Source of the DNA: Microcoleus sp. Aus8_D1
GTDB lineage: Bacteria > Cyanobacteriota > Cyanobacteriia > Cyanobacteriales > Microcoleaceae
Length of the DNA stretch: 28,185 nucleotides
Reading direction: 5' to 3'
NCBI RefSeq assembly: GCF_036702645.1
Contig: NZ_JAUBUO010000016.1
Span: forward strand, 1 to 28,185
The notes beneath the pieces are model-generated. The model made no database searches, had not been told where the DNA came from, and saw nothing but the letters and a program-made list of their open reading frames with translations. Below are positions 1-28,185 of the stretch, piece after piece (within the stretch, counting starts at the first letter, position 1; every line of letters starts with the position of its first letter). Both the position numbers and the translations under genes were made by a program.

Positions 1-52
1 GCCCTATGCCCTATGCCCTATGCCCTATGCCCTATGCCCTATGCCCTATGCC
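1..52. repeat. Heptanucleotide tandem repeat (GCCCTAT)n, about 7.5 copies, at the window edge; STRR-like
   Basis: Direct reading: gccctat repeated from position 1 and ending in gcccgtc. Confidence 0.9.
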
Positions 53-156
53 CGTCAAGTACCTCATCTTTCTGAGACTCGGCTATACACAGAAGTGATA
101 TAATCAAATCGCCCAATATCTAAATACTCTTCTATAAATTTTAGGTAAGCATTCCA

Positions 157-489
157 ATGGCACAACTAGCCGAGTTTTCCTTAGAAGATGGCACTACATT
201 TTTAGTAGAAATAGAAGAGCCAGAATCCCGAACTATCCAACGAGTCGCACTGCCTTCCGGACAGATGGTTGTCAAAGCTCAACAAAGTTTTGAACAAGCT
301 CTCGATCGAATTAAACCTGTAGCATCTACTATTCTTTCTAAACTCAAGGACTTAAATACTCCTGCTGATGAAGTAGAGGTCAAGTTTGGCATTAAACTGA
401 CGGCCGATGCTGGAGCAGTATTTACATCAATTGGAGGGGAAGTCAATTACGAGATTACCCTGAAATGGAAGCAGAATAAATCAAGTTAA
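157..489 (+). CDS. Small (110 aa) Trypco1-like (trypsin co-occurring domain) protein
   Basis: ORF ends 8 bp before a trypsin-like protease gene. The C-terminal segment DEVEVKFGIKLTADAGAVFTSIGGEVNYEITLKW resembles the conserved core of small trypsin-associated proteins (EVEFGxKxxAEAGAxIAKAGGEANFKVTLxW). Family assignment is from memory, not a search. Confidence 0.6.
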   Translation: MAQLAEFSLEDGTTFLVEIEEPESRTIQRVALPSGQMVVKAQQSFEQALDRIKPVASTILSKLKDLNTPADEVEVKFGIKLTADAGAVFTSIGGEVNYEITLKWKQNKSS

Positions 490-496
490 TCTCATC

Positions 497-1372
497 ATGA
501 ATAACAACTATTTTCAAGCTTTTAAAGGAGCGATCGCCCGCATATATCACGCTAATGGCGCAGTAGTTGGAGCGGGTTTTTTAGTATCCGATCGCTATCT
601 GATTACCTGTGCTCATGTTGTCGCAGCAGCTTTGAGTATTGCTCAGAACACTCAAGAACAGCCAACTGGTACGATCGAATTAGATTTTCCGCTAATTGCA
701 GCAGGGCAAAAAGTAAAGTCCAAGGTTGTATTCTGGCAGCCAGTTAATCCATCGCTCTCCGGAGAAGACATTGCCGGGTTAGAATTAGAGGGTAGTTTGC
801 CTAACATACAACCAGTATACTTGGTTGGTGCTGAAGATTATTGGCAGCATCCGATCAGAATTTTTGGATTTCCACAGGGGCACGATCTGGGAATATGGGC
901 AACTGCCACTCTGCGCGATCGCACTGCAAATAACTGGGTGCAAATAGATGCTGTAGCAGCTCAAAATCGGCCCGTTGAACAAGGGTTTAGCGGTGCGCCT
1001 GTATGGGATGAATCGCTGCAAGGAGTAGTCGGAATGGCGGTAGCGGCAGAAAAGCGACGAACAGATGTGACCGCTGCATTTATGATTCCTACTGCAATTT
1101 TACGAGGTGCATGGTTGGATTTAGAGCGATCGATCGCACACAATCCTTCGTCCATGAGGCAATCTCTTGATAGTTTGCCATCTTTTCGCCAAGTAAAGTT
1201 GAAGGCCTTAAAAAGTAACTACTCTATCTTGTGCGCTAAGTATGAAGCAGCTTACAATCAGCTTGGCTACACCTTAAATGACACTGATATTGTTAGCCTT
1301 AAACAGAAAATCAAAGGTCTCGAAACAGAAATCATGACATTAGAACGAGAAATTGATAGTTTATCTAACTGA
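497..1372 (+). CDS. Trypsin-like (S1/chymotrypsin fold) serine peptidase with C-terminal coiled-coil / EAD-like module
   Basis: LITCAHVV (catalytic His) and GFSGAPVW (catalytic Ser, GxSGxP) motifs. The C-terminal 60 aa are heptad-like (KQKIKGLETEIMTLEREIDSL) and homologous to the N-terminus of the next gene. Confidence 0.85.
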   Translation: MNNNYFQAFKGAIARIYHANGAVVGAGFLVSDRYLITCAHVVAAALSIAQNTQEQPTGTIELDFPLIAAGQKVKSKVVFWQPVNPSLSGEDIAGLELEGSLPNIQPVYLVGAEDYWQHPIRIFGFPQGHDLGIWATATLRDRTANNWVQIDAVAAQNRPVEQGFSGAPVWDESLQGVVGMAVAAEKRRTDVTAAFMIPTAILRGAWLDLERSIAHNPSSMRQSLDSLPSFRQVKLKALKSNYSILCAKYEAAYNQLGYTLNDTDIVSLKQKIKGLETEIMTLEREIDSLSN

Positions 1373-1382
1373 ATAGTTATCT

Positions 1383-2447
1383 ATGAATAATAAAAACAAC
1401 AATGAAAAGTTAATTGTTCGCAAAAAACAATATTTAGAGCTTCTATACAAACAATTTGATTCAGCTTATACACAATTGGAAACAACAGTAAATGAGTTTG
1501 ATAAACCTTCTATTCAAGCGAAAATCAAAGTTTTAGAGAACCAGATAGAACAAGTACACAAAGAAATTGACAACTTAGAATTACGCTCATCTCAAACAGG
1601 CAATGATTCGCATCCGCAATCTGGGAACTTCATCGAAAAATTGGGTAATGGCGTCCAGCTAGAAATGCTACATATTCCTCAAGGCAGCTTCTTAATGGGT
1701 TCGCCAGAAAATGAACTTGAGAGAAGCAACGATGAAGGCCCTCCGCACCCAGTGACTGTCCCAGCTTTCTTTATGGGCAAATATCCTGTCACCCAAGCTC
1801 AATGGAAAATTGTAGCAAATCTGCCTCAAGTTAACCGCGAACTCAATCCAGATCCTTCATGTTTCAAAGGTGTGAATCGCCCTGTTGAAACGGTTTCTTG
1901 GTATGATGCCGTCGAATTTTGTGCTCGCCTCTCCCTAGAAACTGGCAAGACTTACCGCTTACCCAGTGAAGCAGAATGGGAATACGCCTGTCGCGCTGGG
2001 ACAAACACGCCGTTTCACTTTGGGGAAACAATTACGACAGATTTAGCCAATTATAATGGTAATTATACTTATGCTGCTGGGTCTAAAGGAATTTACCGCG
2101 AACAAACAATGCCTGTGGGTAGTTTTGGGGTAGCCAATGCCTTTGGACTCTACGATATGCACGGAAACGTCTGGGAGTGGTGTGCAGACCCTTGGCATGA
2201 TAGTTATGACGGTGCGCCTGGTGATGGTAGGGTTTGGGATGAGACTTGTAATGATAATCGTTATCAAAACAGCATTGATTTATTAGTCCATACTGAGGCA
2301 AAAGATAACCGAACTCGGCTGCTGCGCGGTGGTTCGTGGCTCGTCTATCCGAGGAACTGCCGTTCGGCGATTCGCCTCAACCATGCGCCGGACATCGTCA
2401 ACTTCCTCAACGGTTTTCGGGTTGTGTGTGTCGCTGCGTGGACTTAA
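1383..2447 (+). CDS. FGE-sulfatase (SUMF1/formylglycine-generating-enzyme fold, FGS) domain protein with N-terminal coiled-coil module
   Basis: Motifs [58 protein letters not shown] and RLLRGGSW are diagnostic of the FGE-sulfatase fold. The N-terminal 60 aa are coiled-coil. Confidence 0.9.
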
Positions 2448-2504
2448 TAGCTCTTTACACTTTTACCCTCTTGCTCTTTACACTTCTTAATTTTTCACTT
2501 GTTG

Positions 2505-2532
2505 GTCGCCCCTGGCGACTCGATTTTTTTTT
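2505..2532 (+). terminator. Rho-independent terminator after the FGS gene
   Basis: GTCGCC-cctg-GGCGAC stem-loop followed by tcgaTTTTTTTTT. Confidence 0.6.
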
Positions 2533-2615
2533 GCCTTTGTCAACCATCTATGCCTAACAGAATTTTGGGATATTTTTTATATTTGCCAGGTCAAATATTG
2601 AGATAATTTCAGAAT

Positions 2616-2808
2616 TTGTAGGGGCAGGTTCACCAACAATTCATGGCACAAACAAATAATATTGTCAACCCGCCCCACCCAACAGACAATCAAAATGTAC
2701 CAGAAATTTATTGGTAAGATGTTAATCTGAATTTATCGTGTGGTGGGGGCGGGTTTTTGTAAATTATTTGTGGGTTTTAGAGATGGTTGGTGAACCCGCC
2801 CCTACAGG
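2616..2808. repeat. REP/BIME-like nested palindromic element, copy 1 (about 193 bp)
   Basis: Outer arms TGTAGGGGCAGGTTCACC and GGTGAACCCGCCCCTACAGG; inner arms AACCCGCCCCACCC and GGTGGGGGCGGGTT. GTAG head. Preceded by a 55-bp spacer that is itself repeated. Confidence 0.85.
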
Positions 2809-2863
2809 ATTATCGGATATTTTTTTGTATTTGCCAGGTCAAATATTGAGATAATTTCAGAAT

Positions 2864-3056
2864 TTGTAGGGGCGGGTTCACCAACAATTCATGGCAAAAA
2901 TGAATGATGTTGTAAACCCGCCCCACCCAACAGACAATCAAAATGTACCAAAAATTTATTGGGTAAGATGTTGATGTGAATTTATCGTGTGGTGGGGGCG
3001 GGTTTGTGAAATTGTTGGTCTGTTTTGTAGATGGTTGGTGAACCCACCCCTACAGG
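2864..3056. repeat. REP/BIME-like nested palindromic element, copy 2 (tandem with copy 1, includes the 55-bp spacer)
   Basis: Near-identical to copy 1; the preceding spacer gtatttgccaggtcaaatattgagataatttcagaattt (inside the 55-bp inter-copy spacer 2809-2863) is duplicated at 2563-2615. Confidence 0.85.
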
Positions 3057-3091
3057 CTGTATAATTATAATGTTGTATTTTTACAAAAATC

Positions 3092-3652
3092 ATGAAATAC
3101 AATCCTCATATCCATCATCGCCGTTCTATTCGTCTACCAGGATACGACTATAGCCAATCAGGTGCATATTTTGTAACAATTTGTATTTGGCAACGTGAAT
3201 GTTTATTAAGTGAGATTCAAGAGGGGAATGTTTTATTAAGCCGCTACGGTGAAGTCGTTAACTTTAATTGGTTTAATCTCACAAGGGTGTATCCTCATAT
3301 TGAATTAGATTCCTTTGTGATTATGCCAAATCATATTCATGGAATTATTCTCATAAAACAACGGAATAAACGTCAGGGTTTATCGGAAATTGTGAGAGGT
3401 TTAAAAACCTTTTCTTCCCGGCGGATCAATCAAATACGTTCTGTTTCACAAATACCTGTATGGCAAAGGGGTTATTATGAACATATTATTCGCAATGAGG
3501 CAACATTCTCGAAAATTCAGGAATATATTATAAATAATCCGTTTAAGTGGGAAATGGATGAAATGCACCCATCACAAAAGTTTTACTATTCTAATAAAAT
3601 TGATATTAAATTAGATAGTGAAAATGTATTGCCGATGAATTTATCATTATAG
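3092..3652 (+). CDS. REP-associated tyrosine transposase (RAYT, TnpA_REP; IS200/IS605-like Y1 HUH enzyme)
   Basis: N-terminus HRRSIRLPGYDYSQSGAYFVTICI, HUH motif NHIHGIIL and catalytic-Tyr motif WQRGYYEHIIRNE. Flanked on both sides by REP-like palindromes. Confidence 0.85.
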   Translation: MKYNPHIHHRRSIRLPGYDYSQSGAYFVTICIWQRECLLSEIQEGNVLLSRYGEVVNFNWFNLTRVYPHIELDSFVIMPNHIHGIILIKQRNKRQGLSEIVRGLKTFSSRRINQIRSVSQIPVWQRGYYEHIIRNEATFSKIQEYIINNPFKWEMDEMHPSQKFYYSNKIDIKLDSENVLPMNLSL

Positions 3653-3662
3653 TAACCCAAAT

Positions 3663-3853
3663 CTGTAGGGGCGGGTTCACCAATAACTCATGGCAAAAAT
3701 GAATGATATTGTAAACCCGCCCCACCCAACGAACAATTAAAATGTACGATAAATTTATTGGTGATATGTTGATGTGAATTTATCGTGGGGTGGGGGCGGG
3801 TTTGTGAGATTGTTGGTCTGTTTTGTAGATGGTTGGTGAACCCGCCCCTACAG
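3663..3853. repeat. REP/BIME-like nested palindromic element, copy 3
   Basis: Same outer and inner arms as copies 1 and 2. Confidence 0.85.
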
Positions 3854-3896
3854 TATTTGGGATGTTTTTTTGTTTAAAATATAGATGGAATTTTAA

Positions 3897-4090
3897 GGTG
3901 GGTGGGGGCGGGTTCACCCACCATCTATCGGGAAAATGAATGATATTGTAAACCCGCCCCCACCCAACGAACAATTAAAATGTACGATTGATTTATTGGT
4001 AAGATGTTGATGTGAATTTATCGTGGGGTGGGGGCGGGTTTGTGAGATTGTTTGTGGGTTTCAGAGATGTCGGCGAACCCGCCCCTACAG
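3897..4090. repeat. REP/BIME-like nested palindromic element, copy 4 (variant left arm GGTGGGTGGGGGCGGGTTCACCC)
   Basis: Shares the inner arms and the right outer arm CGAACCCGCCCCTACAGG. Confidence 0.8.
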
Positions 4091-4148
4091 GATTTTGGGA
4101 TGTTTGTTTGGAAATTCATTGGTTAAATATTTATGTAATTTAATTGTC

Positions 4149-4339
4149 TGTAGGGGCGGGTTCACCAACAATTTATGGCACAAACAAATAATATTGTAAA
4201 CCCGCCCCCACCCAACAGACAATTAAAATGTACGATGAATTTATTGGTAAGATGTTGATGTAAATTTATCGTGTGGTGGGGGCGGGTTTGTGAGATTGTT
4301 TGTGGGTTTCAGAGATGTCGGCGAACCCGCCCCTACAGG
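4149..4339. repeat. REP/BIME-like nested palindromic element, copy 5
   Basis: CTGTAGGGGCGGGTTCACCAAC ... GGCGAACCCGCCCCTACAGG. Confidence 0.85.
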
Positions 4340-4392
4340 ATTTGGGGATGTTTTTTTTATTTTATTAGTTCAATAATATCAATAATCTGCGG

Positions 4393-4620
4393 TTAAAAAT
4401 CGGGTTCCGCACCCAAAAGCTCGATCGCCAAATCCATCTGTTCCTTCCCCCGCGCCAGAAAACCTTCGCACTCCTGCAAACACTCTACAGCCACCGCAAA
4501 CTGCTCAAAAACCTCTTCTAGTGGCAATTCTCCCGACTCCACCCGATCGATAATTGCTTCAATGCGATCGACCGTTTGCTCGTAATTCCAGTCAGACTGG
4601 CGCAATTTCGACTTAACCAT
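4393..4620 (-). CDS. xseB: Exodeoxyribonuclease VII small subunit
   Basis: 75 aa; [15 protein letters not shown]...QECEGFL pattern typical of XseB. Ends 5 bp downstream of xseA. Confidence 0.85.
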
Positions 4621-4625
4621 AACAT

Positions 4626-5786
4626 TTATTGTACATCCAACACTTCCACAATCTTAACCTTCAGCACGCCCCGACTCAACCTCACCGTCAACTCCTCTCC
4701 CAATTCCAAACCGTCAGTTTTGCGGACAATTGTACCGTCAGCTTGGATTACGGCTGCATAACCCCTTTGCAAAACCGCAGCCGGATTTAGGGCGGCTAAC
4801 TTTTCTTGCAATACCTCCAGTTTACCAGTTGCCTGCCGCAAAGTTCGCGATGTCGTCGGCAATCTTTTTAAGCGACTTTTTAACAGTTCCAAATGCTCTG
4901 ATTCTGTCTGAAATCTTGCCCGCACAACACTTGCTAAATTGAGCGTTCTCTGCTTGTGTTCCCAGTAAATATCTGCTAAAATTGGTACGGCTTGGGTAGC
5001 GGCAGCCGTCGGAGTGTGCGCTCGTTTATCGGCTACTAAATCGGCTAGAGATTCGTCTCTTTCGTGTCCGATTCCTGTGATAATTGGTATGGCACAATTG
5101 GCGATCGCCCTGACGACTCTTTCATCGTTAAAACAAGCCAAATCCTCCGCAGAACCGCCGCCACGCCCTAAAATTATCACATCAGCCCTACCGTCCAATT
5201 CTACACGGGCGATCGCCCTGACGATCGCAGCCGCAGCCAAATCTCCCTGCACCAAAGTCGGCGACAGCAACACCCGCAAACCCGGATATCTCTGCGCTAA
5301 CGTGCGCTGAATATCCCCCCAAGCAGCGCCAGTATCCGATGTCACCACCGCCACAATCTGGGGGTGTGCGGGAATCGGGCGCTTTCTGGCAGGATCGAAG
5401 AAACCCTCGGCTTCCAAGCGCGATCGCAATTGCTGCAACCGCAAAGCCTCCAATCCTTCCCCAGCCGGTAGCGATTGCACCACAGTCAACTGGTACTCGC
5501 CGCGATTTTTGTACATCCGGATGCTTCCCAACACCAGCAATTGTTCGCCTTTTACGGGCATTTGCGTCAATTTCTGTCGCTGAGAATTCCACACCACGCA
5601 GCGAATTGCAGCGCTTTTGTCTGGATCGCAGAGAGTGAAAAAGCAGCCGCTGGGATGTTGCGAAACGTTGGACACCTCGCCGATCAGCCAAACCGATCGC
5701 AAATTGCGATCGCCCTCCAGCAACTCTTGCAGGTATGATGTTAGTCCGCCCACCGATAACGTTGTGTCAGGAAAAATTGAATTCAT
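4626..5786 (-). CDS. xseA: Exodeoxyribonuclease VII large subunit
   Basis: N-terminal [17 protein letters not shown]-fold region and central catalytic domain typical of XseA; operonic with xseB. Confidence 0.85.
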
Positions 5787-5795
5787 TAAACAATT

Positions 5796-5828
5796 GTAGA
5801 TTTTAGATTTTAGATTTGAGATTTAGGC
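5796..5828. repeat. Heptanucleotide tandem repeat (TAGATTT/GAGATTT)n
   Basis: Direct reading: tagattttagattttagatttgagattt. Confidence 0.8.
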
Positions 5829-5913
5829 TACTATATCTAAGGTATTTATTTGTAGGTCTATCCTCTGCGAGGGCTTCTCTACCGGCGAAGGTAAATTAAC
5901 AGCAAACAAACTA

Positions 5914-6651
5914 ATGATATCAGATGTCATGACTTCGATGAATGTGCTGCGCCAAGAGGCTGCGGCGATCGGCATTACTGATGCCGAAGCCAGAAAGTAT
6001 GGCGATCTCAGACATAAAAGAACTTGGTCTTTGGCGATCGAACATCACCTCTCGATGCAAGATTTTGCCGATGGCGCAGCATCCGATTCTGATAGCGCAC
6101 TCCACCAGTCTCGGACTGAAGAGTCTCAAGACTGCGGCATTCAGCTAACGGCGAATCTGGGCGAATCTGGAGTCAAAAGAGAGAACAAAACAGCATCTGA
6201 GGCGGCGCCGCCACAGTCAGGAATTGCGAGCCTCTCCGAGGGCTTCGCTAACGGGCGATCGCACAATAATTCCGATTACCGCAGCCACCAAAACCGAGGT
6301 TTTAAACAAGTAGTTCAGAACCACATTAAAGCCTTAACAATTGCCTCAGCCTCCCGTACAATTCAGATAAATTCACAATTCAACAATTGGGTTTGCCCGG
6401 AGTGCTACCCAGAGGGCGAATCGGGTTGTCACCTGTGTGCCGGAGAAAGGTATGTAAGCGACATTGCAGCTATTGGGTGGACGCTAGCTTATATGGAAAT
6501 GTTGGGCTGTTCGGCTCGCGAAATCGAACCGCTGAGGAAATTTTCGCCTGCCTCCGAAACTCTGGAATTGAATTTAAAAGTTTGTGTTGCTATCAAAGAA
6601 AGTACCGAAGTTTTAGCGCGGACTGAAAAATGGGTAATCGGTAATCGGTAA
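5914..6651 (+). CDS. Hypothetical protein (245 aa) with a Cys cluster CPECYPEGESGCHLC
   Basis: Long ORF in an otherwise gene-free interval, divergent from xseA. No recognisable family. The C-terminus is encoded by the (GGTAATC)3 repeat. Confidence 0.5.
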   Translation: MISDVMTSMNVLRQEAAAIGITDAEARKYGDLRHKRTWSLAIEHHLSMQDFADGAASDSDSALHQSRTEESQDCGIQLTANLGESGVKRENKTASEAAPPQSGIASLSEGFANGRSHNNSDYRSHQNRGFKQVVQNHIKALTIASASRTIQINSQFNNWVCPECYPEGESGCHLCAGERYVSDIAAIGWTLAYMEMLGCSAREIEPLRKFSPASETLELNLKVCVAIKESTEVLARTEKWVIGNR

Positions 6652-6652
6652 T
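6633..6652. repeat. (GGTAATC)3 heptamer repeat overlapping the stop of the 5914-6651 ORF
   Basis: tgggtaatcggtaatcggtaattg. Confidence 0.8.
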
Positions 6653-6675
6653 TGTAAGATCAAATTATCATACTC

Positions 6676-7263
6676 TTATTTTCTTTCGCTAACAAACAAC
6701 ACGGATTCCAGTCCTTTTAAAGCTACTTCCAAATCGTCGTTGACAACTTGGAAATCGAATTCGCCCGCAGCTTCAATTTCCTCTTTAGCCCGCAGCAACC
6801 GACGGGCGATCGCAATTTCCGAATCTTGACCCCGACTCCGCAGCCTGCGCTCCAATTCTTCCCAAGAAGGAGGTAAAATAAACAGTCGCAAAGCCTCCGG
6901 AAACTTATTTCTAATTTGTCTCGCCCCTTCGAGTTCAATTTCCAGGATTACCCATTTTCCCTCACCGATTCCCTGTTTGAGAGCAAAATATGGAGTACCG
7001 TAAAAATTACCTGCAAACTCAGCCCATTCTGCCAATTCGCCAGCCTCAACCATTTCCTCAAAACGGCTGCGGCTGACAAAATAATAGTGTTGTCCCTCAA
7101 CTTCTCCCTCACGGGGCTTACGAGTTGTCACCGATACCGAAAGATATAATTCGGGATGGCGGTTGAGGAGCGATCGCACTAAGGTGCCTTTCCCCACACC
7201 GCTGGGCCCCGTCAGAACAATTAATTTACCGGATTTCATTTTTAGAAGAGAAACGTGTAACAA
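6676..7263 (-). CDS. gmk: Guanylate kinase
   Basis: P-loop [32 protein letters not shown] and FYGTP motifs. True start probably the internal Met (MKSGKLIVL) about 24 nt downstream of the annotated start. Confidence 0.9.
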
Positions 7264-7317
7264 TTTAAGTTTCCGCTTACTCTATACTGTAAGTGCTCAA
7301 ATTGCAACCGACAAACC

Positions 7318-7584
7318 TCAATCATCCCGACCTTGACCGTCTTTGCCGATCGCAAAACGATTAGCCACCGTTTCCGGCTGAATCGCCGACAGGATGACGT
7401 GACTCGAATCTGTAATAATTACCGCTCTCGTGCGGCGGCCGTAAGTAGCATCAACCAGTTGTCCCCGCTCCCGCGCATCAGTAATTATACGCTTAATTGG
7501 CGCTGACTCGGGACTGACAATGGCAATCACTCGGTTAGCAGACACAATATTACCAAAGCCGATATTAATTAATTGAATATCCAT
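7318..7584 (-). CDS. remA: RemA/DUF370 family protein (extracellular matrix regulator-like)
   Basis: 88 aa. [70 protein letters not shown] matches the RemA/YlzA family. Immediately upstream of gmk, as in Bacillus. Confidence 0.8.
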
Positions 7585-8104
7585 GAATATCTCAATCTAT
7601 AGGTGAACGAGTAACTATCAATCCTTACTTATCATCATATATAAAAATATTTATTCTGACAAGGTTAAAATTATTCATAACAAAAATTTTTAATTTTTTA
7701 CCTTCATTTTTTTCTCTTTTTTGAGGCAGAGTCTGCCGCTCTTTATCAAAACTTTAAAAAACTACCGCTGTTGACCGCTGTATATTAAAGATTCGGTAAA
7801 ATCCTCAATTTATCGTTACGAATAAAAGCTTTAGCTGTATGGAGAAAACAGCCAGTAAATGTTGCGAAATATAAAGGAAATTTCAAGTATAGGGAAAGTT
7901 AAGTACAATCACTGATTAATGATAGCAAATCTTCGCCAAAGGCAGTTTATACTGACAGTATTGACAAATGCTGCTACTTTGATGAGCCTTCAACCTCACC
8001 TAAAAGCTGGTGACAAGCGCACACAATTCTTAATTTTCCACATAAACATGAGGAAACACCTGTTAAAGTACAAATATTTATTGCTAGATATTCTCAAACA
8101 AAAT

Positions 8105-8347
8105 GGGTTTGTAGTGAGGACTTTAGTCCGCATCAATGAAGGACTCGCATTTCTCACTACAAACCTGGGAACGATCTTCTAAAATAAAATCGGTTCGTAG
8201 TGAGGACTTTAGTCCGCATCAATCAAAGGATTTGCATTCCGAACGATCAAACCTGGGAACGATCTTCTAAAATAAAATAGGTTCGTAGTGAGGACTTTAG
8301 TCCGCATCAATCAAAGGACTAAAGTCCTCACTACAAACCTGGGAAGT
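8105..8347. repeat. 3x tandem array of a ~85-bp unit carrying the palindrome GTAGTGAGGACTTTAGTCC ... GGACTAAAGTCCTCACTAC
   Basis: Three consecutive units; the last unit is a perfect 19-bp-arm hairpin, the middle one is degenerate. Lies downstream of the prlC stop. Confidence 0.8.
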
Positions 8348-8413
8348 CAGAAAAAAAATAGGGATTAATACAGATACATTTACCCGCATTAATCCCACTT
8401 ATTCCACAGTTGA

Positions 8414-10516
8414 TTAAGCCGCAACTAAACCGCTGTGTTTCAACAAAGCTTTAGTGCTCGGTTCGCGTCCCCGGAAAGTTTTAAACACTTCCATCGGGTG
8501 CAAACTGCCACCCAATCCTAACACTGTATCTCGGAAGCGTTTACCTGTAGAGCCGATCGCACTTTCATCTTCCAAACCAGCCTCCTCAAACGCCGCAAAA
8601 GCATCAGCACTCAGCACTTCCGCCCATTTATAGCTGTAATAGCCCGCCGCGTAACCGCCCGCAAAAATGTGTCCGAAAGCGCACAAAAATGCGTCTCCTT
8701 CCAGAGGAGGCAAAACAGTCGTAGTTTTAGCAATGCGCTTGCGGACATCCGCCACAGTTTCGCTGCCGCCCGATCGATAGCGGTGGTGCAATTCGATGTC
8801 AACACTGCTAAGATGTACTTGCCTGAGCATGGCACTGCCGCTCATGTAGTGGCGCGCTGCTAGCAGCTTTTGGTAATAGTGTTCCGGCAAATTTTCCCCG
8901 GTTTGGTAATGCTTTGCCATCCCGAACAAAGTCGCCCTATCGTAACACCAATTTTCCATAAATTGACTGGGCAATTCCACCGCATCCCACTCAACATTAT
9001 TGATGCCAGAAGCCCCCGGATAGTCTACCGTTGTCAGCATATGCTGCAAACCGTGACCGAATTCGTGAAACAAAGTTTCTACTTCCAAGAAAGTCATTAA
9101 ACTCGGTTTTCCGTCAACCGGAGGACTTTGGTTGCACACCAAATACGCCACCGGTAAACGCGTTGTTGTCTTGCCCGCTTCCACAAATTTAGCGCGCACC
9201 ACGCACTCGTTCATCCAAGCACCGCCGCGCTTTTCCTCGGGGCGGCTGTAGGGGTCTAAATAGAAATTGGCGAGCGTATTTCCCGCTTCATCATCTATTC
9301 TGAAATAGCGCACATCTTTGTGCCACACAGGAGCTTGACCGTCCGCCGCAGTTACTGTCACGCCGAACAGCCTTTTTACTAATCCAAACAACCCCTCCAA
9401 TACCTGCGGCAAAGCAAAATAAGGGCGCAATTCTTCGGCACTAAAAGCAAACTTTTTTTCCCGCTGCCGTTCCGACCAAAAACCAATATCCCAGTGCTTC
9501 AAATCCGCAGCTTCCGGCGCGCATGAGGTGGCAGCAAAAGCTTTCAATTCTTCTAAATCTTTGACAGCAGCGCTGTAACTAGCTAAGCGCAATTCTTCTA
9601 ACAAAGCTTCCACTGCTGTAACGTTAGGAGCCATTTTGCTCGCCAAGCTCAATTCGGCATAACTGCTAAACCCGAGCAAAGCTCCTTTTTCCTGGCGCAG
9701 TGCTAAAATGCGATCGGTCAAAGGCCAGTTATTCAATTCTCCGCTACTGGCTCTGCTGATAAAAGCTTTGTACAACTTTTCGCGCAAATCGCGGCGAGTG
9801 CTGTGCTGCATGAAAGGGCCGTAACTCGGGAAGTCTAAAGTAATCCGCCAAGGGCCATTTTCCGCATCGGCATTTTCGGCGCCGGCACTGCGAGCCGCTT
9901 GAGCTGCTAAACTCAACAAACTTGGCGGTAAACCGTCAATTTCGTCTTTGTTTGTGAGGGTGATACTGAAAGCTTTGGTAGCGTCGAGGACGTGATTGGA
10001 AAATTGGGTAGTAATTTCGGCCATTTCTAATTGAATGGCATTGAAACGCTCTTTTTGCTCGCCTTCTAAACCGACGCCGGAAAGTTGAGCATCTCGGAGG
10101 GAAGCTTCGACAATTCGCTGTTGAGCTGACTCTAAACTGTCCCAATTTTCGATCGCCCGCAGCGCTTTAAAAGCTTCGTAAAGCGGTTTGCTTTGACTGA
10201 GCTTGCTCCAAAATTTTACTACTTCCGGCTGCACTGTTTCGTGAGCCGATCGCAATTCCGGGCTATTTTTCACCCCCATCAAATGTCCGACAATGCTCCA
10301 AGTCCAATTTAAACGCTCTCCGAGCCGCTGCAATGGTTCAACTAAGCCGCTCCAAGTCGGCTCGACAGAGGCTTCTAAGGCAGCTAGCTCGGCTTCTAGT
10401 TCGCTCAGAAGTTGGGTAACGGCGGGGACTACGTGTTCTGGTGCGATCGCATCAAACGGTGGCAATCCTTTGCCAATTAATAACGGGTTATCAGTAACAG
10501 TTACGGTTGCGGTCAT
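8414..10516 (-). CDS. prlC: Oligopeptidase A / M3-family zinc metallopeptidase
   Basis: 700 aa; HEFGHGLQHML zinc-binding HExxH motif; N-terminus NPLLIGKGLPPFDAIAPEHVVPAV typical of OpdA/Dcp. Confidence 0.9.
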   Translation of the reverse strand: MTATVTVTDNPLLIGKGLPPFDAIAPEHVVPAVTQLLSELEAELAALEASVEPTWSGLVEPLQRLGERLNWTWSIVGHLMGVKNSPELRSAHETVQPEVVKFWSKLSQSKPLYEAFKALRAIENWDSLESAQQRIVEASLRDAQLSGVGLEGEQKERFNAIQLEMAEITTQFSNHVLDATKAFSITLTNKDEIDGLPPSLLSLAAQAARSAGAENADAENGPWRITLDFPSYGPFMQHSTRRDLREKLYKAFISRASSGELNNWPLTDRILALRQEKGALLGFSSYAELSLASKMAPNVTAVEALLEELRLASYSAAVKDLEELKAFAATSCAPEAADLKHWDIGFWSERQREKKFAFSAEELRPYFALPQVLEGLFGLVKRLFGVTVTAADGQAPVWHKDVRYFRIDDEAGNTLANFYLDPYSRPEEKRGGAWMNECVVRAKFVEAGKTTTRLPVAYLVCNQSPPVDGKPSLMTFLEVETLFHEFGHGLQHMLTTVDYPGASGINNVEWDAVELPSQFMENWCYDRATLFGMAKHYQTGENLPEHYYQKLLAARHYMSGSAMLRQVHLSSVDIELHHRYRSGGSETVADVRKRIAKTTTVLPPLEGDAFLCAFGHIFAGGYAAGYYSYKWAEVLSADAFAAFEEAGLEDESAIGSTGKRFRDTVLGLGGSLHPMEVFKTFRGREPSTKALLKHSGLVAA

Positions 10517-10607
10517 TTAATTTTCTTGTAACAGGTTGAAAACAGGTGAACTAGACAGATTACCTTTTCAATTTGTAACACAGTTGTCCAAAAAGTCGGA
10601 CTCCAGC

Positions 10608-10710
10608 CGGGAGAGGGAGAGAATGGGAGAAGGGAAGAGGGGGAGAAGGGGAGAAGGGGAGAGGGGGAGAGGGGGAGAGGGGGAGAGGGGGAGAGGGAGA
10701 GAAGGAGAAA
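10608..10710 (+). repeat. Roughly 100-bp polypurine tract with a (GGGGGAGA)n / (GGGGAGAA)n core; G4- or triplex-prone
   Basis: gggagagggagagaatgggagaagggaagagggggagaaggggagaaggggagagggggagagggggagagggggagagggggagagggagagaaggagaaaa; all purine on the + strand. Confidence 0.85.
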
Positions 10711-10730
10711 ATCTTCCTTCTGACTGATGA

Positions 10731-10837
10731 CCAACTGCCAACTATCAACTGCCAACTGCCAACTGCCAACTATCAACTGCCAACTGCCAACTATCAACTG
10801 CCAACTGCCAACTGTCAACTGTCAACTGTCAACTATC
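10731..10837. repeat. STRR-like heptamer array (CAACTGC/CAACTAT/CAACTGT)n, about 15 units
   Basis: Direct reading. The reverse complement of the same unit recurs at 23791-23825. Confidence 0.85.
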
Positions 10838-11704
10838 TTGCGTGTGCTGCAACTCCTTGACAACTGAGATTAAGCGCTTGAGATGAGGTTTAACAACTTC
10901 TTGTTGCTCGTGTTCCAAACGGTGGATTTGAGCTTGGACTACAGACAAATCCGGAGTCGATTGCTGCGCGGGAGCTTGCAGTTGGCTTTGCAGATTGGCC
11001 ATGACTTTCTGGATTTCAAAAAATCGAGTATTTACTACTTCCCAGTCGTCTCGGGTAATCGCAGTTTCTGCTAAGCCTTTCGTCGCGCTTTGCAGTTTTT
11101 CTATCGCCTGTTCCACAGCTTCGAGATTTGCCGGTTGGCCAACCGATAAATCTCGAAGCTGTGCGCTCACCTGCTGGCGAACATCGAGCACAGCAGACGC
11201 CACAATTTCTTGCAAAGAAGCTACCGACTCTCCCAAACTCAGCAATTGCCGCTCGATGTCGAGGGACTCCTCAAAACCTTCAGCCCTAGGAAGTGCAGCC
11301 ATTTGCTGGCGCAGCGCTGCAATATCAGCAGACAACTGCTTGCGCAATTTAACAATTACCGTCACCGCCGTTTTTTCGACTTTATTTACAGACTTTTGCA
11401 CTTGGGCTAGTTCCGAATTTTGATGAACCCGCACTTGCTGCTCGAACCGATATCGGTTAGCCACATTTAGCGACAAAGCCAAAGTTAGCGGAGCCACTCC
11501 GTAAAAAGCTTGACCCGACACAGCCACCGCCAGGGAACCCACACCAGAGGCCGCCAGAGAGGCGTACTCTGCCACTTCCAGCCAGTGTCTTTGAGGAAAA
11601 CTTTGCCTCAAGTGGTTTCTAGCAGAGGGGTTTGGCTTCCGCACGGCTCTTTGGGTCATAATATTTTCTCGTTGTTGGTAAGGTGGCGCGACTGGGTGGA
11701 GCAT
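10829..11704 (-). CDS. Hypothetical coiled-coil protein with an N-terminal hydrophobic segment
   Basis: Long Q/L/A/E-rich heptad-like sequence; WLEVAEYASLAASGVGSLAVAVSGQAFYGVAPLTLALSL is a TM-like region. Real start probably the internal Met (MTQRAV). Confidence 0.55.
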   Translation of the reverse strand: MLHPVAPPYQQRENIMTQRAVRKPNPSARNHLRQSFPQRHWLEVAEYASLAASGVGSLAVAVSGQAFYGVAPLTLALSLNVANRYRFEQQVRVHQNSELAQVQKSVNKVEKTAVTVIVKLRKQLSADIAALRQQMAALPRAEGFEESLDIERQLLSLGESVASLQEIVASAVLDVRQQVSAQLRDLSVGQPANLEAVEQAIEKLQSATKGLAETAITRDDWEVVNTRFFEIQKVMANLQSQLQAPAQQSTPDLSVVQAQIHRLEHEQQEVVKPHLKRLISVVKELQHTQDS

Positions 11705-11931
11705 CGATTTATATCCTTTTTTCAGTTATATGTTTTACATTATTTTTTGGCACTCTTCTATTTTTACCTAAGTAAGTTCAGGATGACTGGCATATTATTA
11801 TGTATTTGGGAGCTGTCTTGCTGTCGCCCTCAATTGGGGCTGTTAAAAGCTGAACCCCAAGGCGCCCTCTATTTTACAGGACGCGGGCGCGATCGGGTTC
11901 GGGCGATCGACAATCGCTGCCCAGGCCGGTC

Positions 11932-11966
11932 GATTTGAGATTTGAGATTTGAGATTTGAGATTTAA
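11932..11966. repeat. Heptamer repeat (GATTTGA)4
   Basis: gatttgagatttgagatttgagatttgagattt. Confidence 0.8.
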
Positions 11967-12088
11967 AATGCCACCTAGTGAGGGCGATCGGAGTTTTGAG
12001 CCACTCGGTAGTTGCGTTTTGGTTCGTGCATTGGTATAATTTACTTTTTCTAAATTTCCCGGATTTAATTTACAGCAAGACTTAACAA

Positions 12089-12223
12089 ATGAAATCAGAA
12101 AAACCCGAAAATGGCGCTCGGCTCAAGTCTATTTTCAGTATCACAATCTTTATTATTCTCGTCCTAGCAGTAGGCTTTTTAAGCGTGAATTTTATTTCAG
12201 CTCTGTATGCCAAATTTTCTTAA
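12089..12223 (+). CDS. Candidate small (44 aa) single-pass membrane protein
   Basis: MKSEKPENGARLKSIFSITIFIILVLAVGFLSVNFISALYAKFS: polar N-terminus followed by a 23-residue hydrophobic helix. Below the ORF-track threshold; no clear RBS. Confidence 0.25.
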   Translation: MKSEKPENGARLKSIFSITIFIILVLAVGFLSVNFISALYAKFS

Positions 12224-12341
12224 AATTAGTCCTGGACGCATGGAATTCATAAACTGGTTTTTTTACAAAAATACTTCGTCGCAGCCAGCAGAATCGGTAA
12301 AAAACCCGGTTTCTTTGGTATTTAGGCGTCCAGGACTAATT
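12224..12341. repeat. 16-bp perfect inverted-repeat pair (AATTAGTCCTGGACGC / GCGTCCAGGACTAATT) separated by about 86 bp
   Basis: Arms at 12224-12239 and 12326-12341. The right arm overlaps the stop codon of the STAND gene. Confidence 0.7.
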
Positions 12342-13730
12342 TGGTGATAACCCTTTGATATATTGCTTCAGTACAGGTGGCAAAGTGTAAAGGCTTTCCT
12401 GTTTTTCGATCGAGCAGCGTCGCGAGAGAGATTGCAATGCGTTTAGCAAATTTGATGATGATATTTGTCCGTTTTGTAGCAATTTGGCGACGTTGACTGG
12501 CTGGTTTTCTGTCGCCAACAATGACATGACTTGTTTTTCGAGTTCGGAAGTGCGATCGTACTGCTCATGTAAAACATCTTTTAAATCTTCGGGTAACAAT
12601 ATGGTATCATCTATTAATAACTCATTCGCGCCGATGCCCAACTCTTGAATCAGAGTCGCCACGCTTTTTAACCATAACGGGTTGCCTTGGTAGCGGTGAA
12701 TGAGTGCTTCGCAGTTATCGATTTCTGCTAATCCTTTATCTCTGAGGATTTCCCGTGCGGCCGCAGTGTCTAAACCAGTGAGTTGTAAAGTCCGAATGGG
12801 AGTATTTTCGCTGGTGAGTTGAGGAACTTCTTTCGGCGGTTCCCAACCGATTAGCAGAAAGCAACTTTGATGGGATAATGTCTCTATTTGTTTGAATAAG
12901 GAGCGATATTCTTCGTATTCGGGTTTATACTTTCCTGCCAATTCGCCGCTACAGAAAAGGTTGTGAACGTCATCTAAGACTATTAAACAGCGATGGTTTT
13001 GTAAATATTTAATCAGCGGTAAGCGTTTCTGGTTGTTTGAGGATGAATCTTGTTTTTCTGACTGGGAAAAAAGCTGTATTAGGTTAGATTTAAATTTATC
13101 GATGGTGGGGAATTCGTCTAGGGTGCACCAAACTGCGTATTCAAACTCGTCTTTGATTTGTTTTACGAGTTGTACTGCTAGGGATGTTTTGCCGATGCCG
13201 AGTCGGCCGGTGAGGGTGATAAGGCGGCAGTTTTGTTGTAGAATCCAGGTTGTGAGGGTTTGGAGTTGAGGAGTGCGATCGAAGAAGTCGCCCAACTCCG
13301 GCATTTCGCTTAAATCTTGATGTAAAGTTTTAGTTTGTTTTGGGTTAGATGTTTCGTCATTATCTGGATGTGACGTTGATATATCTGGGGGGTGTCTTCC
13401 TTCTCCACAGGTATTAAAATTACCACTGATGTGTTGTTCTATGACGTTTTGTGTAAAGCTTGAAACATTAGAGACTTGAAACCTTTGAATTGCCGAGCGA
13501 AAATTCTTTTTATTGACATTTTCCCCCAACTCCTCTGAAAGTAATTGCCATAATTCCGAAGCCGCATTCCTAACACGACTTTCAGAACAGTCAAAGTCTT
13601 TGGCTACGTGCTTGTATGTCTCGTGTTGTACAGTTCCTTTCAGTACCGCCTCTTGTAAATCATCAAGGTGTTGACCCGTTTTCTCGAAGACTATGCGATC
13701 GGCGAAGTTTAACATTTCTTTGAGATTCAT
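12336..13730 (-). CDS. Short STAND (NB-ARC-like) NTPase with the cyanobacterial N-terminal HTH-like domain and no C-terminal repeat array
   Basis: Walker A LTGRLGIGKTSLAVQLV; Walker B-like CLIVLDDVHN. The N-terminus (LQEAVLKG...YKHVAKDF..SESRVRNAASELWQLLSEELGENVNKKNFRSAIQRF) matches the conserved N-domain of cyanobacterial NB-ARC/WD40 proteins. Confidence 0.85.
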   Translation of the reverse strand: MNLKEMLNFADRIVFEKTGQHLDDLQEAVLKGTVQHETYKHVAKDFDCSESRVRNAASELWQLLSEELGENVNKKNFRSAIQRFQVSNVSSFTQNVIEQHISGNFNTCGEGRHPPDISTSHPDNDETSNPKQTKTLHQDLSEMPELGDFFDRTPQLQTLTTWILQQNCRLITLTGRLGIGKTSLAVQLVKQIKDEFEYAVWCTLDEFPTIDKFKSNLIQLFSQSEKQDSSSNNQKRLPLIKYLQNHRCLIVLDDVHNLFCSGELAGKYKPEYEEYRSLFKQIETLSHQSCFLLIGWEPPKEVPQLTSENTPIRTLQLTGLDTAAAREILRDKGLAEIDNCEALIHRYQGNPLWLKSVATLIQELGIGANELLIDDTILLPEDLKDVLHEQYDRTSELEKQVMSLLATENQPVNVAKLLQNGQISSSNLLNALQSLSRRCSIEKQESLYTLPPVLKQYIKGLSPN

Positions 13731-13996
13731 CGGATCAAGAGGATGGAAAATTTTGTGTATTATAGCACAGGTAGAGACATTTTAGTATATTTTTAGATAT
13801 TTTAGTACATAACTAGATTTCAAGAGATTGAAGGTAGGAGAAGGTTGTCGGCAATATAGGACATTTTAGGGCTGGACAAACCTTTAATTTCTAAGGAATG
13901 ATGGGAGAATCCTCAATCGATCTCTGGTTATTGACTAAACCTACTGATGTCTGACGACAAGTAAGATCCGCTCTCTAGTATAAATGGAGGTTAACT

Positions 13997-14188
13997 ATGT
14001 CCAGTACCCATAACAACCAAGTGCCGATTTCTACTGTTGGTGATGGTTTTTGGTGGAACTACGATTTGTTTGATAAGCAGTCTCTATCTCCTTCGCTGAG
14101 TTCATCAAATCAGTGTTCATCAAAGCAGAGTTCATTCAGCTTATCTCCTTCACCTCGTCGCAGTGTGGGCGATACTTCTTCTAAGTAA
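13997..14188 (+). CDS. Candidate RiPP precursor peptide (63 aa) with a Ser-rich, one-Cys C-terminal core
   Basis: GGAGG RBS 6 nt upstream of ATG. Aromatic leader-like N-half (GDGFWWNYDLFDKQ) and core SLSPSLSSSNQCSSKQSSFSLSPSPRRSVGDTSSK. 82 bp upstream of ycaO on the same strand. Confidence 0.5.
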   Translation: MSSTHNNQVPISTVGDGFWWNYDLFDKQSLSPSLSSSNQCSSKQSSFSLSPSPRRSVGDTSSK

Positions 14189-14217
14189 GTTTCTAAATAT
14201 GAATGAATAATTAGCTA

Positions 14218-14251
14218 AGCATCTTGGCAGTTCTTAGAGACACAAGATGCT
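14218..14251 (+). promoter_or_regulatory. Intergenic stem-loop (9-bp stem AGCATCTTG/CAAGATGCT, 16-nt loop) between the precursor gene and ycaO; attenuator-like
   Basis: Direct reading; followed by a weak T-tract (tttct). Confidence 0.45.
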
Positions 14252-14269
14252 TTCTATCGGTACGGAAAC

Positions 14270-15586
14270 ATGAATATAGACTTAAACTGGCTTCCTCATC
14301 AAGCTCCTACAATCGACTTTAAGGCAACTCTGCATCCATCAAAAGAAATTGCATCACGTTGGTTTAACTTTCCACCTTACCATGACGAGCCGAAACTTTG
14401 GCATCTCTCTGCTCAAGTCAAACCCAGTATAGACATTAAAGATGAAAACTTACAGGAGGTCGCTGGAGGTTCGTCACTGGACTTTGATAGAGCTCTCGCA
14501 AAACTGGCGGGGGAAACCGTTGAGCGTTATGCGATCTCTAAGAATGTCAATCTGAACTTGAATGATTTACAATCATGGCAGGAATTGGTACAGCAAAATT
14601 TGTGTGCGCTAGATCCGTTCCAACTTGTGATTGGTGATGAACATCGACATAAATCGCGTCGTAACGATAAAATTTCATGGATTCAAGGATTTGATTTAAA
14701 CTTACAAGTTCCTGCACTTATTCCTGCACAGCTAGTCTTTGTTCCGCATATTTTTAGAGATAATGAAGCTGTTTGGAGATCCGCTGTATCAACAGGTGCG
14801 GCAGCACACTCTACACTTGAGGGAGCTTTATATGCTGGTCTTTGTGAAGTCGTAGAGAGAGACGCTTTTCAAATTGCTTGGCTTAGACAGTTAAGATTAA
14901 CTAGGATAAATATAACTACAGGTGATACTTACTTCTACAATTCTATCAATAAACTAATTGATGCTGGTAAAAGATATCATCTTCACTGTGAGCTATATCA
15001 GCTTCCTTGTTCTATTCCCTTATCTGTTTGCATGGCAGTTATTTGGGATAATACAGGTATTGGACCTCGGTGTTCTCTGGGTGCAAAATGTTCTCAATCA
15101 AGCTTAACAGCCTGTGTCGGAGCACTTGAGGAAGCTTACCAAATGCGTTCTTGGTTGCGATATACACTCAACAAGTCGGGAGCATTTTCAAAGAATAAGC
15201 CACTTGATACATTGCTCGATAGAGCGAGACATTGGTTAACACATGAAGCTTCAGAAGTTCTTAAAAGTTGGACTCAACAATTCAACAGTTCTATTTCTTT
15301 ATCTGAAAGACCCTCTGAACTTTCTCTTGGTGAATTAGTTGAGTCAGTTAAACAAGATGGAGGTACTGCATATTTCGTTGACTTAACAGCGAAATTACCT
15401 GAATGTCTGCATCAATTGGGTTGGCATATTACAAAGGTAATCATTCCAGAGTACCAACCGCTAAACTTAACGGAGTCAATGGAAGACTTCGCCTTGCTAA
15501 GAATTGATAATGCTTCTCAGCGTTTGAATGCTGAAGCTCTTATTCCAGCGGGAGAGAAATTTAGATATCCTCATCCTTTTTTGTGA
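14270..15586 (+). CDS. YcaO-domain protein (standalone, 438 aa)
   Basis: AGETVERYAIS (ExxER ATP-binding motif) and STGAAAHSTLEGALYAGLCEVVERDAF (YcaO signature). Confidence 0.9.
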   Translation: MNIDLNWLPHQAPTIDFKATLHPSKEIASRWFNFPPYHDEPKLWHLSAQVKPSIDIKDENLQEVAGGSSLDFDRALAKLAGETVERYAISKNVNLNLNDLQSWQELVQQNLCALDPFQLVIGDEHRHKSRRNDKISWIQGFDLNLQVPALIPAQLVFVPHIFRDNEAVWRSAVSTGAAAHSTLEGALYAGLCEVVERDAFQIAWLRQLRLTRINITTGDTYFYNSINKLIDAGKRYHLHCELYQLPCSIPLSVCMAVIWDNTGIGPRCSLGAKCSQSSLTACVGALEEAYQMRSWLRYTLNKSGAFSKNKPLDTLLDRARHWLTHEASEVLKSWTQQFNSSISLSERPSELSLGELVESVKQDGGTAYFVDLTAKLPECLHQLGWHITKVIIPEYQPLNLTESMEDFALLRIDNASQRLNAEALIPAGEKFRYPHPFL

Positions 15587-15595
15587 GCAATCAAT

Positions 15596-16372
15596 ATGAA
15601 TATTACAGATCGACAAAGCAAAGACAATGATCCATTGGGGCAGGGAATTCAACTAGCTCAGGCATTTGAAGAAGCTACTTGGATTCACGATGCTTCTTCT
15701 CTCCAAGCAAGTTATATTCCCCATTCCTGGACATCGATAAATAGGAAGGAATATCGCCGTTTACCAAGAGTTGATTTGAGCGGACTACGTTCTCCAAGTC
15801 AAAATAGCGAATTAAGCAAGGTATTTGAACATCGGTCATCCAAGCGACAATTTTTACCGGAACCTATTGCGTTAGAAACGCTGAGTACGATGCTAGCAAC
15901 GGTTGCCAGCACTCGAAATGAAGAACCTCCAAGCCGAGTTTATCCTTCTGCTGGTCTAAGGTGGCCAATTGAGTGGTATCTTGCCGCAATCAATGTAGCT
16001 TCACTGGAAGCTGGAGTTTATCATTATGAATCATTTGATCATCAACTGGAAACACTAAAAATAGGCAATCCTTGGAACGAGCTTGCGGAAGCGCTTTCAA
16101 TGCAAACCATTGATCGTCCATCAGCTTTACTAATCTTAACTTCTGTATTTCATAGAAGTTGGATTAAGTATGGCATTCGTGGAAGTCGATATGCTTATCT
16201 AGAAGCTGGTGCAGCAGCCATGTCCTTAAATATTGTTGCAGTAGAGGCTAACATTGGTGTAGTTTGGCTAGGTGGCTTTGTTGACTCCTCTATTTCAAAG
16301 ATTCTTGATATTAATTGGAAAATGGAGTTAGAAACTCCGGTTCTATGTCTCGCGCTTGGACATCCTATTTAG
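15596..16372 (+). CDS. SagB-type dehydrogenase (nitroreductase-fold, TOMM azoline oxidase-like)
   Basis: SSKRQFL, YPSAGLRWPIEWYL (PSAGGLYP-like) and RYAYLEAGAAAMSLNIVAVEANIGVVWLGGF motifs. Starts 9 bp after ycaO. Confidence 0.85.
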   Translation: MNITDRQSKDNDPLGQGIQLAQAFEEATWIHDASSLQASYIPHSWTSINRKEYRRLPRVDLSGLRSPSQNSELSKVFEHRSSKRQFLPEPIALETLSTMLATVASTRNEEPPSRVYPSAGLRWPIEWYLAAINVASLEAGVYHYESFDHQLETLKIGNPWNELAEALSMQTIDRPSALLILTSVFHRSWIKYGIRGSRYAYLEAGAAAMSLNIVAVEANIGVVWLGGFVDSSISKILDINWKMELETPVLCLALGHPI

Positions 16373-16507
16373 AGGATGCCCAAAAAAATGCTAAATATAT
16401 GGTCTCTTGGACTTTATGCTGAAAACGTAAATGAGTGGGGAAGTTTTCGACTCTATGATGAGTTTATTAGTTATATCCTTTCCCTGATTAGCGATTTAAA
16501 TGTGTAG

Positions 16508-16575
16508 TACGATCGCCCCTCACACCAAATACCCAACACTGCGATGATTCTACCAAGAGCGATCGCCCTTTCTAT
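16508..16575. repeat. Roughly 65-bp direct repeat R' (partner at 17482-17550)
   Basis: cccctcacaccaaatacccaacactgcgatgattctaccaagagcgatcgccc versus cccctcacagcaaataccaaacagtacgatgattgtagccagagcgatcgccc. Confidence 0.75.
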
Positions 16576-16943
16576 CAACTCCTGAAAACTTGCACTTTTT
16601 CCTCTATGTCCAATCCCCCTTCGCCTAAAGCATCAGCCGAAGAATGACGAGCGATAAACTCATCTAACAGCTCAAAAAACAGATCGAGTGCTTTGCTTTC
16701 ATCCTCAGAATAAAACAGAATGACGTTAGCCCAAGATTGGCTCGTCTGCACGTTGAATCTTTTTCATATCCACTCAGGAAACTGCCTAAAATCGCTATCT
16801 TGTTTCGTTGGCTGTTCTCCTAACTCATATTTAGCAACGCTGTAACCCGATAAAAAAGCCTGAAGACAAATAATTGAATGTCGTCCCAAGTACATTGAAG
16901 GAGCTTTCTTAATTTTGTCAATCAGCGTATATAAATCGTGCAT
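16575..16943 (-). pseudogene. Conserved-looking hypothetical gene (122 codons) interrupted by an in-frame TGA at codon 60 (16764-16766)
   Basis: Translation MHDLYTLIDKIKKAPSMYLGRHSIICLQAFLSGYSVAKYELGEQPTKQDSDFRQFPEWI-stop-KRFNVQTSQSWANVILFYSEDESKALDLFFELLDEFIARHSSADALGEGGLDIEEKVQVFRS. Both halves look protein-like and are in the same frame. Confidence 0.45.
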
Positions 16944-16985
16944 TTTTCACCTCAATATTTTTCCAATAACTGTAAGTTTTGCTGC

Positions 16986-17465
16986 TCAAAATTCCTCTTC
17001 TATAATCTTAAAAGTTCCCATACCCAGTTCCAGAGTAGGTGATGTTAAATTTTGTAGCCATTCCTGCCGAGTCACGCCACTACAATCTATATTATTAAAC
17101 ACAATTTCCTGTTCGTCGATTGTAATTGATATCCCTTGATCGTAGCCATTAGTAGCAATTTGCTGCTGTCGTCGTAAATCATAAATCACTGACCAAGGTA
17201 GGTCTTGCCTTTCTAAATCCAGTTTAATCTGCTTACCATGTAGGTTTCTGATGGTCAAGAACTCTTTGATAGCCTGACTGCATTCAACACATTGAAAGAC
17301 TCCATAGCGACTGGCAATTTTAGCGATATCTTCTCTAATTTCATCTAAACTACTGGGATCTAAACTCAAAGTGTAAAGTTTACCTCCTATATTTATGGAC
17401 AAGTATATCTCAAAATTATTGCCATTGAGTGCTCGACCGATCGCATAGGGTGCGCGCTCTTGCAA
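16986..17465 (-). CDS. Hypothetical protein (159 aa, TTG start); possible toxin-type C-terminal cassette
   Basis: ORF-track ORF. The reading frame stays open upstream through the repeat R, encoding RAIALATIIVLFGICCEGISRSLGKAL before the annotated start. Confidence 0.5.
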   Translation of the reverse strand: MQERAPYAIGRALNGNNFEIYLSINIGGKLYTLSLDPSSLDEIREDIAKIASRYGVFQCVECSQAIKEFLTIRNLHGKQIKLDLERQDLPWSVIYDLRRQQQIATNGYDQGISITIDEQEIVFNNIDCSGVTRQEWLQNLTSPTLELGMGTFKIIEEEF

Positions 17466-17481
17466 GGCTTTTCCAAGGGAG

Positions 17482-17550
17482 CGCGAGATCCCCTCACAGC
17501 AAATACCAAACAGTACGATGATTGTAGCCAGAGCGATCGCCCTTCAGACT
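17482..17550. repeat. Roughly 65-bp direct repeat R (partner at 16508-16575)
   Basis: See the partner repeat. Confidence 0.75.
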
Positions 17551-17639
17551 AAATACCAAATCGATGTCTGCAGTACAATCGAGGTAAAAGTCATGATGAA
17601 TCTTTCAAAAATTAACACGCTCAACTGACTGCTGACTAA

Positions 17640-17933
17640 CTAATGCAAAAACTTGCCAACTTGATATTCGCGACTTTCGGCGATCGGCATTTGCAAATCC
17701 CCCATTTTGGCATCCAACTCATCGATTGTGCTTTGCTGCACCGACTTCCACTGTTCTTTAGTTTCCCAGCGAATCAACATCACCACCTCATTTTCCACCG
17801 CATCCACCCAAACTTCTTTGCCCAAAAAACCGGGGAAACTTCTTAATCCGGCCGTCCAAACTTCTTCATCTCGCAGAATAAACTGTTCCCATTTTTCCGG
17901 AGGTACTTTAAATCTCAGCCACTCAATTACCAT
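17640..17933 (-). CDS. Small hypothetical protein (97 aa), possibly ABM/Dabb-like
   Basis: MVIEWLRFKVPPEKWEQFILRDEEVW...VVMLIRWETKEQW pattern resembles antibiotic-biosynthesis-monooxygenase-like small proteins; tentative. Confidence 0.45.
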   Translation of the reverse strand: MVIEWLRFKVPPEKWEQFILRDEEVWTAGLRSFPGFLGKEVWVDAVENEVVMLIRWETKEQWKSVQQSTIDELDAKMGDLQMPIAESREYQVGKFLH

Positions 17934-17954
17934 ATTATTTTAGATTGTATATTT

Positions 17955-18125
17955 TAGATTTTGTAGGGTGCGTCAGGCACAAAATGATGGGTATGTCGTC
18001 TCAGCTTCATTCCTGACGCACCTACAAAACTTCGGGAATAAATCATTAGTGCGTAGCCGCCACATTCCTGACGCACCTACAAAACTTGGTGAATAAATCA
18101 TTAGTCCGCAGTCGCCACATTCTGA
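17955..18125. repeat. Second REP-like palindromic family (GTAGGGTGCGTCAGG / CCTGACGCACCTAC), one forward arm and two reverse arms with a 55-bp tandem duplication
   Basis: Arms at 17962-17977, 18012-18026 and 18067-18081. Confidence 0.8.
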
Positions 18126-18169
18126 CAGTAAAAGCACCCTCAAATAACTCCAGCTTTCAGCTAGGTCAA

Positions 18170-20362
18170 TTAATCGTTACCGATCGCAATTTTAACTATC
18201 AACTCAGTTCCCTGTCCCGGACGAGAAACACACTGCAACTCACCGCCATGCTTTTCTACTACCAAATGCTGGGATATTGCCAATCCCAAACCAGTGCTCG
18301 TTTCCTGACACTTCGTAGTAAATAAAGGGTCAAAGATGCAGCGGACAACTTCTTCAGTCATGCCAGGGCCGTTGTCGCTAATGGCGATCGCCACTTGGCT
18401 CTCCCCGATCGCGGATGTCCGAATCCGAATTTCAGGATATAATATTTCAGATGCCGAGCCTCCCGCAGACAACAAAGACTGATTTTGCATTGTACCATAT
18501 TTTTCCGGATTTCTGCCCCCTTCTTCCAAAGCATCGATCGCATTTGTCAACAAGTGCATGAACACTTGATTTAACTGTCCCGGATAGCAGCGGACTCGCG
18601 GCAAATTCCCGTATTCCTTAACTAGAGAAATTCCCGGGCGTCCCCCTTTAGCTTGCAGGCGATTTTGCAAGATCAGCACAGTGCTGTCCAAACCTTCGTG
18701 GATATCCGCAAGCTTCATTTCAGGTTCGTCGGTACGCGAGAACAAGCGGAGCGATCGCACCACATCCCGAATTCTCTCCGAACCGACTTTCATTGAATTT
18801 AGCAGTTTTGGTAAGTCTTTTTTGATGAAGTCTAAGTCTAATTCTTCCATCAAATCTTGAATTTCCGGAGCTGGATCGGGATAATATTTTTGGTAAAGGT
18901 CGATCGAGCGCAGCAGTTCTTGAATGTAGCCTGTGGCGTGGCTGACATTGCCAGAAATAAAACTAACTGGATTATTAATTTCGTGCGCTATTCCTGCTAC
19001 CAACTCGCCCAGAGATGACATTTTTTCTGTTTGAATCAGTTGAGTTTGAGTTTGCCGCAAAACTAACAGCGTCTGCTCTAGTTTCGCCGCTTCCTGGCGC
19101 AGACGTTCTTCCGATTCTTGCAAAGCCAACAGAGACTGTTTGCTTTCGGTAATGTCCAATCCCACAAATACCGCAGACGTATTTTTTTGATATTTTTGAG
19201 CGACAATTAAATAAGTTTTATTTTCTCCTCTGATGTTCGCTATTACTTCTTGAGATGTTTTGTTTTTCGAGCTGGCAAAAAAATCGTATACTAAATCGTT
19301 AAATTTGGGACTTGTATCTAAAAAACCTACTTTTTGACCCGTAAATAGTTCCGCAGGCATTTGGTAAGCGCTAGCTAAATGTCGGTTTACTCCCAAGTAG
19401 CGCAAATCGGAACTTACCCAAGAAACTAATCCGGGCACGGCATCCAAGACGGCTTGAAGTTGCTCTTTCGCCTCTAAAAGGGCTGATTCTGCTGCGAGGC
19501 GAGCCCAAATATCGCGGGCGATCGCACAGCAGTATTCGCGCCCGTCGTATTCTAAATAATTGACTTGAACTTCGACGGGAAAACTGGCGCCGTCTTTGGC
19601 TTTGTAACTGGTTTCAAAAGTCAAGTTGCTTTGCTGCTTGAGTTGAACCCAGTATTCCGGCCAATCCGCTGCTGACAACTCGGAATCGATGTCGCTCAGT
19701 CTCAGGTTTAGCAGTTCCGATTCCGAGTAGCCTCCCCGATCGCAAGCGGCTTTGTTCGCGTAGCAAATTTGACCGTCTGAGTTAGTAAAAAAAACTGTAT
19801 CAGCAGCATTGTCGAGGGCAATTTGAGTTAGTTGTAGTTTTGTTTCTAACTGCTTGCTTTTGGCCTCGGGCGTCCATGTATTGTAGCAATTTGTTACAGC
19901 TATCTTTTCGGCCAACAAGATCAAACCGCCGATCGCACCACAGCTATTTTTCCACGGCCAAAATACCCATTTGACCGGCGCGCCGACCTCACTTTCGATT
20001 TGTCCGGCTACAGATGCGGTCGCTCGCCCTGCCACAAACTCGCTGTATTCCAAAACTCCCGCCAAACAAGCGCGGGCATTTTGCTGCCAATATTCGGGGA
20101 GATTCGGGAATAATTCCCAATGACTTCTGCCGAGCGCCTCACAGCCACCGAACCCGCAATCTGTTTCCCAGCGACGGGAAACCGACAGATAGCGCATTTC
20201 ACAATCTACCATTGCCACGGCGTCAGCGGAGCGCTCCACCAACCGCCGAAATCCCTCTTTACTCTCAGACACGGCGGCCTCTGGGGGTTGGTGGGCGATC
20301 GGGATTGTCCCGTCGGCATACCTTCCCAGTCGAATGTTTTGATTAACTGGCTTAGTTTGCAC
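18170..20362 (-). CDS. Multi-PAS sensor histidine kinase (HisKA + HATPase_c)
   Basis: H-box AGIAHEINNP; G-boxes DNGPGM and GLGLAI; several PAS-like segments. Confidence 0.9.
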   Translation of the reverse strand: MQTKPVNQNIRLGRYADGTIPIAHQPPEAAVSESKEGFRRLVERSADAVAMVDCEMRYLSVSRRWETDCGFGGCEALGRSHWELFPNLPEYWQQNARACLAGVLEYSEFVAGRATASVAGQIESEVGAPVKWVFWPWKNSCGAIGGLILLAEKIAVTNCYNTWTPEAKSKQLETKLQLTQIALDNAADTVFFTNSDGQICYANKAACDRGGYSESELLNLRLSDIDSELSAADWPEYWVQLKQQSNLTFETSYKAKDGASFPVEVQVNYLEYDGREYCCAIARDIWARLAAESALLEAKEQLQAVLDAVPGLVSWVSSDLRYLGVNRHLASAYQMPAELFTGQKVGFLDTSPKFNDLVYDFFASSKNKTSQEVIANIRGENKTYLIVAQKYQKNTSAVFVGLDITESKQSLLALQESEERLRQEAAKLEQTLLVLRQTQTQLIQTEKMSSLGELVAGIAHEINNPVSFISGNVSHATGYIQELLRSIDLYQKYYPDPAPEIQDLMEELDLDFIKKDLPKLLNSMKVGSERIRDVVRSLRLFSRTDEPEMKLADIHEGLDSTVLILQNRLQAKGGRPGISLVKEYGNLPRVRCYPGQLNQVFMHLLTNAIDALEEGGRNPEKYGTMQNQSLLSAGGSASEILYPEIRIRTSAIGESQVAIAISDNGPGMTEEVVRCIFDPLFTTKCQETSTGLGLAISQHLVVEKHGGELQCVSRPGQGTELIVKIAIGND

Positions 20363-20627
20363 GGTTTGGGATTTCCTCCATAACTGTCTAGTTTGAAAAA
20401 TTCTATTTCAGACCAAAAATGCTCTTCCCCTGATTCGCTGTTTCGGGTGATACCCTTAGAGGGTCTCACCCATCATTCATATCATTTTTGAGAGGGATGT
20501 GTCCATAGGTACTGAATAAATTGTTCCCCAAACTTTGACATTCAGAAGATTTCCTCATAATTATTCAATATTTGACCACGTGCAGCCCGTGCAATTACCC
20601 AAATTGCGTGAGACTTTACGTGTTCGC

Positions 20628-21836
20628 TCAAACAAATTTGTGCGTAAATTCACTGGTAAAATCCACTCTCCCTTTCCGCAACATTGCAGGATCTAATCTT
20701 TCAATGGTGTTACAAGTTAGTAAAACTACGAGTTTCTGCTGAAATTGAATGCCTTGTTCGTCCATGACGCTTTGATACAAAGTTCCATCCAGCAAACTCA
20801 AAATATGTTCAGTTTTGTTACTACGTTGAGCCGCTGCGGTCGATCGATCTTGAGCCAAATTATCAGCCTCGTTAATAATGATGCAAATCCGCTCCAAATA
20901 ACTCGGCGGCACAAAATTTTCCACAGCATCATGATCCAAGATAAAAATCACATAACCCAGCGGCACTAAAATCTCCTTTGCTACCGCTTGAGTCCAAGCA
21001 GTTTTACCAGTCCCCGGTTCACCGCTAACCAAAACAGCCAACTGATTTTGATCCAGAATTGCCTGCTGAACAGTATCAGTAAAACTTTGAACTTCCGCAG
21101 AAAAAGTCCGAATTGGGAACTGACTGTGAACCTGTCCGACGCGGCTTTTGTACCCGCTGAGAATCACCGCTAAATTGTAAGTAGCCTTGCTAACCAACGG
21201 CGCAATATCTTGGCAAATCAGAGTGTAGCAGCGTCTTCCCCTGTCGTAGCTGTCAATTTGCAGCCAACAGCCGCATCGCGCCCAATAAGCATAAACAGTA
21301 CCCAAAACCTCCAAACGTTCCCAGCTAACAAATCGTTCCGGCGGATAAGAAAAATGCCGTTCCATAAAAAACTGGGTAATCGCATCCGGTTTTCCCAGCA
21401 AATCCAGAACTTTGAAAACAGTAATTTCTTGGAGTTTGTTGAGAACGTAATCAATGGGAATGCTAGCGCGGCTGACCAATTGCACCACGGGCGTTTCCGT
21501 GACTAAAACATCTTTGTAACGGTAATCCGGGTAAACAGGCTGCGGAGTAATGTAATCCCAAAACTCGTCTATTTCGTAGCGAGTATTTTCCGAGAATACA
21601 TTTAAGATATTTGCCCACCAGGTATATTGATGTCGTCCCATGGCATCGGCAATGTCGCTGGCTGCATCTAAACTTTTTTGAGCTAGTTCTCTGGGGTCGC
21701 TAGACGCTAAGTGCAGCAGGTATTCCCAATCAAATTGACGGTATAGAGGTCGCCAGCCTGAGCCGAGCAGCCCTCGATTTTGAGGATTGTTTTGATTAAA
21801 ATTGTTGTCGCGATCGCCCATGTTGTCCGCACTCAT
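20628..21836 (-). CDS. AAA+ ATPase with an uncharacterised ~250-aa N-terminal region
   Basis: Walker A GEPGTGKTAWTQAVAKE, Walker B IIINEAD, sensor-2 LRKGRVD in the C-terminal half; N-terminal half matches no family I recognise. Confidence 0.8.
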   Translation of the reverse strand: MSADNMGDRDNNFNQNNPQNRGLLGSGWRPLYRQFDWEYLLHLASSDPRELAQKSLDAASDIADAMGRHQYTWWANILNVFSENTRYEIDEFWDYITPQPVYPDYRYKDVLVTETPVVQLVSRASIPIDYVLNKLQEITVFKVLDLLGKPDAITQFFMERHFSYPPERFVSWERLEVLGTVYAYWARCGCWLQIDSYDRGRRCYTLICQDIAPLVSKATYNLAVILSGYKSRVGQVHSQFPIRTFSAEVQSFTDTVQQAILDQNQLAVLVSGEPGTGKTAWTQAVAKEILVPLGYVIFILDHDAVENFVPPSYLERICIIINEADNLAQDRSTAAAQRSNKTEHILSLLDGTLYQSVMDEQGIQFQQKLVVLLTCNTIERLDPAMLRKGRVDFTSEFTHKFV

Positions 21837-21907
21837 TTTCGGTAACTCCTAGTTACTCTTATTTTCAAAGATTGGCCGCAGATTTGCTACAACTAAACTG
21901 GATTTTT

Positions 21908-22453
21908 TCAACAGAGTTTGAGATTATTTGGCGGCACCATATCTACCAACCAAACTCTGTTATCCGAGCAGTAAAATGTATGGCCGTCCTGTTGCATTGC
22001 TGCGGCATCTACAGCCAAGACTGCCGGGATGCCGTGTCTGGCACCTACTTTACGCGCTGTCTGAATGTCCGCCGACAAATGAACGTGATGCCGCGACATT
22101 TTCCTAATTCCTTGACTCAGAATAGACTCGACGGCAGTCCTACCTGTTCCGTGATATAAAATATCTGGGGGAACAGCAGGTTCTAACTGCAAGTCAACCT
22201 CTACACTGTGTCCTTGGTTGGCACGAATGAGAGTGCCCGTTTCGTCGAAGGAAAAGCGCTGTTTGTCGTTTTGCGCGACTACTTGCTTGAGTTCTGCAAG
22301 CTGAAGGGGGAAGTTATTTTTTTGGCAGGCATCGAGGAGTTCGCTAACAGGAACCCAGCCTCCCGGCGCGAGTTGAATGCCGATGCGCGAGGGCGCGTGG
22401 CGCAGGTGTTTGCTGAGATATCTGCTGATTTTTCTTAATCGGGTATCATTCAT
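21908..22453 (-). CDS. kptA: RNA 2'-phosphotransferase Tpt1/KptA family protein
   Basis: LSKHLRHAP...GGWVPVSELL; YHGTGRTAVESILSQGIRKMSRHHVHLS (HGT...RxHVHLS) diagnostic of Tpt1/KptA. Confidence 0.9.
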   Translation of the reverse strand: MNDTRLRKISRYLSKHLRHAPSRIGIQLAPGGWVPVSELLDACQKNNFPLQLAELKQVVAQNDKQRFSFDETGTLIRANQGHSVEVDLQLEPAVPPDILYHGTGRTAVESILSQGIRKMSRHHVHLSADIQTARKVGARHGIPAVLAVDAAAMQQDGHTFYCSDNRVWLVDMVPPNNLKLC

Positions 22454-22597
22454 GATTTTACTTAAATTATTGAGTTATTTCGTGGGTAGATCTGGTTTAT
22501 TTAATCTGTTTGTCCTGCGAGGAGAAGGATTGAGTGGAATAATGCCTGTAAACTCAAGTCTGAAATTATTTGTATTTCTCGTTTATAGCAGAATCTC

Positions 22598-22678
22598 GAT
22601 CCCCCTAAATCCCCCTTAAGAAGGGGGACTTTGAGAATGCTCCTGTCCCCCCTTTTTAAGGGGGGTTAGGGGGGATCT
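22598..22678. repeat. G/C-run nested hairpin cluster (CCCCCTTaagAAGGGGG; CCCCCCTTtttAAGGGGGG; outer GATCCCCCTAAATCCCCC / GGGGGGTTAGGGGGGATC)
   Basis: Direct reading; in the intergenic gap between the 3' end of the methyltransferase gene and the kptA upstream region. Confidence 0.7.
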
Positions 22679-22748
22679 AGACTAAGCTAGAAGCGAGATT
22701 ACTAATTAATTTTAGTCTTAAATTGACACGAATGTGAGCTAACTAATC

Positions 22749-22815
22749 GTAGGGTGCGTCAGGGGGAAAATTGTTGAGCAAGCAGTCACAATATTCATTC
22801 CTGACGCACCCTACA
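22749..22815. repeat. REP-like hairpin of the second family (GTAGGGTGCGTCAGGG ... CCTGACGCACCCTAC), 16-bp arms and 35-nt loop
   Basis: Same arms as the 17955-18125 element. Confidence 0.8.
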
Positions 22816-22851
22816 ATAGCTTTTGATGATTATTATCAAAAACTCTGCTTT

Positions 22852-23547
22852 CTACTTTGGGATAACTCCGCCAAAAATAGCAAAATTGAGATGGCGCCAG
22901 TGACAAGCTGCGTCTGCAAAACCCGCTGCTGCCAGCCACTTGGTTTGCTCTTCCACAGAGGAAGGAATATCTTCTTTTAGATAGCTGTTAAAACACGCTG
23001 CATCGTCTTCTCCATTAGCTTTGATGTACTGCCGCCACAAATGTTCGTATTGCTCTGTCAGCTTTGGGGTAGCACCTGTGACAATATCTCGGATTAGCAA
23101 GATTCCCCCGGCATTCATTGAGTGAAAAAGTTTGTGAAATAGCTGTTGTTTCCCGGCGCTGTCTAGGTGGTGGATTGCCAACCCTGAAACTACCAAATCG
23201 TAACCGCTGCCGAAATCATATTCTGCGAAATTTCCCTGTTGCAATGTCAGCCGATGTCCGAAATTTGACAAGTTGGTTTGACAAACTTTTAGCATATTTT
23301 CCGCCATGTCAAAGGCTGTGATGTTTGCTTGAGGAAATGCTGGCAAAATCATTGCCGACAGTATGCCAGTTCCGGCGCCTAAATCTAGAACTTTGATGTT
23401 AGCATGGGTTTCAAAATCTATTAATTGCAATATTATTTCGTGTTGCTCGCGATAGTGCGGAATCAGGCGGGGAATTAAACTATCATAATCAAATGCTCTT
23501 TGTTCAAATTGCTGGCGTACATCGTCTAAATTCCTAGATAAATTCAC
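22852..23547 (-). CDS. Class I SAM-dependent methyltransferase
   Basis: Motif I VLDLGAGTGILS; post-I acidic FDMAE; Rossmann-fold pattern. Confidence 0.85.
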   Translation of the reverse strand: MNLSRNLDDVRQQFEQRAFDYDSLIPRLIPHYREQHEIILQLIDFETHANIKVLDLGAGTGILSAMILPAFPQANITAFDMAENMLKVCQTNLSNFGHRLTLQQGNFAEYDFGSGYDLVVSGLAIHHLDSAGKQQLFHKLFHSMNAGGILLIRDIVTGATPKLTEQYEHLWRQYIKANGEDDAACFNSYLKEDIPSSVEEQTKWLAAAGFADAACHWRHLNFAIFGGVIPK

Positions 23548-23790
23548 AGAAACGTTTCCTCAATTTTTTAATTGTTGAGTGCGTTAATGCAGTGGGCTGC
23601 TCTTGGGTTAAATATCGTATTACATTATATAATACAAAATATTTACACCCCTGTCAAGATGTAGGAGAAAATAATTTAACTGAAGTTGCCGGCGATCGCA
23701 AAACGCGGACTAGGCTAGCCAAAACCAGTCAATTATTGGAGAAATGTCAGCCCTTGCACATATATCTGGGATGTGGAGATGCGACAGGTT

Positions 23791-23825
23791 CAGTTGACAG
23801 TTGACAGTTGACAGTTGACAGTTAA
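23791..23825. repeat. STRR-like heptamer (CAGTTGA)5, the reverse complement of the 10731-10837 unit
   Basis: cagttgacagttgacagttgacagttgacagttaa. Confidence 0.85.
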
Positions 23826-24145
23826 CCGCTTGAGGGCACTTGGAGGGTCGAGAAGAGGATTGAAACAATCTCTCGATCGTTATTTAATTTTCCCCTCAAC
23901 GGGGAGGCTTTTGATCCATCTTATTTGGTAATTTTGAGGAAAAAGTTGGGTGTTTGCACCCAGCGGCGGAGCGGGCAGATCTGAGAAAATATGTCTTCAG
24001 ATTGACAAAGTTTAGTCTCAACTCCCAATAAAATTTCAGGTGACTCCCGTTTTCCCAAATAATGCAACTGTAGGCAGCTATCCCCAACCTCGATAGTCAT
24101 TATTCATTCCTCATCTAAACTCTCGAATCTCAAATGGTATGACTC

Positions 24146-26968
24146 TTGAGTGGATGTGCTGTTTGCCGAGCATTCATGAAAATAAAAATATACAAAATAT
24201 TACACCCGCCGGCGCGGAAAAAAACAGTGATAATTAATCAGGATGCGAGTAGATTAGGTGTCAGCCATCAGGGGAAAATAGAAGCCATGAAAATTCAACA
24301 GCGGAGCCAGGATAGGCCCGATCGCCCAGACAAAATTTCTACGACAAAAGAACTAGATTCGTCGTTGCAAGCATCTTTAGATTTTAAAGTAGCGATCGAC
24401 CGCTCCGCACTGGCGGTGAGAACCGACGCCCGAGGAATTATCAACTACGTCAGCGATCGAGTTTGCTGTATCTCTAATTATTCGCGTACCGAACTGATCG
24501 GCTGCCATTTCGGCATCCTCCACTCGGAATATAAGTCTTCGGAATTAATCAAAAATCTGCGGTCAACTGTTGCGAAAAATGAAGTTTGGCAAGGAGAAAT
24601 CAAGAATAAAGCCAAGAATGGTAGGGATTATTGGGTGTACGCAGCAGTAGTTCCGCTGTTGGACTTCGAGGGAAAATCCTGTCAGTATTTGGCGATCGGA
24701 TTCGACATCACCGATCGCAAAGCCGTTGAAGCCGCCCAGATCGCAGCCAACCACGCAAAAGACGAATTTTTGGCGATCGCGTCCCACGAGCTGCGATCGC
24801 CCCTGAGCGCGATTTTGGGATGGGTACAGCTAGCTCGATCGCGCAAGTTAAACGAAGCGATTATGAACCGCGCTTTGGAAATCATCGAGCGCAACGCCAA
24901 ATTGCAAAACCGGCAAATAGACAATCTCCTCGATTTGAGTCGGCTGCTGCGGGGGAAAGTCCAACTGAACGTCGGCCGAGTTCACCTCCCGTCTGCGATC
25001 GAATCTGCGATCGACACCCTCCGTCCCGCCGCCGAGGCTAAAAAGCTCCGCGTAGAAACACATTTCTACCCCGCTGTCAGCTACATTTTGGCAGATGCAG
25101 AACGCTTGCAGCAAATAGTCTGGAACCTCCTCGCCAACGCCATCAAATTCACCCCAGAATCGACACCAGAGCCAGTTGAAGTGCGGATCGAGCCTACAGA
25201 GTCGGGCACATTGATTCGGGTCAGCGACAGCGGTTGCGGGATCGACCCCAAATTTCTGCCGCACATCTTTGACTACTTCCGCCCCACAGATAGCTTCCAG
25301 GCCAAAGAACAAAACCGGCTCGGGTTGGGACTCTGCATTGTGCGCCAGTTGGTGGAACTGCACGGGGGAACTGTTTGGGCTTCCAGTCCCGGTCTGGGTC
25401 AGGGGGCGACTTTTGGCGTGCTGCTACCGATCGCTCACAGCAACAATTCGCGCGATCGCACTCCGGAGATCGCCCGCACCGAAAACCACGCGGAATCGGT
25501 TTCCAAACCCCTAGCCGGAAAGCAAGTGCTGGTGGTGGAAAGCAGCGCCGAGATCCGGGAATTTCTCAAAACAGCCCTCGAAGCATTTGGAGCCAAGGTA
25601 ACAGCGGTGGGTAGCGCCGGCGAAGCCATGGCCGAGTTGGAACAGTCGCGGCCCGACGTGTTGGTGAGCGATATGGATGTGCCGGAAACAGACGGCTGCG
25701 ATTTGATCCGCCGCGTCAGAGCCATGGAAATGTCCGAGCACAGGGAGCTGCTGCCGGCGGTAGCGCTCACGGGAGGCGTCCGTGAGGAGGATTCGGCATC
25801 GGCGCTCTCTGCGGGGTTTCAGAGGCATTTATCGAAGCCGGTGTCCGCGAATCAGTTGGTAAGTGCGATCGTCCAATTGGCTGGACTGACTGGATTTGGC
25901 TGCTCAGACGCGGGAAATGTTGGGGCGATCGCCCCGCTGCCGGACTCTAACAGTTGTGACGACAAAAATAATGGCGGACAATTGACGGCTGACAGCCAAG
26001 AATTACCGCTGTTGCTGGTAGTAGAAGACAACCATTTTCTGCTGGCTTACCTCCAAACATTATTGAGTCCGTACTATCGAGTCGCCATAGCGATGGACGG
26101 GGTTGAAGGTTTAGAAAAAGCCAAAATATTGCAGCCAAATTTGATTTTGAGCGACCAAATCATGCCCAGGCAAAACGGGCTGGATTTGCTCAAGGAGATT
26201 CGGAACACACCGGAATTGAGTTCGACTCCGGTAATCTTTTTGACAGCGCGATCGGGCATGGAAGCTCGGATCGAAAGTTTGGATGCCGGTGCTGACGATT
26301 ATATTTCCAAGCCTTTTGACGAGAGGGAACTGTTGGCGAGGGTCAGAAATTTGCTGAGAACCCACGCAGCCGAACAGCAGTTGACGGCGCTCAACCGTCA
26401 ATTGCAGCAGCAAAAACGGCAGTTAGAAACAGTGAATCGAGCTTTGCAGTATTTGGCAACTTACGACAGTTTGACTGAGGTAAGAAACCGCCGCTTTTTT
26501 AATGATTATCTCGATACGGAATGGCGGCGTTTGGCGAGGGAAGAAGCGCCGCTGTCTTTGATTATGTGCGATATCGATTATTTCAAACTTTATAACGATA
26601 CTTACGGCCACCAAGCCGGGGATGAGTGTTTGCGACAAGTGGCGCAGGTTCTCCAGTGTTCGGTAAAGCGATCGGCTGATTTAGTTGCGCGTTACGGTGG
26701 AGAAGAATTTGCCGTAGTTTTGCCGAATACGGATATCGAAGGTGCGGCTTGCGTTGCTGAAACGATCGCGCAACAGGTACGGGGTTTGCAGATACTTCAC
26801 GCGAAGTCTGCTGTCAGCGAATATGTCACACTGAGTTTGGGTGTGGCTTGCTGCATTCCGGCGCCGATGTCGCAGCCGGGGACGTTAATTGCGATCGCCG
26901 ATGAGTCGCTGTATCGGGCGAAAGAGGCTGGGCGCGATCGGGTTTCGGTTGCCGCCTTTGAAGCATAA
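24146..26968 (+). CDS. Hybrid PAS sensor histidine kinase - REC - REC - GGDEF diguanylate cyclase
   Basis: H-box ASHELRSPL; HATPase DSGCGI and GLGLCIV; two receiver domains (VLVSDMDVPETDG and LILSDQIMPRQNG); GGDEF RYGGEEFAVVL. Likely true start is the internal Met at about 24287 (MKIQQRSQ). Confidence 0.9.
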   Translation: MSGCAVCRAFMKIKIYKILHPPARKKTVIINQDASRLGVSHQGKIEAMKIQQRSQDRPDRPDKISTTKELDSSLQASLDFKVAIDRSALAVRTDARGIINYVSDRVCCISNYSRTELIGCHFGILHSEYKSSELIKNLRSTVAKNEVWQGEIKNKAKNGRDYWVYAAVVPLLDFEGKSCQYLAIGFDITDRKAVEAAQIAANHAKDEFLAIASHELRSPLSAILGWVQLARSRKLNEAIMNRALEIIERNAKLQNRQIDNLLDLSRLLRGKVQLNVGRVHLPSAIESAIDTLRPAAEAKKLRVETHFYPAVSYILADAERLQQIVWNLLANAIKFTPESTPEPVEVRIEPTESGTLIRVSDSGCGIDPKFLPHIFDYFRPTDSFQAKEQNRLGLGLCIVRQLVELHGGTVWASSPGLGQGATFGVLLPIAHSNNSRDRTPEIARTENHAESVSKPLAGKQVLVVESSAEIREFLKTALEAFGAKVTAVGSAGEAMAELEQSRPDVLVSDMDVPETDGCDLIRRVRAMEMSEHRELLPAVALTGGVREEDSASALSAGFQRHLSKPVSANQLVSAIVQLAGLTGFGCSDAGNVGAIAPLPDSNSCDDKNNGGQLTADSQELPLLLVVEDNHFLLAYLQTLLSPYYRVAIAMDGVEGLEKAKILQPNLILSDQIMPRQNGLDLLKEIRNTPELSSTPVIFLTARSGMEARIESLDAGADDYISKPFDERELLARVRNLLRTHAAEQQLTALNRQLQQQKRQLETVNRALQYLATYDSLTEVRNRRFFNDYLDTEWRRLAREEAPLSLIMCDIDYFKLYNDTYGHQAGDECLRQVAQVLQCSVKRSADLVARYGGEEFAVVLPNTDIEGAACVAETIAQQVRGLQILHAKSAVSEYVTLSLGVACCIPAPMSQPGTLIAIADESLYRAKEAGRDRVSVAAFEA

Positions 26969-27169
26969 TAGTCAACAGTCATTTGTCAATAGTCATTTGT
27001 CAATCGCAATTATATTGTAGTGCGAGGGTCTCGATCGCGATCGGCAATTACGATGAGGATTCGCTCGCACTAGACTCCGAAAAATATTATTCCCATACCA
27101 GCAGAAACGATACGCTTGCAGTTTGACAAAAACTTCTGATTTTCGGAACAAATTAAAAATAATATTGCT

Positions 27170-28185
27170 ATGTCAGAACCACAGCCAAATCCCGCAGAAT
27201 TCAGCAGCTTTGCCGATTGGTGCTTGCACAAAAAAAGTCTTTCGCCAGAGGCTATGCATACTGTTGAAATTTTGTTAAATGAAGCTTACACTTCTAAGTC
27301 TCAGGAGGCAAATGAAATACTTTTAGAGACTACGGATCTGGACTTATCTAACAATAAAATATCAGATCTAACTGCCATAAAATATTTGACTAATTTGATT
27401 TGGCTAAATTTATCTGGCAATCAAGTGTCAGATTTAACTCCCCTGCAATCTCTGACTAATTTGATTTATCTTAATTTATCTGACAATCAAATATCCGACC
27501 TAACTCCCCTGCAATCTTTGACTAAATTAGATACTCTGTATCTGGGCAATAATTTAATATCAGATATAACTCCTTTGCAATCCTTAACTAATTTAATCTA
27601 TTTGGGGATAGCCGACAATCAAATATCAAATTTAATCCCTCTAAATTATCTGAATACTTTGGAAAATTTGGAGTTTAACTTAACATCAGAACAAACGGCT
27701 ATTTTTAGAGAATATGCTCAAAAGTGGGCAGTTATCGTTAACTCCACCCATAGCCTCGATCGCTCTCCGGCCGCAGCCGCCGTCAAAGCTGCTTATATTA
27801 CCGTAGGTTTAGAAGTTCCTGAAATAATTTTTTGCAGCAGCCCTCACTCCGCGATAACAAAATTAAAAAGCCTAAAAATTCCTTTGTTAAGTCAACATGA
27901 GTTAATGGAACGATTTTATGGAAAAATCCAAAATGTTGTTTGCCTCTTGAATTTTATAGAATTTACTAGAGAGACAGGTTTAGGAATAAACCCAACAGAA
28001 AATGATATCTTTCCAATTGCTAGATGGGAAAGTCATTTATTGCCTGAATTTTTCTGGGATGTAGATTATGATGAATACTCAACTGATATCGTTGTTAATA
28101 GGGCATCTGTTGCTGAAGATATGTGCGCGGCTGAATTCTTGATCGCTGAATTCAGCATGGTTTTTAGTGAGGAGATACAAAAAGC
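27170..28185 (+). CDS. Leucine-rich-repeat (internalin-type 22-aa LRR) protein with an unrecognised downstream domain; 3'-partial at the window edge
   Basis: Repeats LSNNKISDLTAIKYLTNLIWLN / LSGNQVSDLTPLQSLTNLIYLN / LSDNQISDLTPLQSLTKLDTLY and more; open to the end of the window. Confidence 0.6.
   Translation, partial: MSEPQPNPAEFSSFADWCLHKKSLSPEAMHTVEILLNEAYTSKSQEANEILLETTDLDLSNNKISDLTAIKYLTNLIWLNLSGNQVSDLTPLQSLTNLIYLNLSDNQISDLTPLQSLTKLDTLYLGNNLISDITPLQSLTNLIYLGIADNQISNLIPLNYLNTLENLEFNLTSEQTAIFREYAQKWAVIVNSTHSLDRSPAAAAVKAAYITVGLEVPEIIFCSSPHSAITKLKSLKIPLLSQHELMERFYGKIQNVVCLLNFIEFTRETGLGINPTENDIFPIARWESHLLPEFFWDVDYDEYSTDIVVNRASVAEDMCAAEFLIAEFSMVFSEEIQK

Follow-up and report, generated by a model that had tools for sequence, protein, structure and literature searches.

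The window analysed here is a 28,185-nt stretch of Microcoleus sp. Aus8_D1, and its ORF list places three co-directional plus-strand ORFs between positions 157 and 2447, as an earlier note on this DNA had done. The cassette that they form has the following features.

93-156, plus strand: conserved leader and left edge of the cassette; homology to the related loci L004, L167, L169/L170 and L002 begins at window 93-114.
157-489, plus strand: Trypco1/Pepco protein, 110 aa (Pfam PF19493).
497-1372, plus strand: trypsin-like serine protease (residues ~1-210) with a C-terminal EAD9, 291 aa (Trypsin_2, EAD9).
1383-2447, plus strand: EAD9-FGS fusion protein, 354 aa (EAD9 and FGE-sulfatase matches, Pfam).
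1604-1607, plus strand: deletion junction between iSTAND-gene-derived and FGS-gene-derived sequence (colinearity with L170).
2337-2420, plus strand: DGR-type variable region (VR), residues ~319-346 of the FGS protein (comparison with L004, the L002 template repeat (TR) and TvpA).
2504-2530, plus strand: right edge of the cassette, formed by an intrinsic-terminator-like hairpin (2504-2520) and a subsequent T-run.

The protease and FGS genes are separated by the 10 nt reported previously, whereas the gap between the Trypco1 and protease genes measures 7 nt and not 8. The window begins with the heptamer GCCCTAT, recognised before as a repeat and present in 7.6 copies at positions 1-53, and the whole of positions 1-92 has no match in L004, L167, L169/L170 or L002. 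A consensus scan of the leader at 93-156 found no sigma-70-like promoter. At the other end, a terminator-like hairpin was located 3′ of the FGS gene, and positions 2448-2532 are retained in L002 (11101-11182), directly 3′ of the FGS gene of that locus.

The first protein matches the Trypco1 family PF19493 in Pfam with 99.5 bits (E 1.8e-28, cut-off 24.6) and also the NCBIfam CU044_2847 family with 81.7 bits (4.7e-23, cut-off 23). The earlier assignment to a Trypco1-like core thus holds as far as the family is concerned, although its restriction to the C-terminal part does not, since the match extends over residues 7-106 and model positions 1-98 of 98. Among 72 homologues, hardly any variation is seen in the C-terminal motif Y98-E99-I100-T101-L102-K103-W104, beyond which lies a hydrophilic tail of 6-11 residues. 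Position 100, which lies inside the invariant E-I-T-L-K-W motif, is occupied by Ile in 85% and by Val in 15% of these homologues, and Ile100 is the sole conserved Ile near the C-terminus. A low-confidence model of the monomer (pLDDT 49) consists of a helix at residues 36-65 and a long amphipathic β-hairpin formed by residues 72-83 and 92-103, and the alternation of polar and hydrophobic residues along the hairpin strands can also be read from the sequence. Apart from the window itself, a Trypco1 gene lies directly 5′ of 77 of the 81 related protease genes mapped in 80 fetched loci, an arrangement far beyond chance. Members of the Trypco1/2 group, also termed Pepco, have been demonstrated experimentally to act as protease-activated pores that are cut after a conserved Ile (10.1101/2025.11.14.688446). 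The protein encoded here is likewise predicted to be a protease-activated pore-forming effector, and as a member of this group it would be expected to form a 9-10-mer β-barrel that turns toxic on cleavage.

The trypsin fold proposed for the second protein is borne out by a Trypsin_2 match (PF13365) to residues 25-180 with 50.7 bits (E 4.3e-13, cut-off 27.6) and by a His-Asp-Ser triad (His40, Asp91 and Ser165) that is invariant in 15 homologues. The closest relatives of the protease, at 75-79% identity, are all located in full systems of the kind described below. The third protein carries the FGE-sulfatase domain that had been reported for it, a C-type-lectin fold matched in Pfam over residues 94-348 with an E-value of 6.7e-54, and has PvdO (5hha) as its best solved relative. 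The CxxxxC segment that contains the catalytic Cys336 and Cys341 of human FGE is not kept in the FGS protein and coincides with its variable region, although this concerns a low-confidence part of the alignment with human SUMF1; the model of the FGS domain likewise has pLDDT below 50 from residue 204 onwards. When searched against the PADLOC library of anti-phage profiles, neither the Trypco1 nor the FGS protein gave a match, and the matches of the protease were all to generic proteases, RT-Protease_XI and LmuA among them.

In addition to these domains, both larger proteins carry a copy of EAD9 (PF19962) that the earlier note had missed. In the protease it occupies residues 229-289 at the C-terminus (nt 1181-1363; 53.8 bits, E 1.6e-14), and in the FGS protein residues 15-65 at the N-terminus (28.5 bits, cut-off 25), from where a short linker leads to the FGS domain. 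The two copies are 40% identical and reside on adjacent genes, and this pair is central to the way in which the cassette's components are linked.

The origin of this arrangement becomes apparent from comparison with the iSTAND-MoxR-vWA ternary system, for which an EAD9-coupled Trypco1-trypsin module and a DGR-diversified FGS protein have been described by Kaur, Burroughs, Iyer and Aravind in 2020 (PMC7159879), and of which L002, L001, L003 and L165-L171 were fetched as full examples. L002 represents the full ancestral-type locus and comprises Trypco1, Tryp-EAD9, EAD9-iSTAND, MoxR, vWA, FGS, bAvd, RT and TR. At the DNA level, window 98-1603 is colinear with L170 283-1797 (85%) and window 1608-1972 with L170 5728-6092 (83%); two alignments span the junction, at which 3930 nt, or 1310 codons, are missing in frame relative to L170, and the same deletion pattern is seen against L002. 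Correspondingly, residues 1-66 of the FGS protein align with the N-terminal end of EAD9-iSTAND proteins (54% to L002), and residues 72-354 have their counterpart in the C-terminal portion of the full-system FGS proteins (73% to L002 and 78% to L170). Most of the iSTAND gene was lost, together with MoxR, vWA and the N-terminal two-thirds of the FGS gene, in an in-frame deletion of ~3.9 kb, which thereby fused the EAD9 of the iSTAND protein in frame to the variable FGS/C-type-lectin domain, giving the third gene. The Trypco1, Tryp-EAD9, EAD9 and FGS parts are orthologous to those of the ternary system with 76-85% DNA identity to L002 and L170, and their order, orientation, type of VR and the intergenic sequence 3′ of the FGS gene are all the same. 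Missing are the iSTAND domain, the MoxR AAA+ ATPase, vWA, the HTH_VMAP-M9-like N-terminus of the FGS protein, bAvd, RT and TR. The search of the 28-kb window with Pfam found no MoxR, vWA or iSTAND/VMAP component in the cassette or its neighbours, and the locus is a derivative of the MoxR-vWA ternary system, not a member of it.

The colinearity with L170 and L002 confirms the evolutionary link to NTPase-centred conflict systems (PMC7159879) that the earlier note had suggested. That note, however, read the genes as a fragment of an NTP-dependent system in which the NTPase lies just upstream of the window and the FGS protein is an effector, and this reading is now very improbable. While the family does derive from NTPase-centred systems, the iSTAND or VMAP component together with MoxR and vWA lies 3′ of the protease gene and ahead of the FGS gene in all 24 core-bearing related loci, and it is precisely this block that is deleted here. 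The cassette was not cut by the window edge either, as the homology to its relatives starts only within the window and the core was lost by internal deletion. Furthermore, in the related loci L004/L081 the upstream flank consists of housekeeping genes, namely purM and panC-cmk, with Uma2, and XisI/XisH follow downstream. An NB-ARC STAND gene at 12336-13730 was considered as the missing NTPase and rejected, as it lies ~10 kb away on the opposite strand, is without EAD9 and has no counterpart among the annotated genes of L004/L081.

The exact trio recurs, with no NTPase nearby, in L004/L081 and in L082-L088, so that the neighbourhood is indeed kept in other Microcoleus loci. Records 100% identical to the protease (four) and to the FGS protein (three) are found on Microcoleus assembly contigs, and since identical proteins occur on several contigs, the trio is not an artefact of assembly. 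Purifying selection acts on all three genes. Against L004, over ~16% DNA divergence, dN/dS lies between 0.20 and 0.32, with 0.32 for Trypco1, 0.25 for the protease part, 0.30 for the EAD9 of the protease and 0.20 for the FGS scaffold; the EAD9 of the FGS protein, at 0.62, evolves faster than the other parts. By its recurrence, these dN/dS values and the invariant catalytic triad, the trio is a maintained unit. In phylogenetic trees the window groups with the iSTAND-type locus L169 (bootstrap 100% for DNA and 90% for protein), and L004, L082 and L085 form a separate clade. Because of this grouping, and because the breakpoints of the window and of the other trio differ on both sides and their flanks are unrelated, the EAD9-FGS fusion probably arose twice. 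A single origin is not favoured, given the trees and the differing breakpoints; one fusion with independent trimming afterwards would be the less probable course.

The selection data bear also on the possibility that the locus is the decaying remnant of a broken ternary system, in which the genes are non-functional or only the Trypco1-protease pair matters. Such decay would fit the absence of the NTPase core, bAvd, RT and TR from the window, the relaxed constraint on the EAD9 of the FGS protein and a VR that is invariant among copies with identical backbones. We nevertheless regard it as improbable, as the three ORFs are intact and constrained over ~16% DNA divergence, the deletion is exactly in frame, the architecture is kept in several diverged lineages with apparently two origins, and the codons of the VR have changed in the manner of a DGR among lineages that already carry the EAD9-FGS fusion.

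The VR, which the earlier note did not report, comprises the last ~28 codons of the FGS domain and aligns with the VR of TvpA (PDB 2y3c). Compared with L004, 13 of the 28 codons differ, all of them of the form NNC/NNT, and dN/dS reaches 3.5 with a dS of 0.12, against a dS of 0.48 in the scaffold. With the template repeat of L002 used as a proxy for the cognate TR, 24 of 28 template-A positions vary among four EAD9-FGS VRs as opposed to 12 of 97 non-A positions (Fisher p = 5e-13). On these grounds the C-terminus of the FGS protein is a DGR-type variable region, predicted to bind a ligand. Neither RVT_1 nor bAvd was detected when all large ORFs of the 28-kb window were searched with Pfam. A blastn query with the VR covered the window and every locus and gave no TR-like copy in the window or in L004, the TRs being present only in relatives. 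In metagenomes the exact inferred 23-mer of the cognate TR had no matches, and a degenerate 26-mer identified 76 TR-like sites of which none fits the VR of the window; the best complete candidates have at least 29 non-A mismatches to it, and two candidates clipped by contig ends have 19 and 22. As the window is without TR and RT and identical backbones go with identical VRs, diversification is not demonstrably ongoing. The presence of a DGR-type VR also speaks against the FGS protein being an effector, since CLec/FGE domains of this type are treated as sensors in recent work, where Trypco1/Pepco is the effector (PMC10907252; 10.1101/2025.11.14.688446).

The manner in which such a sensor could be coupled to the protease depends on the EAD9 pair. 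Homotypic coupling through EADs is a computational proposal (PMC7159879), and in the published scheme one EAD copy is always located on a core component (VMAP, iSTAND, Ubl or GAP1). In the relatives of the cassette, the partner of the protease EAD9 is accordingly EAD9-iSTAND, EAD9-VMAP or an EAD9-STAND-like protein, whereas here EAD9 is joined directly to FGS, no adaptor copy is on a core component, and Pfam detects no iSTAND, VMAP or NTPase domain in either EAD9 protein of the window. The pair may for this reason still need a core encoded elsewhere. The trio would then be a non-autonomous satellite module, with its EAD9 proteins docking onto a complete EAD9-iSTAND or EAD9-VMAP MoxR-vWA system elsewhere in the genome and adding a second sensor specificity to it. 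Trio and full iSTAND systems do share metagenome samples, namely 3300081961 (L082 and L167) and 3300081957 (L083 and L168), which is a co-occurrence at the level of the sample, and several such systems per genome are common in filamentous cyanobacteria (PMC7159879). Still, the trio has kept its own Trypco1-protease pair, which would be redundant beside a full system that already has one, the deletion has put the FGS-borne EAD9 exactly at the site of the iSTAND EAD9 and beside its original protease partner, and at L004/L081 neither the 7 kb 5′ of the trio nor the 10 kb 3′ of it contain an NTPase or core. Dependence on a core in trans is consequently rather unlikely in our estimation, albeit worth keeping in mind.

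The reading that we prefer, with about even confidence, is that the three genes derive from a DGR-diversified iSTAND-MoxR-vWA system, and that in the trio the FGS protein senses, the EAD9-EAD9 contact recruits the protease, and the protease activates a Trypco1 pore. First, the FGS domain would bind an invader-derived ligand via its DGR-shaped variable surface, and the N-terminal EAD9 of the same protein would pair with the C-terminal EAD9 of the protease. Next, clustering by the ligand could activate the protease by proximity, without an NTPase. The protease would then trim the short C-terminal tail of Trypco1/Pepco, with a putative cleavage site probably after Ile100. Finally, trimmed Trypco1 would act as a β-barrel pore in the membrane, and within the filament the infected cell would die. 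The domain identities, the deletion origin, the conservation, the purifying selection and the VR signature used in this scheme come from the present analysis. In a stronger form, the core is dispensable, and lectin sensor, EAD9-EAD9 contact, protease and Pepco make up a complete NTP-independent suicide immunity that was reached at least twice via independent in-frame deletions of ~3.9 kb in Microcoleus; to this we give somewhat less than an even chance. In line with the preferred reading, a ternary core is no prerequisite for the fusion of Pepco-associated proteases to FGE sensors (10.1101/2025.11.14.688446).

Several known systems resemble the cassette in part. The Pepco-protease modules of Evans et al. 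2025, with SsPepco and a trypsin-domain Avs4 as the tested example and with proteases fused to FGE sensors among those listed (10.1101/2025.11.14.688446), similarly have a small Trypco1/Pepco gene immediately 5′ of a trypsin-like protease, a conserved Ile near the C-terminus and an FGE-type domain as the likely sensor. In contrast, the sensor here is a separate polypeptide with the same EAD9 as the protease and is not fused to it, and there is no STAND ATPase. The cleavage Ile of SsPepco is Ile97, to which Ile100 is a putative equivalent, and the tail after the conserved Ile has ~10 residues here as opposed to 20 in SsPepco. Doré et al. 2024 (PMC10907252) described DGR-diversified CLec/FGE 'antigen sensor' loci in multicellular bacteria; these loci and the Treponema denticola protein TvpA share with the cassette an FGE-type CLec domain that carries a C-terminal VR with the AAC-to-NNC pattern, in association with trypsin, Trypco1 and EAD domains. 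In comparison with those loci, the window is without RT, Avd and TR, and its target protein has no STAND, vWA or other N-terminal module save EAD9.

The individual parts, Trypco1, trypsin, EAD9, FGS and DGR, have thus been catalogued before, and the signal flow in the large ternary systems is debated, both as to whether FGS is effector or sensor and as to what the MoxR-vWA-iSTAND core contributes. The locus amounts to a natural deletion experiment, in which the NTPase core was lost, a sensor-like domain received a protease-recruiting adaptor and the three genes were kept, apparently in two independent lineages. Should the trio be autonomous, it would support the order from FGS sensor via protease to Pepco pore, EAD9 pairing would be enough for the coupling, and the 2.3-kb three-gene unit would provide a test system for EAD adaptors with a retargetable DGR-type sensor. 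Should a core elsewhere be required, the locus would be a clear example of trans-acting EAD satellites. The CARD-CARD contact of Apaf-1 and caspase-9 in animal apoptosis offers an analogy only, drawn in PMC7159879, as a short helical homotypic adaptor would be present on both sensor and protease and the protease would activate a death effector. There is no relationship to the animal death folds in sequence or fold, however, and structure prediction gives the EAD9 of the FGS protein two helices (residues 2-34 and 38-72) arranged as a hairpin, at pLDDT above 90.

The region at 157-2447 of the window contains three co-directional ORFs, separated by gaps of 7 and 10 nt, and the earlier note's observation of a three-gene unit is correct with regard to the ORFs, the Pfam families and the following terminator. 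While the families had been named properly, neither the pair of EAD9 domains nor the character of the FGS C-terminus had been noticed.

157-489, +: ORF1, 110 aa, Trypco1 over the full length (Pfam E 1.8e-28)
497-1372, +: ORF2, 291 aa, protease with Trypsin_2 at residues 25-180 (Pfam) and a C-terminal EAD9 at residues 229-289 (Pfam E 1.6e-14)
1383-2447, +: ORF3, 354 aa, N-terminal EAD9 at residues 15-65 (Pfam 28.5 bits, cut-off 25) and FGE-sulfatase (FGS) at residues 94-348 (Pfam E 6.7e-54)
2504-2530: terminator-like hairpin and T-run, 3′ of the trio

The protease triad His40/Asp91/Ser165 of ORF2 is invariant among homologues. In Trypco1 the strands alternate in polarity, as judged from the sequence and also in a low-confidence model, and a hydrophilic tail of 10 residues comes after the nearly invariant motif Y-E-I-T-L-K-W (Ile100). 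For the EAD9 of the FGS protein, modelling gives a helical hairpin with good confidence. The DNA is from a Microcoleus species, and an assembly artefact can be dismissed as the cause of the trio arrangement, since 100% identical ORF2 and ORF3 proteins are on record from several Microcoleus contigs. The window opens (1-53) with a perfect tandem repeat of the heptamer GCCCTAT (7.6 copies); conservation with relatives begins only at 93-114, beyond this repeat.

A genome scan with the protease alignment yielded 79 loci, in which domains were mapped with purpose-built profiles and key proteins confirmed by Pfam. Of the 81 related protease genes mapped, 77 have Trypco1 as their immediate upstream neighbour, and the genes 3′ of the protease differ between loci. 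The protease is followed by EAD9-iSTAND, MoxR, vWA and an FGS protein (L001, L002, L003, L009, L010, L016, L046 and others), by EAD9-VMAP, MoxR and vWA-FGS (L007, L012, L014 and others) or, in many Nostoc loci, by an EAD9 protein of ~552 aa with a weak, STAND-like ATPase_2 match, or else it is fused directly to VMAP, TIR-AAA_35 or nSTAND1-WD40. An NTPase or NTPase-associated core is present in all these architectures, the sole exception being EAD9 fused straight to FGS, which among the mapped loci is confined to the window and L004 (Microcoleus sp. herbarium19). The closest protease relatives (75-79% identity) are all within full systems; L002 is a complete ancestral-type locus with Trypco1, Tryp-EAD9, EAD9-iSTAND, MoxR, vWA, FGS, bAvd, reverse transcriptase (RT) and template repeat (TR). 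In another related locus, the long contig L171, the MoxR/vWA/FGS region after EAD9-iSTAND (11936-15782) is broken into short called genes (60, 238, 45, 302, 101, 249 and 229 aa), reflecting either a decaying full system or assembly frameshift errors.

Comparison with L002 and L170, two close relatives with the full system, shows that the EAD9-FGS gene originated by deletion. In DNA alignments, L170 283-1797 corresponds to window 98-1603 (85%) and L170 5728-6092 to window 1608-1972 (83%), and from the spacing of these matches 3930 nt, exactly 1310 codons, are absent from the window; similarly, window 114-1583 and 1617-2532 correspond to L002 4806-6282 and 10246-11182 (81% each). In ORF3, residues 1-66 align with the EAD9 domain of EAD9-iSTAND, and residues ~72-354 with the C-terminal portion of the FGS protein. 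Lost with the deleted block were the remainder of the iSTAND gene, MoxR and vWA, together with the first ~355 residues of the FGS protein. Several observations argue against the suggestion of the earlier note that an NTPase partner may lie upstream of the window: the conserved gene order in relatives, where the MoxR core is located after the protease gene in all 24 loci with such a core, the precise deletion of this block here, and the flanks of L004, which are devoid of an NTPase.

The same three-gene arrangement recurs in L004/L081 and the metagenome contigs L082-L088, with Uma2 upstream, XisI/XisH downstream and no NTPase in the flanks. The window and L004 have the cassette alone (window 93-2449) in common, the flanks being unrelated, and Nei-Gojobori dN/dS between the two is 0.32 for Trypco1, 0.25 for the protease domain, 0.30 for the protease EAD9, 0.62 for the EAD9 of the FGS protein and 0.20 for the FGS scaffold. 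The trio could otherwise be regarded as a decaying remnant, but the intact, in-frame ORFs, the purifying selection and the recurrence argue against this, and the trio is a maintained unit. In neighbour-joining trees the window groups with the iSTAND-type locus L169 (bootstrap 90% for protein, 100% for DNA), and L004, L082 and L085 form a separate clade (96-100%). In the window, sequence of the iSTAND gene extends to about residue 73 and that of the FGS protein sets in at about residue 355, whereas L004 breaks near residue 63 and resumes at about residue 171 of the FGS protein, and further deletion cannot turn either junction into the other. Two independent in-frame deletions therefore appear most parsimonious, a single fusion with subsequent independent trimming being less so, and the EAD9-FGS trio probably arose twice.

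Orthologous EAD9-FGS proteins are nearly invariant as far as RLLRGGSW, beyond which scattered variable positions are found among the constant residues CRSA..R..AP(D)..GFRVVCVAA. By its sequence, the FGS C-terminus is recognizable as the variable region (VR) of a diversity-generating retroelement (DGR). It aligns with the VR of TvpA (2y3c), and FGS lacks the two catalytic cysteines of true FGE, although that stretch of the alignment is of low confidence. In L002 the TR is rich in AAC, and its A positions are where the VR departs from it. When the window is compared with L004, 13 of the 28 VR codons differ, all NNC/NNT, and the VR dN/dS is 3.5 with a dS of only 0.12, compared to a dS of 0.48 in the scaffold; among four EAD9-FGS VRs, 24/28 template-A positions vary versus 12/97 others (p = 5e-13). 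No TR, RT or Avd is present within the window, and metagenome scans revealed no cognate TR for its VR. Copies with an identical backbone have an identical VR, and among L004, L082 and L085 the VR divergence rises above that of the backbone only at greater depth (26.7% versus 8.4% for L004 and L082; 5.3% versus 4.2% for L004 and L085), so that, in the L004 clade at least, diversification went on once the fusion had formed, but is episodic or past.

In several full-system loci there are additional short FGS genes, and VR/TR-like copies number two or three, as in L003 (12879-13058, 14526-14586, 16539-16679) and L007 (15997-16147, 17011-17176, 18791-18908), suggesting multi-target DGRs attached to such ternary systems. 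Behind the trio, a 248-bp tandem repeat with the palindrome GGGGCGGGTT...AACCCGCCCC forms two arrays, 2557-3056 (2.0 copies) and 3662-4362 (2.9 copies), with an IS200-like Y1 transposase gene (3092-3652; Pfam Y1_Tnp, E 8.7e-10) between them. Copies also occur in L002 (11584-11900) between bAvd and the DGR RT, and given this equivalent location downstream of the FGS gene, the repeat may have played a part when the DGR genes were lost from the window's locus.

Trypco1/2 were defined by Kaur et al. 2020 (PMC7159879), who also describe EADs as adaptors that couple homotypically and FGS as a variable domain often present in cyanobacterial ternary systems. The CLec/FGE domain has been argued to be the sensor (Doré et al. 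2024, PMC10907252). Evans et al. (10.1101/2025.11.14.688446) describe Pepco (Trypco1/2) as a pore activated by protease cleavage behind a conserved Ile, and mention proteases fused to FGE sensors. In the preferred mechanism, FGS would act as the sensor, and EAD9-EAD9 pairing would recruit and cluster the protease, which would be activated without an NTPase and cleave Trypco1, probably after Ile100, into an active pore, leading to abortive infection. Alternatively, the trio may be a satellite that docks onto a complete core with EAD9 encoded at another place in the genome, a reading allowed by the published EAD framework and compatible with the presence of trio and full systems in the same metagenome samples. 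In JGI samples 3300081961 and 3300081957, the trios L082 and L083 are accompanied by L167 and L168, respectively, of the Trypco1/Tryp-EAD9/EAD9-iSTAND/MoxR/vWA type, on contigs and with flanks distinct from those of the trio; this co-occurrence touches on whether the trio acts alone. Every part of the trio is an already known domain, but with EAD9 directly on FGS, and without an NTPase core or a DGR at the locus, it lacks the defining features of both the ternary systems and the canonical EAD arrangement. The most fitting description is a new minimal variant, evolved recurrently, within a known type of system.

Elsewhere in the window, 12336-13730 (-) encodes a STAND NTPase of NB-ARC/NACHT type (464 aa) that is without EAD9; it is ~10 kb away from the trio and in the opposite orientation. 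Its N-terminal ~80 residues show 35% identity (E 1e-13) to an HTH_VMAP-M9-like module. This module (residues 270-351 in L002) is located just before the FGS domain in full-system FGS proteins and is deleted from the window's FGS gene. A 245-aa ORF between xseA and gmk (5914-6651) has no Pfam match at E <= 0.001. Within 14270-16372 and 16986-17465 (-), a YcaO cyclodehydratase gene lies beside a nitroreductase-family gene, a pairing known from azoline/azole peptide maturation systems, with a papain-fold toxin domain protein nearby (Tox-PL-2, E 1.8e-27). Finally, at 20628-22453 (-), a 402-aa AAA ATPase, its ATPase domain C-terminal behind ~245 unassigned N-terminal residues, is encoded directly downstream of an RNA 2′-phosphotransferase Tpt1/KptA gene on the same strand, which is an unusual pairing.

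Follow-up and report, generated by a model that had tools for sequence, protein, structure and literature searches.

EAD9 adaptor domains on a trypsin-like protease and a neighbouring FGS protein in a three-gene Microcoleus remnant of a cyanobacterial defence operon

A trypsin-like serine protease and the FGS protein encoded immediately downstream of it in Microcoleus sp. Aus8_D1 share a small helical module, at the C-terminus of the former and the N-terminus of the latter. The two segments are paralogous copies of a known adaptor domain, the Effector-associated domain 9 (EAD9), each predicted to fold as an antiparallel helical hairpin of ~60 residues. The three-gene locus that harbors them is a remnant of a larger cyanobacterial defence operon whose ATPase core has been lost, and sequence comparison indicates that the loss of ~4 kb left the FGS domain joined directly to the EAD9 of an inactive-STAND (iSTAND) protein. 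Coordinates refer to the 28,185-nt stretch of DNA that was analysed (the window), and all features described lie on its forward strand.

The shared module and its family

Residues 229-291 of the 291-residue protease (nt 1181-1369) and residues 1-66 of the 354-residue FGS protein (nt 1383-1580) are homologous (BLASTP, 23/57 identical, 36/57 positive, E = 9e-9), and this region is the sole significant match when the two whole proteins are compared. The Smith-Waterman score of the two segments is 96, against maxima of 51, 65 and 71 among 5,000 full, 5,000 heptad-register-preserving and 5,000 hydrophobic-pattern-preserving shuffles, respectively; because no shuffle reached 96, the similarity exceeds that expected from coiled-coil composition. 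The module noticed in the preliminary description is thus real, with adjustments to its extent and alignment. The peptides quoted there, nt 1208-1363 (residues 238-289 of the ORF at 497-1372) and nt 1419-1577 (residues 13-65 of the ORF at 1383-2447), are 52 and 53 residues long rather than ~55, and the alignment, said to be gapless, is ungapped over its last 50 residues (19/50 identical), whereas the full pattern requires one 1-residue indel.

Both copies exceed the gathering score of 25 for Pfam PF19962 (EAD9), at 53.8 bits for the protease copy (residues 229-289) and 28.5 bits for the FGS copy (residues 15-65), and a six-frame hmmsearch finds exactly these two in the 28-kb window. EADs were described as instances of one small non-enzymatic domain copied on adjacent proteins, homotypic coupling through them was proposed, and EAD9 was named as such an adaptor (Kaur, Burroughs, Iyer & Aravind, eLife 2020, PMC7159879). 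Because both copies pass the family threshold and match this published pattern, the initial reading of the module as an effector-associated or adaptor domain was right, and the domain was already known. Both copies are small, all-alpha, non-enzymatic and terminal on their proteins. AlphaFold2 (AF2) gives two helices and a turn (pLDDT 81-94), the helices of the protease copy spanning residues 230-258 and 262-290 on either side of a turn at 259-261. The invariant polar residues of the family, Q, T and N, lie in and around the hairpin turn, outside the heptad core positions, and the FGS-linked copy retains the invariant residues of the family.

The module is widely distributed. An exhaustive search of 1.84 billion representative proteins with a 3-sequence EAD9 profile returned 102 matches, of which 101 were scanned against Pfam and 99 proved to carry EAD9, attached to TIR (12), iSTAND (10), EAD7 (9), trypsin, CHAT, kinase, SIR2, PNP and nSTAND1/STAND NTPase domains. 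The proposal to look for the module on other catalytic domains and on NTPases was therefore borne out, and the counter-possibility raised alongside it, that the likeness reflects generic heptad composition in a module unique to this locus, is contradicted by the shuffles and by these 102 matches. A word-indexed search with a 62-residue EAD9 profile, its E-values scaled to 5.8 billion sequences, gave one match. AF2 yields two confident hairpins for a protein combining a trypsin domain with two EAD9 copies (P0034). A sequence search of the PDB with the EAD9 profile retrieved no EAD9 among solved structures, only generic coiled-coil noise (best E = 0.004). The homotypic interaction of the two copies through EAD9-EAD9 binding is a prediction.

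Architecture and origin of the three-gene cassette

The cassette opens with a gene for Trypco1 (also called Pepco), a protein of 110 residues (157-489; PF19493, 99.5 bits; NCBIfam CU044_2847 family, 81.7 bits), which ends 7 nt upstream of the protease gene. The trypsin-like domain occupies residues 1-215 of the protease (497-1141; Pfam Trypsin_2, 50.7 bits); its H40, D91 and S165, the last within a GFSG motif, are invariant across 46 homologues, and AF2 gives it a fold rich in beta structure, with pLDDT exceeding 80 over most of its length. A flexible tether (residues 216-228; 1142-1180), modelled as disordered with pLDDT below 50 over residues 216-227, connects this domain to EAD9. After a spacing of 10 nt, the FGS gene begins with its EAD9, which is of the iSTAND-linked type, followed by the deletion junction and short linker (residues 68-78; 1584-1616), defined by blastn against the related locus L001, and by the FGS/FGE-sulfatase (C-type-lectin-like) domain (residues 94-348; 1662-2426; Pfam PF03781, 183.7 bits). 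A GC-rich hairpin followed by a T run (2504-2530; 7 pairs, 5 of them GC), 57 nt past the stop codon, is the likely terminator of the operon and falls within the stretch that is collinear with L001 downstream of its variable region. PADLOC assigned no specific system to the locus; the protease domain alone matched generic protease-containing models.

The parent architecture can be read from related loci. In L001 the canonical operon comprises Trypco1, Trypsin-EAD9, EAD9-iSTAND, AAA ATPase, vWA, FGS, Avd and RT genes; the first five together with an FGS protein also occur in L006, L014 and L017-L018, and the adjacent Avd-RT of a diversity-generating retroelement (DGR) in L001 and L017-L018. Throughout L001, L006, L014 and L017 an EAD9 is fused to the core component. 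Window positions 114-1583 match L001 positions 4806-6282, and 1617-2532 match 10246-11182, both at ~82% identity (blastn), the collinearity ending just short of the L001 Avd gene. The ~3.96 kb between these blocks (L001 6283-10245), which encodes the iSTAND domain, the AAA ATPase, vWA and the N-terminal half of the FGS protein, is replaced at the window junction by the 33 nt of 1584-1616. The EAD9 of the window FGS protein shares 54% identity with that of the L001 EAD9-iSTAND protein, and FGS-linked copies in general are 47% identical to iSTAND-linked copies vs 38% to protease-linked ones; the window FGS domain, in turn, matches the C-terminal domain of the 649-residue L001 FGS protein at 73% identity. 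These comparisons show that a deletion fused the iSTAND protein's EAD9 to the FGS domain. No iSTAND, VMAP, MoxR or vWA domain was found in the 28-kb window, and the locus is a derivative of the iSTAND MoxR-vWA ternary system, not a member of it.

The compact cassette recurs with intact ORFs in several Microcoleus lineages (loci L002/L005, L007-L009 and L010-L013), and purifying selection acts on the greater part of it: dN/dS lies at 0.17-0.32 in Trypco1, at 0.16-0.24 in the FGS core, and at 0.26-0.31 and 0.26-0.34 in the catalytic domain and the EAD9 of the protease, respectively. Two segments evolve faster. The FGS-linked EAD9 has dN/dS of 0.48-1.0 over its 66 codons, the upper value in one comparison, and the iSTAND-linked EAD9 of canonical operons is also fast, at 0.44; the second segment, with dN/dS of about 1.6, is the variable region (VR). 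A ~44-residue beta-extension kept in the compact relatives is missing from the window FGS protein.

The VR (2315-2440), within the FGS C-terminus, bears the signature of a DGR target. Compared with the template repeat (TR) of L001, which comes from a related genome, it is mismatched at 15/30 TR-adenine sites and at 8/99 others (Fisher p = 1.7e-6). It differs from the VR of L002 at 19/28 adenine sites and 7/98 other sites, and L002 and L007, both of the fusion architecture, differ from each other at 14/28 vs 9/98 (p = 7e-6), which suggests that adenine-site diversification continued after the fusion. The window holds no second VR copy, TR or RT, and searches of metagenome contigs gave no exact match to the predicted TR with the clade's 3-nt deletion and, with a looser motif, 23 unrelated FGS-type TRs, none matching the window VR; ongoing diversification in this strain is therefore putative, possibly driven by a DGR acting in trans from elsewhere in the genome. 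As for what the FGS domain does, it scores far below the cut-offs of known enzyme equivalogs (best NCBIfam matches, PvdO at 152 against a cut-off of 500 and EgtB at 59 against 360), and presumably only one of the two copper-binding cysteines of FGE is kept. The FGS domain is probably a binding domain, and the earlier view of the module as shared by two catalytic domains stands for the protease only.

Possible mechanism and competing explanations

How might such a cassette work? The explanation we lean towards, with a confidence only slightly on the favourable side, combines EAD9 paralogues, a deletion-derived EAD9-FGS fusion and a pathway in which the protease is tethered to the sensor and acts on Trypco1. 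It builds on the homology, the domain identity, the hairpin prediction, the deletion origin, the conservation and the DGR signature. In the ancestral operon the trypsin-like protease ends in one EAD9 and the iSTAND protein begins with the other, the latter protein acting alongside a vWA protein, a MoxR-like AAA ATPase and a lectin-fold FGS protein diversified by a DGR. In the Microcoleus lineage, one or more deletions took away everything from the iSTAND domain through the ATPase and vWA to the N-terminal half of the FGS protein. The two EAD9 hairpins may now pair, tethering the protease to a hypervariable FGS sensor; ligand binding by the FGS domain would license the protease, which would cleave the upstream Trypco1/Pepco so that it forms a membrane pore and the infected cell is killed. 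EAD9-EAD9 binding, activation by a ligand and Trypco1 as the substrate are the conjectural steps of this scheme. A further and considerably more tentative proposal is that Trypco1, Trypsin-EAD9 and EAD9-FGS form an autonomous, NTPase-free immune module, consisting of a DGR-hypermutated lectin-fold receptor, a non-covalent two-hairpin EAD9 bundle, a protease and a pore-former.

Alternatively, both EAD9 proteins may dock on an EAD9-bearing core (iSTAND, nSTAND or another NTPase) whose gene lies elsewhere in the genome, the pair being non-functional alone. Multivalent EAD9 scaffolds do exist, as in an nSTAND1 NTPase where EAD9 is repeated six times in tandem (P0122), and Trypsin-EAD9 of Nostoc sp. 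C052 has as its partner a 551-residue EAD9 protein adjoining a NACHT/TPR protein. However, the cassette is retained as a tight three-gene unit in several lineages, and it arose by deletion of its own core, and therefore once had a core in cis that it then lost. The other 25 kb of the window, moreover, contain neither EAD9 nor iSTAND, and the NB-ARC STAND protein encoded there (12336-13730) is devoid of EAD9. We regard such docking as possible but rather doubtful.

Could the locus instead be decaying, a collapsed operon whose FGS-linked EAD9 is a relic with no current role? Such a reading draws on the deletion origin of the cassette, the disappearance of the adjacent Avd-TR-RT, a further internal deletion in the window lineage and the dN/dS of up to 1.0 reached by the FGS-linked EAD9 in one comparison. 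It is nonetheless improbable in our view, as at least four diverged lineages (dS 0.3-0.6) keep all three reading frames whole, dN/dS staying at 0.16-0.35 outside the FGS-linked EAD9 and the VR, that EAD9 itself remains above the Pfam threshold with its invariant residues in place, and diversification at the adenine sites of the VR appears to have persisted beyond the fusion.

Recent duplication or gene conversion involving the two adjacent genes, raised at the outset as shuffling of a module, would suit two copies 10 nt apart on the same strand and is highly improbable on every other count. There is no DNA-level similarity between the copies (longest exact match, 11 nt), and the two types are separately conserved across genera, with 70% identity within the protease-linked type and 50% within the N-terminal type as opposed to 38% between them. 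Across seven operons the copies cluster by type and not by operon, pairs from the same operon (38.6%) being no closer than pairs from different operons (37.6%). Recent tandem duplication is rejected on these grounds, and the two copies are old paralogues; the lack of extra similarity within operons neither supports nor refutes specific pairing. Shuffling did take place in another form, in that the FGS protein inherited its EAD9 from an iSTAND protein through the deletion. Finally, a chance likeness between two unrelated coiled coils deserves practically no credence: although both segments are heptad-patterned helices and generic coiled coils in Pfam and the PDB match weakly, the shuffle controls, the curated threshold passed by both copies and the conserved polar residues of the turn lead us to reject it.

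What is gained by recognizing the pair? Taken as the bare observation of a shared module, the finding adds nothing new, because EAD9 and its proposed coupling role have been in print since 2020 and relatives of the protease already carry the EAD9 label in public annotation. Its modest value lies in the context, that is, a naturally minimized three-gene version that lacks the core of iSTAND, ATPase and vWA, has been kept across several Microcoleus lineages and places the adaptor directly on a DGR-diversified sensor. If autonomous, the cassette would offer a small, tractable system for testing homotypic recruitment by EADs and for asking whether signalling from sensor to protease can do without an ATPase switch. 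Should the NTPase-free module prove true, it would represent a minimal pathway of diversifying receptor, adaptor, protease and executioner, born when a ternary system lost its ATPase switch by deletion, and the simplest natural setting for the hypothesis of homotypic EAD coupling.

Comparison with known systems

The closest relatives of the cassette are the iSTAND/MoxR-vWA ternary systems (Kaur et al., 2020), with which it shares the EAD9 family, the Trypco1 and Trypsin-EAD9 partners in the same 5′ operon order, an orthologous FGS domain and, with L001, collinear DNA. These systems possess an iSTAND domain, a MoxR-like AAA ATPase and a vWA protein, whereas the window cassette is without all three. 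In the published scheme one EAD copy is always on the core component (PMC7159879); here EAD9 is fused directly to the FGS domain, and therefore neither copy at the locus sits on a core component. While EAD9 was grouped with the EADs that recruit signalling components to a core, in the window it would link the protease directly to a variable lectin-fold protein.

A similar logic has been put forward for another adaptor family. For lectin-fold DGR targets, a role as antigen sensors that EAD8 couples to trypsin has been proposed (Dore et al., bioRxiv 10.1101/2023.09.22.558884). As in the window, these targets combine a lectin-fold/FGE domain bearing a DGR VR with an N-terminal EAD that is matched on a nearby trypsin-like protease, and the proposed order runs from sensor through adaptor to protease. 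They differ in carrying nSTAND1 between EAD8 and the lectin fold, where the window protein has EAD9, no NTPase and no adjacent DGR.

At the executioner end, experiments have established Pepco (Trypco1/2) as a beta-barrel pore that cleavage by a protease activates, with site-specific C-terminal cleavage yielding the toxic pore demonstrated in that preprint for the Streptomyces SsPepco-Avs4 pair only, and such proteases also occur fused to FGE-type sensors (bioRxiv 10.1101/2025.11.14.688446). The window resembles these modules in its small Trypco1 gene, which directly precedes that of a trypsin-like protease whose catalytic triad is intact. In the characterized case, however, the protease is part of the Avs4 STAND protein and the sensor belongs to the same polypeptide, whereas here protease and sensor are separate proteins, each with an EAD9, and Trypco1 is a putative substrate.

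Lastly, an analogy with the apoptosome and inflammasome death-fold adaptors was drawn by Kaur et al. (PMC7159879). Like the animal CARD, DD and PYD domains, EAD9 is a small, entirely helical module without enzymatic activity that occurs on a protease as well as on a sensor or scaffold and is presumed to associate homotypically. The animal adaptors, by contrast, adopt the six-helix Death fold, and EAD9, a predicted two-helix hairpin, is likened to them by analogy rather than through demonstrated kinship of sequence or fold or the formation of filaments.

EAD9 on the protease and on the FGS protein

Three closely packed forward-strand genes lie at the left end of the window and encode a 110-aa Trypco1 protein (157–489; Pfam PF19493, 99.5 bits), a 291-aa protease (497–1372) with a Trypsin_2 domain at residues 25–180 and Effector-associated domain 9 (EAD9, PF19962) at residues 229–289 (53.8 bits), and a 354-aa protein (1383–2447) in which EAD9 (residues 15–65, 28.5 bits) is joined directly to an FGE-sulfatase (FGS) domain (residues 94–348, 183.7 bits). 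All three have 100% identical counterparts at NCBI, in Microcoleus sp. Aus8_D2 and in other unclassified Microcoleus. As the Pfam gathering score is 25, both EAD9 copies pass, and a six-frame hmmsearch finds exactly these two in the 28-kb window (next-best match, E = 0.8). The two peptides that the preliminary description had aligned without gaps lie at 1208–1363 and 1419–1577; whole-protein BLASTP returns this region as the sole match (23/57 identical, E = 9e-9), ungapped over its last 50 residues (19 identities) but with one 1-residue gap in the full alignment. The similarity goes beyond generic heptad composition: in 5,000 shuffles each of one segment, performed fully, within heptad registers or within hydrophobic/polar classes, the maxima were 51, 65 and 71, all below the observed score of 96. 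Polar Q, T and N residues near the turn are among those invariant in a six-sequence alignment, the Q being nearly invariant over about 100 family members. Because an AlphaFold2 model of the protease, built with 46 homologues, lays out helices 230–258 and 262–290 around a three-residue turn (pLDDT 81–94), the module is predicted to be an antiparallel hairpin rather than a single long coiled coil, with residues 216–227 modeled as a disordered tether to the protease domain. A PDB sequence search with the EAD9 profile found no solved structure containing the domain.

The module is already known, as a catalogued Pfam family based on a published hypothesis. Kaur, Burroughs, Iyer and Aravind (eLife 2020, PMC7159879) defined ten "effector-associated domains" as small, largely helical modules lacking enzymatic activity, borne in one copy by a core protein and in further copies by effector or signalling enzymes, often from a neighbouring gene; by analogy with Death-fold adaptors they proposed them as homotypic couplers, and placed EAD9, like EAD2 and EAD6, among the domains that recruit "signalling components", peptidases for example. 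An exhaustive profile search of 1.84 billion representative proteins (the two window copies plus one match as profile; E <= 1e-3) yielded 102 proteins, with Pfam EAD9 in 99 of the 101 scanned. Its partners include TIR (12 proteins), iSTAND (inactive-STAND; 10), EAD7 (9), Trypsin (3), CHAT (2), and kinase, SIR2, PNP, FGE-sulfatase and nSTAND1 NTPase (one each), so that the module does recur on other catalytic domains and NTPases. Trypsin–EAD9 proteins are common across filamentous cyanobacteria (of the best 120 protease homologues, almost all have PF19962), and the name [quoted passage not shown] is already in use at JGI for some of them. This recurrence, together with the existing annotation, supports the adaptor role suggested in the preliminary description, in which the two copies would bind homotypically. 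The nSTAND1 protein (P0122, a 798-aa metagenomic representative) ends in six EAD9 copies in tandem, totaling 200.8 bits, and might offer EAD9-tagged proteins a multivalent docking scaffold.

Origin of the compact cassette

Relatives carry a canonical operon of Trypco1, Trypsin–EAD9, EAD9–iSTAND, AAA (MoxR-like) and vWA (CoxE-like) genes with at least one FGS protein, adjoined in some by bAvd and a reverse transcriptase (RT); examples are an Oscillatoriales MAG (L001), the related locus L006, Kovacikia (L014) and Rivularia (L017 and L018). The window has no iSTAND, AAA or vWA gene, and DNA alignment shows that its compact cassette arose by deletion within this operon. Window 114–1583 matches L001 4806–6282 and 1617–2532 matches 10246–11182, each about 82% identical. 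In between, 33 nt, in frame, stand in for ~3.96 kb of the canonical operon that code for the iSTAND domain, the ATPase, vWA and residues 1 to ~365 of the FGS protein. Correspondingly, residues 1–67 of the third protein share 54% identity with the N-terminal end of EAD9–iSTAND from L001, and residues 62–354 share 73% with the C-terminal domain of the L001 FGS protein. The compact form also occurs in Microcoleus sp. herbarium19 (NCBI lists an identical FGS protein under herbarium13) and in several metagenome lineages (L002/L005, L007–L009, L010–L013), whose 384–399-aa FGS proteins retain short remnants of the deleted region; a ~44-residue beta-extension kept in these relatives is lost from the window protein. 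Only seven EAD9+FGS clusters occur among the best 120 FGS homologues, a set in which the architecture is rare and limited to this clade.

The preliminary description had also considered module shuffling between the neighbouring genes. As a duplication this fails: the window's two EAD9 copies have no DNA-level similarity, and across seven operons mean identity between the two types is 38.6% within the same operon versus 37.6% between operons. Protease-linked copies average 70% identity among themselves, N-terminal copies (on iSTAND or FGS) 50%, and the two types 38% to each other; FGS-linked copies share 47% with iSTAND-linked and 38% with protease-linked ones. The window's copies are old paralogues, and the generalisation that adjacent EAD copies are mutual closest relatives (PMC7159879) is not borne out in this small sample.

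Several neighbouring features deserve mention. The window opens inside a perfect heptanucleotide tandem array, (GCCCTAT) x 7.6, which covers positions 1–53 and lies ~100 nt before the start of the Trypco1 gene; since collinearity with related cassettes starts only at nt 93–114, the array delimits the conserved unit on the left. Directly after the cassette, at a place where other genes are found in relatives, a 186-aa IS200-like Y1 transposase (PF01797; 3092–3652) is flanked by 248-bp repeat arrays (2557–3056 and 3662–4362; 2.0 and 2.9 copies, 84–90% matches) that contain many GGGGCGGGTT-type palindromic motifs; the arrangement looks like the REP/RAYT type. Farther along, a reverse-strand group comprises a 464-aa NB-ARC/NACHT-like STAND NTPase (12336–13730) with a ~150-residue untyped N-terminal region and no long C-terminal sensor, and, both downstream of it, a 291-aa coiled-coil protein (10829–11704; matching DUF6200 weakly) and an ORF of 101 aa that belongs to no family (10513–10818); no EAD9 was detected in this group. 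At 14270–16372 (+), a YcaO cyclodehydratase (438 aa) is directly followed by a nitroreductase-family protein (258 aa), a pairing typical of azoline-forming RiPP maturation. A 159-aa protein (16986–17465, −) has a 96-bit match to the papain-fold toxin domain Tox-PL-2, and at 20628–22453 (−) a Tpt1/KptA RNA 2'-phosphotransferase (181 aa) adjoins a 402-aa AAA ATPase, the N-terminal ~240 residues of which are unassigned; the two may be another conflict-system pair. Elsewhere, Nostoc sp. C052 (L015, 8912–13416) offers a third type of context for the protease–EAD9 module, its partner there being a 551-aa protein in which an N-terminal EAD9 is the sole recognised domain; after it come a 930-aa NACHT/nSTAND1-TPR protein and a radical SAM enzyme.

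The FGS domain as a probable retroelement target

The diversity-generating retroelement (DGR) of L001 (9151–13137) is a complete, textbook case, with a 649-aa FGS target, bAvd (11217–11552), RT (11933–12988) and, downstream of it, the template repeat (TR; 13009–13137), which differs from its own variable region (VR) at 14 positions, 14/14 at TR adenines. Comparison with this heterologous TR shows a DGR signature in the sequence of the window FGS gene, whose 3' end (2315–2440) differs at 15/30 adenine and 8/99 other sites (p = 1.7e-6). The VRs of compact-cassette relatives likewise differ from one another mainly at TR-adenine sites: 19/28 adenine and 7/98 other sites between the window and L002, and 14/28 and 9/98 (p = 7e-6) between L002 and L007, both of which have the fusion architecture, so adenine mutagenesis went on after the fusion. 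As the window has neither TR nor RT and collinearity with L001 stops just before the L001 Avd gene, any DGR must act in trans. Scans of metagenome contigs found no cognate TR for the window VR; in 23 such contigs (L019–L041), otherwise diverse adenine-rich TR-like sequences share a 26-nt motif, GGTTC[GT]TGGAACAACAATCCGAGGAA, which appears to be a conserved core of FGS-type DGR templates. The preliminary description had placed the module on two different catalytic domains; this holds for the protease, whose H40/D91/S165 triad is invariant in 46 homologues, but the FGS protein scores far below every NCBIfam enzyme cut-off and is probably a sensor, and lectin-fold DGR targets have been argued to be antigen sensors (Doré et al., bioRxiv 10.1101/2023.09.22.558884).

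A proposed mode of action

A 2025 preprint (10.1101/2025.11.14.688446) calls Trypco1 "Pepco" and shows experimentally, for a Streptomyces Avs4 system, that it forms a beta-barrel oligomer, which that system's trypsin-like protease cuts at a specific C-terminal site, whereupon it turns toxic in a manner consistent with pore formation. For the cassette, the domain identities of whose three proteins are established here, the most likely scheme is that EAD9–FGS would act as a diversified receptor holding the protease by EAD9–EAD9 pairing, that ligand binding would license the protease without an NTPase, and that the protease would then cleave Trypco1, its putative substrate, permeabilising the membrane. 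In the main rival reading, both EAD9 proteins would dock on a core protein that bears EAD9 and whose gene lies at another place in the genome.

That the cassette is a decaying remnant is less likely, because the selection data speak against it. Measured between the window and three compact relatives, dN/dS is 0.17–0.32 for Trypco1, 0.26–0.31 for the protease domain, 0.26–0.34 for its EAD9 and 0.16–0.24 for the FGS core; the cassette as a whole is conserved under selection. Its weakest point of constraint is the FGS-linked EAD9, at 0.48–1.0 (66 codons, noisy), and the last 45 FGS codons reach about 1.6. In the canonical-operon control, the iSTAND-linked EAD9 gives 0.44 and the protease-linked copy 0.18; the N-terminal type is faster-evolving everywhere compared, in compact and canonical operons alike.

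The locus would gain importance only if the NTPase-free cassette works by itself. It is a reduced version of a known kind of system, and its proposed EAD9 link is analogous to the EAD8 link to a trypsin protease in the system of Doré et al. (10.1101/2023.09.22.558884).

Follow-up and report, generated by a model that had tools for sequence, protein, structure and literature searches.

In the 28-kb stretch of Microcoleus DNA analysed here (the window), the gene for a REP-associated tyrosine transposase (RAYT) is bracketed by five nested palindromes of ~188 nt, two upstream and three downstream, which share a mean column identity of 88% (Table 1). The 186-aa ORF with its HUH motif, as well as the two upstream and three downstream palindromes, had been picked out by the original prediction from the letters of the DNA, and all were recovered here. 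RAYT/REP systems are the standard example of a transposase that, once domesticated, sustains a population of non-autonomous repeats, and the mechanistic knowledge of these systems comes nearly entirely from Escherichia coli and Pseudomonas.

Table 1. Positions of the features of the RAYT locus in the window
Feature	Position	Strand	Remarks
Left boundary	2504-2533	+	Terminator-like hairpin (2504-2520) and T-run after the FGE-sulfatase gene
Upstream tandem array	2557-3056	.	248-nt unit x2.0, 90% matches (Tandem Repeats Finder); families D2, D5
REP dimer 1	2618-2805	.	GTAG heads outside; left REP 2618-2680, linker, right REP 2743-2805
REP dimer 2	2866-3053	.	Left REP 2866-2927, right REP about 2991-3053
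TATAAT, -10-like box	3060-3065	+	6 nt past the proximal REP; putative RAYT promoter element
RAYT gene	3092-3652	+	186 aa; PNHIHGII and WQRGYYEHIIRNE present; HUH H81/H83, catalytic Y145, N149
Downstream tandem array	3662-4362	.	248-nt unit x2.9, 84% matches (Tandem Repeats Finder); family D1
REP dimer 3	3665-3851	.	REPs 3665-3726 and 3790-3851
REP dimer 4	3902-4088	.	Left REP 3902-3963 chimeric, GTGG head; right REP 4028-4088
REP dimer 5	4150-4336	.	Adjoins xseB 3' end

Family affiliation and active site of the RAYT protein

Profile searches with the ORF recovered the NCBIfam model NF047646 (REP_Tyr_transpos) with a bit score of 84.9, which narrowly passes the cut-off of 80, and the Pfam model Y1_Tnp with a score of 39.2 against a threshold of 23. 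With the curated IS200 model NF033573 the ORF reached 24.5 bits, below the cut-off of 55. The similarity to a RAYT profile, on which the original prediction had been made to depend, is therefore present. A single-sequence phmmer search with RAYT against the PDB gave no match; with a profile of 23 RAYT sequences TnpAREP of E. coli (4ER8) was recovered as the best PDB match (E = 2.7e-5). The AlphaFold model of the protein (pLDDT 77) likewise had 4ER8 as its top match in Foldseek searches (E = 2.4e-8, rmsd 3.3 A over 146 columns), with ISDra2 and IS608 reaching E-values around 1e-6 at an rmsd of 7-13 A. By these values, the predicted fold appears nearer to TnpAREP than to the TnpA of IS200/IS605. 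The C-terminal tail of ~25 aa is poorly predicted in the AlphaFold model.

In the profile alignment H81-I-H83, Y145 and N149 of RAYT correspond to H59-M-H61, Y115 and N119 of TnpAREP, whose roles are taken from the published structure (PDB 4ER8; Messing et al. 2012, PMC3479197). H81, H83, Y145 and N149 show no variation in 23 homologues, and the protein combines the HUH motif with a lone catalytic tyrosine and, four residues on in the next helix, the metal-ligand asparagine. The WQRGYYEH stretch, which had been taken for the tyrosine motif, is conserved in RAYTs, but the catalytic tyrosine is Y145 in the motif EYIINNP, the partner of Y115 of TnpAREP. A dN/dS of 0.14-0.38 for RAYT indicates that the gene is kept by purifying selection with all its catalytic residues intact; on account of this range and the intact ORF, a pseudogene was rejected. 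RAYT is the predicted single-tyrosine HUH nuclease of this REPtron.

Tandem arrays and nested palindromes in the window

Both sides of the RAYT gene are occupied by tandem arrays with a 248-nt period, indicating that the five copies arose by local tandem duplications and not by five independent insertions. The upstream unit consists of a REP dimer and a 60-nt spacer; the proposed upstream tandem duplication therefore holds at a period of 248 nt repeated 2.0 times, with a spacer of 60 nt and not of 55 nt. The outer arm GTAGGGGCGGGTTCACC has 12 matches at up to three mismatches against 0.00 expected from shuffles, all confined to positions 2618-4336, and these comprise the 10 outer arms and two inner arms (3947 and 4195, with three mismatches each). 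The inner arm GGTGGGGGCGGGTT has 18 matches against 0.15 expected. The core GGGCGGGTT is found in 18 exact and two mutated copies (at 2622 and 3041), bearing out the suggestion that each element uses it four times; the mutated versions are the left core of dimer 1 (GGGGCAGG) and the right core of dimer 2 (AACCCACCCC). Scanning of the remaining 26 kb of the window for arms and core yielded no copy.

Every complete element folds into one long hairpin, with minimum free energies (MFE) of -40.5 kcal/mol for the whole of dimer 1 and of -47 to -51 kcal/mol for dimer 3 (z = -9.1 at -50.7 kcal/mol). Two elements lie next to the RAYT gene: 38 nt separate its start codon from the end of the GTAG head of dimer 2, which reads CCCCTAC on the + strand, and the GTAG head of dimer 3 begins 12 nt past the stop codon. 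The GTAG head expected for these elements is generally present, the exception being the GTGG at the left head of dimer 4. The left REP of this dimer contains an inverted repeat of the preceding one, positions 3902-3927 being the inverse complement of 3826-3851 (inverted repeat I14).

Searches of the window against Rfam at gathering thresholds and with a tRNA scan gave no match, which implies that the palindromes are neither a known RNA family nor a tRNA-linked element, and a BLAST search of the complete REPtron against the PLSDB plasmids was equally negative. A CRISPR array was rejected, as the spacers themselves repeat within the 248-nt tandem unit; Pfam searches of 14 of the 27 ORFs of at least 100 aa matched no Cas family.

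Anatomy of the REP unit

Comparison of the copies at this and other loci shows that the 188-nt element is a dimer with its heads outside (a BIME or REPIN), in which a linker of ~62 nt connects two REPs of ~63 nt each. The original description of an unusually large REP of ~190 bp hence applies to a compound, BIME-like element; that of a single oversized REP was rejected, since the half-unit is the common dispersed form. Each ~63-nt REP carries a GTAG head at one end and has a GC-rich stem of 10-13 bp (GGGGCGGGTT/AACCCGCCCC) enclosing an AT-rich loop of ~35 nt. Both the unit and its loop are thereby larger than in classical REPs, which measure 20-40 nt and have 5-13 bp in the stem and 2-20 nt in the loop. 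Among the units collected, the GTAG lies at exactly one end in 205 of 219, the search pattern itself having demanded one GTAG arm, and the spacing from core to core is almost constant at 45 nt. The dinucleotide 5' of the head is usually YT, with T immediately preceding GTAG in 73% of cases and C or T before that in 85%.

Extra pairing in the loop of isolated units is no better than in interior-shuffled controls (mean z = -0.17), and a reading of the loop as an extended conserved stem was dropped after this shuffle test. The tidy interior pairing of copies 2 and 3 in the window is local and not a family-wide feature. As a whole, a dimer has an MFE of -39 to -47 kcal/mol, whereas its separate parts reach -23 to -34 kcal/mol; folding as one hairpin thus gains 10-18 kcal/mol in stability over a pair of individual REP hairpins. 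All five elements of the window conform to the BIME/REPIN definition of a doublet. Other loci yielded 24 dimers of the head-outside type, most often 183-198 nt in length, and single REPs standing alone are more frequent than any other dispersed form (84 of 211 units).

Dispersal of the REPs among cyanobacteria

The 17-mer GTAGGGGCGGGTTCRCC from the REP head was scanned in 185,579 species genomes, in which at least 120 blocks matched. Among the matches listed, 117 of the 120 blocks are cyanobacterial, several of them from one and the same genome, and a RAYT is present in only two of the 120 blocks. One relative, whose 7.6-Mb genome is a single contig, encodes the exact RAYT protein once, and REPs occur in at least seven blocks off the RAYT locus, six of which lie megabases away from it. 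A crude estimate puts the REP density of the relatives at about 12-20 clusters per Mb; the counts for individual genomes come from the matches listed and are minimum values. The relatives thus possess dispersed, mainly extragenic REP copies, and it is in them that the over-representation of the REP is seen, its flanking of the RAYT gene being evident in the window. Enrichment outside the locus, as originally anticipated, accordingly holds for the REP head in the relatives and not for the window, which has no further copy.

The two locational biases that the original prediction had singled out for checking were both observed in the relatives: among the matches listed, about 87% of the REP clusters are intergenic as opposed to 18% of random segments, and 19 clusters are flanked by convergent gene pairs as opposed to nine by divergent pairs, an excess of about 2:1. 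These biases raise the alternative that the palindromes are structural or regulatory elements of the host, such as transcript-end stabilisers, terminators or protein-binding sites, which are maintained and amplified without the RAYT, itself inactive or irrelevant. This would also accord with the great stability of the hairpins, the retention of the REP head across many genera and the capacity of tandem duplication to build local arrays without any transposase. However, the RAYT is under purifying selection with intact catalytic residues, and the same REP flanks it in every lineage examined, including Calothrix, where the RAYT is only 55% identical. Moreover, mobility is indicated by the presence/absence polymorphism described below and by the recurrence of the same dimer at unrelated places, and a role in the host and RAYT-driven spread would not be mutually exclusive. 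We hence regard it as very improbable that the palindromes are maintained and amplified without the RAYT.

We favor, at a probability of roughly 80%, the interpretation that the locus is the REPtron of a filamentous (Oscillatoriales-type) cyanobacterium, in which the repeats on either side of the RAYT are its cognate ones. The NF047646 score and the match to 4ER8 uphold the original reading of a RAYT bracketed by GTAG-headed, BIME-like compound palindromes. As such, it clearly exemplifies a type of system that is already known and not a new one; it is marked by REPs with unusually large loops, a REP head shared across cyanobacterial genera and a RAYT gene that changes its position between relatives.

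The xseB site and the shifting position of the RAYT gene

The left boundary of the locus was delineated by comparison with L127, a related locus that lacks the RAYT: the intergenic regions are 95% identical up to about position 2533, where the similarity ends, and 2504-2533 is the final stretch that the window has in common with relatives devoid of a RAYT. In relatives whose XseA is 89-94% identical, the site at the 3' end of xseB is either empty or contains a degenerate REP, a lone REP or one dimer, and in none of these close relatives does it contain a RAYT. The site therefore offers a natural series running from empty through remnant, single REP and dimer to the full REPtron. The same dimer, including its linker, occurs at two other loci without a RAYT. 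In one of them (L130) it is single and directly past xseB, and is likely the counterpart of REP dimer 5; in the other, the Microcoleus locus L056, it is another dimer with the linker of dimer 5. These occurrences may point to the doublet as the unit of spread, although REPs standing alone are the more frequent form.

The gene context of the RAYT differs in every lineage examined, with orthologues of 77-87% identity occupying seven different contexts. A megablast search of the window against the retrieved loci, among the matches listed, matched only the RAYT region and short repeats, and look-ups in the assembly collection gave no entry identical to the RAYT, XseB or XseA protein of the window. 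The arrangement of dimers, RAYT and dimers recurs at the loci L105, L206/207, L208/209, L006 and L002, and in RAYTs with at least 77% identity the bracketing REPs point their GTAG heads at the gene wherever a downstream REP exists. Upstream of the gene, an alignment of seven RAYT loci revealed (T)ATAAT or GATAAA at the equivalent spot in all seven (Table 1), suggesting that the TATAAT is a putative promoter element of the RAYT, and the adjacent REP might have a role in its expression. A canonical sigma-70 promoter was dropped, as a consensus scan upstream of the RAYT found no -35/-10 pair and site counts were not above those in shuffles.

The varied contexts of the orthologues could also be accounted for if the RAYT together with its flanking dimers were an autonomous mobile cassette, IS200/IS605-like or partly domesticated, that excises and inserts as a unit, preferably into resident REPs. 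In this regard, close relatives have no RAYT in the xseB-FGE interval, yet a REP or a remnant occupies the same spot, and a single metagenome sample contains both an xseB locus without RAYT (L134) and a RAYT elsewhere (L207). The GTAG heads facing the gene, where a downstream REP is present, agree with this too. Nevertheless, the exact RAYT protein is single in the 7.6-Mb genome, its score with the IS200 model is below the cut-off, and RAYT is absent from 118 of the 120 REP-bearing blocks among the matches listed. In place of defined left and right ends, the gene is flanked by varying numbers of symmetric, inverted dimers, and L127 has 245 nt of unrelated DNA at the RAYT site instead of a clean empty site. 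Furthermore, homologous recombination between dispersed REPs or a general loss of synteny could equally relocate the gene. On balance, an autonomous cassette appears unlikely.

Also rather unlikely is a variant of the REPtron interpretation in which the Microcoleaceae-type system is neither fixed nor fully domesticated, and the RAYT with its dimers relocates into resident REP sites, either by the action of the RAYT or by REP-REP recombination. It might then represent a living intermediate between IS200/IS605 elements and domesticated RAYTs, and would serve one family of 63-nt large-loop REPs, whose 14-nt head is constant across Oscillatoriales-type and Nostocales-type genera, Chroococcidiopsis and Gomphosphaeria.

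Potential mechanism and comparison with known systems

For the REPtron interpretation favored here, the analogy with E. coli TnpAREP suggests that the flanking palindromic repeats are most likely mobilised by the RAYT. The protein would bind the foot of the REP stem and the GTAG head on transiently single-stranded DNA and might cut nearby, forming a 5'-phosphotyrosine link via Y145. Re-joining of the strands by the RAYT could then copy or move REPs and REP dimers in trans, mostly to intergenic sites. The local copies, on the other hand, would have arisen by tandem duplication of the 248-nt unit through unequal exchange or slippage, not by five transpositions, and some REP-REP recombination within the arrays could have generated the chimeric copy 4. 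Given that the REP is larger than the classical form and has a loop without conserved pairing, its recognition may differ from that in E. coli.

The E. coli REPtron, with tnpAREP/yafM flanked by BIMEs (Ton-Hoang et al. 2012, PMC3333891), is closely comparable in having a Y1 HUH nuclease gene bordered by REP pairs in variable number. The pairs are likewise made of two inverted, non-identical REPs and a linker, the imperfect-palindrome REPs carry the GTAG head at their foot, and in the protein the HUH, catalytic tyrosine and asparagine align, 4ER8 being the best fold match. However, the E. coli REPs are 30-40 nt long, whereas those of Microcoleus are ~63 nt with a ~35-nt loop, giving a dimer of ~188 nt. 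The two proteins are only ~20% identical, the ~25-aa tail distinguishes the Microcoleus RAYT from TnpAREP, and the E. coli REPtron is fixed in position whereas the Microcoleus-type RAYT shifts between relatives.

The REPIN-RAYT systems of Pseudomonas fluorescens SBW25 (Bertels & Rainey 2011, PMC3116915) similarly have as their replicative unit an inverted-REP doublet that makes one long hairpin. Singlets are common there as well, clusters with an ordered layout consist of tandem repeats in which flanking sequence is included, and a REPIN cluster adjoins each RAYT. These REPINs are about 71-110 nt in length as against ~188 nt in Microcoleus, and unlike in SBW25 each half of the Microcoleus dimer is a stem-loop of its own with GTAG at one end only. 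With over 1,400 REPs in SBW25 and roughly tens to about 100 clusters per genome in the Microcoleus-type relatives, the abundance appears lower in the latter.

The repeats also resemble the GTAG-tagged REP super-family, which includes the cyanobacterial GTAG-12, -15 and -16 (Di Nocera et al. 2013, PMC3733652), in being stem-loops tagged by GTAG at one end, among whose dimers the head-head type (GTAG outside) predominates. Shared too are dimer spacers of 20-100 nt that are often conserved, reiteration of grouped elements with flanking DNA, a mostly intergenic location and linkage to transposase genes. The stems in that survey are 5-13 bp and the loops 2-20 nt, in contrast to the ~35-nt loop of the Microcoleus REP; the organisms surveyed were Anabaena, Nostoc and Cyanothece, not Oscillatoriales (PMC3733652). 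GGGGCGGGTT is absent from the five supplementary text files of that paper, and searches for the REP sequence strings in the searchable literature returned no relevant context.

The locus and its relatives leave the current understanding of how RAYT/REP systems work unchanged. They do provide a clearly bounded cyanobacterial system, in which the REP has a large loop and a head that is simple and strongly conserved, and the position-changing RAYT genes along with the series at the xseB site are useful for studying REP spread and RAYT inheritance. They are also relevant to annotation, as palindromes of 190 nt and arrays of 248-nt units can break assemblies or pass for other types of repeats.

Elements of the IS200/IS605 group (IS608, ISDra2) have in common with this system the HUH/Y1 fold, sub-terminal hairpins and single-strand chemistry. 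They differ in that the RAYT falls under the IS200 cut-off (24.5 vs 55) and in its predicted structure superimposes on them at an rmsd of 7-13 A vs 3.3 A to 4ER8, and in that the Microcoleus locus is without asymmetric left and right ends and has repeats that far outnumber the gene. Lastly, Group 4 RAYTs are common in Cyanobacteria and are flanked by 16-mers that are moderately frequent, at about 14 per replicon (Bertels, Gallie & Rainey 2017, PMC5581495). They are described as vertically inherited (PMC5581495), whereas the Microcoleus-type RAYT changes its context between relatives; their modest 16-mer frequency fits the modest REP density of the Microcoleus relatives.

The RAYT gene product

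The locus between the FGE-sulfatase gene and xseB displays the defining features of a RAYT (REP-associated tyrosine transposase) and of a REPtron, i.e. a RAYT gene with flanking REP dimers. The 186-aa ORF is assigned to Y1_Tnp in Pfam and passes the NCBI curated RAYT model NF047646 (84.9 bits, cut-off 80), as had been predicted for an ORF bearing an HUH motif; it fails the IS200 model (24.5 versus a cut-off of 55). A search of the PDB with the RAYT as a single sequence recovered no match. With a profile of 23 cyanobacterial homologues the best match was E. coli TnpAREP (4ER8; E = 2.7e-5), with ISDra2 TnpA ranking behind. In the profile alignment H81/H83, Y145 and N149 of the RAYT correspond to H59/H61, Y115 and N119 of TnpAREP, which in that enzyme respectively form the HUH motif, act as catalytic tyrosine and bind the metal (Messing et al., PMC3479197). 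All four residues are invariant in 23/23 homologues. The motif WQRGYYEH, proposed earlier as the tyrosine motif, is indeed conserved but is rejected as the catalytic site, as it pairs with WQPRFWEH of TnpAREP, whereas it is Y145 that aligns with Y115. In Foldseek the AlphaFold model of the protein (pLDDT 77, with the C-terminal ~25 aa disordered) again matched 4ER8 best, with E = 2.4e-8 and an rmsd of 3.3 A across 146 columns, against rmsd values of 7-13 A for IS200/IS605 transposases. Pairwise dN/dS among seven RAYT orthologues is 0.14-0.38, indicating that the gene is under purifying selection.

Coordinates of the REPtron and of other features in the window
Feature	Position	Strand	Remarks
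RAYT ORF	3092-3652	+	186 aa; contains PNHIHGII and WQRGYYEHIIRNE
Element copy 1	2618-2805		upstream of RAYT
Element copy 2	2866-3053		upstream of RAYT
Element copy 3	3665-3851		downstream of RAYT
Element copy 4	3902-4088		downstream of RAYT
Element copy 5	4150-4336		downstream of RAYT
Third GTAG-headed family	17963-18029, 18063-18080, 22751-22815		GTAGGGTGCGTCAGG, ~33-nt loop, then CCTGACGCACC(C)TAC
NB-ARC/STAND NTPase gene	12336-13730	-	
YcaO cyclodehydratase + nitroreductase-family gene	14270-16372	+	beyond the NB-ARC/STAND gene

Anatomy of the REP dimers

The two upstream and three downstream elements of the original prediction are all present where it placed them, each 187-188 nt long, with a mean column identity of 88% across elements and flanks. 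With up to 3 mismatches allowed, the outer-arm 17-mer matches 12 times (ten outer arms and two inner arms) versus 0.00 expected from shuffles, and the inner-arm 14-mer has 18 versus 0.15 expected; the 9-nt core GGGCGGGTT occurs in 18 copies, all within 2667-4332 and none in the rest of the 28 kb. Their predicted palindromic nature is confirmed on folding, with every element forming one long hairpin (copy 3: -50.7 kcal/mol, z = -9.1, with the opposite strand similar). Tandem Repeats Finder reports a 248-nt unit in both the upstream array (2557-3056, x2.0) and the downstream array (3662-4362, x2.9), so that the tandem duplication proposed for copies 1 and 2 holds, with a spacer of 60 rather than 55 nt. 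Copy 4 has GTGG in place of GTAG as its left head, and its first 26 nt repeat, as inverse complement, the right arm before it (inverted repeat I14), so that its left REP is a recombinant.

Derivation of the REP anatomy from the relatives' RAYT loci, followed by 120 genome blocks found by the head sequence, revealed that the recurrent unit is smaller, namely a ~63-nt stem-loop with the cores GGGCGGGTT and AACCCGCCC in inverted orientation, their starts nearly always separated by 45 nt. GTAG is present on exactly one end in 205/219 units (both ends 8/219, neither 6/219), preceded by T in 73% of units, with C or T before that in 85%. Among 211 units, 84 are isolated, with 24 head-outside dimers (GTAG heads outside; modal total length 183-198 nt), 16 head-inside dimers and 12 direct pairs. 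Thus, the compound, GTAG-headed double hairpin stands as described, while its reading as one ~190-bp REP does not: the element consists of two ~63-nt REPs joined by a ~62-nt linker into a head-outside dimer, and corresponds to the BIME of E. coli or the REPIN of Pseudomonas. The loops differ between the two REPs of one dimer, reminiscent of E. coli BIMEs, whose y and z REPs are likewise unlike in sequence. The REP interior (~35 nt, 38% G+C) of isolated units folds no better than shuffled sequence (mean z = -0.17), indicating that a REP consists of a large loop on a GC stem of 10-13 bp. With DNA energy parameters the whole dimer reaches -39 to -47 kcal/mol, as against -23 to -34 for the two REPs and linker apart; hence, the nested long hairpin is the favoured single-strand form.

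The window repeats conform to GTAG-REP and BIME/REPIN as defined except in size, the REP being 63 nt with a ~35-nt loop, compared to the 20-40 nt and loops of 2-20 nt reported in PMC3733652. GTAG REPs (PMC3733652) and common RAYT groups (PMC5581495) have already been described in cyanobacteria; a search of the available literature text gave no match to the sequence family of the window's REP. The REPtron is a tidy and well-supported example rather than a surprising one, of specialist interest for its large-loop REP and for a REP head common to many cyanobacterial genera, along with the polymorphism series at xseB and the changing position of the RAYT.

Dispersal across cyanobacteria

A scan for GTAGGGGCGGGTTCRCC across 185,579 species, each represented by a single genome, matched at least 120 blocks, and 117 of the 120 listed are cyanobacterial, spanning Microcoleus, Tychonema, Oscillatoria, Symploca, Kamptonema, Planktothrix, Lyngbya, Calothrix, Nostoc, Chroococcidiopsis and others. 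The other three, from Dehalococcoidia and Actinomycetota, are probably chance matches. By our own arithmetic the 596-Gb collection as a whole should give ~140 matches by chance, which falls far short of explaining such a concentration in one phylum. Many genomes have several listed blocks, and the density in relatives gives a rough estimate of ~12-20 clusters per Mb, or tens to ~100 per genome. Only 2/120 listed blocks encode a RAYT. In a 7.6-Mb single-contig genome the listed blocks lie at 1.2, 1.8, 1.95, 2.6, 2.95 and 6.64 Mb, with the RAYT locus at 6.65-6.67 Mb and the exact RAYT protein recorded there once. The proposed check on the placement of copies was run in these relatives: on a crude ORF-based gene map of the listed blocks, 87% of 118 REP clusters are intergenic versus 18% of random segments, and convergent gene flanks outnumber divergent ones 19 : 9. 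Long ordered arrays of this family also occur in Symploca (L024, 2900-6500), Microcoleus (L052, 3400-5900) and an Oscillatoriaceae genome (L074, 5450-6860), with 8-15 heads per 8-kb block and no RAYT in the block; thus, REP arrays are not confined to RAYT flanks.

Turnover at xseB and the position of the RAYT

The gene order orf6676-orf5914-xseA-xseB is kept in metagenome contigs with XseA 89-94% identical. Past the xseB stop, four of these (L127, L128, L129, L169) lack a RAYT and carry, in this order, a decayed REP remnant, 245 nt of unrelated DNA and the same FGE-sulfatase 3' end with its terminator, where identity to the window is 95% as far as position ~2533. In L130 there is a single head-outside dimer, whose linker shares 95% identity with that of copy 5 across 41 nt, and L134 has one single REP, both without a RAYT; L131, L132, L133 and L135 have no REP just past the stop. 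This series shows that close relatives differ in the REPs present at one site, i.e. that these turn over. The linker of copy 5 and L130 recurs in a dimer of Microcoleus sp. A006_D1 (L056) that is not near a RAYT, which, together with L130, shows the dimer including its linker to be a unit present at unrelated places. Downstream of xseB, L132 (5388-5600) and L135 (1305-1500) have unrelated palindromes (e.g. GACAGGGAATTAATTCCCTGTC and AGTCCTCT..AGAGGACT) or a ~90-nt tandem duplication in the intergenic slot that the REPtron fills in the window. Small repeats thus appear to land or turn over at the xseB gene end in general.

RAYT orthologues of 77-87% identity occupy seven different gene neighbourhoods, and one metagenome sample has both an xseB locus without the RAYT (L134) and a RAYT elsewhere (L207). 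Such changing contexts, along with the RAYT-less xseB sites, favour a reading in which the RAYT moves as a cassette with the dimers that bracket it. We regard this main rival as unlikely, given that the RAYT is single copy in the 7.6-Mb relative and falls below the IS200 threshold, that the flanks are symmetric and variable, that no clean empty site was found, and that homologous recombination between dispersed REPs could equally relocate the gene.

In all loci with a RAYT at least 77% identical, the nearest upstream REP ends in CCCCTAC, followed 3-10 nt on by a TATAAT-like box and, 20-35 nt further downstream, by the ATG; in all except L002 the GTAG head of the downstream REP, degenerate in L208, starts 4-13 nt past the stop codon. 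A consensus scan upstream of the RAYT gave no full promoter. As a speculation from the conserved adjacent TATAAT, the proximal REP may control RAYT transcription. In Calothrix anomala (L041, 870-2500) a RAYT of only 55% identity lies between REPs that share the GTAGGGGCGGGTTC head; here the heads face away from the gene, opposite to the arrangement in close relatives.

Potential mechanism

The account with the best support carries the established RAYT model over to this REPtron by homology with TnpAREP (PMC3333891, PMC3479197). By this analogy the RAYT would bind the foot of the REP stem and the GTAG head on single-stranded DNA, Y145 would cleave with a metal held by H81, H83 and N149, and re-joining of strands would spread REPs and REP dimers in trans. 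Tandem duplication of the 248-nt unit with occasional REP-REP recombination, as in the chimeric copy 4, accounts for the arrays beside the gene, which match the ordered REPIN clusters beside RAYTs of P. fluorescens (PMC3116915). That the REPs are purely host-functional in origin, independent of the RAYT, is highly improbable; a secondary host role, e.g. at transcript 3' ends, is possible.

Other repeats and genes in the window

At 8087-8345 three 88-nt tandem units each contain GTAGTGAGGACTTTAGTCC, the last with a perfect 19-nt inverted pair (8285-8303, + and 8316-8334, -). These units appear to form a second GTAG-headed palindrome family, unrelated to the first, and suggest a genome with more than one REP/RAYT system. 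The third such family is like the GGGGCGGG REP in geometry (~11-bp stem, ~33-nt loop) but different in stem sequence. A C/G-run palindrome at 22598-22672 (GATCCCCCTAAATCCCCCTTAAGAAGGGGG...AAGGGGGGTTAGGGGGATC) is probably another small dispersed repeat, as it is matched in other Oscillatoriales genomes (L096, L098). Heptanucleotide tandem repeats (1-53, 5793-5824, 10731-10837, 11932-11964 and 23791-23823; GCCCTAT, ATTTTAG, CCAACTG, GATTTGA and CAGTTGA) are similar to the STRR repeats of filamentous cyanobacteria, and HIP1-like GCGATCGC sites are frequent.

Three consecutive genes at 157-2447 encode a protein with a Trypco1 domain, a trypsin-like protease carrying EAD9 at its C terminus and an FGE-sulfatase-domain protein carrying EAD9 at its N terminus. 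Paired in this way, the effector-associated domains resemble a system of the conflict or defence type. Identity of the FGE protein to those of relatives is only ~65%, despite the 95% DNA identity of its 3' end and terminator. The YcaO and nitroreductase-family genes may be a RiPP-type modification pair.

Follow-up and report, generated by a model that had tools for sequence, protein, structure and literature searches.

Introduction

A short STAND NTPase gene lies back to back with a RiPP-type gene cassette on contig NZ_JAUBUO010000016.1 of Microcoleus sp. Aus8_D1; the whole stretch analysed (28,185 nucleotides) is called the window here. What is the role of an NTPase without a repeat array beside such a cassette? 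According to an initial annotation made from the DNA letters, the protein may regulate the neighbouring cluster in the manner of SARP/LAL proteins or, alternatively, may be the truncated remnant of a defence NTPase. In this paper, the protein, its family, the divergent control region and the neighbouring genes are described, and a DNA-binding switch on a portable control region is proposed.

STAND gene and protein

The STAND gene is located at 12336-13730 on the minus strand and encodes 464 residues from an ATG start. The product is a STAND NTPase of the NB-ARC (AP-ATPase) clade without a repeat array. It consists of a helical, putative HTH domain (residues 1-100), a disordered linker (residues ~101-148; the AF2 model has a disordered stretch at 91-121), a nucleotide-binding domain (NBD, residues ~149-300), and a helical and winged-helix part (residues ~301-461). 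The NTPase core recognized in the initial annotation is confirmed by the Pfam NB-ARC model (52.9 bits against a cut-off of 23.5, E = 4.1e-14, residues 156-256). Walker A is intact (G175-x2-G178-x-G180-K181-T), Walker B is L249..D253-D254, and the ARC motif is G349-N-P351-L. Among 79 diverse homologues, Gly175, Gly178, Gly180, Lys181, Asp253, Gly349 and Pro351 are invariant or at least 90% conserved.

The putative N-terminal HTH domain (HTH_VMAP-M9) is encoded at 13431-13730 on the minus strand. The HTH-like assignment of this domain in the initial annotation agrees with PF26355 (HTH_VMAP-M9), a precomputed Pfam match on a 100%-identical database protein (P0001) and on all relatives. Our own scan of the N-terminus with a local Pfam copy, in whose output the PF26355 model is absent, gave sub-threshold Sigma70_r4-type/HTH matches (E = 0.01-0.16). 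The putative HTH is formed by helices 39-45 and 50-68, with the recognition helix SESRVRNAASELW. The HTH domain and the adjoining linker are the most variable part of the protein.

The repeat-less end was also borne out: a C-terminal domain search detected no Pfam domain in the last 171 residues. No sensor array (WD40, TPR or LRR) is present at the C-terminus; such an array is typical of the NB-ARC clade, not obligatory. When aligned with a longer, TPR-bearing STAND protein, the protein matches its NB-ARC module and ends ~26 residues past the matched part. The AF2 model, calculated from the 79 diverse sequences, has a pLDDT of 89.3 (only 50.8 with 38 close homologues as input), and it shows a five-helix N-domain, the NBD, the helical and winged-helix parts, and nothing beyond. 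The best Foldseek matches of the model are wheat G10, ZAR1, Sr35, RPP1, Roq1, CED-4 (ranks 7, 11, 14 and others) and Apaf-1, with E values from 1e-12 to 1e-9. By sequence, the protein matched solved structures only weakly, at the P-loop of plant CNLs.

Family size and intactness

The gene is intact and belongs to a large, multi-copy family of cyanobacteria. At least 120 close homologues are found in Microcoleus, and all of them are 448-486 residues long. An exhaustive search with the STAND protein gave 2023 cluster representatives (50% identity) at E<=1e-30, and among the 150 best representatives the short form predominates (420-510 residues in 104). Several copies are present per genome. In a minority of relatives, WD40 arrays are fused to the same N-domain and NB-ARC module, and these WD40-propeller relatives have ~1200 residues. 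Hundreds of clusters retain the length and the motifs, and the alternative of a remnant of a defence NTPase was therefore discarded. The initial annotation also named a 3'-truncated pseudogene of a longer NB-ARC-WD40 gene as the finding that would overturn it. The ~1200-residue relatives, and an 894-residue NB-ARC-TPR neighbour at one related YcaO locus, speak for such a pseudogene. The uniform length of the close homologues, the intact and invariant catalytic and ARC motifs, the well-folded winged-helix domain at the protein end in the AF2 model, and an ORF list with no repeat remnants encoded downstream of the stop codon make this origin hardly credible.

Divergent control region

The gap between the STAND gene and the precursor ORF (13997-14188) is exactly 266 bp, in agreement with the approximate value given before. 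The divergent layout is general, as the nearest upstream ORF (>=100 aa) is divergent in 65 of 66 distinct STAND loci. The putative promoter of the STAND gene itself has the -10 box TATAAT at 13759-13764 on the minus strand, with a repeat array in place of the -35 hexamer; TAYAAT is found at -45..-28 in 61 of the 66 loci. The array (13765-13814) abuts this -10 box and is operator-like, with five direct units that recur every 10 bp exactly. The plus-strand cores are GCACA (13765), AGACA (13775), GTATA (13785), AGATA (13795) and GTACA (13805). The AT-rich tract mentioned in the initial annotation does exist and is identical to this array. Self-similarity is highest at a lag of 10 in 64 of the 66 upstream regions (0.49 versus a background of ~0.25), and the control segment shows no lag-10 self-similarity. 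A distal single unit, GGACATTTTA, is located at 13859-13868 and has the same class-specific core as the array. The repeat-unit pattern has 13 occurrences in the window where 2.0 are expected; four of them lie between the STAND and precursor genes. Further matches at 2568-4233 were rejected as array units; they belong to unrelated REP-like repeats.

The distal unit lies 4 nt upstream of the -35 hexamer of a predicted sigma70-like promoter (13873-13902, plus strand; TGGACA-18 nt-AATGAT) that faces the cargo, as we call the genes on the far side of the control region. This site is the sole two-hexamer promoter match within 13600-14300. The strict pattern is found in 41 of 66 loci, and the window site taken alone is not above chance (1 found, 2.0 expected). 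The block is conserved on the cargo strand as TAGACA-17/18 nt-AATAAT across loci with unrelated cargo, and is still recognisable at 41% STAND protein identity. The initial annotation placed a TATAAA box upstream of the precursor RBS. The box is indeed present at 13979-13984, but it is unlikely to be a promoter, because only 1 nt separates it from GGAGG (13986-13990); moreover, it lies in cargo-specific DNA, and the conserved promoter-like site is that at 13873-13902.

The leader segment TCTCTGGTTATTGACTAAACCTACTG (13921-13946, plus strand) is also present in loci with an unrelated cargo (L037, L039 and L041). The junction between the platform and the cargo-specific DNA is located in or just before this segment. 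As judged by sequence comparison, the control region, composed of the array, the distal unit and the predicted back-to-back promoters, travels with the STAND gene. A search of the window and of four related loci against Rfam gave no RNA element other than an unrelated HEARO RNA in L044.

Recognition helix and repeat classes

The unit cores change with the class of the putative HTH recognition helix. Helix class SEARVREVG is accompanied by the core AAATGTTGGG (x4), NESYVRDVG by TGTTGG/TGCCAG, and SESRVRNAA, the class of the window, by TAAAATaTCT. The helix SEGH(I/V)KD is found with GTCGG in both L082 and L092. The STAND proteins of these two loci are only 44% identical despite the shared GTCGG class, which is below the 48% between L082 and the window. 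A relative in Nostoc PCC 7120 (WP_010999686.1, encoded on pCC7120alpha) has the helix GYIKD and the repeats GGTCGG/AGTCGG. In 17 genomes with two or three STAND copies, any two co-resident copies are of different classes. The helix-coding sequence and the repeats are physically adjacent, and so shared descent as a linked block explains much of the co-variation; L082, L092 and PCC 7120 form the sole case that runs against overall protein similarity. The phased A-tracts could also act through DNA curvature, without a dedicated protein.

Cargo exchange

The cargo is hypervariable. At the chromosomal site of the window, 20 different first cargo genes are present among 25 genomes, and they include a helicase, a methylase, proteases, radical SAM and JmjC genes. 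Cargo is diverse within a helix class as well (e.g. 11 cargos in 17 loci). The initial annotation asked whether the STAND gene and the YcaO/SagB genes co-occur. The YcaO cassette has a divergent STAND neighbour in five of six informative close loci, and at one of the related loci the neighbour is of a different STAND architecture (the 894-residue NB-ARC-TPR protein). At the same chromosomal site, YcaO/SagB is found in none of the 24 other genomes compared. A dedicated RiPP regulator was rejected on this basis, as the same-site orthologues carry ~20 unrelated cargos.

YcaO cassettes are also found on other platforms. In L093 the same cassette (precursor 95% and YcaO 89% identical) is joined to a class-1 array, with the junction immediately beyond the cargo promoter; in L083 a YcaO cassette is on a class-1 platform. 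By similarity rank, the STAND protein of the window is no closer to the YcaO-linked STAND proteins of L075 and L083 than to other family members. Same-cargo pairs, whose identities were compared region by region, showed no cargo-specific STAND region. Co-evolution of the STAND protein with its cargo was dropped for lack of such a signature.

No recurrent recombinase was found among the clustered neighbours of STAND loci, and a non-exhaustive search of the cassette ends identified no attC-like element. A mobile-element origin was rejected: the STAND protein has no homologue in phage records, no recombinase recurs, and the relatives at 30-35% identity on cyanobacterial plasmids are ordinary genes. 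A second chromosomal site of STAND loci is flanked by housekeeping genes. STAND loci are rich in toxin-antitoxin modules.

Comparison with known systems

SARP/AfsR proteins combine a DNA-binding domain with a NOD and bind direct repeats at 11- or 22-bp spacing; in their target promoters the last repeat is located 8 bp from the -10 box and overlaps a poor -35 (PMC10936776). The STAND locus of the window resembles them in several respects. As in AfsR and the other large SARPs of Streptomyces (SARP domain, NOD and TPR), the STAND/NOD ATPase comes after an N-terminal DNA-binding domain, which is putative in our case. Direct repeats with a spacing of one helical turn lie beside a -10 box with a poor or absent -35 (10 bp and no -35 in the window). 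SARP regulators often adjoin secondary-metabolite clusters, as the STAND gene here adjoins the YcaO cassette. However, the putative HTH here is small and all-helical (HTH_VMAP-M9), whereas SARPs have an OmpR-type winged helix and BTAD; no Trans_reg_C or BTAD match was obtained at E<=0.01, and the protein is thus not a SARP. It also lacks the TPR sensor. Five units at 10 bp abut the -10 box in the window, as against two at 11 bp and 8 bp away in SARP promoters. The NTPase is of the NB-ARC type, with plant NLRs and CED-4 as best structural matches, and the family is cyanobacterial, multi-copy and associated with swapped cargo.

MalT is an ATP-dependent oligomerising transcription activator that acts on several repeated boxes upstream of its targets. 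A similar action, that of an oligomerising transcription factor on repeated upstream boxes, is proposed here for the STAND protein. In contrast to MalT and other LAL proteins, it has neither a C-terminal LuxR-type HTH nor a large helical-repeat sensor; no GerE/LuxR or TPR_MalT match was found, and it is not a LAL/MalT member. The idea of a STAND protein that regulates the divergent cluster in the SARP/LAL manner survives in part. Divergence in 65 of 66 loci, the operator-like array, the predicted cargo-facing promoter and the divergent STAND neighbour in five of six informative close YcaO/SagB loci support it, but the regulator is not dedicated to the RiPP genes and belongs to neither group.

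CED-4 is a STAND protein controlled by a partner protein, not by repeats of its own. It likewise lacks a repeat array and combines NB-ARC with an output domain at the N-terminus, but this domain is a caspase-recruiting CARD instead of an HTH; CED-4 is eukaryotic, and the identity is only 12-15%. BrxR/CapW (wHTH-WYL) is one transcription-factor family found beside many different defence systems. The pairing of a conserved regulator family with very diverse neighbouring cargo would be common to both; BrxR/CapW has no NTPase, whereas the cargo of the present family reaches well beyond defence genes. In integrons (integrase, Pc and attI), a conserved platform supplies a promoter to promoter-less, often exchanged cargo, as is envisaged here. 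Unlike integrons, STAND loci showed no integrase, attC-like sites or recurrent recombinase, and the platform usually carries one operon-sized cargo and a dedicated regulator.

Proposed mechanism

We propose that the STAND protein is a minimal NLR-like NTPase with the N-terminal HTH as its output domain. It would act as a nucleotide-dependent, oligomerising transcription factor, and the HTH would bind to the 10-bp-phased direct repeats between two back-to-back promoters. One is the -35-less promoter of the STAND gene (-10 at 13759-13764). The other, the sigma70-like promoter at 13873-13902, would read into the adjacent cargo, here the precursor, YcaO and SagB genes. The regulator and the control region would form a conserved, portable platform, and the cargo past the cargo-facing promoter is swapped between strains. 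Since no recombinase is evident, this exchange is probably by homologous recombination, which would use the conserved flanks. We infer that the HTH binds DNA, that the STAND protein controls the cargo promoter, and that it is NTP-dependent. We regard the whole reading as probable with moderate confidence: the protein would be an NTP-dependent transcription factor, analogous to SARP/AfsR though outside that group, and would act on a portable platform at which swapped cargo docks.

By analogy, activation is the favoured sign of regulation, because the STAND promoter has no -35 hexamer and the array takes its place as in SARP promoters. The last unit directly abuts the -10 box, which could be equally compatible with auto-repression. 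Since the protein has no sensor domain, a partner protein (as in the case of CED-4) or a modification may provide the signal.

A wider reading is offered tentatively. The family would consist of mutually orthogonal transcriptional switches, each with its own 10-bp code set by the fast-diversifying HTH. Each of them, together with its bidirectional promoter, would serve as a recombinase-free docking and expression platform that keeps horizontally acquired cassettes (defence, secreted or small biosynthetic, e.g. YcaO RiPP) under inducible control. Such an NLR would answer a signal by switching genes on, not by killing the cell. We consider this wider reading less likely than not.

Alternatively, the STAND protein might be an NLR-like sensor in defence or conflict. 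The variable VMAP-M-type N-domain would sense an invader instead of binding DNA, the neighbouring genes would be effectors activated post-translationally, and the repeats would be an ordinary promoter or sites of another factor. VMAP-M modules have been proposed as diversifying modules that sense invaders (Kaur et al., 2020, PMC7159879), and variability within the protein is highest in its N-terminal part. Many cargos are also of a defence- or conflict-like kind (SF2 helicase, N6 methylase with S subunit, HNH, trypsin-like and papain peptidases, a vWA-PP2C-kinase set, GTPases). The abundance of toxin-antitoxin modules and the WD40 fusions in a minority of relatives point in the same direction. 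However, PADLOC gave only weak matches to candidate systems (best PDC-S27, E = 2e-4, 18 bits, ~90 P-loop residues), no effector or sensor domain of the kind that defines Avs and known antiviral STAND proteins is fused to the window protein, and phage records contain no homologue. Many other cargos are secreted or biosynthetic (RTX/PPC, GT4 with radical SAM, JmjC, YcaO/SagB), with no obvious route of activation by an NTPase. The sensor role also leaves unexplained that the 10-bp arrays track the helix class and that co-resident copies always differ in class. We consider this role unlikely.

The STAND gene could instead regulate itself only, or do something unrelated. Its neighbours would then vary because the edge of a multi-copy conserved sequence is a hot spot of recombination, and the STAND gene and the cargo would be uncoupled. 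Cargo turnover is independent of the STAND sequence, and it is the STAND promoter, not that of the cargo, that carries the array. The multi-copy STAND genes, a Tox-PL-2 module and the toxin-antitoxin genes are possible portable homology for recombination, the absence of a recurring recombinase fits, and housekeeping genes flank the second site. On the other hand, the cargo-facing promoter-like block stays with the STAND gene in loci with unrelated cargos, down to 41% protein identity, and a class-specific unit is located right beside its -35. In 65 of 66 loci, the cargo is on the opposite strand and points away from the platform, an orientation that a passive hot spot would not dictate. Five of six informative loci have the rare YcaO cassette beside a STAND gene, which in one case is of a different architecture. 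We consider an uncoupled hot spot improbable.

If the proposed transcriptional switch is correct, one of the commonest unexplained architectures of filamentous cyanobacteria would gain a testable role in DNA binding. Bacterial NLR-like proteins would then be tied to transcriptional output outside the actinomycete SARP/LAL group, and accessory genes would be captured and regulated without an integrase. Each helix class with its repeat class makes a candidate orthogonal regulator/operator pair for use in the synthetic biology of cyanobacteria. The STAND regulator would be an obvious lever on the silent YcaO/SagB cluster and on other cryptic cargos (radical SAM, JmjC, halogenase-like). In genome mining, a STAND gene of this kind flags a hypervariable cargo slot and does not mark a RiPP cluster.

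RiPP-type cassette of the window

The stretch without blastn homology to the syntenic locus L008 is 13819-16509, and part of it falls in the conserved control region. Judged from L093, the cargo-specific cassette itself is ~13921-16392. It contains three genes only, all on the plus strand. The precursor gene (13997-14188) encodes 63 residues, with the leader motif PISTVGDxxWW conserved in six related loci and a Ser-rich core peptide with a single Cys. The second gene (14270-15586) encodes a stand-alone YcaO cyclodehydratase of 438 residues (PF02624, 1.3e-43; TOMM SagD, 4.6e-50), and the third (15596-16372) encodes a SagB-type FMN dehydrogenase of 258 residues (TIGR03605, 3.8e-27). The cassette thus has the set of precursor, YcaO cyclodehydratase and FMN dehydrogenase by which TOMM/LAP clusters are defined. 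It differs from them in that no E1-like partner (SagC/Ocin-ThiF), protease or transporter was found at ~13921-16392, in the YcaO score against TIGR03604 (170.6, under the cut-off of 219.25), and in the Ser-rich core with one Cys. The YcaO clade is rare: 41 homologues were found, and a metagenome scan with the YcaO protein added one further locus.

Domain organization and integrity of the STAND protein

The STAND gene (12336–13730, minus strand) encodes a 464-aa protein, which is 100% identical to the NCBI entry 'NB-ARC domain-containing protein [unclassified Microcoleus]'. NB-ARC is detected by a significant Pfam match (52.9 bits), and zero domains were found in a Pfam search of the C-terminal 171 aa. 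According to the precomputed Pfam match on the identical database protein and on all relatives, the N-terminus corresponds to PF26355 (HTH_VMAP-M9); our own profile scan gave weak matches only, to the sigma-70 region 4-type HTH. The confident AF2 model was obtained in a second run using a diverse alignment (pLDDT 89.3, pTM 0.72). Residues 3–100 form five helices, including a helix (39–45)-turn-helix (50–68) unit. Also modeled are a disordered linker (pLDDT under 50 at residues 91–121) and an alpha/beta NBD, together with helical and winged-helix domains, the latter reaching the C-terminus. The N-terminal domain and the adjoining linker are the most variable regions. In Foldseek, the model groups with plant resistosomes, CED-4 and Apaf-1. 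Thus, the domain matches and the AF2 and Foldseek results confirm the initial annotation of a 464-aa NB-ARC-like protein, divergent to the precursor gene across a 266-bp gap and free of a repeat array, as the model stops at the winged helix.

The alternative raised there, a truncated remnant of a defence NTPase, is rejected on the basis of conserved length and intact motifs. The closest 120 homologues (79–91% identical) are all 448–486 aa long. An exhaustive search over 50%-identity cluster representatives yielded 2023 clusters at E<=1e-30; among the best 150 of the 2023 representatives, 104 are 420–510 aa and 13 exceed 1100 aa. WD40 propellers are present on long relatives, among those scanned. 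The Walker A, Walker B and GxP motifs are invariant or nearly so in 79 diverse family members. The family is multi-copy, and several genomes carry two or three copies at separate chromosomal sites.

Control region

The same architecture precedes the STAND start codon at every locus compared. In 65 of 66 distinct loci, the first ORF of 100 aa or more upstream of STAND lies on the other strand. A TAYAAT −10 box is located ~34 nt before the ATG (61/66), and four or five direct repeats ('units') with a 10-bp period lie immediately before it. A −35 hexamer of the STAND promoter was not found. The best self-similarity lag is 10 in 64 of the 66 loci, with a lag-10 mean identity of 0.49 against a background of ~0.25, and a control segment shows no peak. 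One or two extra units are located 55–100 nt beyond the array. Next comes a block that is conserved at almost every locus; on the strand of the divergent genes ('cargo') it reads GGGC-TAGACA-17/18 nt-AATAAT-AGGAGAAG. From its sequence, this block is a predicted sigma70-like promoter directed at the cargo.

The STAND −10 box of the window (TATAAT, 13759–13764, minus strand) adjoins five units of 10-bp period (13765–13814); at higher coordinates come the distal unit GGACATTTTA (13859–13868) and the cargo-facing promoter TGGACA-18-AATGAT (13873–13902), which is the sole two-hexamer promoter match within 13600–14300. The array was also detected by TRF. Matches to the unit pattern RKAYATTTTW number 13 across the window (2.0 expected), and four of the 13 lie in the control region. 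The same platform (the STAND gene with its two-promoter region) is present at the loci of STANDs of 54% (L083) and 41% (L092) identity, and a recognisable form of it precedes the gene of a long WD40-type relative from Nostoc PCC 7120 (plasmid alpha). This relative, WP_010999686.1 (L094, 124768–128337, 3570 nt), is hosted by a genetically tractable model strain. Its gene is divergent to one for a giant Ig-domain protein, and three GGTCAG/GGTCGG/AGTCGG units are located ~100 nt upstream of it.

Downstream of the cargo-facing promoter, a conserved leader was observed at L019, L048, L044, L029, L063 and many other loci, and it is absent from the window. It is located ~200–260 nt upstream of the STAND start, is common to unrelated cargos and consists of the hairpin AAGCGTTTAAT-N5-ATTTACGCTT, a T-rich run and GGTATAAAAC. 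An Rfam search of it gave no match; its possible roles include those of an attenuator, an sRNA or a recombination site. A different 26-nt leader segment, TCTCTGGTTATTGACTAAACCTACTG (13921–13946), is common to the YcaO cassette and to L037, L039 and L041, in which the cargo is a secreted 202-aa protein unrelated to the cassette.

Recognition helix and repeat core

When the loci are grouped into classes by the recognition-helix sequence, the repeat cores sort accordingly. The helix SESSVRKVG is paired with the core AAATGT(AC/GG/AT/TC/GA), SEARVREVG with AAATGTTGGG (x4), NESYVR(D/Q)VG with TGTTGG or TGCCAG, SESRVRNAA of the window with TAAAAT(A/G)TCT, and SEGHIKDAA with AAAGTCGG (x5). One core is kept throughout each array, and the distal unit has the same core. 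Much of this co-variation could arise through shared descent of a linked block. In one case, the sequences suggest a helix–core match that runs counter to overall similarity: L082 and L092 have a common SEGH(I/V)KD helix and GTCGG units, whereas their STANDs are just 44% identical, below the 48% between the L082 and window STANDs. The PCC 7120 relative has the helix GYIKD and GGTCGG/AGTCGG repeats. Two or three copies could be analysed in each of 17 genomes, and within a genome they always differ in class. Distinct classes per genome are a prediction of insulation between paralogous regulators, and locus-of-origin structure contributes too.

Cargo exchange and the YcaO cassette

The window's site was sampled with one genome per species, and its synteny is common to 25 loci in the order peptidase M3, 291-aa coiled-coil protein, STAND, variable region and PAS histidine kinase. 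Twenty different first cargo genes are present in the 25 loci, and YcaO/SagB is found only in the window. At a second conserved STAND site, between FtsH and an M48 peptidase, 14 different first cargos were counted in 17 loci. The cargos include an SF2 helicase, an N6 methylase with an S subunit, and HNH; trypsin-like, subtilase and papain peptidases; vWA/RTX proteins, a vWA-PP2C-kinase set and GTPases; and JmjC with a Suc_Fer-like protein, a WelO5-like oxygenase, aaRS-like proteins and radical SAM enzymes, in one case alongside a GT4 glycosyltransferase. Many cargo proteins have no Pfam match. Each class is associated with many cargos, e.g. 11 in 17 loci.

The window cassette consists of the 63-aa precursor ORF (13997–14188), divergent to STAND at 266 bp, YcaO (14270–15586) and a SagB-type dehydrogenase (15596–16372). 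The 63-aa ORF is a genuine RiPP precursor, with a leader motif, PISTVGDxxWW, that recurs upstream of related YcaO genes. The precursor cores at those loci are ATQQQCQSSCSSGNGGC...RRV, and the window core is divergent, Ser-rich and contains a single Cys. An E1-like partner, a protease and a transporter were not detected in the window cassette by the ORF list and domain search.

This YcaO clade is rare (41 homologues found), and six distinct close loci have readable upstream DNA. A divergent short HTH-NB-ARC gene adjoins YcaO in four of the six: the window, L075 (Okeania), L083/L084 and L093. At L087, the divergent neighbour is an 894-aa NB-ARC-TPR protein, and at the IS-ridden L085 no STAND neighbour was found. 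A 42%-identical YcaO adjoins a LanM instead, without a STAND neighbour. The association from the YcaO cassette to a STAND neighbour is strong. No region of the window STAND resembles the other YcaO-linked STANDs more than it does the remaining family. The co-occurrence with YcaO/SagB holds in one direction, at five of six close YcaO loci, and STANDs face other cargos elsewhere; STAND is not RiPP-specific, and its association with YcaO is nonetheless not random.

The L093 cassette (precursor 95%, YcaO 89% and SagB 94% identical to the window) sits on a class-1 platform, unlike that of the window. The two loci differ in sequence from the STAND start codon to ~20 nt beyond the cargo-promoter −10, and near-identity is observed from 13921 onward. 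Because the difference ends just past the −10, the cargo-facing promoter is part of the platform, and the leader is where the cassette starts. Platform and cargo are separable. On the far side of the cassette, blastn homology to L008 returns at ~16510. No recurrent recombinase was found at the STAND loci compared, and cargo would presumably be exchanged by homologous recombination via the conserved flanks.

Proposed function

On the best-supported reading of these sequences, STAND would be a transcription factor that oligomerises and depends on NTP. The phased repeats between the two back-to-back promoters would be bound by its HTH, and STAND would regulate both itself and the divergent cargo. 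We infer the DNA binding, and likewise the sign of the regulatory effect, the signal and the route of cargo exchange. The regulator role proposed for the RiPP locus gains partial support once broadened to a regulator with its control region that is not RiPP-dedicated. Functionally, the proposed regulator would be closest to the large SARPs, AfsR among them. In these proteins, a DNA-binding domain is joined to a NOD, and their targets are direct repeats that are spaced by one turn of the helix and adjoin the −10 of promoters whose −35 is poor (PMC10936776). A domain search found none of the DNA-binding and sensor domains that define SARPs and LAL/MalT proteins, and STAND is therefore a member of neither group.

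Among NB-ARC proteins without repeats, CED-4 is closest to STAND in architecture, and this likeness suggests that a partner, and not a sensor domain of its own, may control STAND. In the proposal of Kaur et al., VMAP-M modules sense invaders; the same paper mentions HTH domains as one kind of effector module in such systems (PMC7159879); STAND may therefore have a defence role with transcriptional output. NB-ARC is listed among accessory domains on sigma70-type domains in a survey of cyanobacterial sigma factors, in which its function was not analysed (PMC11119718). Within our incomplete coverage of the literature, no description of the repeats, promoter platform or cargo turnover of this family was found.

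Other elements near the STAND loci

Downstream of STAND, a SocA_Panacea-domain gene (158 aa) and a 144-aa partner are present in L001/L002 and many syntenic loci, and an alternative 108-aa + 137-aa pair is inserted between STAND and the coiled-coil gene; neither insert is in the window. Because of these inserted pairs, the 3' side is a second variable slot, for toxin-antitoxin-like pairs. A HEARO RNA (RF02033, 161.9 bits) is located at L044 5352–5570, within the variable DNA that precedes a STAND paralogue. Upstream of the NB-ARC-TPR gene of L087, whose product has an N-terminus of a different kind, the segment 3120–3300 has its own repeats (GCTCACTCAGGCTCA x2 and an inverted copy).

A 328-aa APH/choline-kinase-like gene is located directly 3' of SagB in close relatives (L088–L090, 2408–3415; L093, ~2763–3695), and an APH-like gene is also found close by in L085. 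Compared with L093, the 328-aa gene is absent from the window between 16392 and 16395, and homology returns 2 nt on. Its product may be a kinase acting on the Ser-rich peptide. Beside the gene of the papain-fold toxin Tox-PL-2 (16986–17465), a 122-aa ORF is uninterrupted in other genomes (e.g. L008 4857–5225). In the window (16575–16943, minus strand), its codon 60 is an in-frame stop, which leaves two ORFs of 59 aa and 58 aa, and it may be an inactivated immunity gene. Tox-PL-2 and its partner (window 16575–17465) also precede STAND paralogues by a few kb at chromosomal sites unrelated to that of the window (L027, L036, L039, L057, L063, L054, L055, L038 and L043), and the pair behaves as a further portable module of variable regions. 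A ~240-bp REP-like repeat whose inverted ends are GC-rich is present in five copies (2573–4357) around a 186-aa ORF (3092–3652, plus strand; HHRRSIRLPGYDY...MPNHIHGII), which, with its sequence judged by eye, looks like a REP-associated tyrosine transposase (RAYT).

Follow-up and report, generated by a model that had tools for sequence, protein, structure and literature searches.

A minimal precursor-YcaO-SagB cassette in Microcoleus is a candidate azole-forming RiPP system without an adjacent E1-like or ThiF-like partner

Introduction

The installation of azoles in ribosomal peptides is normally described as requiring an RRE-bearing E1-like or ThiF-like partner protein in addition to the YcaO enzyme. 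A three-gene locus in Microcoleus sp. Aus8_D1, lying within the 28,185-nucleotide stretch of DNA analyzed here (the window), raises the question of how a YcaO and a SagB-type dehydrogenase might process a precursor peptide when no such partner is encoded with them. At 2.4 kb from the precursor gene through ycaO to sagB, the cassette is among the smallest candidate systems for RRE-less YcaO substrate recognition, and it would offer a compact means of engineering azoles into peptides. Two genome surveys of azole clusters explicitly excluded clusters with a stand-alone YcaO (PMC4603692, PMC7136475).

Results

A first-pass annotation, made from the nucleotide sequence alone, had described three co-directional genes at this locus, and the ORF listing reproduced that layout and its coordinates exactly: a precursor peptide gene of 63 aa (13997..14188, + strand), a gene for a stand-alone YcaO cyclodehydratase of 438 aa (14270..15586, +) and one for a SagB-type FMN-dependent azoline dehydrogenase of 258 aa (15596..16372, +). 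Of the two gaps it had given, that of 9 nt between ycaO and sagB is right, whereas the one between the precursor gene and ycaO is 81 nt rather than 82. A Shine-Dalgarno sequence, GGAGG, can be read 6 nt before the precursor ATG (13986..13990, +). The same annotation had seen no ThiF/E1-like gene, protease or exporter in the window, and our scan of the window's non-nested ORFs of at least 90 aa agreed, revealing neither an E1-like/ThiF partner nor a dedicated protease or exporter. An M3 oligopeptidase (8414-10516) was considered as a candidate leader protease, but it does not recur beside the cassette in other loci and was treated as housekeeping. A GC-rich stretch at 24-27 kb is a hybrid histidine kinase/GGDEF gene and not rRNA; an Rfam scan of the entire window gave no match, nor did PADLOC defence models match the YcaO, the SagB or the peptide.

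HMM searches placed both enzymes in the families proposed for them (Pfam YcaO and Nitroreductase; NCBIfam SagB). For the YcaO, the Pfam E value was 1.3e-43 and the best NCBIfam match was TIGR03604 (SagD family), which aligned from position 1 to position 376 of the 377-position model and scored 170.6 bits, short of the trusted cutoff of 219.25; the thioamidation model TIGR03266 scored 65.6 bits (cutoff, 365) and the generic YcaO model scored 40.3. The motifs picked out by the first-pass annotation are present in the translation as GETVER (E82/E85/R86), STG (174-176) and ERDA (196-199), and the domain has its conserved ATP/Mg-binding residues: E82, E85, R86, E193 and D198 do not vary among 36 homologues, in which conservation of E196 and R197 is at least 90%. 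The C-terminal motif of azoline-forming YcaOs takes the form PxPxP. The window enzyme ends in YPHPFL, in which PHPFL is conserved and the third Pro of the motif is replaced by Leu; across 36 sequences H435 never varies and P434 and P436 are each at least 90% conserved, and in an alignment of 18 sequences P434 is invariant and P436 again at least 90% conserved. A proline-rich C-terminus is characteristic of azoline-forming YcaOs (PMC8442711).

The AlphaFold2 (AF2) model of the YcaO (pLDDT 90.8, pTM 0.93) is a single domain without a winged-helix RRE. Its best structural matches were LynD (E 1e-21, TMq 0.73-0.75), MusD and archaeal YcaOs, and by sequence profile its best solved relatives were the cyanobactin heterocyclases TruD, LynD and MusD. 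Neither the scanned window ORFs nor the relatives' neighbours included a TfuA gene. By its best model, its nearest solved relatives and the genes around it, the enzyme groups with azoline-forming YcaOs, as the first reading needed, and not with TfuA-associated or thioamide-forming ones.

The third gene encodes a SagB/McbC-type FMN dehydrogenase with the catalytic Lys-Tyr pair. It matches Pfam Nitroreductase (E 8.3e-20) and TIGR03605 (94.9 bits, above the cutoff of 78.4), and the two sequence motifs expected of it occur as YPSAGLRWP (116-124) and LEAGAA (202-207). K191-Y192 align with the Lys-Tyr pair of McbC (K201-Y202 in the printed alignment numbering), and 27 homologues all keep these two residues and the YPSAG motif unchanged. 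The AF2 model (pLDDT 84.2) has no RRE in its N-terminal 75 residues, so that a winged-helix RRE is absent from the confident models of both enzymes; Foldseek matched the SagB model to 3eo7, BmdC, ThcOx and McbC. In fetched loci with enough downstream DNA, sagB almost always directly follows ycaO.

The precursor has a leader motif, PISTVGDGFWW, at residues 10-20 and a core around N38-Q39-C40-S41-S42, followed by a Ser/Pro/Arg-rich tail. Its 19 Ser residues include 16 within residues 28-63, and its single Cys is C40; of the core composition first given (17 Ser, 1 Cys), the one Cys holds, while the Ser number varies with the chosen start of the core. We found that the peptide belongs to a family with the signature PISTVGxxxWW in the leader and ATQxQCxS in the core, represented by 27 matches among 1.84 billion representative proteins and by 20 clusters among 5.8 billion proteins. 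Only Q39, C40 and S42 do not vary in either family alignment (A3 or A6), and W19 is invariant among 11 sequences and at least 90% conserved among 19. Pfam and NCBIfam returned no family for the window precursor, and for its relatives' precursors they returned none except one weak heterocycloanthracin-like match, to a distant Cys-rich peptide; a full-text literature search for the core and leader strings gave nothing relevant. By these searches the family is rare, undescribed and present in several bacterial phyla.

The window peptide scored 82 bits (E 1.4e-23) against a family HMM built from eight sequences, itself among them, and a 95%-identical variant (P0052) was recovered independently in the protein-database searches. 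Its core reads SSSNQCSS, as opposed to the ATQxQ- or ACQxQ-type core of the other 26 of the 27 representative matches, and relatives carry 2-3 Cys residues at positions where the window lineage has Ser. Judged by these alignments, the window peptide is a divergent member of the family, without the ATQ portion of the core and with a Ser-rich tail confined to its own lineage. We assign the end of the leader and the putatively modified residues from conservation, in which Q39, C40 and S42 stand out; together with the Cys residues that relatives carry in place of Ser, this weakens the oxazol(in)e-dominated product at first envisaged.

The nearest relative outside the window's lineage is locus L010, whose YcaO is 89-90% identical to the window YcaO. 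Between the two, the precursor gene differs by four synonymous and two non-synonymous changes and one in-frame indel, giving a dN/dS of 0.13, compared with 0.43 for ycaO and 0.31 for sagB. The 63-aa ORF is thus conserved in relatives, a point on which the first reading could have failed, and its substitution pattern indicates that it is under purifying selection. The family matches of the two enzymes, with the ribosome-binding site and conservation of the small ORF, show that none of the three is a chance reading frame. Four independent metagenome contigs (L093-L096) carry the precursor gene without a single nucleotide difference; we did not count the zero differences from L093 as evidence of selection, because the remainder of the cassette is 98-99% identical too.

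The trio recurs in every relative with enough flanking DNA, in cyanobacterial, Acidobacteria-labelled and Verrucomicrobia-labelled records as well as unassigned metagenome contigs of 51-63% GC. Had the YcaO/SagB pair consistently lacked a small Cys/Ser-rich ORF beside it, the RiPP reading would have been undermined; instead, a peptide of the family, with its PISTVGxxxWW-like N-terminal motif and Q-C-x-S core, lies upstream of the pair in L001/L002, L004, L005, L006, L010-L015, L022 and L090-L096. In the window, the peptide encoded next to the two enzymes has both a leader and a core with Cys, Ser or Thr residues. A neighbor-joining tree of 74 YcaOs put the 12 plotted peptide-carrying loci in one clade with L003, an orphan pair that has IS elements nearby and no peptide. 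The surroundings differ from locus to locus: in L005 the trio sits near the replication origin, flanked on one side by dnaN and on the other by an SMC_N-family (recF-like) gene and then gyrB, and two unannotated genes immediately precede it; in L004 the trio adjoins a LanM cluster. Within 6 kb on either side, no fourth gene recurs in the subfamily except that for a cyanobacterial STAND protein. By these comparisons, peptide, YcaO and SagB are a conserved unit in otherwise unrelated neighbourhoods, the clade is coherent and horizontally spread, and the precursor core stays conserved from phylum to phylum instead of being hypervariable; trio recurrence, precursor family and YcaO clade all back the RiPP reading of the locus. 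More distant YcaO/SagB pairs mostly carry classic Cys/Gly/Ser-rich precursors. The nearest YcaOs on plasmids are at most 30% identical, and the best of them, from Streptomyces, adjoins LanKC, has no SagB annotated in the region shown and was set aside as a different system.

A partner protein was likewise sought in the flanks of 12 relatives by means of precomputed Pfam annotation, reaching up to 8 kb (often less at contig ends), and none was found. Among 150 neighbour proteins of loci in the wider clade, three matched ThiF, each encoded directly upstream of the YcaO gene (L021, L028 and L046), and a partner is therefore detectable when present. Within the window and these flanks, the subfamily has no fused or adjacent E1-like (C) or Ocin-ThiF-like (F) partner with an RRE.

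Divergent from the cassette lies a gene for a 464-aa protein (12336..13730, - strand) that combines an HTH region at its N terminus with an NTPase domain of the NB-ARC/STAND type (Pfam NB-ARC 4.1e-14, with AAA_22 and NACHT), a putative regulator or sensor of the pathway. It has counterparts in the cyanobacterial loci L001 (where the gene is split into two ORFs), L002, L010, L090 and L093-L096, that of L090 (Okeania) being annotated in precomputed Pfam data as HTH_VMAP-M9 plus NB-ARC, and it is absent from the non-cyanobacterial loci. The STAND protein is 90.1% identical to that of L093, compared with 98-100% for the cassette, and so evolves faster. The divergent intergenic region (13731..13996, no strand assigned) is a candidate promoter/operator region: TTTTGTGTATTATAGC and repeated GTACA-type half-sites are conserved there in the window, L010, L002 and L090, although the flanking proteins are only ~59% identical, and these elements may have a regulatory role.

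Between the precursor gene and ycaO, the RNA is predicted to form a hairpin with a 10-bp stem (14217..14252, +). The 87-nt spacer folds at -18.9 kcal/mol (z = -2.24 versus shuffles), and both stem arms are unchanged in L010; the hairpin is not family-wide, the L002 spacer being only ~25 nt. It may act as an attenuator that sets the precursor-to-enzyme ratio.

Directly after sagB, L010 has an APH-type kinase gene (Pfam APH 2.3e-21). A tblastn search with its product matched the window only over residues 292-328, at 92% identity, marking a remnant of the last 37 codons (16394..16504, +), and by blastn L010 positions 2764-3694 (~930 bp) are missing from the window. The alignments thus indicate that the kinase gene was deleted in the window's lineage. 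L093-L096 appear to share the deletion, as they have the same short gene layout after sagB, with no gene of APH length, and L093 is collinear with the window through 16563.

Discussion

We consider it probable, from comparative sequence evidence, that the cassette is a self-contained three-gene RiPP system of the linear azol(in)e-peptide type. The most likely product would be a thiazole-containing modified peptide, made without the usual leader-binding partner protein. The precursor would be translated from the strong ribosome-binding site seen in the sequence, and the stand-alone YcaO would recognise it directly or jointly with SagB, most likely via the conserved N-terminal PISTVGxxxWW motif. 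ATP-dependent cyclodehydration is the established YcaO mechanism; here, the YcaO would spend ATP on cyclising the invariant Cys40 onto the carbonyl of Gln39 with loss of water, yielding a thiazoline, and the invariant Ser42 may also become an oxazoline. By homology, the SagB-type FMN enzyme would then oxidise the azoline(s) to azole(s) via K191-Y192. Leader removal and export, for which the cassette has no genes, would fall to unlinked functions, and the conserved synteny and intergenic motif suggest that the cyanobacterial operon is probably controlled by the divergent HTH-NB-ARC STAND protein. The boldest version of this scheme, which we regard as quite unlikely in its entirety, is a two-enzyme, RRE-less and fully self-sufficient azole synthetase in which the YcaO itself reads the leader and the product, with its core around Q-C-x-S conserved between phyla, is an inducible effector or signal, not a hypervariable antibiotic. 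In cyanobacteria, the fast-evolving divergent STAND protein would switch it on, within an island of genes of conflict systems (Trypco1/EAD9 and Tox-PL-2 cassettes). If true, a sensor of the STAND type, serving immunity or conflict, would have a RiPP as its output.

A more conventional account, which we hold to be unlikely, is that the locus encodes a canonical azole synthetase whose RRE-bearing C or F partner (E1-like or Ocin-ThiF-like) is encoded elsewhere, so that the cassette is not self-sufficient and the locus reduces to an ordinary, uncharacterised LAP cluster. The partner protein of heterocycloanthracin, HcaF, is unlinked. That of streptamidine, AmiB, is cryptic, being too divergent for detection by sequence (PMC8442711). 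Moreover, a subclade of the wider clade uses an adjacent ThiF-like gene, and our inspection covered 28 kb of the source genome. Against this, the three genes travel together across phyla and neighbourhoods without a recurring fourth gene within 6 kb on either side, whereas a horizontally spreading cassette would be expected to bring a needed partner along, and the relatives' flanks contained none. The window copy might, on the other hand, be an eroding, non-productive remnant. Its lineage is atypical (SSSNQCSS core, downstream Cys lost, APH gene reduced to a stub), so that what it makes may depart from the norm of the family, or the pathway may be in decay; the orphan pair of L003, with IS elements nearby and no peptide, also points this way. 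The three ORFs are intact, however, with a dN/dS against L010 of no more than 0.43 for any of the three genes, the leader motif, the invariant Q-C-x-S and the catalytic residues are all retained, and an identical allele occurs in four independent contigs, so that we judge a non-productive remnant very unlikely.

It is extremely unlikely, in our view, that the small ORF is not the substrate and that the YcaO/SagB pair acts on something else, such as a protein backbone, or performs a thioamide or amidine reaction. YcaO enzymes do also catalyse thioamidation and amidine formation, and JGI labels homologues [quoted passage not shown] which we read as generic; a recent paper reports a ribosomal protein as the substrate of a YcaO (PMC13063428). 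The YcaO is, however, tightly coupled to an azoline oxidase of the SagB type whose Lys-Tyr pair is intact, genes for TfuA or sulfur transfer are absent nearby, the thioamidation model scored far below its cutoff, the peptide family corresponds to one clade of YcaOs, and most wider-clade loci carry adjacent classic Cys-rich precursors.

Returning to the self-contained azol(in)e-peptide system that we favour, the closest solved structures to its YcaO domain and oxidase are those of cyanobactin biosynthesis (LynD/TruD/MusD and ThcOx), which are likewise cyanobacterial. In LynD, TruD and MusD, the YcaO domain makes up only the C-terminal ~370 of ~750-780 residues, and the part before it comprises an RRE and an E1-like domain; RRE-like domains also stand at the N terminus of ThcOx. 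Both window enzymes, in contrast, are bare catalytic domains, and identity is only ~16-25%. Bottromycin precursors have a follower peptide instead of a leader, and bottromycin clusters are not known to encode a SagB-type dehydrogenase. Those clusters contain two YcaOs and several methyltransferases, and their stand-alone YcaOs form an azoline and an amidine without a partner protein (PMC7136475, PMC4603692). The window YcaO is similarly partner-less. The cassette, however, contains only one YcaO, encodes neither a methyltransferase nor a radical-SAM enzyme and has an N-terminal recognition-like motif, and by these features it does not belong to the bottromycin-type stand-alone YcaO pathways.

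The same minimal architecture, with a nitroreductase beside the YcaO, occurs in the "LAP" clusters of candidate-phyla-radiation (CPR) genomes (precursor, YcaO and nitroreductase, sometimes with a peptidase), which Sharrar et al. (2020) report without biochemistry (PMC7298704). This layout is shared by our fetched wider-clade loci (YcaO 24-32% identical), often with an M16 peptidase after SagB; relative to the CPR clusters so described, the window cassette has an unrelated precursor family, no M16 peptidase, a separate YcaO clade and hosts that, where known, are Cyanobacteria, Acidobacteria and Verrucomicrobia. With the LAP/TOMM systems of microcin B17 (McbBCD) and streptolysin S (SagBCD), the cassette shares an adjacent precursor with a Cys/Ser core, an ATP-dependent YcaO with the SagD family as its best match and a SagB/McbC-type FMN dehydrogenase with the Lys-Tyr pair. 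Unlike them, it has no E1-like C protein (McbB/SagC), no ThiF-like F protein, no RRE in its enzyme models and no immunity, protease or exporter genes, and its core is conserved across phyla. Because the core is conserved in this way and immunity and export genes are absent, the comparison hints at a function other than that of a classical bacteriocin. We class the locus as a variant of the linear azole peptide type already known.

A conserved precursor gene heads the cassette

All three ORFs of the candidate RiPP locus proposed in the first-pass annotation were recovered in our ORF list, on the plus strand and at the same positions: a 63-aa precursor peptide gene (13997-14188), a gene for a 438-aa YcaO protein (14270-15586; Pfam YcaO, 1.3e-43) and a gene for a 258-aa SagB-type dehydrogenase (15596-16372; NCBIfam SagB model). 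The peptide gene is separated from ycaO by 81 nt and ycaO from sagB by 9 nt. A GGAGG Shine-Dalgarno sequence lies 6 nt 5' of the peptide ATG, and a hairpin with a 10-bp stem (z = -2.24) lies 3' of the peptide gene. The peptide contains 19 Ser residues, 16 of them within residues 28-63, and its sole Cys is at position 40.

The proposal that the small ORF is a genuine part of the locus was borne out by its conservation, since the same leader and core are found both in cyanobacterial relatives and in loci in which YcaO identity is only 35-42% (L004, L005, L006 and L011-L015; GC content 51-62%), one of which, L004, comes from a record labeled Pyrinomonadaceae. They are also present in L022, a Chthoniobacterales-labeled locus with an ~32% identical YcaO. 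Searched exhaustively with HMMER, 1.84 billion representatives yielded 27 members of the precursor family, and YcaO and nitroreductase genes follow every member that was looked up with flanking DNA. The family consensus runs from a PISTVGxxxWW leader motif through a variable spacer of 10 to 20 residues to ATQxQCxS, one or two further Cys residues and a variable tail. The peptide of Okeania sp. SIO2C9 (assembly GCA_010672455.1), a canonical member, has the core ATQQQCQSSCSSGNGGC, and two cyanobacterial metagenome-assembled genomes with a 59% identical YcaO (L001/L002) encode the peptide MNRDDKSSISTVGDCGWWKRDSLNQDYVNAATQEQCQSSCSSGNGGC.... Across two family alignments, of 11 and 19 sequences, the only positions that vary in neither are Q39, C40 and S42; W19 is constant in one and reaches at least 90% conservation in the other. 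The family peptides had no match among Pfam or NCBIfam models, and a full-text literature search did not find their sequences.

A word-indexed search of 5.8 billion proteins yielded a small set of YcaO homologues, 41 clusters. In a quick neighbor-joining tree of 74 YcaOs, drawn with no support values, the 12 plotted peptide-carrying loci form one clade together with the peptide-less L003. The trio occurs in unrelated neighborhoods among the relatives, and no fourth gene was found to recur within 6 kb on either side of it. In L005, a metagenome contig, the whole cassette (7796-10175) sits in a replication-origin neighborhood: dnaA, dnaN and two unannotated genes, of 392 and 605 aa, precede it, and the next gene after it is an SMC_N-family (recF-like) one, which gyrB follows. 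In the cyanobacterial locus L003 (7986-10145), whose YcaO is 56% identical, the YcaO-SagB pair is retained, with IS elements (DDE_3 and IS1) flanking it; neither an upstream precursor ORF nor a STAND gene was detected there, and the locus looks like a copy that has been orphaned or is decaying. Among plasmid-borne YcaOs the closest, 30% identical, is on a Streptomyces virginiae plasmid (L097; NZ_CP109129.1, 216-6185). Its gene overlaps the 3' end of one for a class III lanthionine synthetase, LanKC, and is followed by ABC transporter genes, with no SagB annotated in the region shown. We set this locus aside as a different, hybrid lanthipeptide/YcaO arrangement.

The YcaO and SagB enzymes

The motifs attributed to the two enzymes are present in their translations (ETVER and STG...ERDA in YcaO, YPSAGLRWP and LEAGAA in SagB). 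The best NCBIfam model for YcaO is the SagD-family cyclodehydratase, which aligns end to end at 170.6 bits, short of the 219.25 bits set as its trusted cutoff; scores for the McrA-thioamidation and generic YcaO models are much lower. With a profile of 18 homologues, the closest solved relatives are the cyanobactin heterocyclases TruD, LynD and MusD, followed by archaeal YcaOs, with McbD last, and the acidic ATP/Mg residues and the YPHPFL C terminus are kept across 36 homologues. On this evidence the enzyme does not group with the S12/TfuA-type YcaOs, a grouping that would have counted against the first-pass annotation. JGI labels the homologues “S12 methylthiotransferase accessory factor”, which we took to be generic annotation.

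An AlphaFold2 model of YcaO from a 36-sequence alignment is a confident single domain (pLDDT 90.8, pTM 0.93), with LynD as its nearest Foldseek match (E 1e-21, TMq 0.73-0.75), followed by MusD and archaeal enzymes. No winged-helix RRE was seen in this model, the first 66 residues forming a short helix and beta strands. In sequence alignments the first ~65 residues are without a counterpart in TruD or LynD, and they include a clade-conserved PPYxDEPK stretch whose D39 and E40 do not vary among 18 sequences.

The dehydrogenase passes the NCBIfam SagB model (94.9 bits against a cutoff of 78.4), and 27 homologues show no variation at its K191-Y192, which aligns with the Lys-Tyr pair in McbC. In its AlphaFold2 model (pLDDT 84.2) a single long helix at the N terminus precedes the nitroreductase core; the model shows no RRE and matches 3eo7, BmdC, ThcOx and McbC structurally. 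Among the fetched loci that have enough DNA, nearly all place sagB immediately 3' of ycaO.

No partner protein is found beside the cassette

In agreement with the earlier claim that the window lacks a C-protein, we found no ThiF/E1-like or TfuA gene among the ORFs scanned in the 28-kb window, nor in the precomputed Pfam annotations around twelve relatives. Among 150 neighbor proteins in the wider clade, three were of the ThiF family, encoded directly upstream of YcaO in L021, L028 and L046, which belong to a different subclade from the window; a partner is therefore detectable when present. A partner could still be encoded elsewhere in the genome, beyond the 28-kb window, and E1-like partners can escape sequence detection, as did AmiB of the streptamidine system (PMC8442711).

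The wider partner-less YcaO-SagB clade comes mostly from groundwater and CPR-like metagenomes. M16 peptidases make up 11 of the same 150 neighbor proteins, 10 of them directly after SagB, and a gene for one usually follows SagB in this clade (L007, L019, L020, L024, L034, L036, L038, L039, L049, L051, L054 and L055). A KsgA/Erm-like rRNA adenine dimethylase gene lies nearby in several loci (L016, L032, L064 and L065), and in L009 an ABC-F-like ATPase gene is directly 3' of SagB; such neighbors could hint at products that are directed at the ribosome and come with self-protection.

The Ser-rich core is specific to the window's lineage

The window peptide, that of L010 (the nearest relative outside the window's own lineage) and the 95%-identical variant P0052 read SSSNQC(S/A)S where the family has ATQxQCxS, but Q-C-x-S and the leader motif are retained and their tails can be aligned with those of other cyanobacterial members. 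Because these three peptides carry Ser at the second and third Cys positions of their relatives, the Ser-rich core is, by sequence comparison, lineage specific. Conservation thus does not point to the oxazole-dominated product suggested at first; the conserved modification target indicated by the alignments is Cys40, possibly with Ser42.

The cassette is 92% identical to that of L010 in nucleotide sequence (YcaO 89-90% identical), with dN/dS values of 0.13 for the peptide (plus one in-frame indel), 0.43 for YcaO and 0.31 for SagB. The peptide gene is identical in four independent metagenome contigs (L093-L096), which is uninformative alone, as identity is 98-99% over the remainder of the cassette. 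Relative to L010, the window is missing ~930 bp right after sagB, DNA that in L010 holds a gene for a 328-aa APH-family kinase (2821-3804); a stub of its last 37 codons is left at 16394-16504 (within 16376-16507). The 98% relatives L093-L096 have the same short layout. APH-like kinase genes also directly follow SagB in L014/L015 and occur after it in the distant loci L044, L050, L058 and L061, in several with a histidine phosphatase.

Putative regulation and surroundings

A gene for an HTH and NB-ARC STAND protein (12336-13730) is divergent from the peptide gene, as it is in the cyanobacterial members with upstream DNA available and intact (the window, L001/L002, L010, L090 from Okeania sp. 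SIO2C9, and L093-L096). Loci whose proteins are ~59% identical still share a TTTTGTGTATTATAGC motif and GTACA-type repeats in the intergenic region. The STAND gene is 90.1% identical to that of L093, versus 98-100% for the peptide-YcaO-SagB cassette, so that divergence is much faster in this putative sensor/regulator than in the cassette it flanks.

Conflict-system genes are abundant around the cassette. Co-directional genes at 157-2447 code for a protein with a Trypco1 domain, a trypsin-like protease whose C-terminal domain is EAD9 and an FGE-sulfatase protein with an N-terminal EAD9, an architecture that we take to be typical of NTPase-linked conflict systems. At 3092-3652, 3' of them, lies a gene for an IS200-like transposase. 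Direct repeats of ~55 nt (16516-16570 and 17490-17544; 87% identical) that contain the cyanobacterial HIP1 palindrome GCGATCGC bracket a minus-strand gene for a Tox-PL-2 papain-fold toxin (16986-17465) and two small ORFs that may confer immunity (16575-16943). This region looks like a swappable toxin-cassette hotspot. L093 has several copies of the repeat and, from sagB to the ABM gene, a set of genes other than the window's (147-, 90- and 88-aa ORFs and a ParE toxin). Two copies of a tandem 55-nt unit (17997-18106; 85% identical) lie between the window's ABM/TIGR03792 gene (17640-17933) and the end of a PAS histidine-kinase gene (18170-20362).

Proposed mechanism and comparison with known systems

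We propose that the precursor would be translated in excess of the enzymes and bound by the stand-alone YcaO, alone or with SagB, probably via PISTVGxxxWW. ATP-dependent cyclodehydration is established YcaO chemistry; here, Cys40 would be cyclized in this way onto the Gln39 carbonyl to give a thiazoline, and Ser42 may cyclize too. FMN-dependent oxidation by SagB would convert the azoline(s) to azole(s), after which the leader would be removed and the product exported, the cassette having no gene for either step. Conservation is the basis on which we place the putative leader/core boundary and the candidate residues for modification.

We found no characterized member of this cassette family in the literature, and two TOMM/LAP surveys left out stand-alone YcaO clusters (PMC4603692, PMC7136475). 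With bottromycin YcaOs the cassette shares the partner-less state and nothing else. The CPR “LAP” clusters that Sharrar et al. 2020 (PMC7298704) describe have the same minimal layout but belong to other subclades, with precursors unrelated to the window family. The cassette would work as a LAP/TOMM synthetase does, with a YcaO that falls below the cutoff of the SagD family and without one defining feature of such synthetases, the C/F partner.

Follow-up and report, generated by a model that had tools for sequence, protein, structure and literature searches.

A small precursor-type gene with a repeat-built core beside a standalone YcaO and a SagB-type dehydrogenase in Microcoleus: a probable minimal RiPP operon

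YcaO proteins that form azoles mostly depend on an E1-like or RRE partner by which the leader peptide is held. The Microcoleus locus described here resembles the LAP/TOMM clusters for microcin B17 (McbABCD), streptolysin S (SagABCD) and plantazolicin in that a precursor with a leader and a Cys/Ser-rich core stands directly 5' of a YcaO gene, accompanied by a SagB/McbC-type dehydrogenase with a Lys-Tyr pair. It differs from them in the absence of a recognisable partner: no ThiF, E1 or RRE domain was found among the ORFs of 90 aa or more in the window (the whole stretch of DNA analysed, 28,185 nucleotides, or 28 kb), and no E1-like C protein, Ocin-ThiF or RRE was found among the called genes of 15 family loci. 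Unlike in LAP/TOMM clusters, too, the YcaO falls under the SagD-family cutoff, no protease or ABC exporter is present (a search of the other window ORFs for a protease, exporter, PqqD, TfuA or sulfur-transfer gene found none), the core of the family is conserved across phyla rather than hypervariable, and the window copy has only one Cys.

Bottromycin biosynthesis provides known examples of YcaOs that work on a ribosomal peptide independently of a partner protein (BotC, BotCD; PMC4603692; PMC8442711), and the window YcaO would be alike in this respect. Beyond the YcaO domain, however, there is no detectable specific relationship to the bottromycin YcaOs and the precursor here is unrelated. In bottromycin clusters there are two YcaOs together with methyltransferases and a follower peptide, and an adjacent SagB-type dehydrogenase pair of the window's form is missing. 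The closest solved relatives of both enzymes are from the cyanobactin pathways (TruD, LynD and PatD, with the oxidase domains CyaGox and ThcOx), whose host is likewise cyanobacterial. The cyanobactin enzymes are ~780-aa fusions with an N-terminal E1-like/RRE part, whereas only the YcaO part (438 aa) occurs here; no macrocyclase or protease of the cyanobactin type (PatA, PatG) was found in the window, and its precursor has neither PatE-type recognition sequences nor repeated cassettes. Streptamidine (RiPPER; PMC8442711) offers a parallel in which a new precursor family was defined by its position beside a distinct standalone-YcaO clade, with a dehydrogenase in the cluster, but the phyla, precursor motifs and YcaO clade are all different, and streptamidine needs a hydrolase and a cryptic E1-like partner, AmiB, for which no equivalent conserved ORF is present here. 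AmiB is not recognisable as an E1-like protein by sequence searches (PMC8442711), and a partner protein for the Microcoleus YcaO could therefore be encoded elsewhere.

The gene at the centre of this analysis (Table 1) had been singled out in a preliminary description as a precursor-like ORF with a strong ribosome-binding site. The translation given there was exact and the GGAGG site is in place; its equivalent in two related loci (L001 and L002) reads AGGAGG. NCBI holds the exact peptide as a 'hypothetical protein' and the exact YcaO as a 'YcaO-like family protein', both from unclassified Microcoleus. Pfam and NCBIfam scans (E up to 10), run on six canonical family peptides as well as on the window peptide, gave no meaningful match. 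The C-terminal 37 residues of the window peptide include 18 Ser and a single Cys, laid out as LSPS - SSSNQ - CSSKQ - SSF - SLSPS, and the peptide thus has the make-up of a LAP/TOMM precursor, a leader and a Cys/Ser/Thr-rich core adjoining the enzymes. The ORF is intact in five Microcoleus alleles (>30 contigs). Its place directly 5' of YcaO and a SagB-type dehydrogenase, with homologous small ORFs in the same position of related loci, strongly supports the interpretation as a precursor.

Table 1. Features of the precursor locus, with positions in the window
Feature	Position	Strand	Details
STAND NTPase gene, N-terminal HTH (HTH_VMAP-M9 + NB-ARC)	12336-13730	-	464 aa; Pfam NB-ARC 4.1e-14
GA(C/T)ATTTTAG, three copies	13776-13785, 13796-13805, 13860-13869	+	divergent intergenic region; candidate operator sites
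Shine-Dalgarno GGAGG	13986-13990	+	6 nt before ATG; read from sequence
Precursor peptide gene	13997-14188	+	63 aa; start ATG 13997, stop TAA 14186-14188; NCBI MEG4320619.1 'hypothetical protein', unclassified Microcoleus
Leader motif PISTVGDGFWW (residues 10-20)	14024-14056	+	conserved family-wide; alignments A4/A5
Exact 10-nt direct repeat TATCTCCTTC	14085-14094 and 14142-14151	+	brackets the tandem repeat; encodes LSPS twice
15-nt tandem repeat, 2.5 copies	14098-14135	+	encodes SSSNQ / CSSKQ / SSF; Tandem Repeats Finder
Predicted hairpin, 10-bp perfect stem AAGCATCTTG / CAAGATGCTT, 16-nt loop	14217-14252	+	between precursor stop and YcaO start
Standalone YcaO, presumed cyclodehydratase	14270-15586	+	438 aa; Pfam YcaO (PF02624) 1.3e-43
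SagB/McbC-type FMN dehydrogenase	15596-16372	+	258 aa; TIGR03605 94.9 bits, over the 78.4 cutoff
3' remnant of APH-fold kinase gene	16376-16507	+	~930 nt deleted vs sister alleles

As alternatives to a substrate peptide, we also weighed a 5' UTR without coding function and an upstream ORF with a regulatory effect on YcaO expression through the downstream hairpin. A conserved 10-bp hairpin does lie between the ORF and YcaO, and the identity of 249 nt shared with a sister allele (described below) includes synonymous sites, which might hint at constraint at the nucleic-acid level. Against this, the differences between L001 and L002 within the precursor ORF (three substitutions) are all at third positions and synonymous (3/3), and the peptide is conserved between loci whose DNA cannot be aligned and whose YcaOs are only 37-59% identical. 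Many family loci, with 4-40 nt between precursor and YcaO, have no room for the hairpin, and an Rfam scan of positions 13600-14400 (E up to 1) returned no match. Given the synonymous changes, the conservation of the peptide and the lack of an Rfam family, a 5' UTR in place of a coding sequence is barely credible. The same empty scan ruled out a known riboswitch or leader RNA in that interval.

The YcaO, separated from the precursor by 81 bases, scored 170.6 bits against TIGR03604 (SagD family; cutoff 219.25) and would be the YcaO-domain cyclodehydratase (D protein) of a LAP/TOMM pathway. Its clade profile was closest to TruD and LynD in the PDB, followed by archaeal thioamidating YcaOs and MusD, and aligned through the last residues of TruD and LynD. 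The C-terminus of the clade, PHPF(L/M), is invariant, and a proline-rich C-terminus is characteristic of azoline-forming YcaOs (PMC8442711). The AF2 model of the 438-aa protein (pLDDT 87.8, pTM 0.91) had LynD as its best fold match (TM 0.73) and contained no extra N-terminal or RRE-like domain. The dehydrogenase follows after ten bases and corresponds to the FMN-dependent SagB/McbC-type enzyme of LAP/TOMM clusters; its PDB matches were BmdC oxidase, McbC and CyaGox, and the Lys-Tyr of its 'swiKYg' aligns with that of 'alfKYr' in McbC, where the KY residues are catalytic (PMC8442711). Both enzymes are full length and keep all clade-invariant residues. More distant YcaO/SagB pairings that have no partner gene were preceded by classic Cys-rich azole-type cores (L019, L021).

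Some of these data would equally suit a YcaO that performs other backbone chemistry, thioamidation or amidine formation, in place of azoline formation. The protein is standalone, its TIGR03604 score is under the cutoff, and the best PDB match in a single-sequence search was MJ1094. In the fold search with the AF2 model, the partner-independent, thioamide-forming YcaOs of M. kandleri and M. jannaschii matched almost as well as LynD, and the fold therefore does not fix the chemistry. We nevertheless consider such chemistry improbable: YcaO always has beside it a SagB/McbC-type dehydrogenase carrying the catalytic Lys-Tyr pair, an arrangement that only azoline production would explain; TfuA and sulfur-transfer genes are absent from the surroundings; the cores are Cys/Ser-rich throughout the family; and TruD and LynD are the nearest matches of the clade profile.

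The family was delineated from the loci of YcaO orthologues (37-59% identity) retrieved from genomes and metagenomes. Wherever the upstream region is preserved, an ORF of 57-80 aa that aligns with the window peptide lies directly before YcaO (homologues in the same position in L001, L002, L013, L014, L015, L016, L017, L018, L098, L099, L100 and L102/L103). In all, ~25 related small ORFs from Cyanobacteria, Acidobacteriota and metagenomes take this position, and the members with a named source belong to Okeania (Cyanobacteria) and Pyrinomonadaceae (Acidobacteriota). The exception was L012, in which the precursor and the STAND gene are both lost and which is flanked by IS elements. A profile search with the family peptides found 16 proteins among 5.8 billion, and an exhaustive HMM search gave 30 matches among 1.84 billion representatives (E up to 0.001), ~25 of the 30 being short peptides; one of these matches (P0077), when checked, preceded a YcaO, a nitroreductase-family gene and an APH kinase. 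A metagenome scan with the YcaO alignment returned mostly distant YcaOs, and only L017 and L018 had family precursors. The order of precursor, clade YcaO and SagB-type dehydrogenase was the same in all family loci examined, and these are the only genes common to all of them.

Family members share a leader motif, [PS][IV]S[TL][IV][GS]xxxWW (PISTVGxxxWW), which lies ~10-20 residues into the peptide, and a core motif under strong conservation, ATQxQC(Q/S/K)S...GNGxC, which is often followed by a basic tail; the core of canonical members is single and non-repetitive. No Pfam or NCBIfam model matches the family peptides. Full-text literature searches with the core and leader motif strings found nothing relevant, those combining YcaO with Microcoleus yielded no papers, and those on partner-less YcaO/SagB or YcaO plus APH clusters yielded only general RiPP papers. 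The PISTVG-WW / ATQxQC peptides appear to be a small precursor family that had no earlier annotation.

The leader of the window peptide agrees well with that of the family. A family profile of canonical members found the window peptide with an E value of 5e-10 in a two-sequence search, and a profile built without Microcoleus sequences aligned its leader, PISTVGDGFWW. In the family alignments, W19 was invariant, and S12, T13 and W20 were at least 90% conserved. FWWNYDLF had been put forward as a recognition element; its WW part is a credible candidate by these conservation values, but NYDLF is not conserved. The N-terminal half as a whole is conserved in homologous loci across the family, and the preliminary description had made its reading depend on this conservation.

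The core, by comparison, departs from the family pattern. The Microcoleus sequence SSSNQC(S/A)S(G)(N/K)QSSFSLSP stands in place of ATQxQCxS..GNGxC, and from ATQxQCxS the window peptide retains only QC.S (SSSNQCSS), with SSS replacing ATQ. The second conserved Cys (GNGxC) is missing, KQSSF being found instead, and the sister alleles, which keep GN (CSSGNQSSF), likewise lack it. The family profile aligns the window Cys to QC; an alternative alignment, derived from the CSSGN of the sister alleles, pairs it with the Cys of CSSGN in the cyanobacterial subfamily (second Cys in QCQSSCSSGNGGC). Depending on the alignment, the window peptide has Ser at core positions where canonical members have Cys. 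The repeat-built, Ser-rich core is peculiar to the Microcoleus lineage, while the core of the wider family is highly conserved and not hypervariable. An origin of the Ser-rich core by frameshift of the canonical core was ruled out, because CSSGN is kept in frame in the sister alleles.

At the DNA level, Tandem Repeats Finder (TRF) resolved the core into a repeat of period 15 with 2.5 copies, 86% matches and a score of 62 (AGTTCATCAAATCAG / TGTTCATCAAAGCAG / AGTTCATTC). The short near-repeats noted in the preliminary description are therefore real, although its second copy was misquoted by one base: that copy begins with the T of the Cys codon TGT, and not with A (AGT). The only Cys codon of the precursor (Cys40, 14114-14116) lies inside the tandem repeat. 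A tandem match of 13/15 arose in 0.7% of whole-ORF codon shuffles and 2.2% of core-only shuffles, the exact 10-mer repeat in 2.9% and 2.2%, respectively, and the two together in 0.2% of codon shuffles, and the repeats are therefore not explained by the Ser-rich composition alone. The genome is full of short tandem repeats (22 TRF rows in 28 kb), and a small tandem repeat is therefore not by itself unusual here.

Comparison of the five Microcoleus alleles showed where the peptide varies. They encode 63, 64, 64, 64 and 65 aa, lengths that differ through a single codon indel and an altered C-terminus. All five share the same residues 1-40 and diverge only beyond the Cys, in the core and tail. A conserved leader next to a core that varies between strains, which alignment of related strains had been expected to reveal, thus holds within Microcoleus. 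Over a 4-kb alignment of the cluster, the window and one sister allele (L003) diverge by 5.4%. Their longest run of perfect identity is 249 nt (13868-14116; the next longest is 137 nt), and it spans the promoter region, 5' UTR, ribosome-binding site, leader and start of the core up to the Cys40 codon. Immediately after it, three substitutions and a 3-nt indel fall within 9 nt (14117-14125), in copy 2 of the tandem repeat. The commoner alleles read TGT TCA TCT GGG AAT CAG here (CSSGNQ), which preserves the CSSGN of the canonical cyanobacterial core, and the window allele reads TGT TCA TCA AAG CAG, which makes its tandem repeat more regular. From this comparison, the duplication is older than the alleles, and the repeat, which contains the whole of the allelic hot spot, is the site of elevated mutation.

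The preliminary description had taken the repeat units for separate cores of a multi-core precursor, with a copy number that varies between strains. The DNA tandem repeat on which this rested is real, and the alleles do differ by an indel inside it. Yet all five alleles carry the same 2.5 units, their range of 63-65 aa being due to the codon indel and the changed C-terminus, and repeat number is not what varies. The units are 5-6 residues long and have no repeated recognition or cleavage sequences flanking them, so the peptide does not qualify as a multi-core precursor; nor is a cyanobactin-type macrocyclase or protease present, and the canonical family members have a single, non-repetitive core. 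Multiple cores are accordingly very improbable.

The loss of ATQ and of the terminal GNGxC Cys suggests that the window core may serve poorly as a substrate, if it serves as one at all. It could be a relic whose canonical core drifted through slippage and substitutions to a low-complexity, Ser-rich sequence, with the normal product lost and the cluster slowly decaying. Besides the loss of these invariant residues, several features point in this direction. The dN/dS of YcaO between Microcoleus alleles was 0.49, compared with 0.15-0.28 in most canonical pairs, which is suggestive of relaxed constraint relative to canonical lineages without being conclusive, since very close canonical pairs reach 0.38. 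In one allele (L105), YcaO was called ~400 nt 3' of the precursor stop, with extra sequence in between, compared with ~80 nt in the other alleles, and the related locus L012 has lost its precursor and STAND gene between IS elements. Most of the downstream kinase gene, ~930 nt, is deleted in the window strain, and because of this deletion next to the pathway genes the window precursor may be either neofunctionalised or partly decaying.

Other evidence favors a functional gene. The ORF is intact in every allele, the leader and upstream region show no change over 249 nt, neither YcaO nor SagB is truncated or has lost a clade-invariant residue, and dN/dS remains below 1 (0.22 for SagB). Ser at positions of canonical Cys could still be heterocyclised, which fits a change of product as well as it fits decay. 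Taken together, we regard a relic as rather unlikely.

Gene order, homology, family conservation, repeat structure and the allele pattern were all observed directly, and we read the ORF, with a probability of roughly 0.7, as the precursor gene of a minimal three-gene RiPP operon (precursor, standalone YcaO and SagB-type dehydrogenase) with a lineage-specific, duplication-derived core. By this reading the operon would be transcribed divergently from the HTH-STAND NTPase gene, and the strong Shine-Dalgarno site would allow translation of the peptide. YcaO is envisaged to bind the N-terminal leader (PISTVGxxxWW) directly, with no E1-like, Ocin-ThiF or RRE partner nearby, and with ATP to cyclodehydrate Cys40, and possibly an adjacent Ser, to azolines, which the FMN dehydrogenase would then oxidise to azoles. 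In the Microcoleus lineage, the canonical ATQxQCxS..GNGxC core would have been remodelled to a Ser-rich, single-Cys sequence through small tandem duplications of a 15-18-nt unit, at the same spot where the present-day alleles differ. As far as sequence can tell, the window peptide belongs, as a divergent member, to an unannotated family of precursors for a YcaO/SagB pathway without a partner, and so falls within a known kind, the azole RiPPs.

If this reading holds, the clade is a compact one for which precursor, YcaO and dehydrogenase appear sufficient, and the short conserved leader motif PISTVGxxxWW would make the system tractable for studying substrate recognition by a standalone YcaO. That the core is unusually well conserved between phyla indicates a conserved function, a rarity among such peptides, and suggests a fixed physiological role over that of a diversifying antibiotic. 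We propose, tentatively and as something that may well prove otherwise, that the PISTVG-WW / ATQxQC...GNGxC peptides together with a partner-less YcaO, a SagB-type dehydrogenase and sometimes an APH-fold kinase represent an undescribed RiPP class, with a core conserved from Cyanobacteria to Acidobacteriota, a leader recognised by YcaO without an RRE and a fixed role, for example as a metal-binding or signalling azole peptide under a STAND/HTH sensor; the Microcoleus allele would then be a natural Cys-to-Ser experiment produced by repeat-mediated remodelling. The Microcoleus alleles place a frozen leader beside a core hot spot driven by short tandem repeats, at nucleotide resolution, a pattern of frozen leader and variable core that is often assumed for RiPP precursors and rarely seen among closely related strains. 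In annotation, ~25 small proteins listed as 'hypothetical' can now be given a common family name.

Sister Microcoleus alleles carry an intact gene for a 328-aa APH-fold kinase right after SagB, of which only the 3' remnant is left in the window, and a kinase of this fold also follows SagB in the distant locus L102/L103. The L003 and L103 kinases are only 25% identical over 80 aa, and shared ancestry of the kinase as a component of the cluster is therefore unproven.

RNA folding of the predicted hairpin between precursor and YcaO gave -18.9 kcal/mol (z -2.24). All five alleles have the same stems, and substitutions are confined to the loop and flanks; the lack of covariation leaves the structure a prediction. 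The hairpin is possibly a processing or stability element or a partial terminator, and it may set the ratio of precursor to enzyme transcript. It was not called as a terminator, being a hairpin without a U-tract, and the terminator scan gave only weak candidates within ORFs.

The STAND NTPase gene occupied the same divergent position in all cyanobacterial loci with enough flanking sequence, and PF26355 (HTH_VMAP-M9) was recorded on its orthologues in L003, L004, L013, L014 and L104. Its product is a candidate regulator of the cluster, and might act on the operon through the GA(C/T)ATTTTAG repeats, which are candidate operator sites. TRF reported a 20-nt unit in 2.2 copies at 13775-13818, over the first two of these repeats, and L002 has aligned, similar ACATTTT.G blocks.

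Comparison of the five Microcoleus alleles showed that the stems of the inverted repeat between the precursor gene and the YcaO gene were unchanged in all five, with variation confined to the loop and the flanks. The distance from the precursor stop to the called YcaO start was ~400 nt in one sister allele (L105) compared to ~80 nt otherwise, with the additional sequence lying 3′ of the hairpin. Upstream of the precursor, an alignment with the related locus L002 revealed blocks resembling the window copies of GA(C/T)ATTTTAG; these copies may be operator sites.

Features in and around the YcaO/SagB cluster of the window.
Feature	Window position	Location	Comparison
Perfect 10-bp inverted repeat	14217-14252	Between precursor stop and YcaO start	
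GA(C/T)ATTTTAG, three copies	13776-13785, 13796-13805, 13860-13869	Divergent intergenic region, STAND/HTH gene to precursor	
3′ remnant of APH/homoserine-kinase-like kinase gene	16376-16507	Short ORF 3′ of dehydrogenase	L003:4341-5327

The APH/homoserine-kinase-like kinase gene was intact in the sister Microcoleus alleles, while the window copy has lost ~930 nt through a deletion. SagB is likewise followed by an APH-fold kinase in L102/L103, a distant locus of the family, so a kinase may be an accessory that recurs in the YcaO/SagB pathway. A short distance 3′ of the cluster, two genes occupy the opposite strand (16986-17465 and 17640-17933, both minus), the first encoding a protein with a Tox-PL-2 papain-fold toxin domain (1.8e-27) and the second a small ABM-fold protein of the TIGR03792 family.

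Elsewhere in the family, cluster decay is exemplified by the locus L012 (ERZ25084491 contig, YcaO P0006), where a YcaO/SagB pair of canonical type no longer has its precursor ORF or its STAND gene and lies among IS fragments (DDE_3, IS1). In the Pyrinomonadaceae member L015 (6327-9311), the YcaO/SagB cluster adjoins a Nif11-type precursor and a LanM-like lanthipeptide synthetase, such that two RiPP systems are adjacent.

Three genes at 157-2447 of the window, encoding Trypco1, a trypsin-like protease with EAD9 and an FGE-sulfatase-domain protein with EAD9, look like a conflict or defence-type effector-associated-domain system. A 248-nt repeat forms two arrays (2.0 and 2.9 copies) within 2557-4362, on either side of an IS200-like Y1 transposase ORF (3092-3652). 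Dense short tandem repeats at 10609-10837 (8 nt × 11.8 and 7 nt × 14.9) overlap a 101-aa ORF (10513-10818), which had no family match and is probably an artefact of these repeats.

Follow-up and report, generated by a model that had tools for sequence, protein, structure and literature searches.

A second GTAG-headed repeat family in a Microcoleus contig: probable old copies of a REP/REPIN-type element whose RAYT is not the one nearby

The window analysed here is a 28,185-nt stretch of Microcoleus sp. Aus8_D1. It carries a single RAYT gene, flanked at 2557-4362 by repeats of the family GTAGGGGCGGGTTCACC, and a second family of palindromic repeats at two other loci. GTAGGG opens both families, as the first-pass annotation of this DNA had observed, and its statement that GTAG is needed for recognition and cleavage of REPs by the E. 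coli enzyme agrees with work on TnpA_REP (Messing et al. 2012, PMC3479197). The two families raise the question of whether the one RAYT in the window services both of them, whether a second RAYT exists elsewhere, or whether the second family consists of local hairpins only.

The arm of the second family, GTAGGGTGCGTCAGG, has three exact matches in the window, at 17963-17977 (+), 22749-22763 (+) and 22800-22814 (-). Three or more such matches were obtained in none of 100 dinucleotide-preserving shuffles of the window, and the occurrence of a GTAG-headed palindrome at two loci, here called A and B, is thus confirmed. When the whole window was searched (nhmmer) with a profile made from copies in other genomes, loci A and B were the sole matches. 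Both loci, two per 28 kb, are extragenic, and the GTAG head is present on all arms of the family. Rfam covariance models gave no match in the window at gathering score, and a tRNA search of the window found none. Another small repeat of the window gave an 86-nt match to a Nostoc plasmid in a plasmid search.

Locus B, with its conserved flanks, spans 22738-22820. Its hairpin ends at 22814 and not at 22815 as first annotated.

22738..22748, minus strand: conserved 3' tail, GATTAGTTAGC on the minus strand, consensus GGTTAGTTAG (flank comparison and profile)
22749..22814, minus strand: core hairpin, perfect inverted arms of 15 nt (GTAGGGTGCGTCAGG / CCTGACGCACCCTAC) around 36 nt of spacer
22815..22820, minus strand: conserved 5' flank, GCTATT on the minus strand, consensus AGTTATT

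Both arms match the family consensus at 15 of 15 positions. As single-stranded DNA the locus folds with -22 kcal/mol on either strand (z -9.9 and -8.0), and it matched the profile of 22 other-genome copies over positions 5-88 of 89 on the minus strand with E 1.1e-21 (nhmmer). The family orientation at locus B is the minus strand, the same as that of the flanking genes; the locus lies between the stop of a methyltransferase gene (22852-23547) and the start of a Tpt1/KptA gene (21908-22453).

Locus A is located between the stop of a PAS histidine kinase gene (18170-20362) and the start of an ABM-domain gene (17640-17933), both on the minus strand. The layout first proposed for it, one forward arm and a 55-bp tandem duplication giving two reverse arms, stands as far as it goes, but a third, degenerate arm had been overlooked.

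17937..17962, no strand: heptamer (STRR-like) tract ATTTTAG/ATTGTAT adjoining the arm
17963..17977, minus strand: 3' arm in the family orientation, CCTGACGCACCCTAC on the minus strand, a perfect consensus match
17978..18011, minus strand: spacer, GAATGAAG...CATCATTTTGTG on the minus strand as against GAATGAAT...CAACAATTTTCC
18012..18025, minus strand: inner 5' arm, copy 1, GTAGGTGCGTCAGG on the minus strand, one G missing
18067..18080, minus strand: 5' arm, copy 2, from the 55-bp tandem duplication
18008..18126, no strand: 55-bp tandem repeat, 2.2 copies, 90% matches, score 196 (TRF)
18122..18149, minus strand: degenerate outermost 5' arm with AGTTATT flank (nhmmer, E 0.0034)

The spacer is akin to that of locus B and to the family consensus. 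Both copies of the opposite arm read CCTGACGCAC-CTAC, each with a 1-nt deletion relative to the perfect complement, and the 55-bp unit comprises the 5' arm, about 16 nt of spacer and a 26-nt linker. The third arm, CTGACAGTAAAAGCACCCTCA at 18122-18142, reads TGAGGGTGC-TTTTACT-GTCAG on the minus strand, with a 7-nt insertion, and is preceded by the canonical AGTTATT 5' flank at 18143-18149. Because of this arm and flank, locus A extends to about 18150 and does not end at 18125. The element's original left end probably lies at the degenerate outermost arm; an arm variant resembling it was also found at another locus (L088; L numbers denote loci in other genomes). Besides the match at this arm, the profile matched 17963-18029 on the minus strand (E 1.5e-12) and the arm at 18067-18080 (E 3.6e-5). 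Folds of locus A have -19.5 and -18.8 kcal/mol, with z about -6.5 for the inner arm copy 1 paired with 17963-17977; over the folds of both loci z ranges from -6.3 to -9.9. The heptamer tract separates locus A from the ABM-domain gene start at 17933, and comparable heptamer runs adjoin copies in L114, L003, L011, L078, L103, L039 and L057. A half-unit duplication with one forward and two reverse arms was also seen 3' of a RAYT gene of Anabaena azotica (L121, see below). Half-unit duplications of the kind seen at locus A may result from RAYT strand transfer or from replication slippage at the hairpin.

If the family were restricted to these two sites, simple local hairpins or terminators would have to be considered. 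A scan with the 15-mer GTAGGGTGCGTCAGG was carried out on one genome per species (596 Gb) and gave at least 120 blocks, of which 82 among the matches listed are cyanobacterial by title. These belong mostly to Microcoleus, Tychonema and other Oscillatoriales, and also to a Chroococcales MAG and Anabaena sp. UHCC 0451. Thus the family is not restricted to the window but dispersed in Microcoleus, Tychonema, Oscillatoriales, the Chroococcales MAG and Anabaena. Per assembly, at least 5 blocks in Microcoleus Aus8_D2 and at least 4 in LEGE 07076 were present among the matches listed. The non-cyanobacterial blocks among the matches listed are mostly single matches, as chance predicts for a 15-mer in 596 Gb; three of them (L070, L075, L100) have hairpin pairs resembling related repeat families.

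In the cyanobacterial blocks listed the arm lies almost always within the same type of hairpin. In 77 left-right arm pairs, the loop between the 14-nt arms measures 35-37 nt in 62, and copies with a 3-nt loop occur in L053 and L080. The core element is about 66 nt long, or about 85 nt with its flanks, and tandem arrays with periods of ~74-88 nt are frequent. When 71 hairpins were compared, 23 copies from several genera, with at most 2 mismatches to GGTTAGTTA, were found to have a common spacer and asymmetric flanks. The consensus of the profile of 22 copies, from which the window was left out, is TTAGTTATT-GTAGGGTGCGTCAGG-TCTGAATGTTTTGATCGCAGACTAAGAATTTTCTC-CCTGACGCACCCTAC-GGTTAGTTAG. As judged by the features that define REPINs, the copies have inverted 15-nt arms and a near-constant spacer, and the arms are not themselves palindromic REPs. 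Conservation of the whole 85 nt suggests that arm, spacer and arm may replicate together as one unit. An open frame of at least 450 nt was found around 3% of 68 hairpins versus 74% of random windows of the same loci. Matching flanks, sought as target-site duplications at each k-mer length of 2-8 nt, were present in 0-1 of 71 copies.

To which RAYT such an element belongs was approached through the genes near its copies. In a tblastn search with the window RAYT over the loci listed (at least 120), a single convincing RAYT-like match was obtained, in L035 from Microcoleus sp. SVA1_B3 (E 2e-5), along with two weak ones (E 0.04 and 8.5). The L035 gene is a 183-aa ORF at 2913-3464 on the minus strand, with the hairpin at 2841-2906 on one side and at 3490-3555 and 3567-3630 on the other. 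Its product matches E. coli TnpA_REP (4ER8) over the full length (E 2.3e-42) and scores 188.9 bits with NCBIfam NF047646 (REP_Tyr_transpos). Relatives of this RAYT are widespread in cyanobacteria. The Anabaena azotica protein (L121) is 78% identical to it and its gene has TGTAGGGTGCGTCAGC...GCTGACGCACCCTAC on both sides; at L127 a RAYT gene stands beside the CAG arm variant in an array with a 43-nt period. The exact arm variant ending in CAG was found together with a RAYT at these three loci, L035, L121 and L127, and on both sides of the gene in each, while the sole RAYT of the window has the other family on its flanks. Sister variants are found at the other loci. In the more distant orthologs from Nostoc and Calothrix PCC 7507 a sister repeat, GTAGGATGCGTTAGCGATAGCGTAACGCATC, flanks the RAYT.

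The same association was seen in 80 metagenomic loci coding for RAYTs of 49-66% identity. A word headed GTAGG[GT]TG lies within 300 nt of the ORF in 74 of them, such words lie on both sides in 58, and GTAGGGTGCGT is present in 36. On the basis of this survey of flanking repeats, the 11-nt head GTAGGGTGCGT can be regarded as a signature of the E. coli-type RAYT clade. Within Microcoleus, the protein P0001 is 84% identical to the L035 RAYT, and its cluster (at least 90% identity) includes Microcoleus sp. A003_D6, bin38, N3A4, LEGE 07076 and a multispecies Microcoleus entry on 40 contigs. When the members of this cluster were compared with the matches listed, repeat and RAYT occurred together only in A003_D6, LEGE 07076 and N3A4. 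The possibility raised at first of a second RAYT elsewhere fits these results: in L035 and L121 the repeat flanks a different, E. coli-type RAYT, and this RAYT is common in Microcoleus.

Orthologous sites in relatives were compared for the history of the two copies. The histidine kinase next to locus A is 94% identical in L211 (a JGI metagenome contig), 88% in L209 (Microcoleus bin48) and 87% in L212 (Microcoleus sp. A006_D1), and about 83% in many other Microcoleus and Tychonema; the gene order GGDEF-methyltransferase-KptA-AAA-kinase-ABM is kept in the relatives. Locus A is filled in L209, L210, L211 and L212 and empty of the element in L213 (Microcoleus sp. AT9_A2), where 26 nt separate the genes, and in L214 (Tychonema), where an unrelated element is present. 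The filled sites differ: L212 has a single simple unit, AGTTATT-gtTTTAGGGTGCGTCAGG...CAGCACCCTAC; L209 and L210 have the outer degenerate arm and one inner arm, with another GTAG-headed element nested in the loop; a further insertion is present in L211. The 55-bp second unit is specific to the window, the arm copy at 18067..18080 being missing from L209, L211 and L212. Locus B has orthologous copies, with decayed arms, in L211 and L212 and none in L209, L213 or L214. At its site L209 has a different palindrome with 27-nt arms, L213 is without the element and has a short REP, GTAGGTGCGTAAGGCCGCACCTTAC, further on, and L214 has an intergenic region of 17 nt. The empty sites, one of them reading GCTATT|TACAAAT, are too diverged for the insertion junctions to be placed to the nucleotide. 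From these filled and empty orthologous sites, both copies are best seen as insertions in the ancestor of one Microcoleus subclade, which were then inherited, decayed or remodelled. Repair or gene conversion as the origin of the perfect arms of locus B was considered, since L211 and L212 share GCTCCG for CTGACG, and was rejected as unproven. A recombination breakpoint or retained ancestry is an equally good explanation, because the 5' flank of locus B in the window differs from those of L211 and L212.

Taken together, the two loci are probably old inherited copies of a REP/REPIN-type element, the cognate RAYT of which is of the E. coli type, is not the one in the window and is expected elsewhere in the genome. 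We infer from the relatives that the source genome has a high copy number of the element and the second RAYT. This RAYT would be the catalyst and may be active at the present day. Nothing points to current mobility of the window copies, because both are ancient orthologous insertions.

The age of the copies also suits a different account, in which the family is a true REP family but is immobile in this genome, its cognate RAYT having been lost or never present, so that the copies are decaying fossils maintained by inheritance alone. Both sites are already occupied in relatives with histidine kinases 87-94% identical, locus A is rearranged with degenerate arms, and the 28 kb contain no lineage-specific new insertion. 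Against it, the locus B arms have kept all 15 consensus positions in the window, in contrast to their degraded orthologs in L211 and L212; intact copies are found in related Microcoleus and the RAYT in several Microcoleus, both being seen together in the three strains named above only. We consider this account unlikely.

The RAYT of the window was then compared with that of the E. coli type.

3092..3652, plus strand: window RAYT, 186 aa (Pfam Y1_Tnp), given as context only and not the system of this family

The protein scores 84.9 bits with NF047646, for which the cutoff is 80, and a PDB search with it gave no match at E 0.001. Its best match in the collections searched is 87% identical, and it shares 24% identity over 103 aa with the L035 RAYT. 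The motifs NHIH, WQ and YIINNP in its sequence fit subclass 2.4 of Quentin et al. (Bertels group 4), RAYTs of which are common in cyanobacteria (PMC6006769, PMC5581495). Two homologs that are 80-82% identical to it (L206, L207) have the same GTAGGGGCGGG family, as GTAGGGGCGGGTTC[AG]CC repeats, on their flanks, and GTAGGGTGCGT, sought in 17-20 kb around them, is absent. RAYTs of the window type are thus flanked by GTAGGGGCGGGTTC only, in three genomes (window, L206, L207), and each RAYT clade keeps its own repeat across genomes.

These observations bear on the proposal of the first-pass annotation that the window RAYT might read the shared GTAGGG head and mobilise both families, in which case no second RAYT would be needed. 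The common head, the presence of just one RAYT in 28 kb and the base-specific reading of GTAG within the E. coli REP (PMC3479197) speak for it. For the E. coli enzyme, however, the sequence of the hairpin also matters, and randomising it abolishes binding (PMC3479197). Moreover, the two RAYT proteins are only distantly alike, the window type is accompanied by GTAGGGGCGGGTTC repeats in all three genomes, and GTAGGGTG-headed repeats flank the different clade in 74 of the 80 metagenomic loci as well as in L035 and L121. Servicing of both families by the window RAYT is therefore not borne out and appears highly improbable.

Purely local regulation, by hairpins acting as terminators, attenuators or mRNA-stabilising structures of the histidine kinase and methyltransferase transcripts without being mobile, would agree with the position of both loci just 3' of one minus-strand gene and 5' of the next and with the strong hairpins at both; REPs are known to have been co-opted for such roles (Di Nocera et al. 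2013, PMC3733652). A terminator scan of the window called none at either hairpin, owing to the 36-nt loop and the lack of a T-run, and no Rfam model matched. A sequence of ~85 nt that is dispersed in unrelated contexts in many genera, flanks RAYT genes and is missing from the same sites in relatives leaves this explanation only a very small chance, although the hairpins may have a secondary effect on the transcripts upstream of them. That the element is a MITE of the kind of Nezha and other MITEs of cyanobacteria, moved by a DDE transposase, is scarcely credible: its 15-nt terminal inverted repeats, small size and dispersed distribution are as expected of one, but target-site duplications are practically lacking (0-1 of 71), the unit in its entirety forms a GTAG-headed hairpin, and copies flank a Y1/HUH transposase gene and not a DDE gene.

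The interpretation as a REP/REPIN-type element with an E. coli-type RAYT was compared with known systems. The family resembles the REP/BIME and TnpA_REP system of E. coli (RayT/YafM, 4ER8; Bertels group 2, Quentin subclass 2.2) in its 5' GTAG head, extragenic palindrome and arrays, and the L035 and L121 RAYTs align with TnpA_REP over the full length, including the HUH motif and the tyrosine motif YI.YNP. As in the E. coli REPtron, repeats lie on both sides of the RAYT gene. The HUH motif of the family's RAYT is NHIH, as compared with EHMH in E. coli and the consensus DHLH of subclass 2.2 (PMC6006769), and the subclass assignment is accordingly tentative. The loop is about 36 nt long and not a few nt as in the E. 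coli REP, short-loop copies being those of L053 and L080. GTAG is paired here with a 3' CTAC, in place of forming an unpaired foot, which makes the element symmetric on both strands. The family also has conserved AGTTATT and GGTTAGTTAG flanks and a cyanobacterial host, unlike the E. coli REP. The differences from classic REPs are thus the long spacer of constant length, the full GTAG...CTAC symmetry and the conserved flanks.

The REPINs of Pseudomonas fluorescens SBW25 are reportedly made of two palindromic REPs, and each SBW25 family is said to have its own RAYT. As in SBW25, two inverted arms and a spacer form one long hairpin unit, and there are several families per genome with tandem and cluster arrangements (Bertels and Rainey 2011, PMC3116915); in the Microcoleus family, unlike SBW25, a single arm forms no palindrome, and with ~66 nt the unit is shorter. 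In filamentous cyanobacteria GTAG-tagged palindromic REPs named GTAG-12, -15 and -16 have been described, with several REP types per genome and with RAYT genes that are each surrounded by repeats of their own (PMC3733652). That paper reports them from Anabaena, Nostoc and Cyanothece and not from Microcoleus, and gives loops of 9-15 nt for GTAG-15 as against ~36 nt in the GTAGGGTGCGTCAGG family; the comparison is by description and not by consensus. A literature search for 11-mers of the arm gave chance primer matches only.

IS200/IS605 elements (IS608, ISDra2) likewise depend on an HUH/Y1 transposase acting on single-stranded hairpins with a 5' tetranucleotide guide at the foot, and make no target duplications. 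AGTTATT just 5' of the element recalls their insertion 3' of a fixed penta- or tetranucleotide; unlike them, the GTAGGGTGCGTCAGG element is without a transposase gene. Conservation of the flanks and the one empty site GCTATT|TACAAAT suggest that insertion of the GTAGGGTGCGTCAGG element may be target-specific. Neither a GTAG head nor linkage to a RAYT is known as a defining feature of the SDRs and Nezha MITEs of cyanobacteria. The family is similar to both (SDR, Elhai 2008) in being a small, dispersed, intergenic repeat of filamentous cyanobacteria, some copies being nested as in the loop of L209.

On the reading of the two loci as REP/REPIN-type copies, the following course of events is envisaged. 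The single-stranded element would fold to a hairpin whose foot carries the GTAG tetranucleotide. An HUH/Y1 transposase of the E. coli TnpA_REP type would bind hairpin and GTAG, cut at a CT dinucleotide and transfer the strands, and this transfer would move or duplicate the element and build tandem arrays. The cognate enzyme would be the 183-aa E. coli-type RAYT encoded elsewhere, as in other Microcoleus, and locus A would later have been remodelled by the 55-bp tandem duplication. For the E. coli enzyme, base pairing has been proposed between A3 and G4 of GTAG and the CT at which it cuts (PMC3479197). Since the 3' CTAC pairs with GTAG, the CT opposite A3/G4 would here lie inside the element. 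A more speculative idea, to which we give a slim chance, is that the long-loop GTAGGGTGCGTCAGG elements are self-contained, minimal IS200-like substrates, with CTAC giving the internal CT site and AGTTATT reflecting insertion 3' of a TTATT-like target; in a variant of it the GTAGGG head would let the group 4 RAYT of the window cross-mobilise them.

Pairing of several REP families with their RAYTs is established in Pseudomonas, Stenotrophomonas and others, so the present finding mainly extends that picture to Microcoleus-type cyanobacteria. Across many taxa the head GTAGGGTGCGT goes with RAYTs of the E. coli-type clade, so that a repeat bearing it indicates the kind of RAYT to be sought. The filled, decayed, rearranged and empty orthologous sites of the two copies could be used to date REP insertion and decay in Microcoleus, and the long-loop, fully symmetric REP variant could serve to test the GTAG/CT recognition model of E. 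coli.

At locus B, the arms of the second GTAG-headed family in the window (22749-22814) match the consensus perfectly. In the orthologous copies of L211, a JGI metagenome contig (4127-4192), and of Microcoleus sp. A006_D1 (L212, 7593-7660), the right arm carries GCTCCG in place of CTGACG. L211 is the closest relative of the window in this comparison, and the 5' flank of locus B in the window is unlike that of both orthologs. The perfect palindrome in the window, as against the two altered copies, could have been restored through gene conversion or by re-insertion; recombination is the other candidate explanation. The degenerate outer arm at locus A (18122-18142) contains an insertion, GGGTGC-TTTTACT-GTCAG, and a copy in the MAG of an unrelated cyanobacterium (L088, ~60-138) has a similar one at the same arm position, GGGTGCG-TTTACT-GTCAG. 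The similarity suggests a recurring sub-variant of the arm.

The intergenic sites of both loci are colonised repeatedly, by differing palindromic elements. At the position orthologous to locus B, Microcoleus bin48 (L209, 7780-7850) has a palindrome of another kind (GGTACGTTGTTGGGCTTTAGCCCTCTTT...), perfect and with arms of 27 nt, and at the locus A site Tychonema (L214) has another hairpin together with heptamer repeats. A small repeat, GATCCCCCCTAACCCCCCTTAAAAAGGGGGG...AAGGGGGATTTAGGGGGATC, is found once in the window (22595-22680) and in about three tandem copies in L211 (~4220-4560); it is 90.7% identical over 86 nt to a Nostoc sp. C052 plasmid. An STRR-type heptanucleotide repeat tract (17937-17962) abuts the locus A arm, and such tracts directly adjoin many copies of the element, including those in seven blocks recovered by the genome scan with the 15-nt arm (L114, L003, L011, L078, L103, L039 and L057). 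The runs beside element copies are of AAAATCT, TTGACTG, AATGACT and GGAATTA. This association suggests either a common preference for identical intergenic spots or the seeding of one repeat by the other.

One segment of the window is missing from L209 and L212, which are otherwise syntenic and have ~110 nt in its place:

12227-17640, ~5.4 kb: a 464-aa ORF, a YcaO cyclodehydratase, a nitroreductase-family gene and a Tox-PL-2 papain-fold toxin gene

The toxin gene lies between direct repeats (16506-16570 and 17480-17544), which are 55-65 nt long. Synteny with L209 and L212 stops at ~4384, beside xseB, and the window RAYT and the GTAGGGGCGGGTTCACC repeats that go with it, a block of 1.9 kb (2557-4362), lie exactly at this break. 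The RAYT cluster may therefore be an insertion relative to these two loci, which stop too early for comparison.

The window also contains a further GTAG-headed palindromic family:

8074-8345: 88-bp tandem array of 3 units, GGTTCGTAGTGAGGACTTTAGTCC...GGACTAAAGTCCTCACTAC

This family is also present in L029, another block of the scan, and in L209 (~12330-12400) and the further Microcoleus-like locus L210 the locus A element has a relative of this family, GTAGTGCG...GCGGACTTAAGTCCGCAC, nested within its loop. With this array, the window thus has three GTAG-headed families against one RAYT. Microcoleus sp. N3A4 encodes two different RAYTs of the E. coli type (the TnpA_REP-like clade), one in each of the protein clusters P0001 and P0015; some members of the latter are truncated (146 aa). 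The number of RAYTs in a Microcoleus genome can therefore be more than two.

Follow-up and report, generated by a model that had tools for sequence, protein, structure and literature searches.

The kptA gene of Microcoleus sp. Aus8_D1 and the AAA ATPase gene directly downstream of it form a two-gene module that is inherited vertically in filamentous cyanobacteria. Literature searches gave no account of KptA paired with an AAA protein, and the module is apparently undescribed. Our preferred reading, which we give about an even chance of being right, is that the two genes form a co-transcribed unit serving housekeeping or stress-related RNA processing, with the AAA protein as the core remodeller and KptA as its accessory. 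Bacterial Tpt1/KptA enzymes are active in vitro, and the question of their cellular substrate is more than 20 years old. A co-inherited partner that is more constrained than kptA itself is a concrete experimental handle on this question, and the clients of the ATPase could reveal the KptA target. The pair occupies the following positions in the window, the whole 28,185-nucleotide stretch of DNA that was analysed.

20628..21836, minus strand: AAA ATPase gene, 402 aa
21837..21907, minus strand: intergenic spacer between kptA and the AAA gene, 71 bp
21908..22453, minus strand: kptA, 181 aa
22454..22851, minus strand: region upstream of kptA, 398 bp, with a hairpin repeat, G/C-run repeats and one weak promoter-like site

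These positions confirm an earlier sequence-only reading in which kptA ends 71 bp before the AAA gene. The spacer carries an AGGAG ribosome-binding site 9 nt ahead of the AAA start codon, and a terminator scan found no terminator-like site in it on the minus strand. These operon signs, with the spacer length itself, suggest that the genes are co-transcribed. Spacers in related loci have a mode of 69-71 bp and reach 1.2 kb in some genomes. The region 5' of kptA is the probable start of the transcription unit, a promoter assignment that we infer; its single weak promoter-like site (22738-22709) lies near a hairpin repeat (22746-22817) that comes just after a methyltransferase gene. Promoter-like and terminator-like sites do not exceed shuffled controls in either scan, and Rfam has zero matches within the window. 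A PAS histidine kinase is encoded downstream and a hybrid kinase-GGDEF protein further upstream, and short hairpin repeats fill the intergenic regions of the window. The setting among repeats and signalling genes that had been described is thus real, yet incidental.

Of at least 405 genomes confirmed to have a match, the best 80 (species genomes) were examined, and their AAA relatives have 70-98% identity. In 74 of the 80 loci kptA lies immediately upstream of the AAA gene on the same strand. The genera with the pair are Microcoleus, Tychonema, Kamptonema, Okeania, Hormoscilla, Dapis, Microseira, Coleofasciculus, Floridaenema, Aerosakkonema, Symplocastrum, Cyanosarcina and Waterburya. When neighbouring genes are clustered, the two genes of the pair alone are conserved, at 78/80 and 73/80 loci and, in a more distant set, at 36/37 and 34/37; every other neighbour turns over. 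Conversely, six loci were sampled from two kptA lineages, and in each of them the AAA gene is directly downstream of kptA. The inter-locus distances of the two genes are correlated (Mantel r = 0.887), a value reached by 0 of 999 permutations. Neighbours of the pair in other lineages are housekeeping genes (ScpB, EF-Ts, ThiF, lipoate ligase). Genes for RNA ligase, 2H, macro, Thg1, NADAR and sirtuin proteins are not conserved with the pair in the 80 clustered loci, where no ArkI-like gene is linked to it either, and gene calls around loci L122-L127 include none of the first six. The coupling of kptA to the AAA gene that the sequence-only reading supposed is borne out by the adjacency counts in both directions, the distance correlation and the changing neighbours, and the unlinked state that it had set as its refutation is clearly not seen in related genomes.

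Within the neighbourhood, the AAA gene is under the strongest constraint (dN/dS 0.082); all the other genes range over 0.21-0.28, with kptA at 0.213. It is intact beside a split kptA in L007, L052, L066 and L068 (some of the split genes may be assembly errors), beside a kptA remnant in L063, and where an adjacent kptA is absent in L031, L040, L065 and L072. Because decay or loss of kptA leaves the AAA gene intact, the latter is most likely the core partner and kptA the accessory one.

The kptA product is predicted from its sequence to be a catalytically intact Tpt1/KptA NAD+-dependent RNA 2'-phosphotransferase. It matches PF01885 across residues 5-171 (E = 9.9e-53; 179 bits against a cutoff of 26) and the NCBIfam equivalog NF002014 (270.3 bits against a cutoff of 239). 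The match to the solved Tpt1 7kw8, which we take to be the Runella slithyformis enzyme, has E = 3.6e-56. Its catalytic motifs are LRH (residues 17-19), KQRF (64-67) and SRHHVH (120-125), and the Arg-His-Arg-Arg tetrad (R18-H19, R66 and R121), whose catalytic role is set out in PMC8120803, is identical in alignment to that of the solved Tpt1 enzymes. The partner protein can be divided as follows.

21549..21785, minus strand: N-terminal bundle of five helices, residues 18-96, from the secondary structure of the model
21132..21524, minus strand: predicted alpha/beta domain, residues 105-235
20631..21098, minus strand: AAA core, alpha-beta-alpha, classical clade, residues 247-402
21000..21023, minus strand: Walker A GEPGTGKT, residues 272-279
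20862..20888, minus strand: Walker B region ICIIINEAD, residues 317-325, with Asn322-Glu323 in place of the usual Asp-Glu
20661..20717, minus strand: sensor-1 TCNT (residues 374-377) and second region of homology RLDPAMLRKGRVD (residues 380-392), with Arg fingers R387 and R390

The AAA protein matches PF00004 over residues 268-397 (E = 2.7e-13). Walker A, Walker B and LRKGRVD (residues 386-392), from which it had been called an AAA+ ATPase, are all in place, but the acidic pair of Walker B is NE and not DE. Of the marks of the classical AAA clade, the protein has Walker A, the Asn of sensor-1 and, in its second region of homology, two Arg fingers. The hhhhDE form of Walker B is replaced by IIINE, in which the Asp has become a near-invariant Asn322 and the near-invariant Glu323 is kept. 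This NE aligns to the DE of Cdc48 IDEID, and the second region of homology was aligned to those of Cdc48 and phage BCS1; Walker A, N376, R387 and R390 are invariant in the family alignment. The C-terminal helical lid (small) subdomain is absent, the protein stopping 10 residues past the Arg-finger motif. All 20 members compared share this lid-less end, a few with short unstructured tails. Because the lid is missing and Walker B carries Asn-Glu, the family puts to the test current views of the parts that a working classical AAA ring requires. There is no transmembrane segment (the top 19-residue hydropathy, 1.53, falls inside the AAA core); judged by these features the protein is cytosolic, and it may assemble into an ATP-hydrolysing ring.

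The reading frames of the pair did not arise by chance: the AAA protein has 914 homologs, besides its close relatives in the 80 genomes. Its family has only 41 representatives among 1.84 billion proteins, and it is apparently the founding member of this narrow, previously undescribed family. Two other assignments were rejected. A P-loop kinase that writes 2'-phosphates is suggested only by weak Zeta-toxin/AAA_18 matches at the P-loop, and the sensor-1 and Arg fingers identify a true AAA protein instead. An RtcR-like transcription activator matches at the P-loop level only, and the AAA protein has no DNA-binding domain.

The statement that the N-terminal half matches nothing holds at the sequence level for this 245-aa region: residues 1-250 have zero matches in Pfam, NCBIfam and PHROGs, and a PDB search with a profile of the N-domain was likewise empty. 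The structure prediction proposed with that statement gave an AlphaFold model with pLDDT 80.4 from a diverse 20-sequence alignment; an earlier model from ten close relatives (pLDDT 33) was discarded. The helical bundle includes a G-W motif, RGLLGSGWRPL (residues 21-31), in which W28 is invariant and G27 near-invariant across the family. Residues 105-235 are predicted to run strand, helix, hairpin, three strands, helix, hairpin, and in the model they resemble the Bcs1-specific/YjoB N-terminal domain together with two additional strands that become part of the AAA sheet. This predicted topology agrees with published descriptions of Bcs1 and YjoB. The class N-fold (four-strand sheet, connector hairpin, two helices and two extra strands) was compared on this one AlphaFold model by whole-chain Foldseek searches, in which TM-scores are low (0.3-0.4). 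The top matches in these searches are all full-length Bcs1 (E about 1e-13); the isolated Bcs1 AAA domain scores about three orders of magnitude worse, and other AAA proteins four to five orders worse. Pfam BCS1_N, which does match a true phage BCS1, finds none of 20 family members even at E <= 5, and hhalign against the true BCS1 of Tenacibaculum phage pT24 aligned the AAA core only and not the N-domain. Because the N-domain sequence tests (PDB profile, hhalign) gave nothing, the link to Bcs1 stays at the level of the fold. The model suggests that the AAA protein may work in a Bcs1/YjoB-like mode.

Divergent relatives of the AAA protein (22-47% identity) occur in phages and in mobile or variable regions, and kptA is absent from all eight of the phage or mobile loci examined. 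The phage-borne members adjoin dUTPase, dNMP kinase, ThyX and RNR genes; the neighbours of phage and mobile members have no Pfam identity and no common partner. Searches of GenBank phages, PLSDB plasmids and IMG/VR gave no full-length AAA relative. In IMG/VR, the family alignment as query found generic AAA cores only, and the divergent members P0136 and P0128 found nothing.

In the preferred reading, KptA would use NAD+ to remove 2'-phosphates from RNA and could also ADP-ribosylate 5'-phosphate ends. The AAA protein would act as a cytosolic classical-clade ring ATPase that has an N-domain like those of Bcs1 and YjoB, which are chaperones of folded proteins, and that has lost its lid and acquired an Asn-Glu Walker B. 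As the core, substrate-specific component it would remodel a protein or ribonucleoprotein client, and KptA would clean or mark the RNA component of that client. That the two proteins are linked physically or through a substrate is a part of this proposal that we infer, and the task would most likely be housekeeping or stress-related RNA processing. There is a small chance that the pair is instead a dedicated editing machine for RNA 2'-phosphates (or 5'-phosphate ADP-ribose), in which the lid-less Bcs1-like ring opens structured RNA or ribonucleoprotein, or presents it to KptA. If so, the module would show for the first time which physiological substrate pathway a bacterial Tpt1 serves, and its AAA protein would be a classical-clade member whose N-terminal helical bundle stands in for the missing lid.

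The tight conserved adjacency could also mean that the AAA protein serves KptA as a dedicated chaperone or gatekeeper, holding this 20-kDa enzyme in a Bcs1-like chamber and releasing it on a signal. Bcs1 and YjoB do handle specific folded proteins inside an internal chamber, and an acidic AAA protein (pI 5.1) would face a basic KptA (pI 9.1). However, the AAA gene is intact and more constrained in genomes that have lost the adjacent kptA or retain it in degraded form, and its phage relatives have no kptA in the loci examined. Both observations argue against KptA as the only client of the AAA protein, and the gatekeeper arrangement seems rather unlikely. The loss of kptA beside a persistent AAA gene and the long spacers of some genomes would fit adjacency without shared function, with the genes held at a stable genomic spot or under a common promoter for unrelated reasons. 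This is most improbable given that many genera keep the pair in this order as other neighbours turn over, that the genes are still adjacent in locus L079 where their order is swapped, and that their distances are so closely correlated.

The sequence-only reading had likened the architecture to defence or conflict modules, in which KptA would be an effector that ADP-ribosylates the 5'-phosphate ends of invading nucleic acid or consumes NAD+, and the AAA protein its sensor or activator. KptA-like enzymes can ADP-ribosylate nucleic acids (PMC8120803), divergent AAA members reside in phages and mobile or variable regions, and conflict-type genes (Trypco1, trypsin-EAD9, FGE-sulfatase-EAD9, an NB-ARC STAND NTPase and Tox-PL-2) lie 3-20 kb away in the window. 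PADLOC also reports a partial TRIP13 match to the AAA protein (E = 8.5e-8, residues 316-389). Yet KptA has 0 matches in PADLOC-DB and the AAA protein no full-length match, its TRIP13 and IetA (P-loop) matches being confined to part of the AAA module. The pair is inherited vertically under strong purifying selection, its neighbours in other lineages are housekeeping genes, the conflict-type genes of the window are not conserved together with it, and its phage and mobile AAA relatives lack kptA in all eight loci examined. The predicted N-domain fold is like the Bcs1/YjoB chaperone class and not a defence sensor. The comparison to defence is thus not upheld: the pair does not look like an anti-phage defence system, and such a role is distinctly unlikely. 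It is very unlikely that the module is a domesticated phage RNA-repair system, acquired when an ancestor captured a phage KptA and a phage AAA that restored tRNAs cut by host nucleases. KptA does match the phage family phrog_5470 (E = 1.9e-63), phages use KptA in tRNA repair (PMC9503650, PMC7824862), and divergent AAA members are phage-borne, with the gene neighbours listed above. However, the two genes occur together in no phage or mobile locus examined, the phage, plasmid and IMG/VR collections hold no full-length AAA relative, and ligase, 2H, macro and Thg1 genes are not conserved with the pair.

Among known AAA proteins, the best whole-chain structural match is Bcs1, the mitochondrial translocase of the folded Rieske protein. 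Both have a classical-clade AAA core, the second region of homology is close to LLR[PK]GRxD, and strands and helices follow one another in the predicted N-domain as they do in Bcs1, with two extra strands before the core. Unlike Bcs1, the cyanobacterial protein has no transmembrane anchor, no Pfam BCS1_N match and no AAA-small lid, its Walker B reads NE where Bcs1 has ED, and it is a bacterial, cytosolic protein with an extra N-terminal helical bundle that is paired with an RNA enzyme. YjoB, a cytosolic substrate-specific AAA chaperone of Bacillus subtilis, is restricted to Bacilli and shows no linkage to kptA; it has a lid, its Walker B is ED, and its N-domain has no detectable sequence similarity to that of the AAA protein. 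The BCS1-like AAA ATPases of jumbo phages and giant viruses are the top matches to the model in a viral structure library, the pT24 protein reaches 97.7% hhalign probability over the AAA core, and divergent members of the AAA family are likewise phage-borne. In contrast, phage BCS1 proteins (494 aa) possess both a lid and a genuine BCS1_N domain, show no linkage to kptA and lack N-domain sequence similarity to the AAA protein; their proposed role is in membrane-proximal virion assembly.

The ArkI/KptA writer-eraser pair acting on tRNA 2'-phosphouridine (Up47) is the sole setting with a demonstrated natural-type substrate of a prokaryotic KptA, an internal RNA 2'-phosphate (PMC9095486). There too KptA is paired with an ATP-using partner, but ArkI is an RNA kinase with a protein-kinase fold, whereas the partner here is an AAA protein with Arg fingers and sensor-1 and not a kinase. 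Like the characterized bacterial Tpt1/KptA enzymes (7kw8/7kw9; Clostridium thermocellum Tpt1, 6e3a/6ede), the cyanobacterial KptA has a full-length PF01885 domain and the Arg-His-Arg-Arg tetrad. Published neighbourhoods of bacterial KptA contain Thg1, RNA ligases, 2H, macro, sirtuin or NADAR proteins, whereas here the sole conserved partner is an AAA ATPase.

The pair comprises two genes on the same strand, exactly as the sequence-only reading placed them.

21908..22453 (-), kptA, 181 aa
20628..21836 (-), AAA ATPase gene, 402 aa

The gene calls leave a 71-bp spacer between them. A scan of the window finds no terminator-like site between kptA and the AAA gene on the pair's own strand. With an AGGAG site ahead of the AAA start codon as well, the two genes are likely to be co-transcribed.

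KptA is intact. It matches PF01885 (E = 9.9e-53), scores 270 bits against an NCBIfam equivalog cutoff of 239, and is close to solved Tpt1 structures (7kw8, E = 3.6e-56). Because catalytic residues Arg18-His19, Arg66 and Arg121 are all present, this basic protein (pI 9.1) is predicted to be enzymatically active. From published work, KptA is known to use NAD+ to take 2'-phosphates off internal or junction positions, and to ADP-ribosylate 5'-phosphate ends.

With each species represented by one genome, a scan recovered a confirmed AAA relative in at least 405 genomes. The best 80 of these have 70-98% identity and span many genera of filamentous cyanobacteria; a protein of an unclassified Microcoleus matches the AAA protein itself at 100% identity. 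A tblastn search of the window proteins against the best 80 AAA loci places kptA directly upstream on the same strand in 74/80, whereas the flanking methyltransferase and both flanking histidine kinases are retained only in Microcoleus and Tychonema, apart from the methyltransferase in one Cyanosarcina locus. When all ORFs within 6 kb are clustered across these loci, only the AAA gene (78/80) and kptA (73/80) are conserved. The 37 more distant of the 80 loci have the AAA gene in 36 cases and kptA in 34, with a histidine kinase as the next-best neighbour in just 9. The spacer is most often 69-71 bp (range 25-1210 bp). The converse test, started from two kptA homologs (71-72% identity), recovered six loci, all with a main-clade AAA gene (75-77% identity) directly downstream of kptA in wholly different surroundings (ScpB, ABC transporter, DUF760, lipoate ligase, EF-Ts, XisH/XisI, ThiF, RRM protein). 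Pairwise distances for KptA and the AAA protein also correlate across 65 loci (Mantel r = 0.887; 0/999 permutations as high). The coupling of KptA to the ATPase proposed in the sequence-only reading is thus borne out as linkage, and a functional pairing is strongly supported.

Two contigs with syntenic kinases carry the pair at 79% ('Actinomycetota bacterium MAG69', L045) and 87% ('Richelia sp. CSU_2_1', L035) identity to Microcoleus. Both appear to be oscillatorian cyanobacterial contigs that were mis-binned or mislabelled.

At several loci from other genomes the pair is broken on one side only. The kptA gene is split beside an intact AAA gene at L007, L052, L066 and L068. Only a remnant of it is left at L063, and it is absent at L031, L040, L065 and L072; at L079 the gene order is swapped and adjacency is kept. 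Since kptA decays or vanishes while the AAA gene stays intact, the ATPase is the more indispensable partner. Comparison with 16 Microcoleus and Tychonema relatives gives a dN/dS of 0.082 for the AAA gene, 0.213 for kptA, 0.214 for the methyltransferase, 0.276 for the histidine kinase (730 aa) and 0.271 for the hybrid kinase-GGDEF gene (940 aa). No PADLOC model matches KptA, the matches of the AAA protein are partial and confined to its AAA module, and conservation of the pair does not extend to the conflict-type genes found elsewhere in the window. Given this constraint, the PADLOC result and the unconserved conflict genes, the proposal of a defence or conflict module is unsupported, and the pair behaves as a core module under vertical inheritance, not as an island-borne defence system.

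Other features of the window
157-2447 (+), three consecutive genes: Trypco1 protein; trypsin-like peptidase with C-terminal EAD9; FGE-sulfatase-domain protein with N-terminal EAD9
3092-3652 (+), IS200-like Y1 transposase ORF (PF01797, E = 8.7e-10), local GC low (about 0.36-0.38)
12336-13730 (-), 464-aa NB-ARC / STAND NTPase (PF00931, E = 4e-14); no Pfam family at E <= 1e-4 in its first ~150 residues
14270-16372 (+), YcaO cyclodehydratase, then a nitroreductase-family protein
16986-17465 (-), 159-aa protein carrying a papain-fold toxin domain, Tox-PL-2 (E = 1.8e-27), found in only a few of the related Microcoleus loci
17956-18126 and 22746-22821, short dispersed hairpin repeat
17997-18126, 55-nt unit x 2.2
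22852-23547 (-), class I SAM methyltransferase adjoining kptA
23791-23823, perfect heptamer tandem repeat CAGTTGA x 4.7, intergenic, upstream of the hybrid kinase-GGDEF gene
24500-26000, GC up to 0.54-0.58 (about 0.44 window-wide), inside the 940-aa PAS-kinase-REC-REC-GGDEF gene

The effector-associated domain EAD9 shared by the genes at 157-2447 suggests a conflict or NLR-type system. RiPP clusters that form azol(in)es usually have YcaO and nitroreductase as their enzyme pair. The methyltransferase matches PADLOC mad2 (E = 2.5e-19) in the methyltransferase domain only, and Microcoleus, Tychonema and one Cyanosarcina locus are the only settings in which it accompanies the pair. The hairpin repeat (core GTAGGGTGCGTCAGG; 3 copies observed, 0.01 expected) lies downstream of the histidine kinase and again between the methyltransferase gene and kptA, so that it brackets the kinase-AAA-kptA block.

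The PF00004 AAA domain of the ATPase (residues 268-397) has nucleotide-binding and Arg-finger residues, with Walker A GEPGTGKT, sensor-1 Asn376 and the motif LRKGRVD. In Walker B the acidic pair reads Asn-Glu instead of Asp-Glu, and the protein terminates 10 residues past the Arg fingers without a helical lid. Both traits are kept in all relatives, very distant ones included, so the gene is not truncated. The protein is acidic (pI 5.1) and has no TM segment. Aligned by eye, 'DAVENFVPP', with near-invariant Phe308, may correspond to the FtsH pore-loop region 'DFVEMFVGV'; HMMER placed this region differently. The earlier statement that the N-terminal half matches nothing holds for sequence searches, as residues 1-250 have no match in Pfam, NCBIfam, PHROGs or PDB sequences. 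Among 1.84 billion cluster representatives this region matches only 41 proteins (one main cluster, fragments, and about 12 full-length ~400-aa proteins at 22-37% identity), so the family is narrow and fixed in architecture.

KptA is missing from all eight examined loci with AAA members at 22-47% identity (0/8), and the kptA link therefore arose in, and is limited to, the slowly evolving chromosomal clade. The divergent settings are a clear phage module (RNR alpha, dUTPase, dNMP kinase, ThyX, RuvC, Mu-type portal), a phage-like array of small ORFs, a neighbourhood of ParA and IS605, an island of small ORFs and an IS66 transposase on a 526-kb genome contig, and a region that encodes an nSTAND1 NTPase together with a PRiA4 domain protein. 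The lid-less members at L084 8001-9191, between dUTPase and dNMP kinase/ThyX genes, and L082 6001-7203, on a contig that also encodes arginyl-tRNA synthetase, come from uncultured phages and have 38-42% identity. Searches of GenBank phages, PLSDB plasmids and IMG/VR turned up no full-length AAA relative.

The ATPase may assemble into a ring that would act as a substrate-specific remodeller in the style of Bcs1, the mitochondrial translocase of folded Rieske protein, or YjoB, a cytosolic chaperone of Bacillus subtilis, while KptA would work on the RNA part of that client or in the same pathway. This arrangement, with the ATPase as core remodeller and KptA as accessory, ranks above a private chaperone of KptA because the ATPase persists where kptA is lost and is under the stronger constraint. 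Defence, phage-derived repair and mere adjacency rank lower.

Reviews of bacterial and phage KptA neighbours list Thg1, RNA ligase, 2H, macro, sirtuin, ARH and NADAR genes and do not mention an AAA partner. We found no description of the pair in a literature search largely outside subscription journals, which is not proof of absence. Here a familiar enzyme stands next to an unusual and apparently undescribed AAA partner, and the pair offers a route to the function of bacterial Tpt1.

A structure model of the ATPase from 20 diverse sequences (pLDDT 80.4, pTM 0.73; an earlier one from 10 close sequences reached only pLDDT 33) predicts four parts.

Residues 1-17, disordered tail
Residues 18-96, five-helix bundle with an invariant Gly-Trp motif
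Residues ~105-235, alpha/beta domain (strand, helix, hairpin, three strands, helix, hairpin)
Residues 247-402, bare AAA alpha-beta-alpha core

The top 11 PDB Foldseek matches of this model are all full-length Bcs1 (E 2e-13 to 6e-10); E is 7e-10 for the isolated Bcs1 AAA domain and begins at 6e-9 for other AAA proteins. Its best matches in a viral structure library are ATPases annotated 'BCS1' from jumbo phages and giant viruses. BCS1_N matches no AAA-family member searched, the N-domain profile of the family finds nothing in the PDB, and hhalign against a true phage BCS1 aligns the AAA core alone (97.7% probability). The Bcs1 likeness of the modelled N-domain is thus a fold-level lead. Jumbo-phage BCS1 orthologs are known from the literature, where they are linked to virion assembly, not KptA. 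The predicted topology agrees with published descriptions of the Bcs1/YjoB class, where the N-domain of YjoB folds similarly despite lacking sequence similarity (PMC7994207, PMC9565160).
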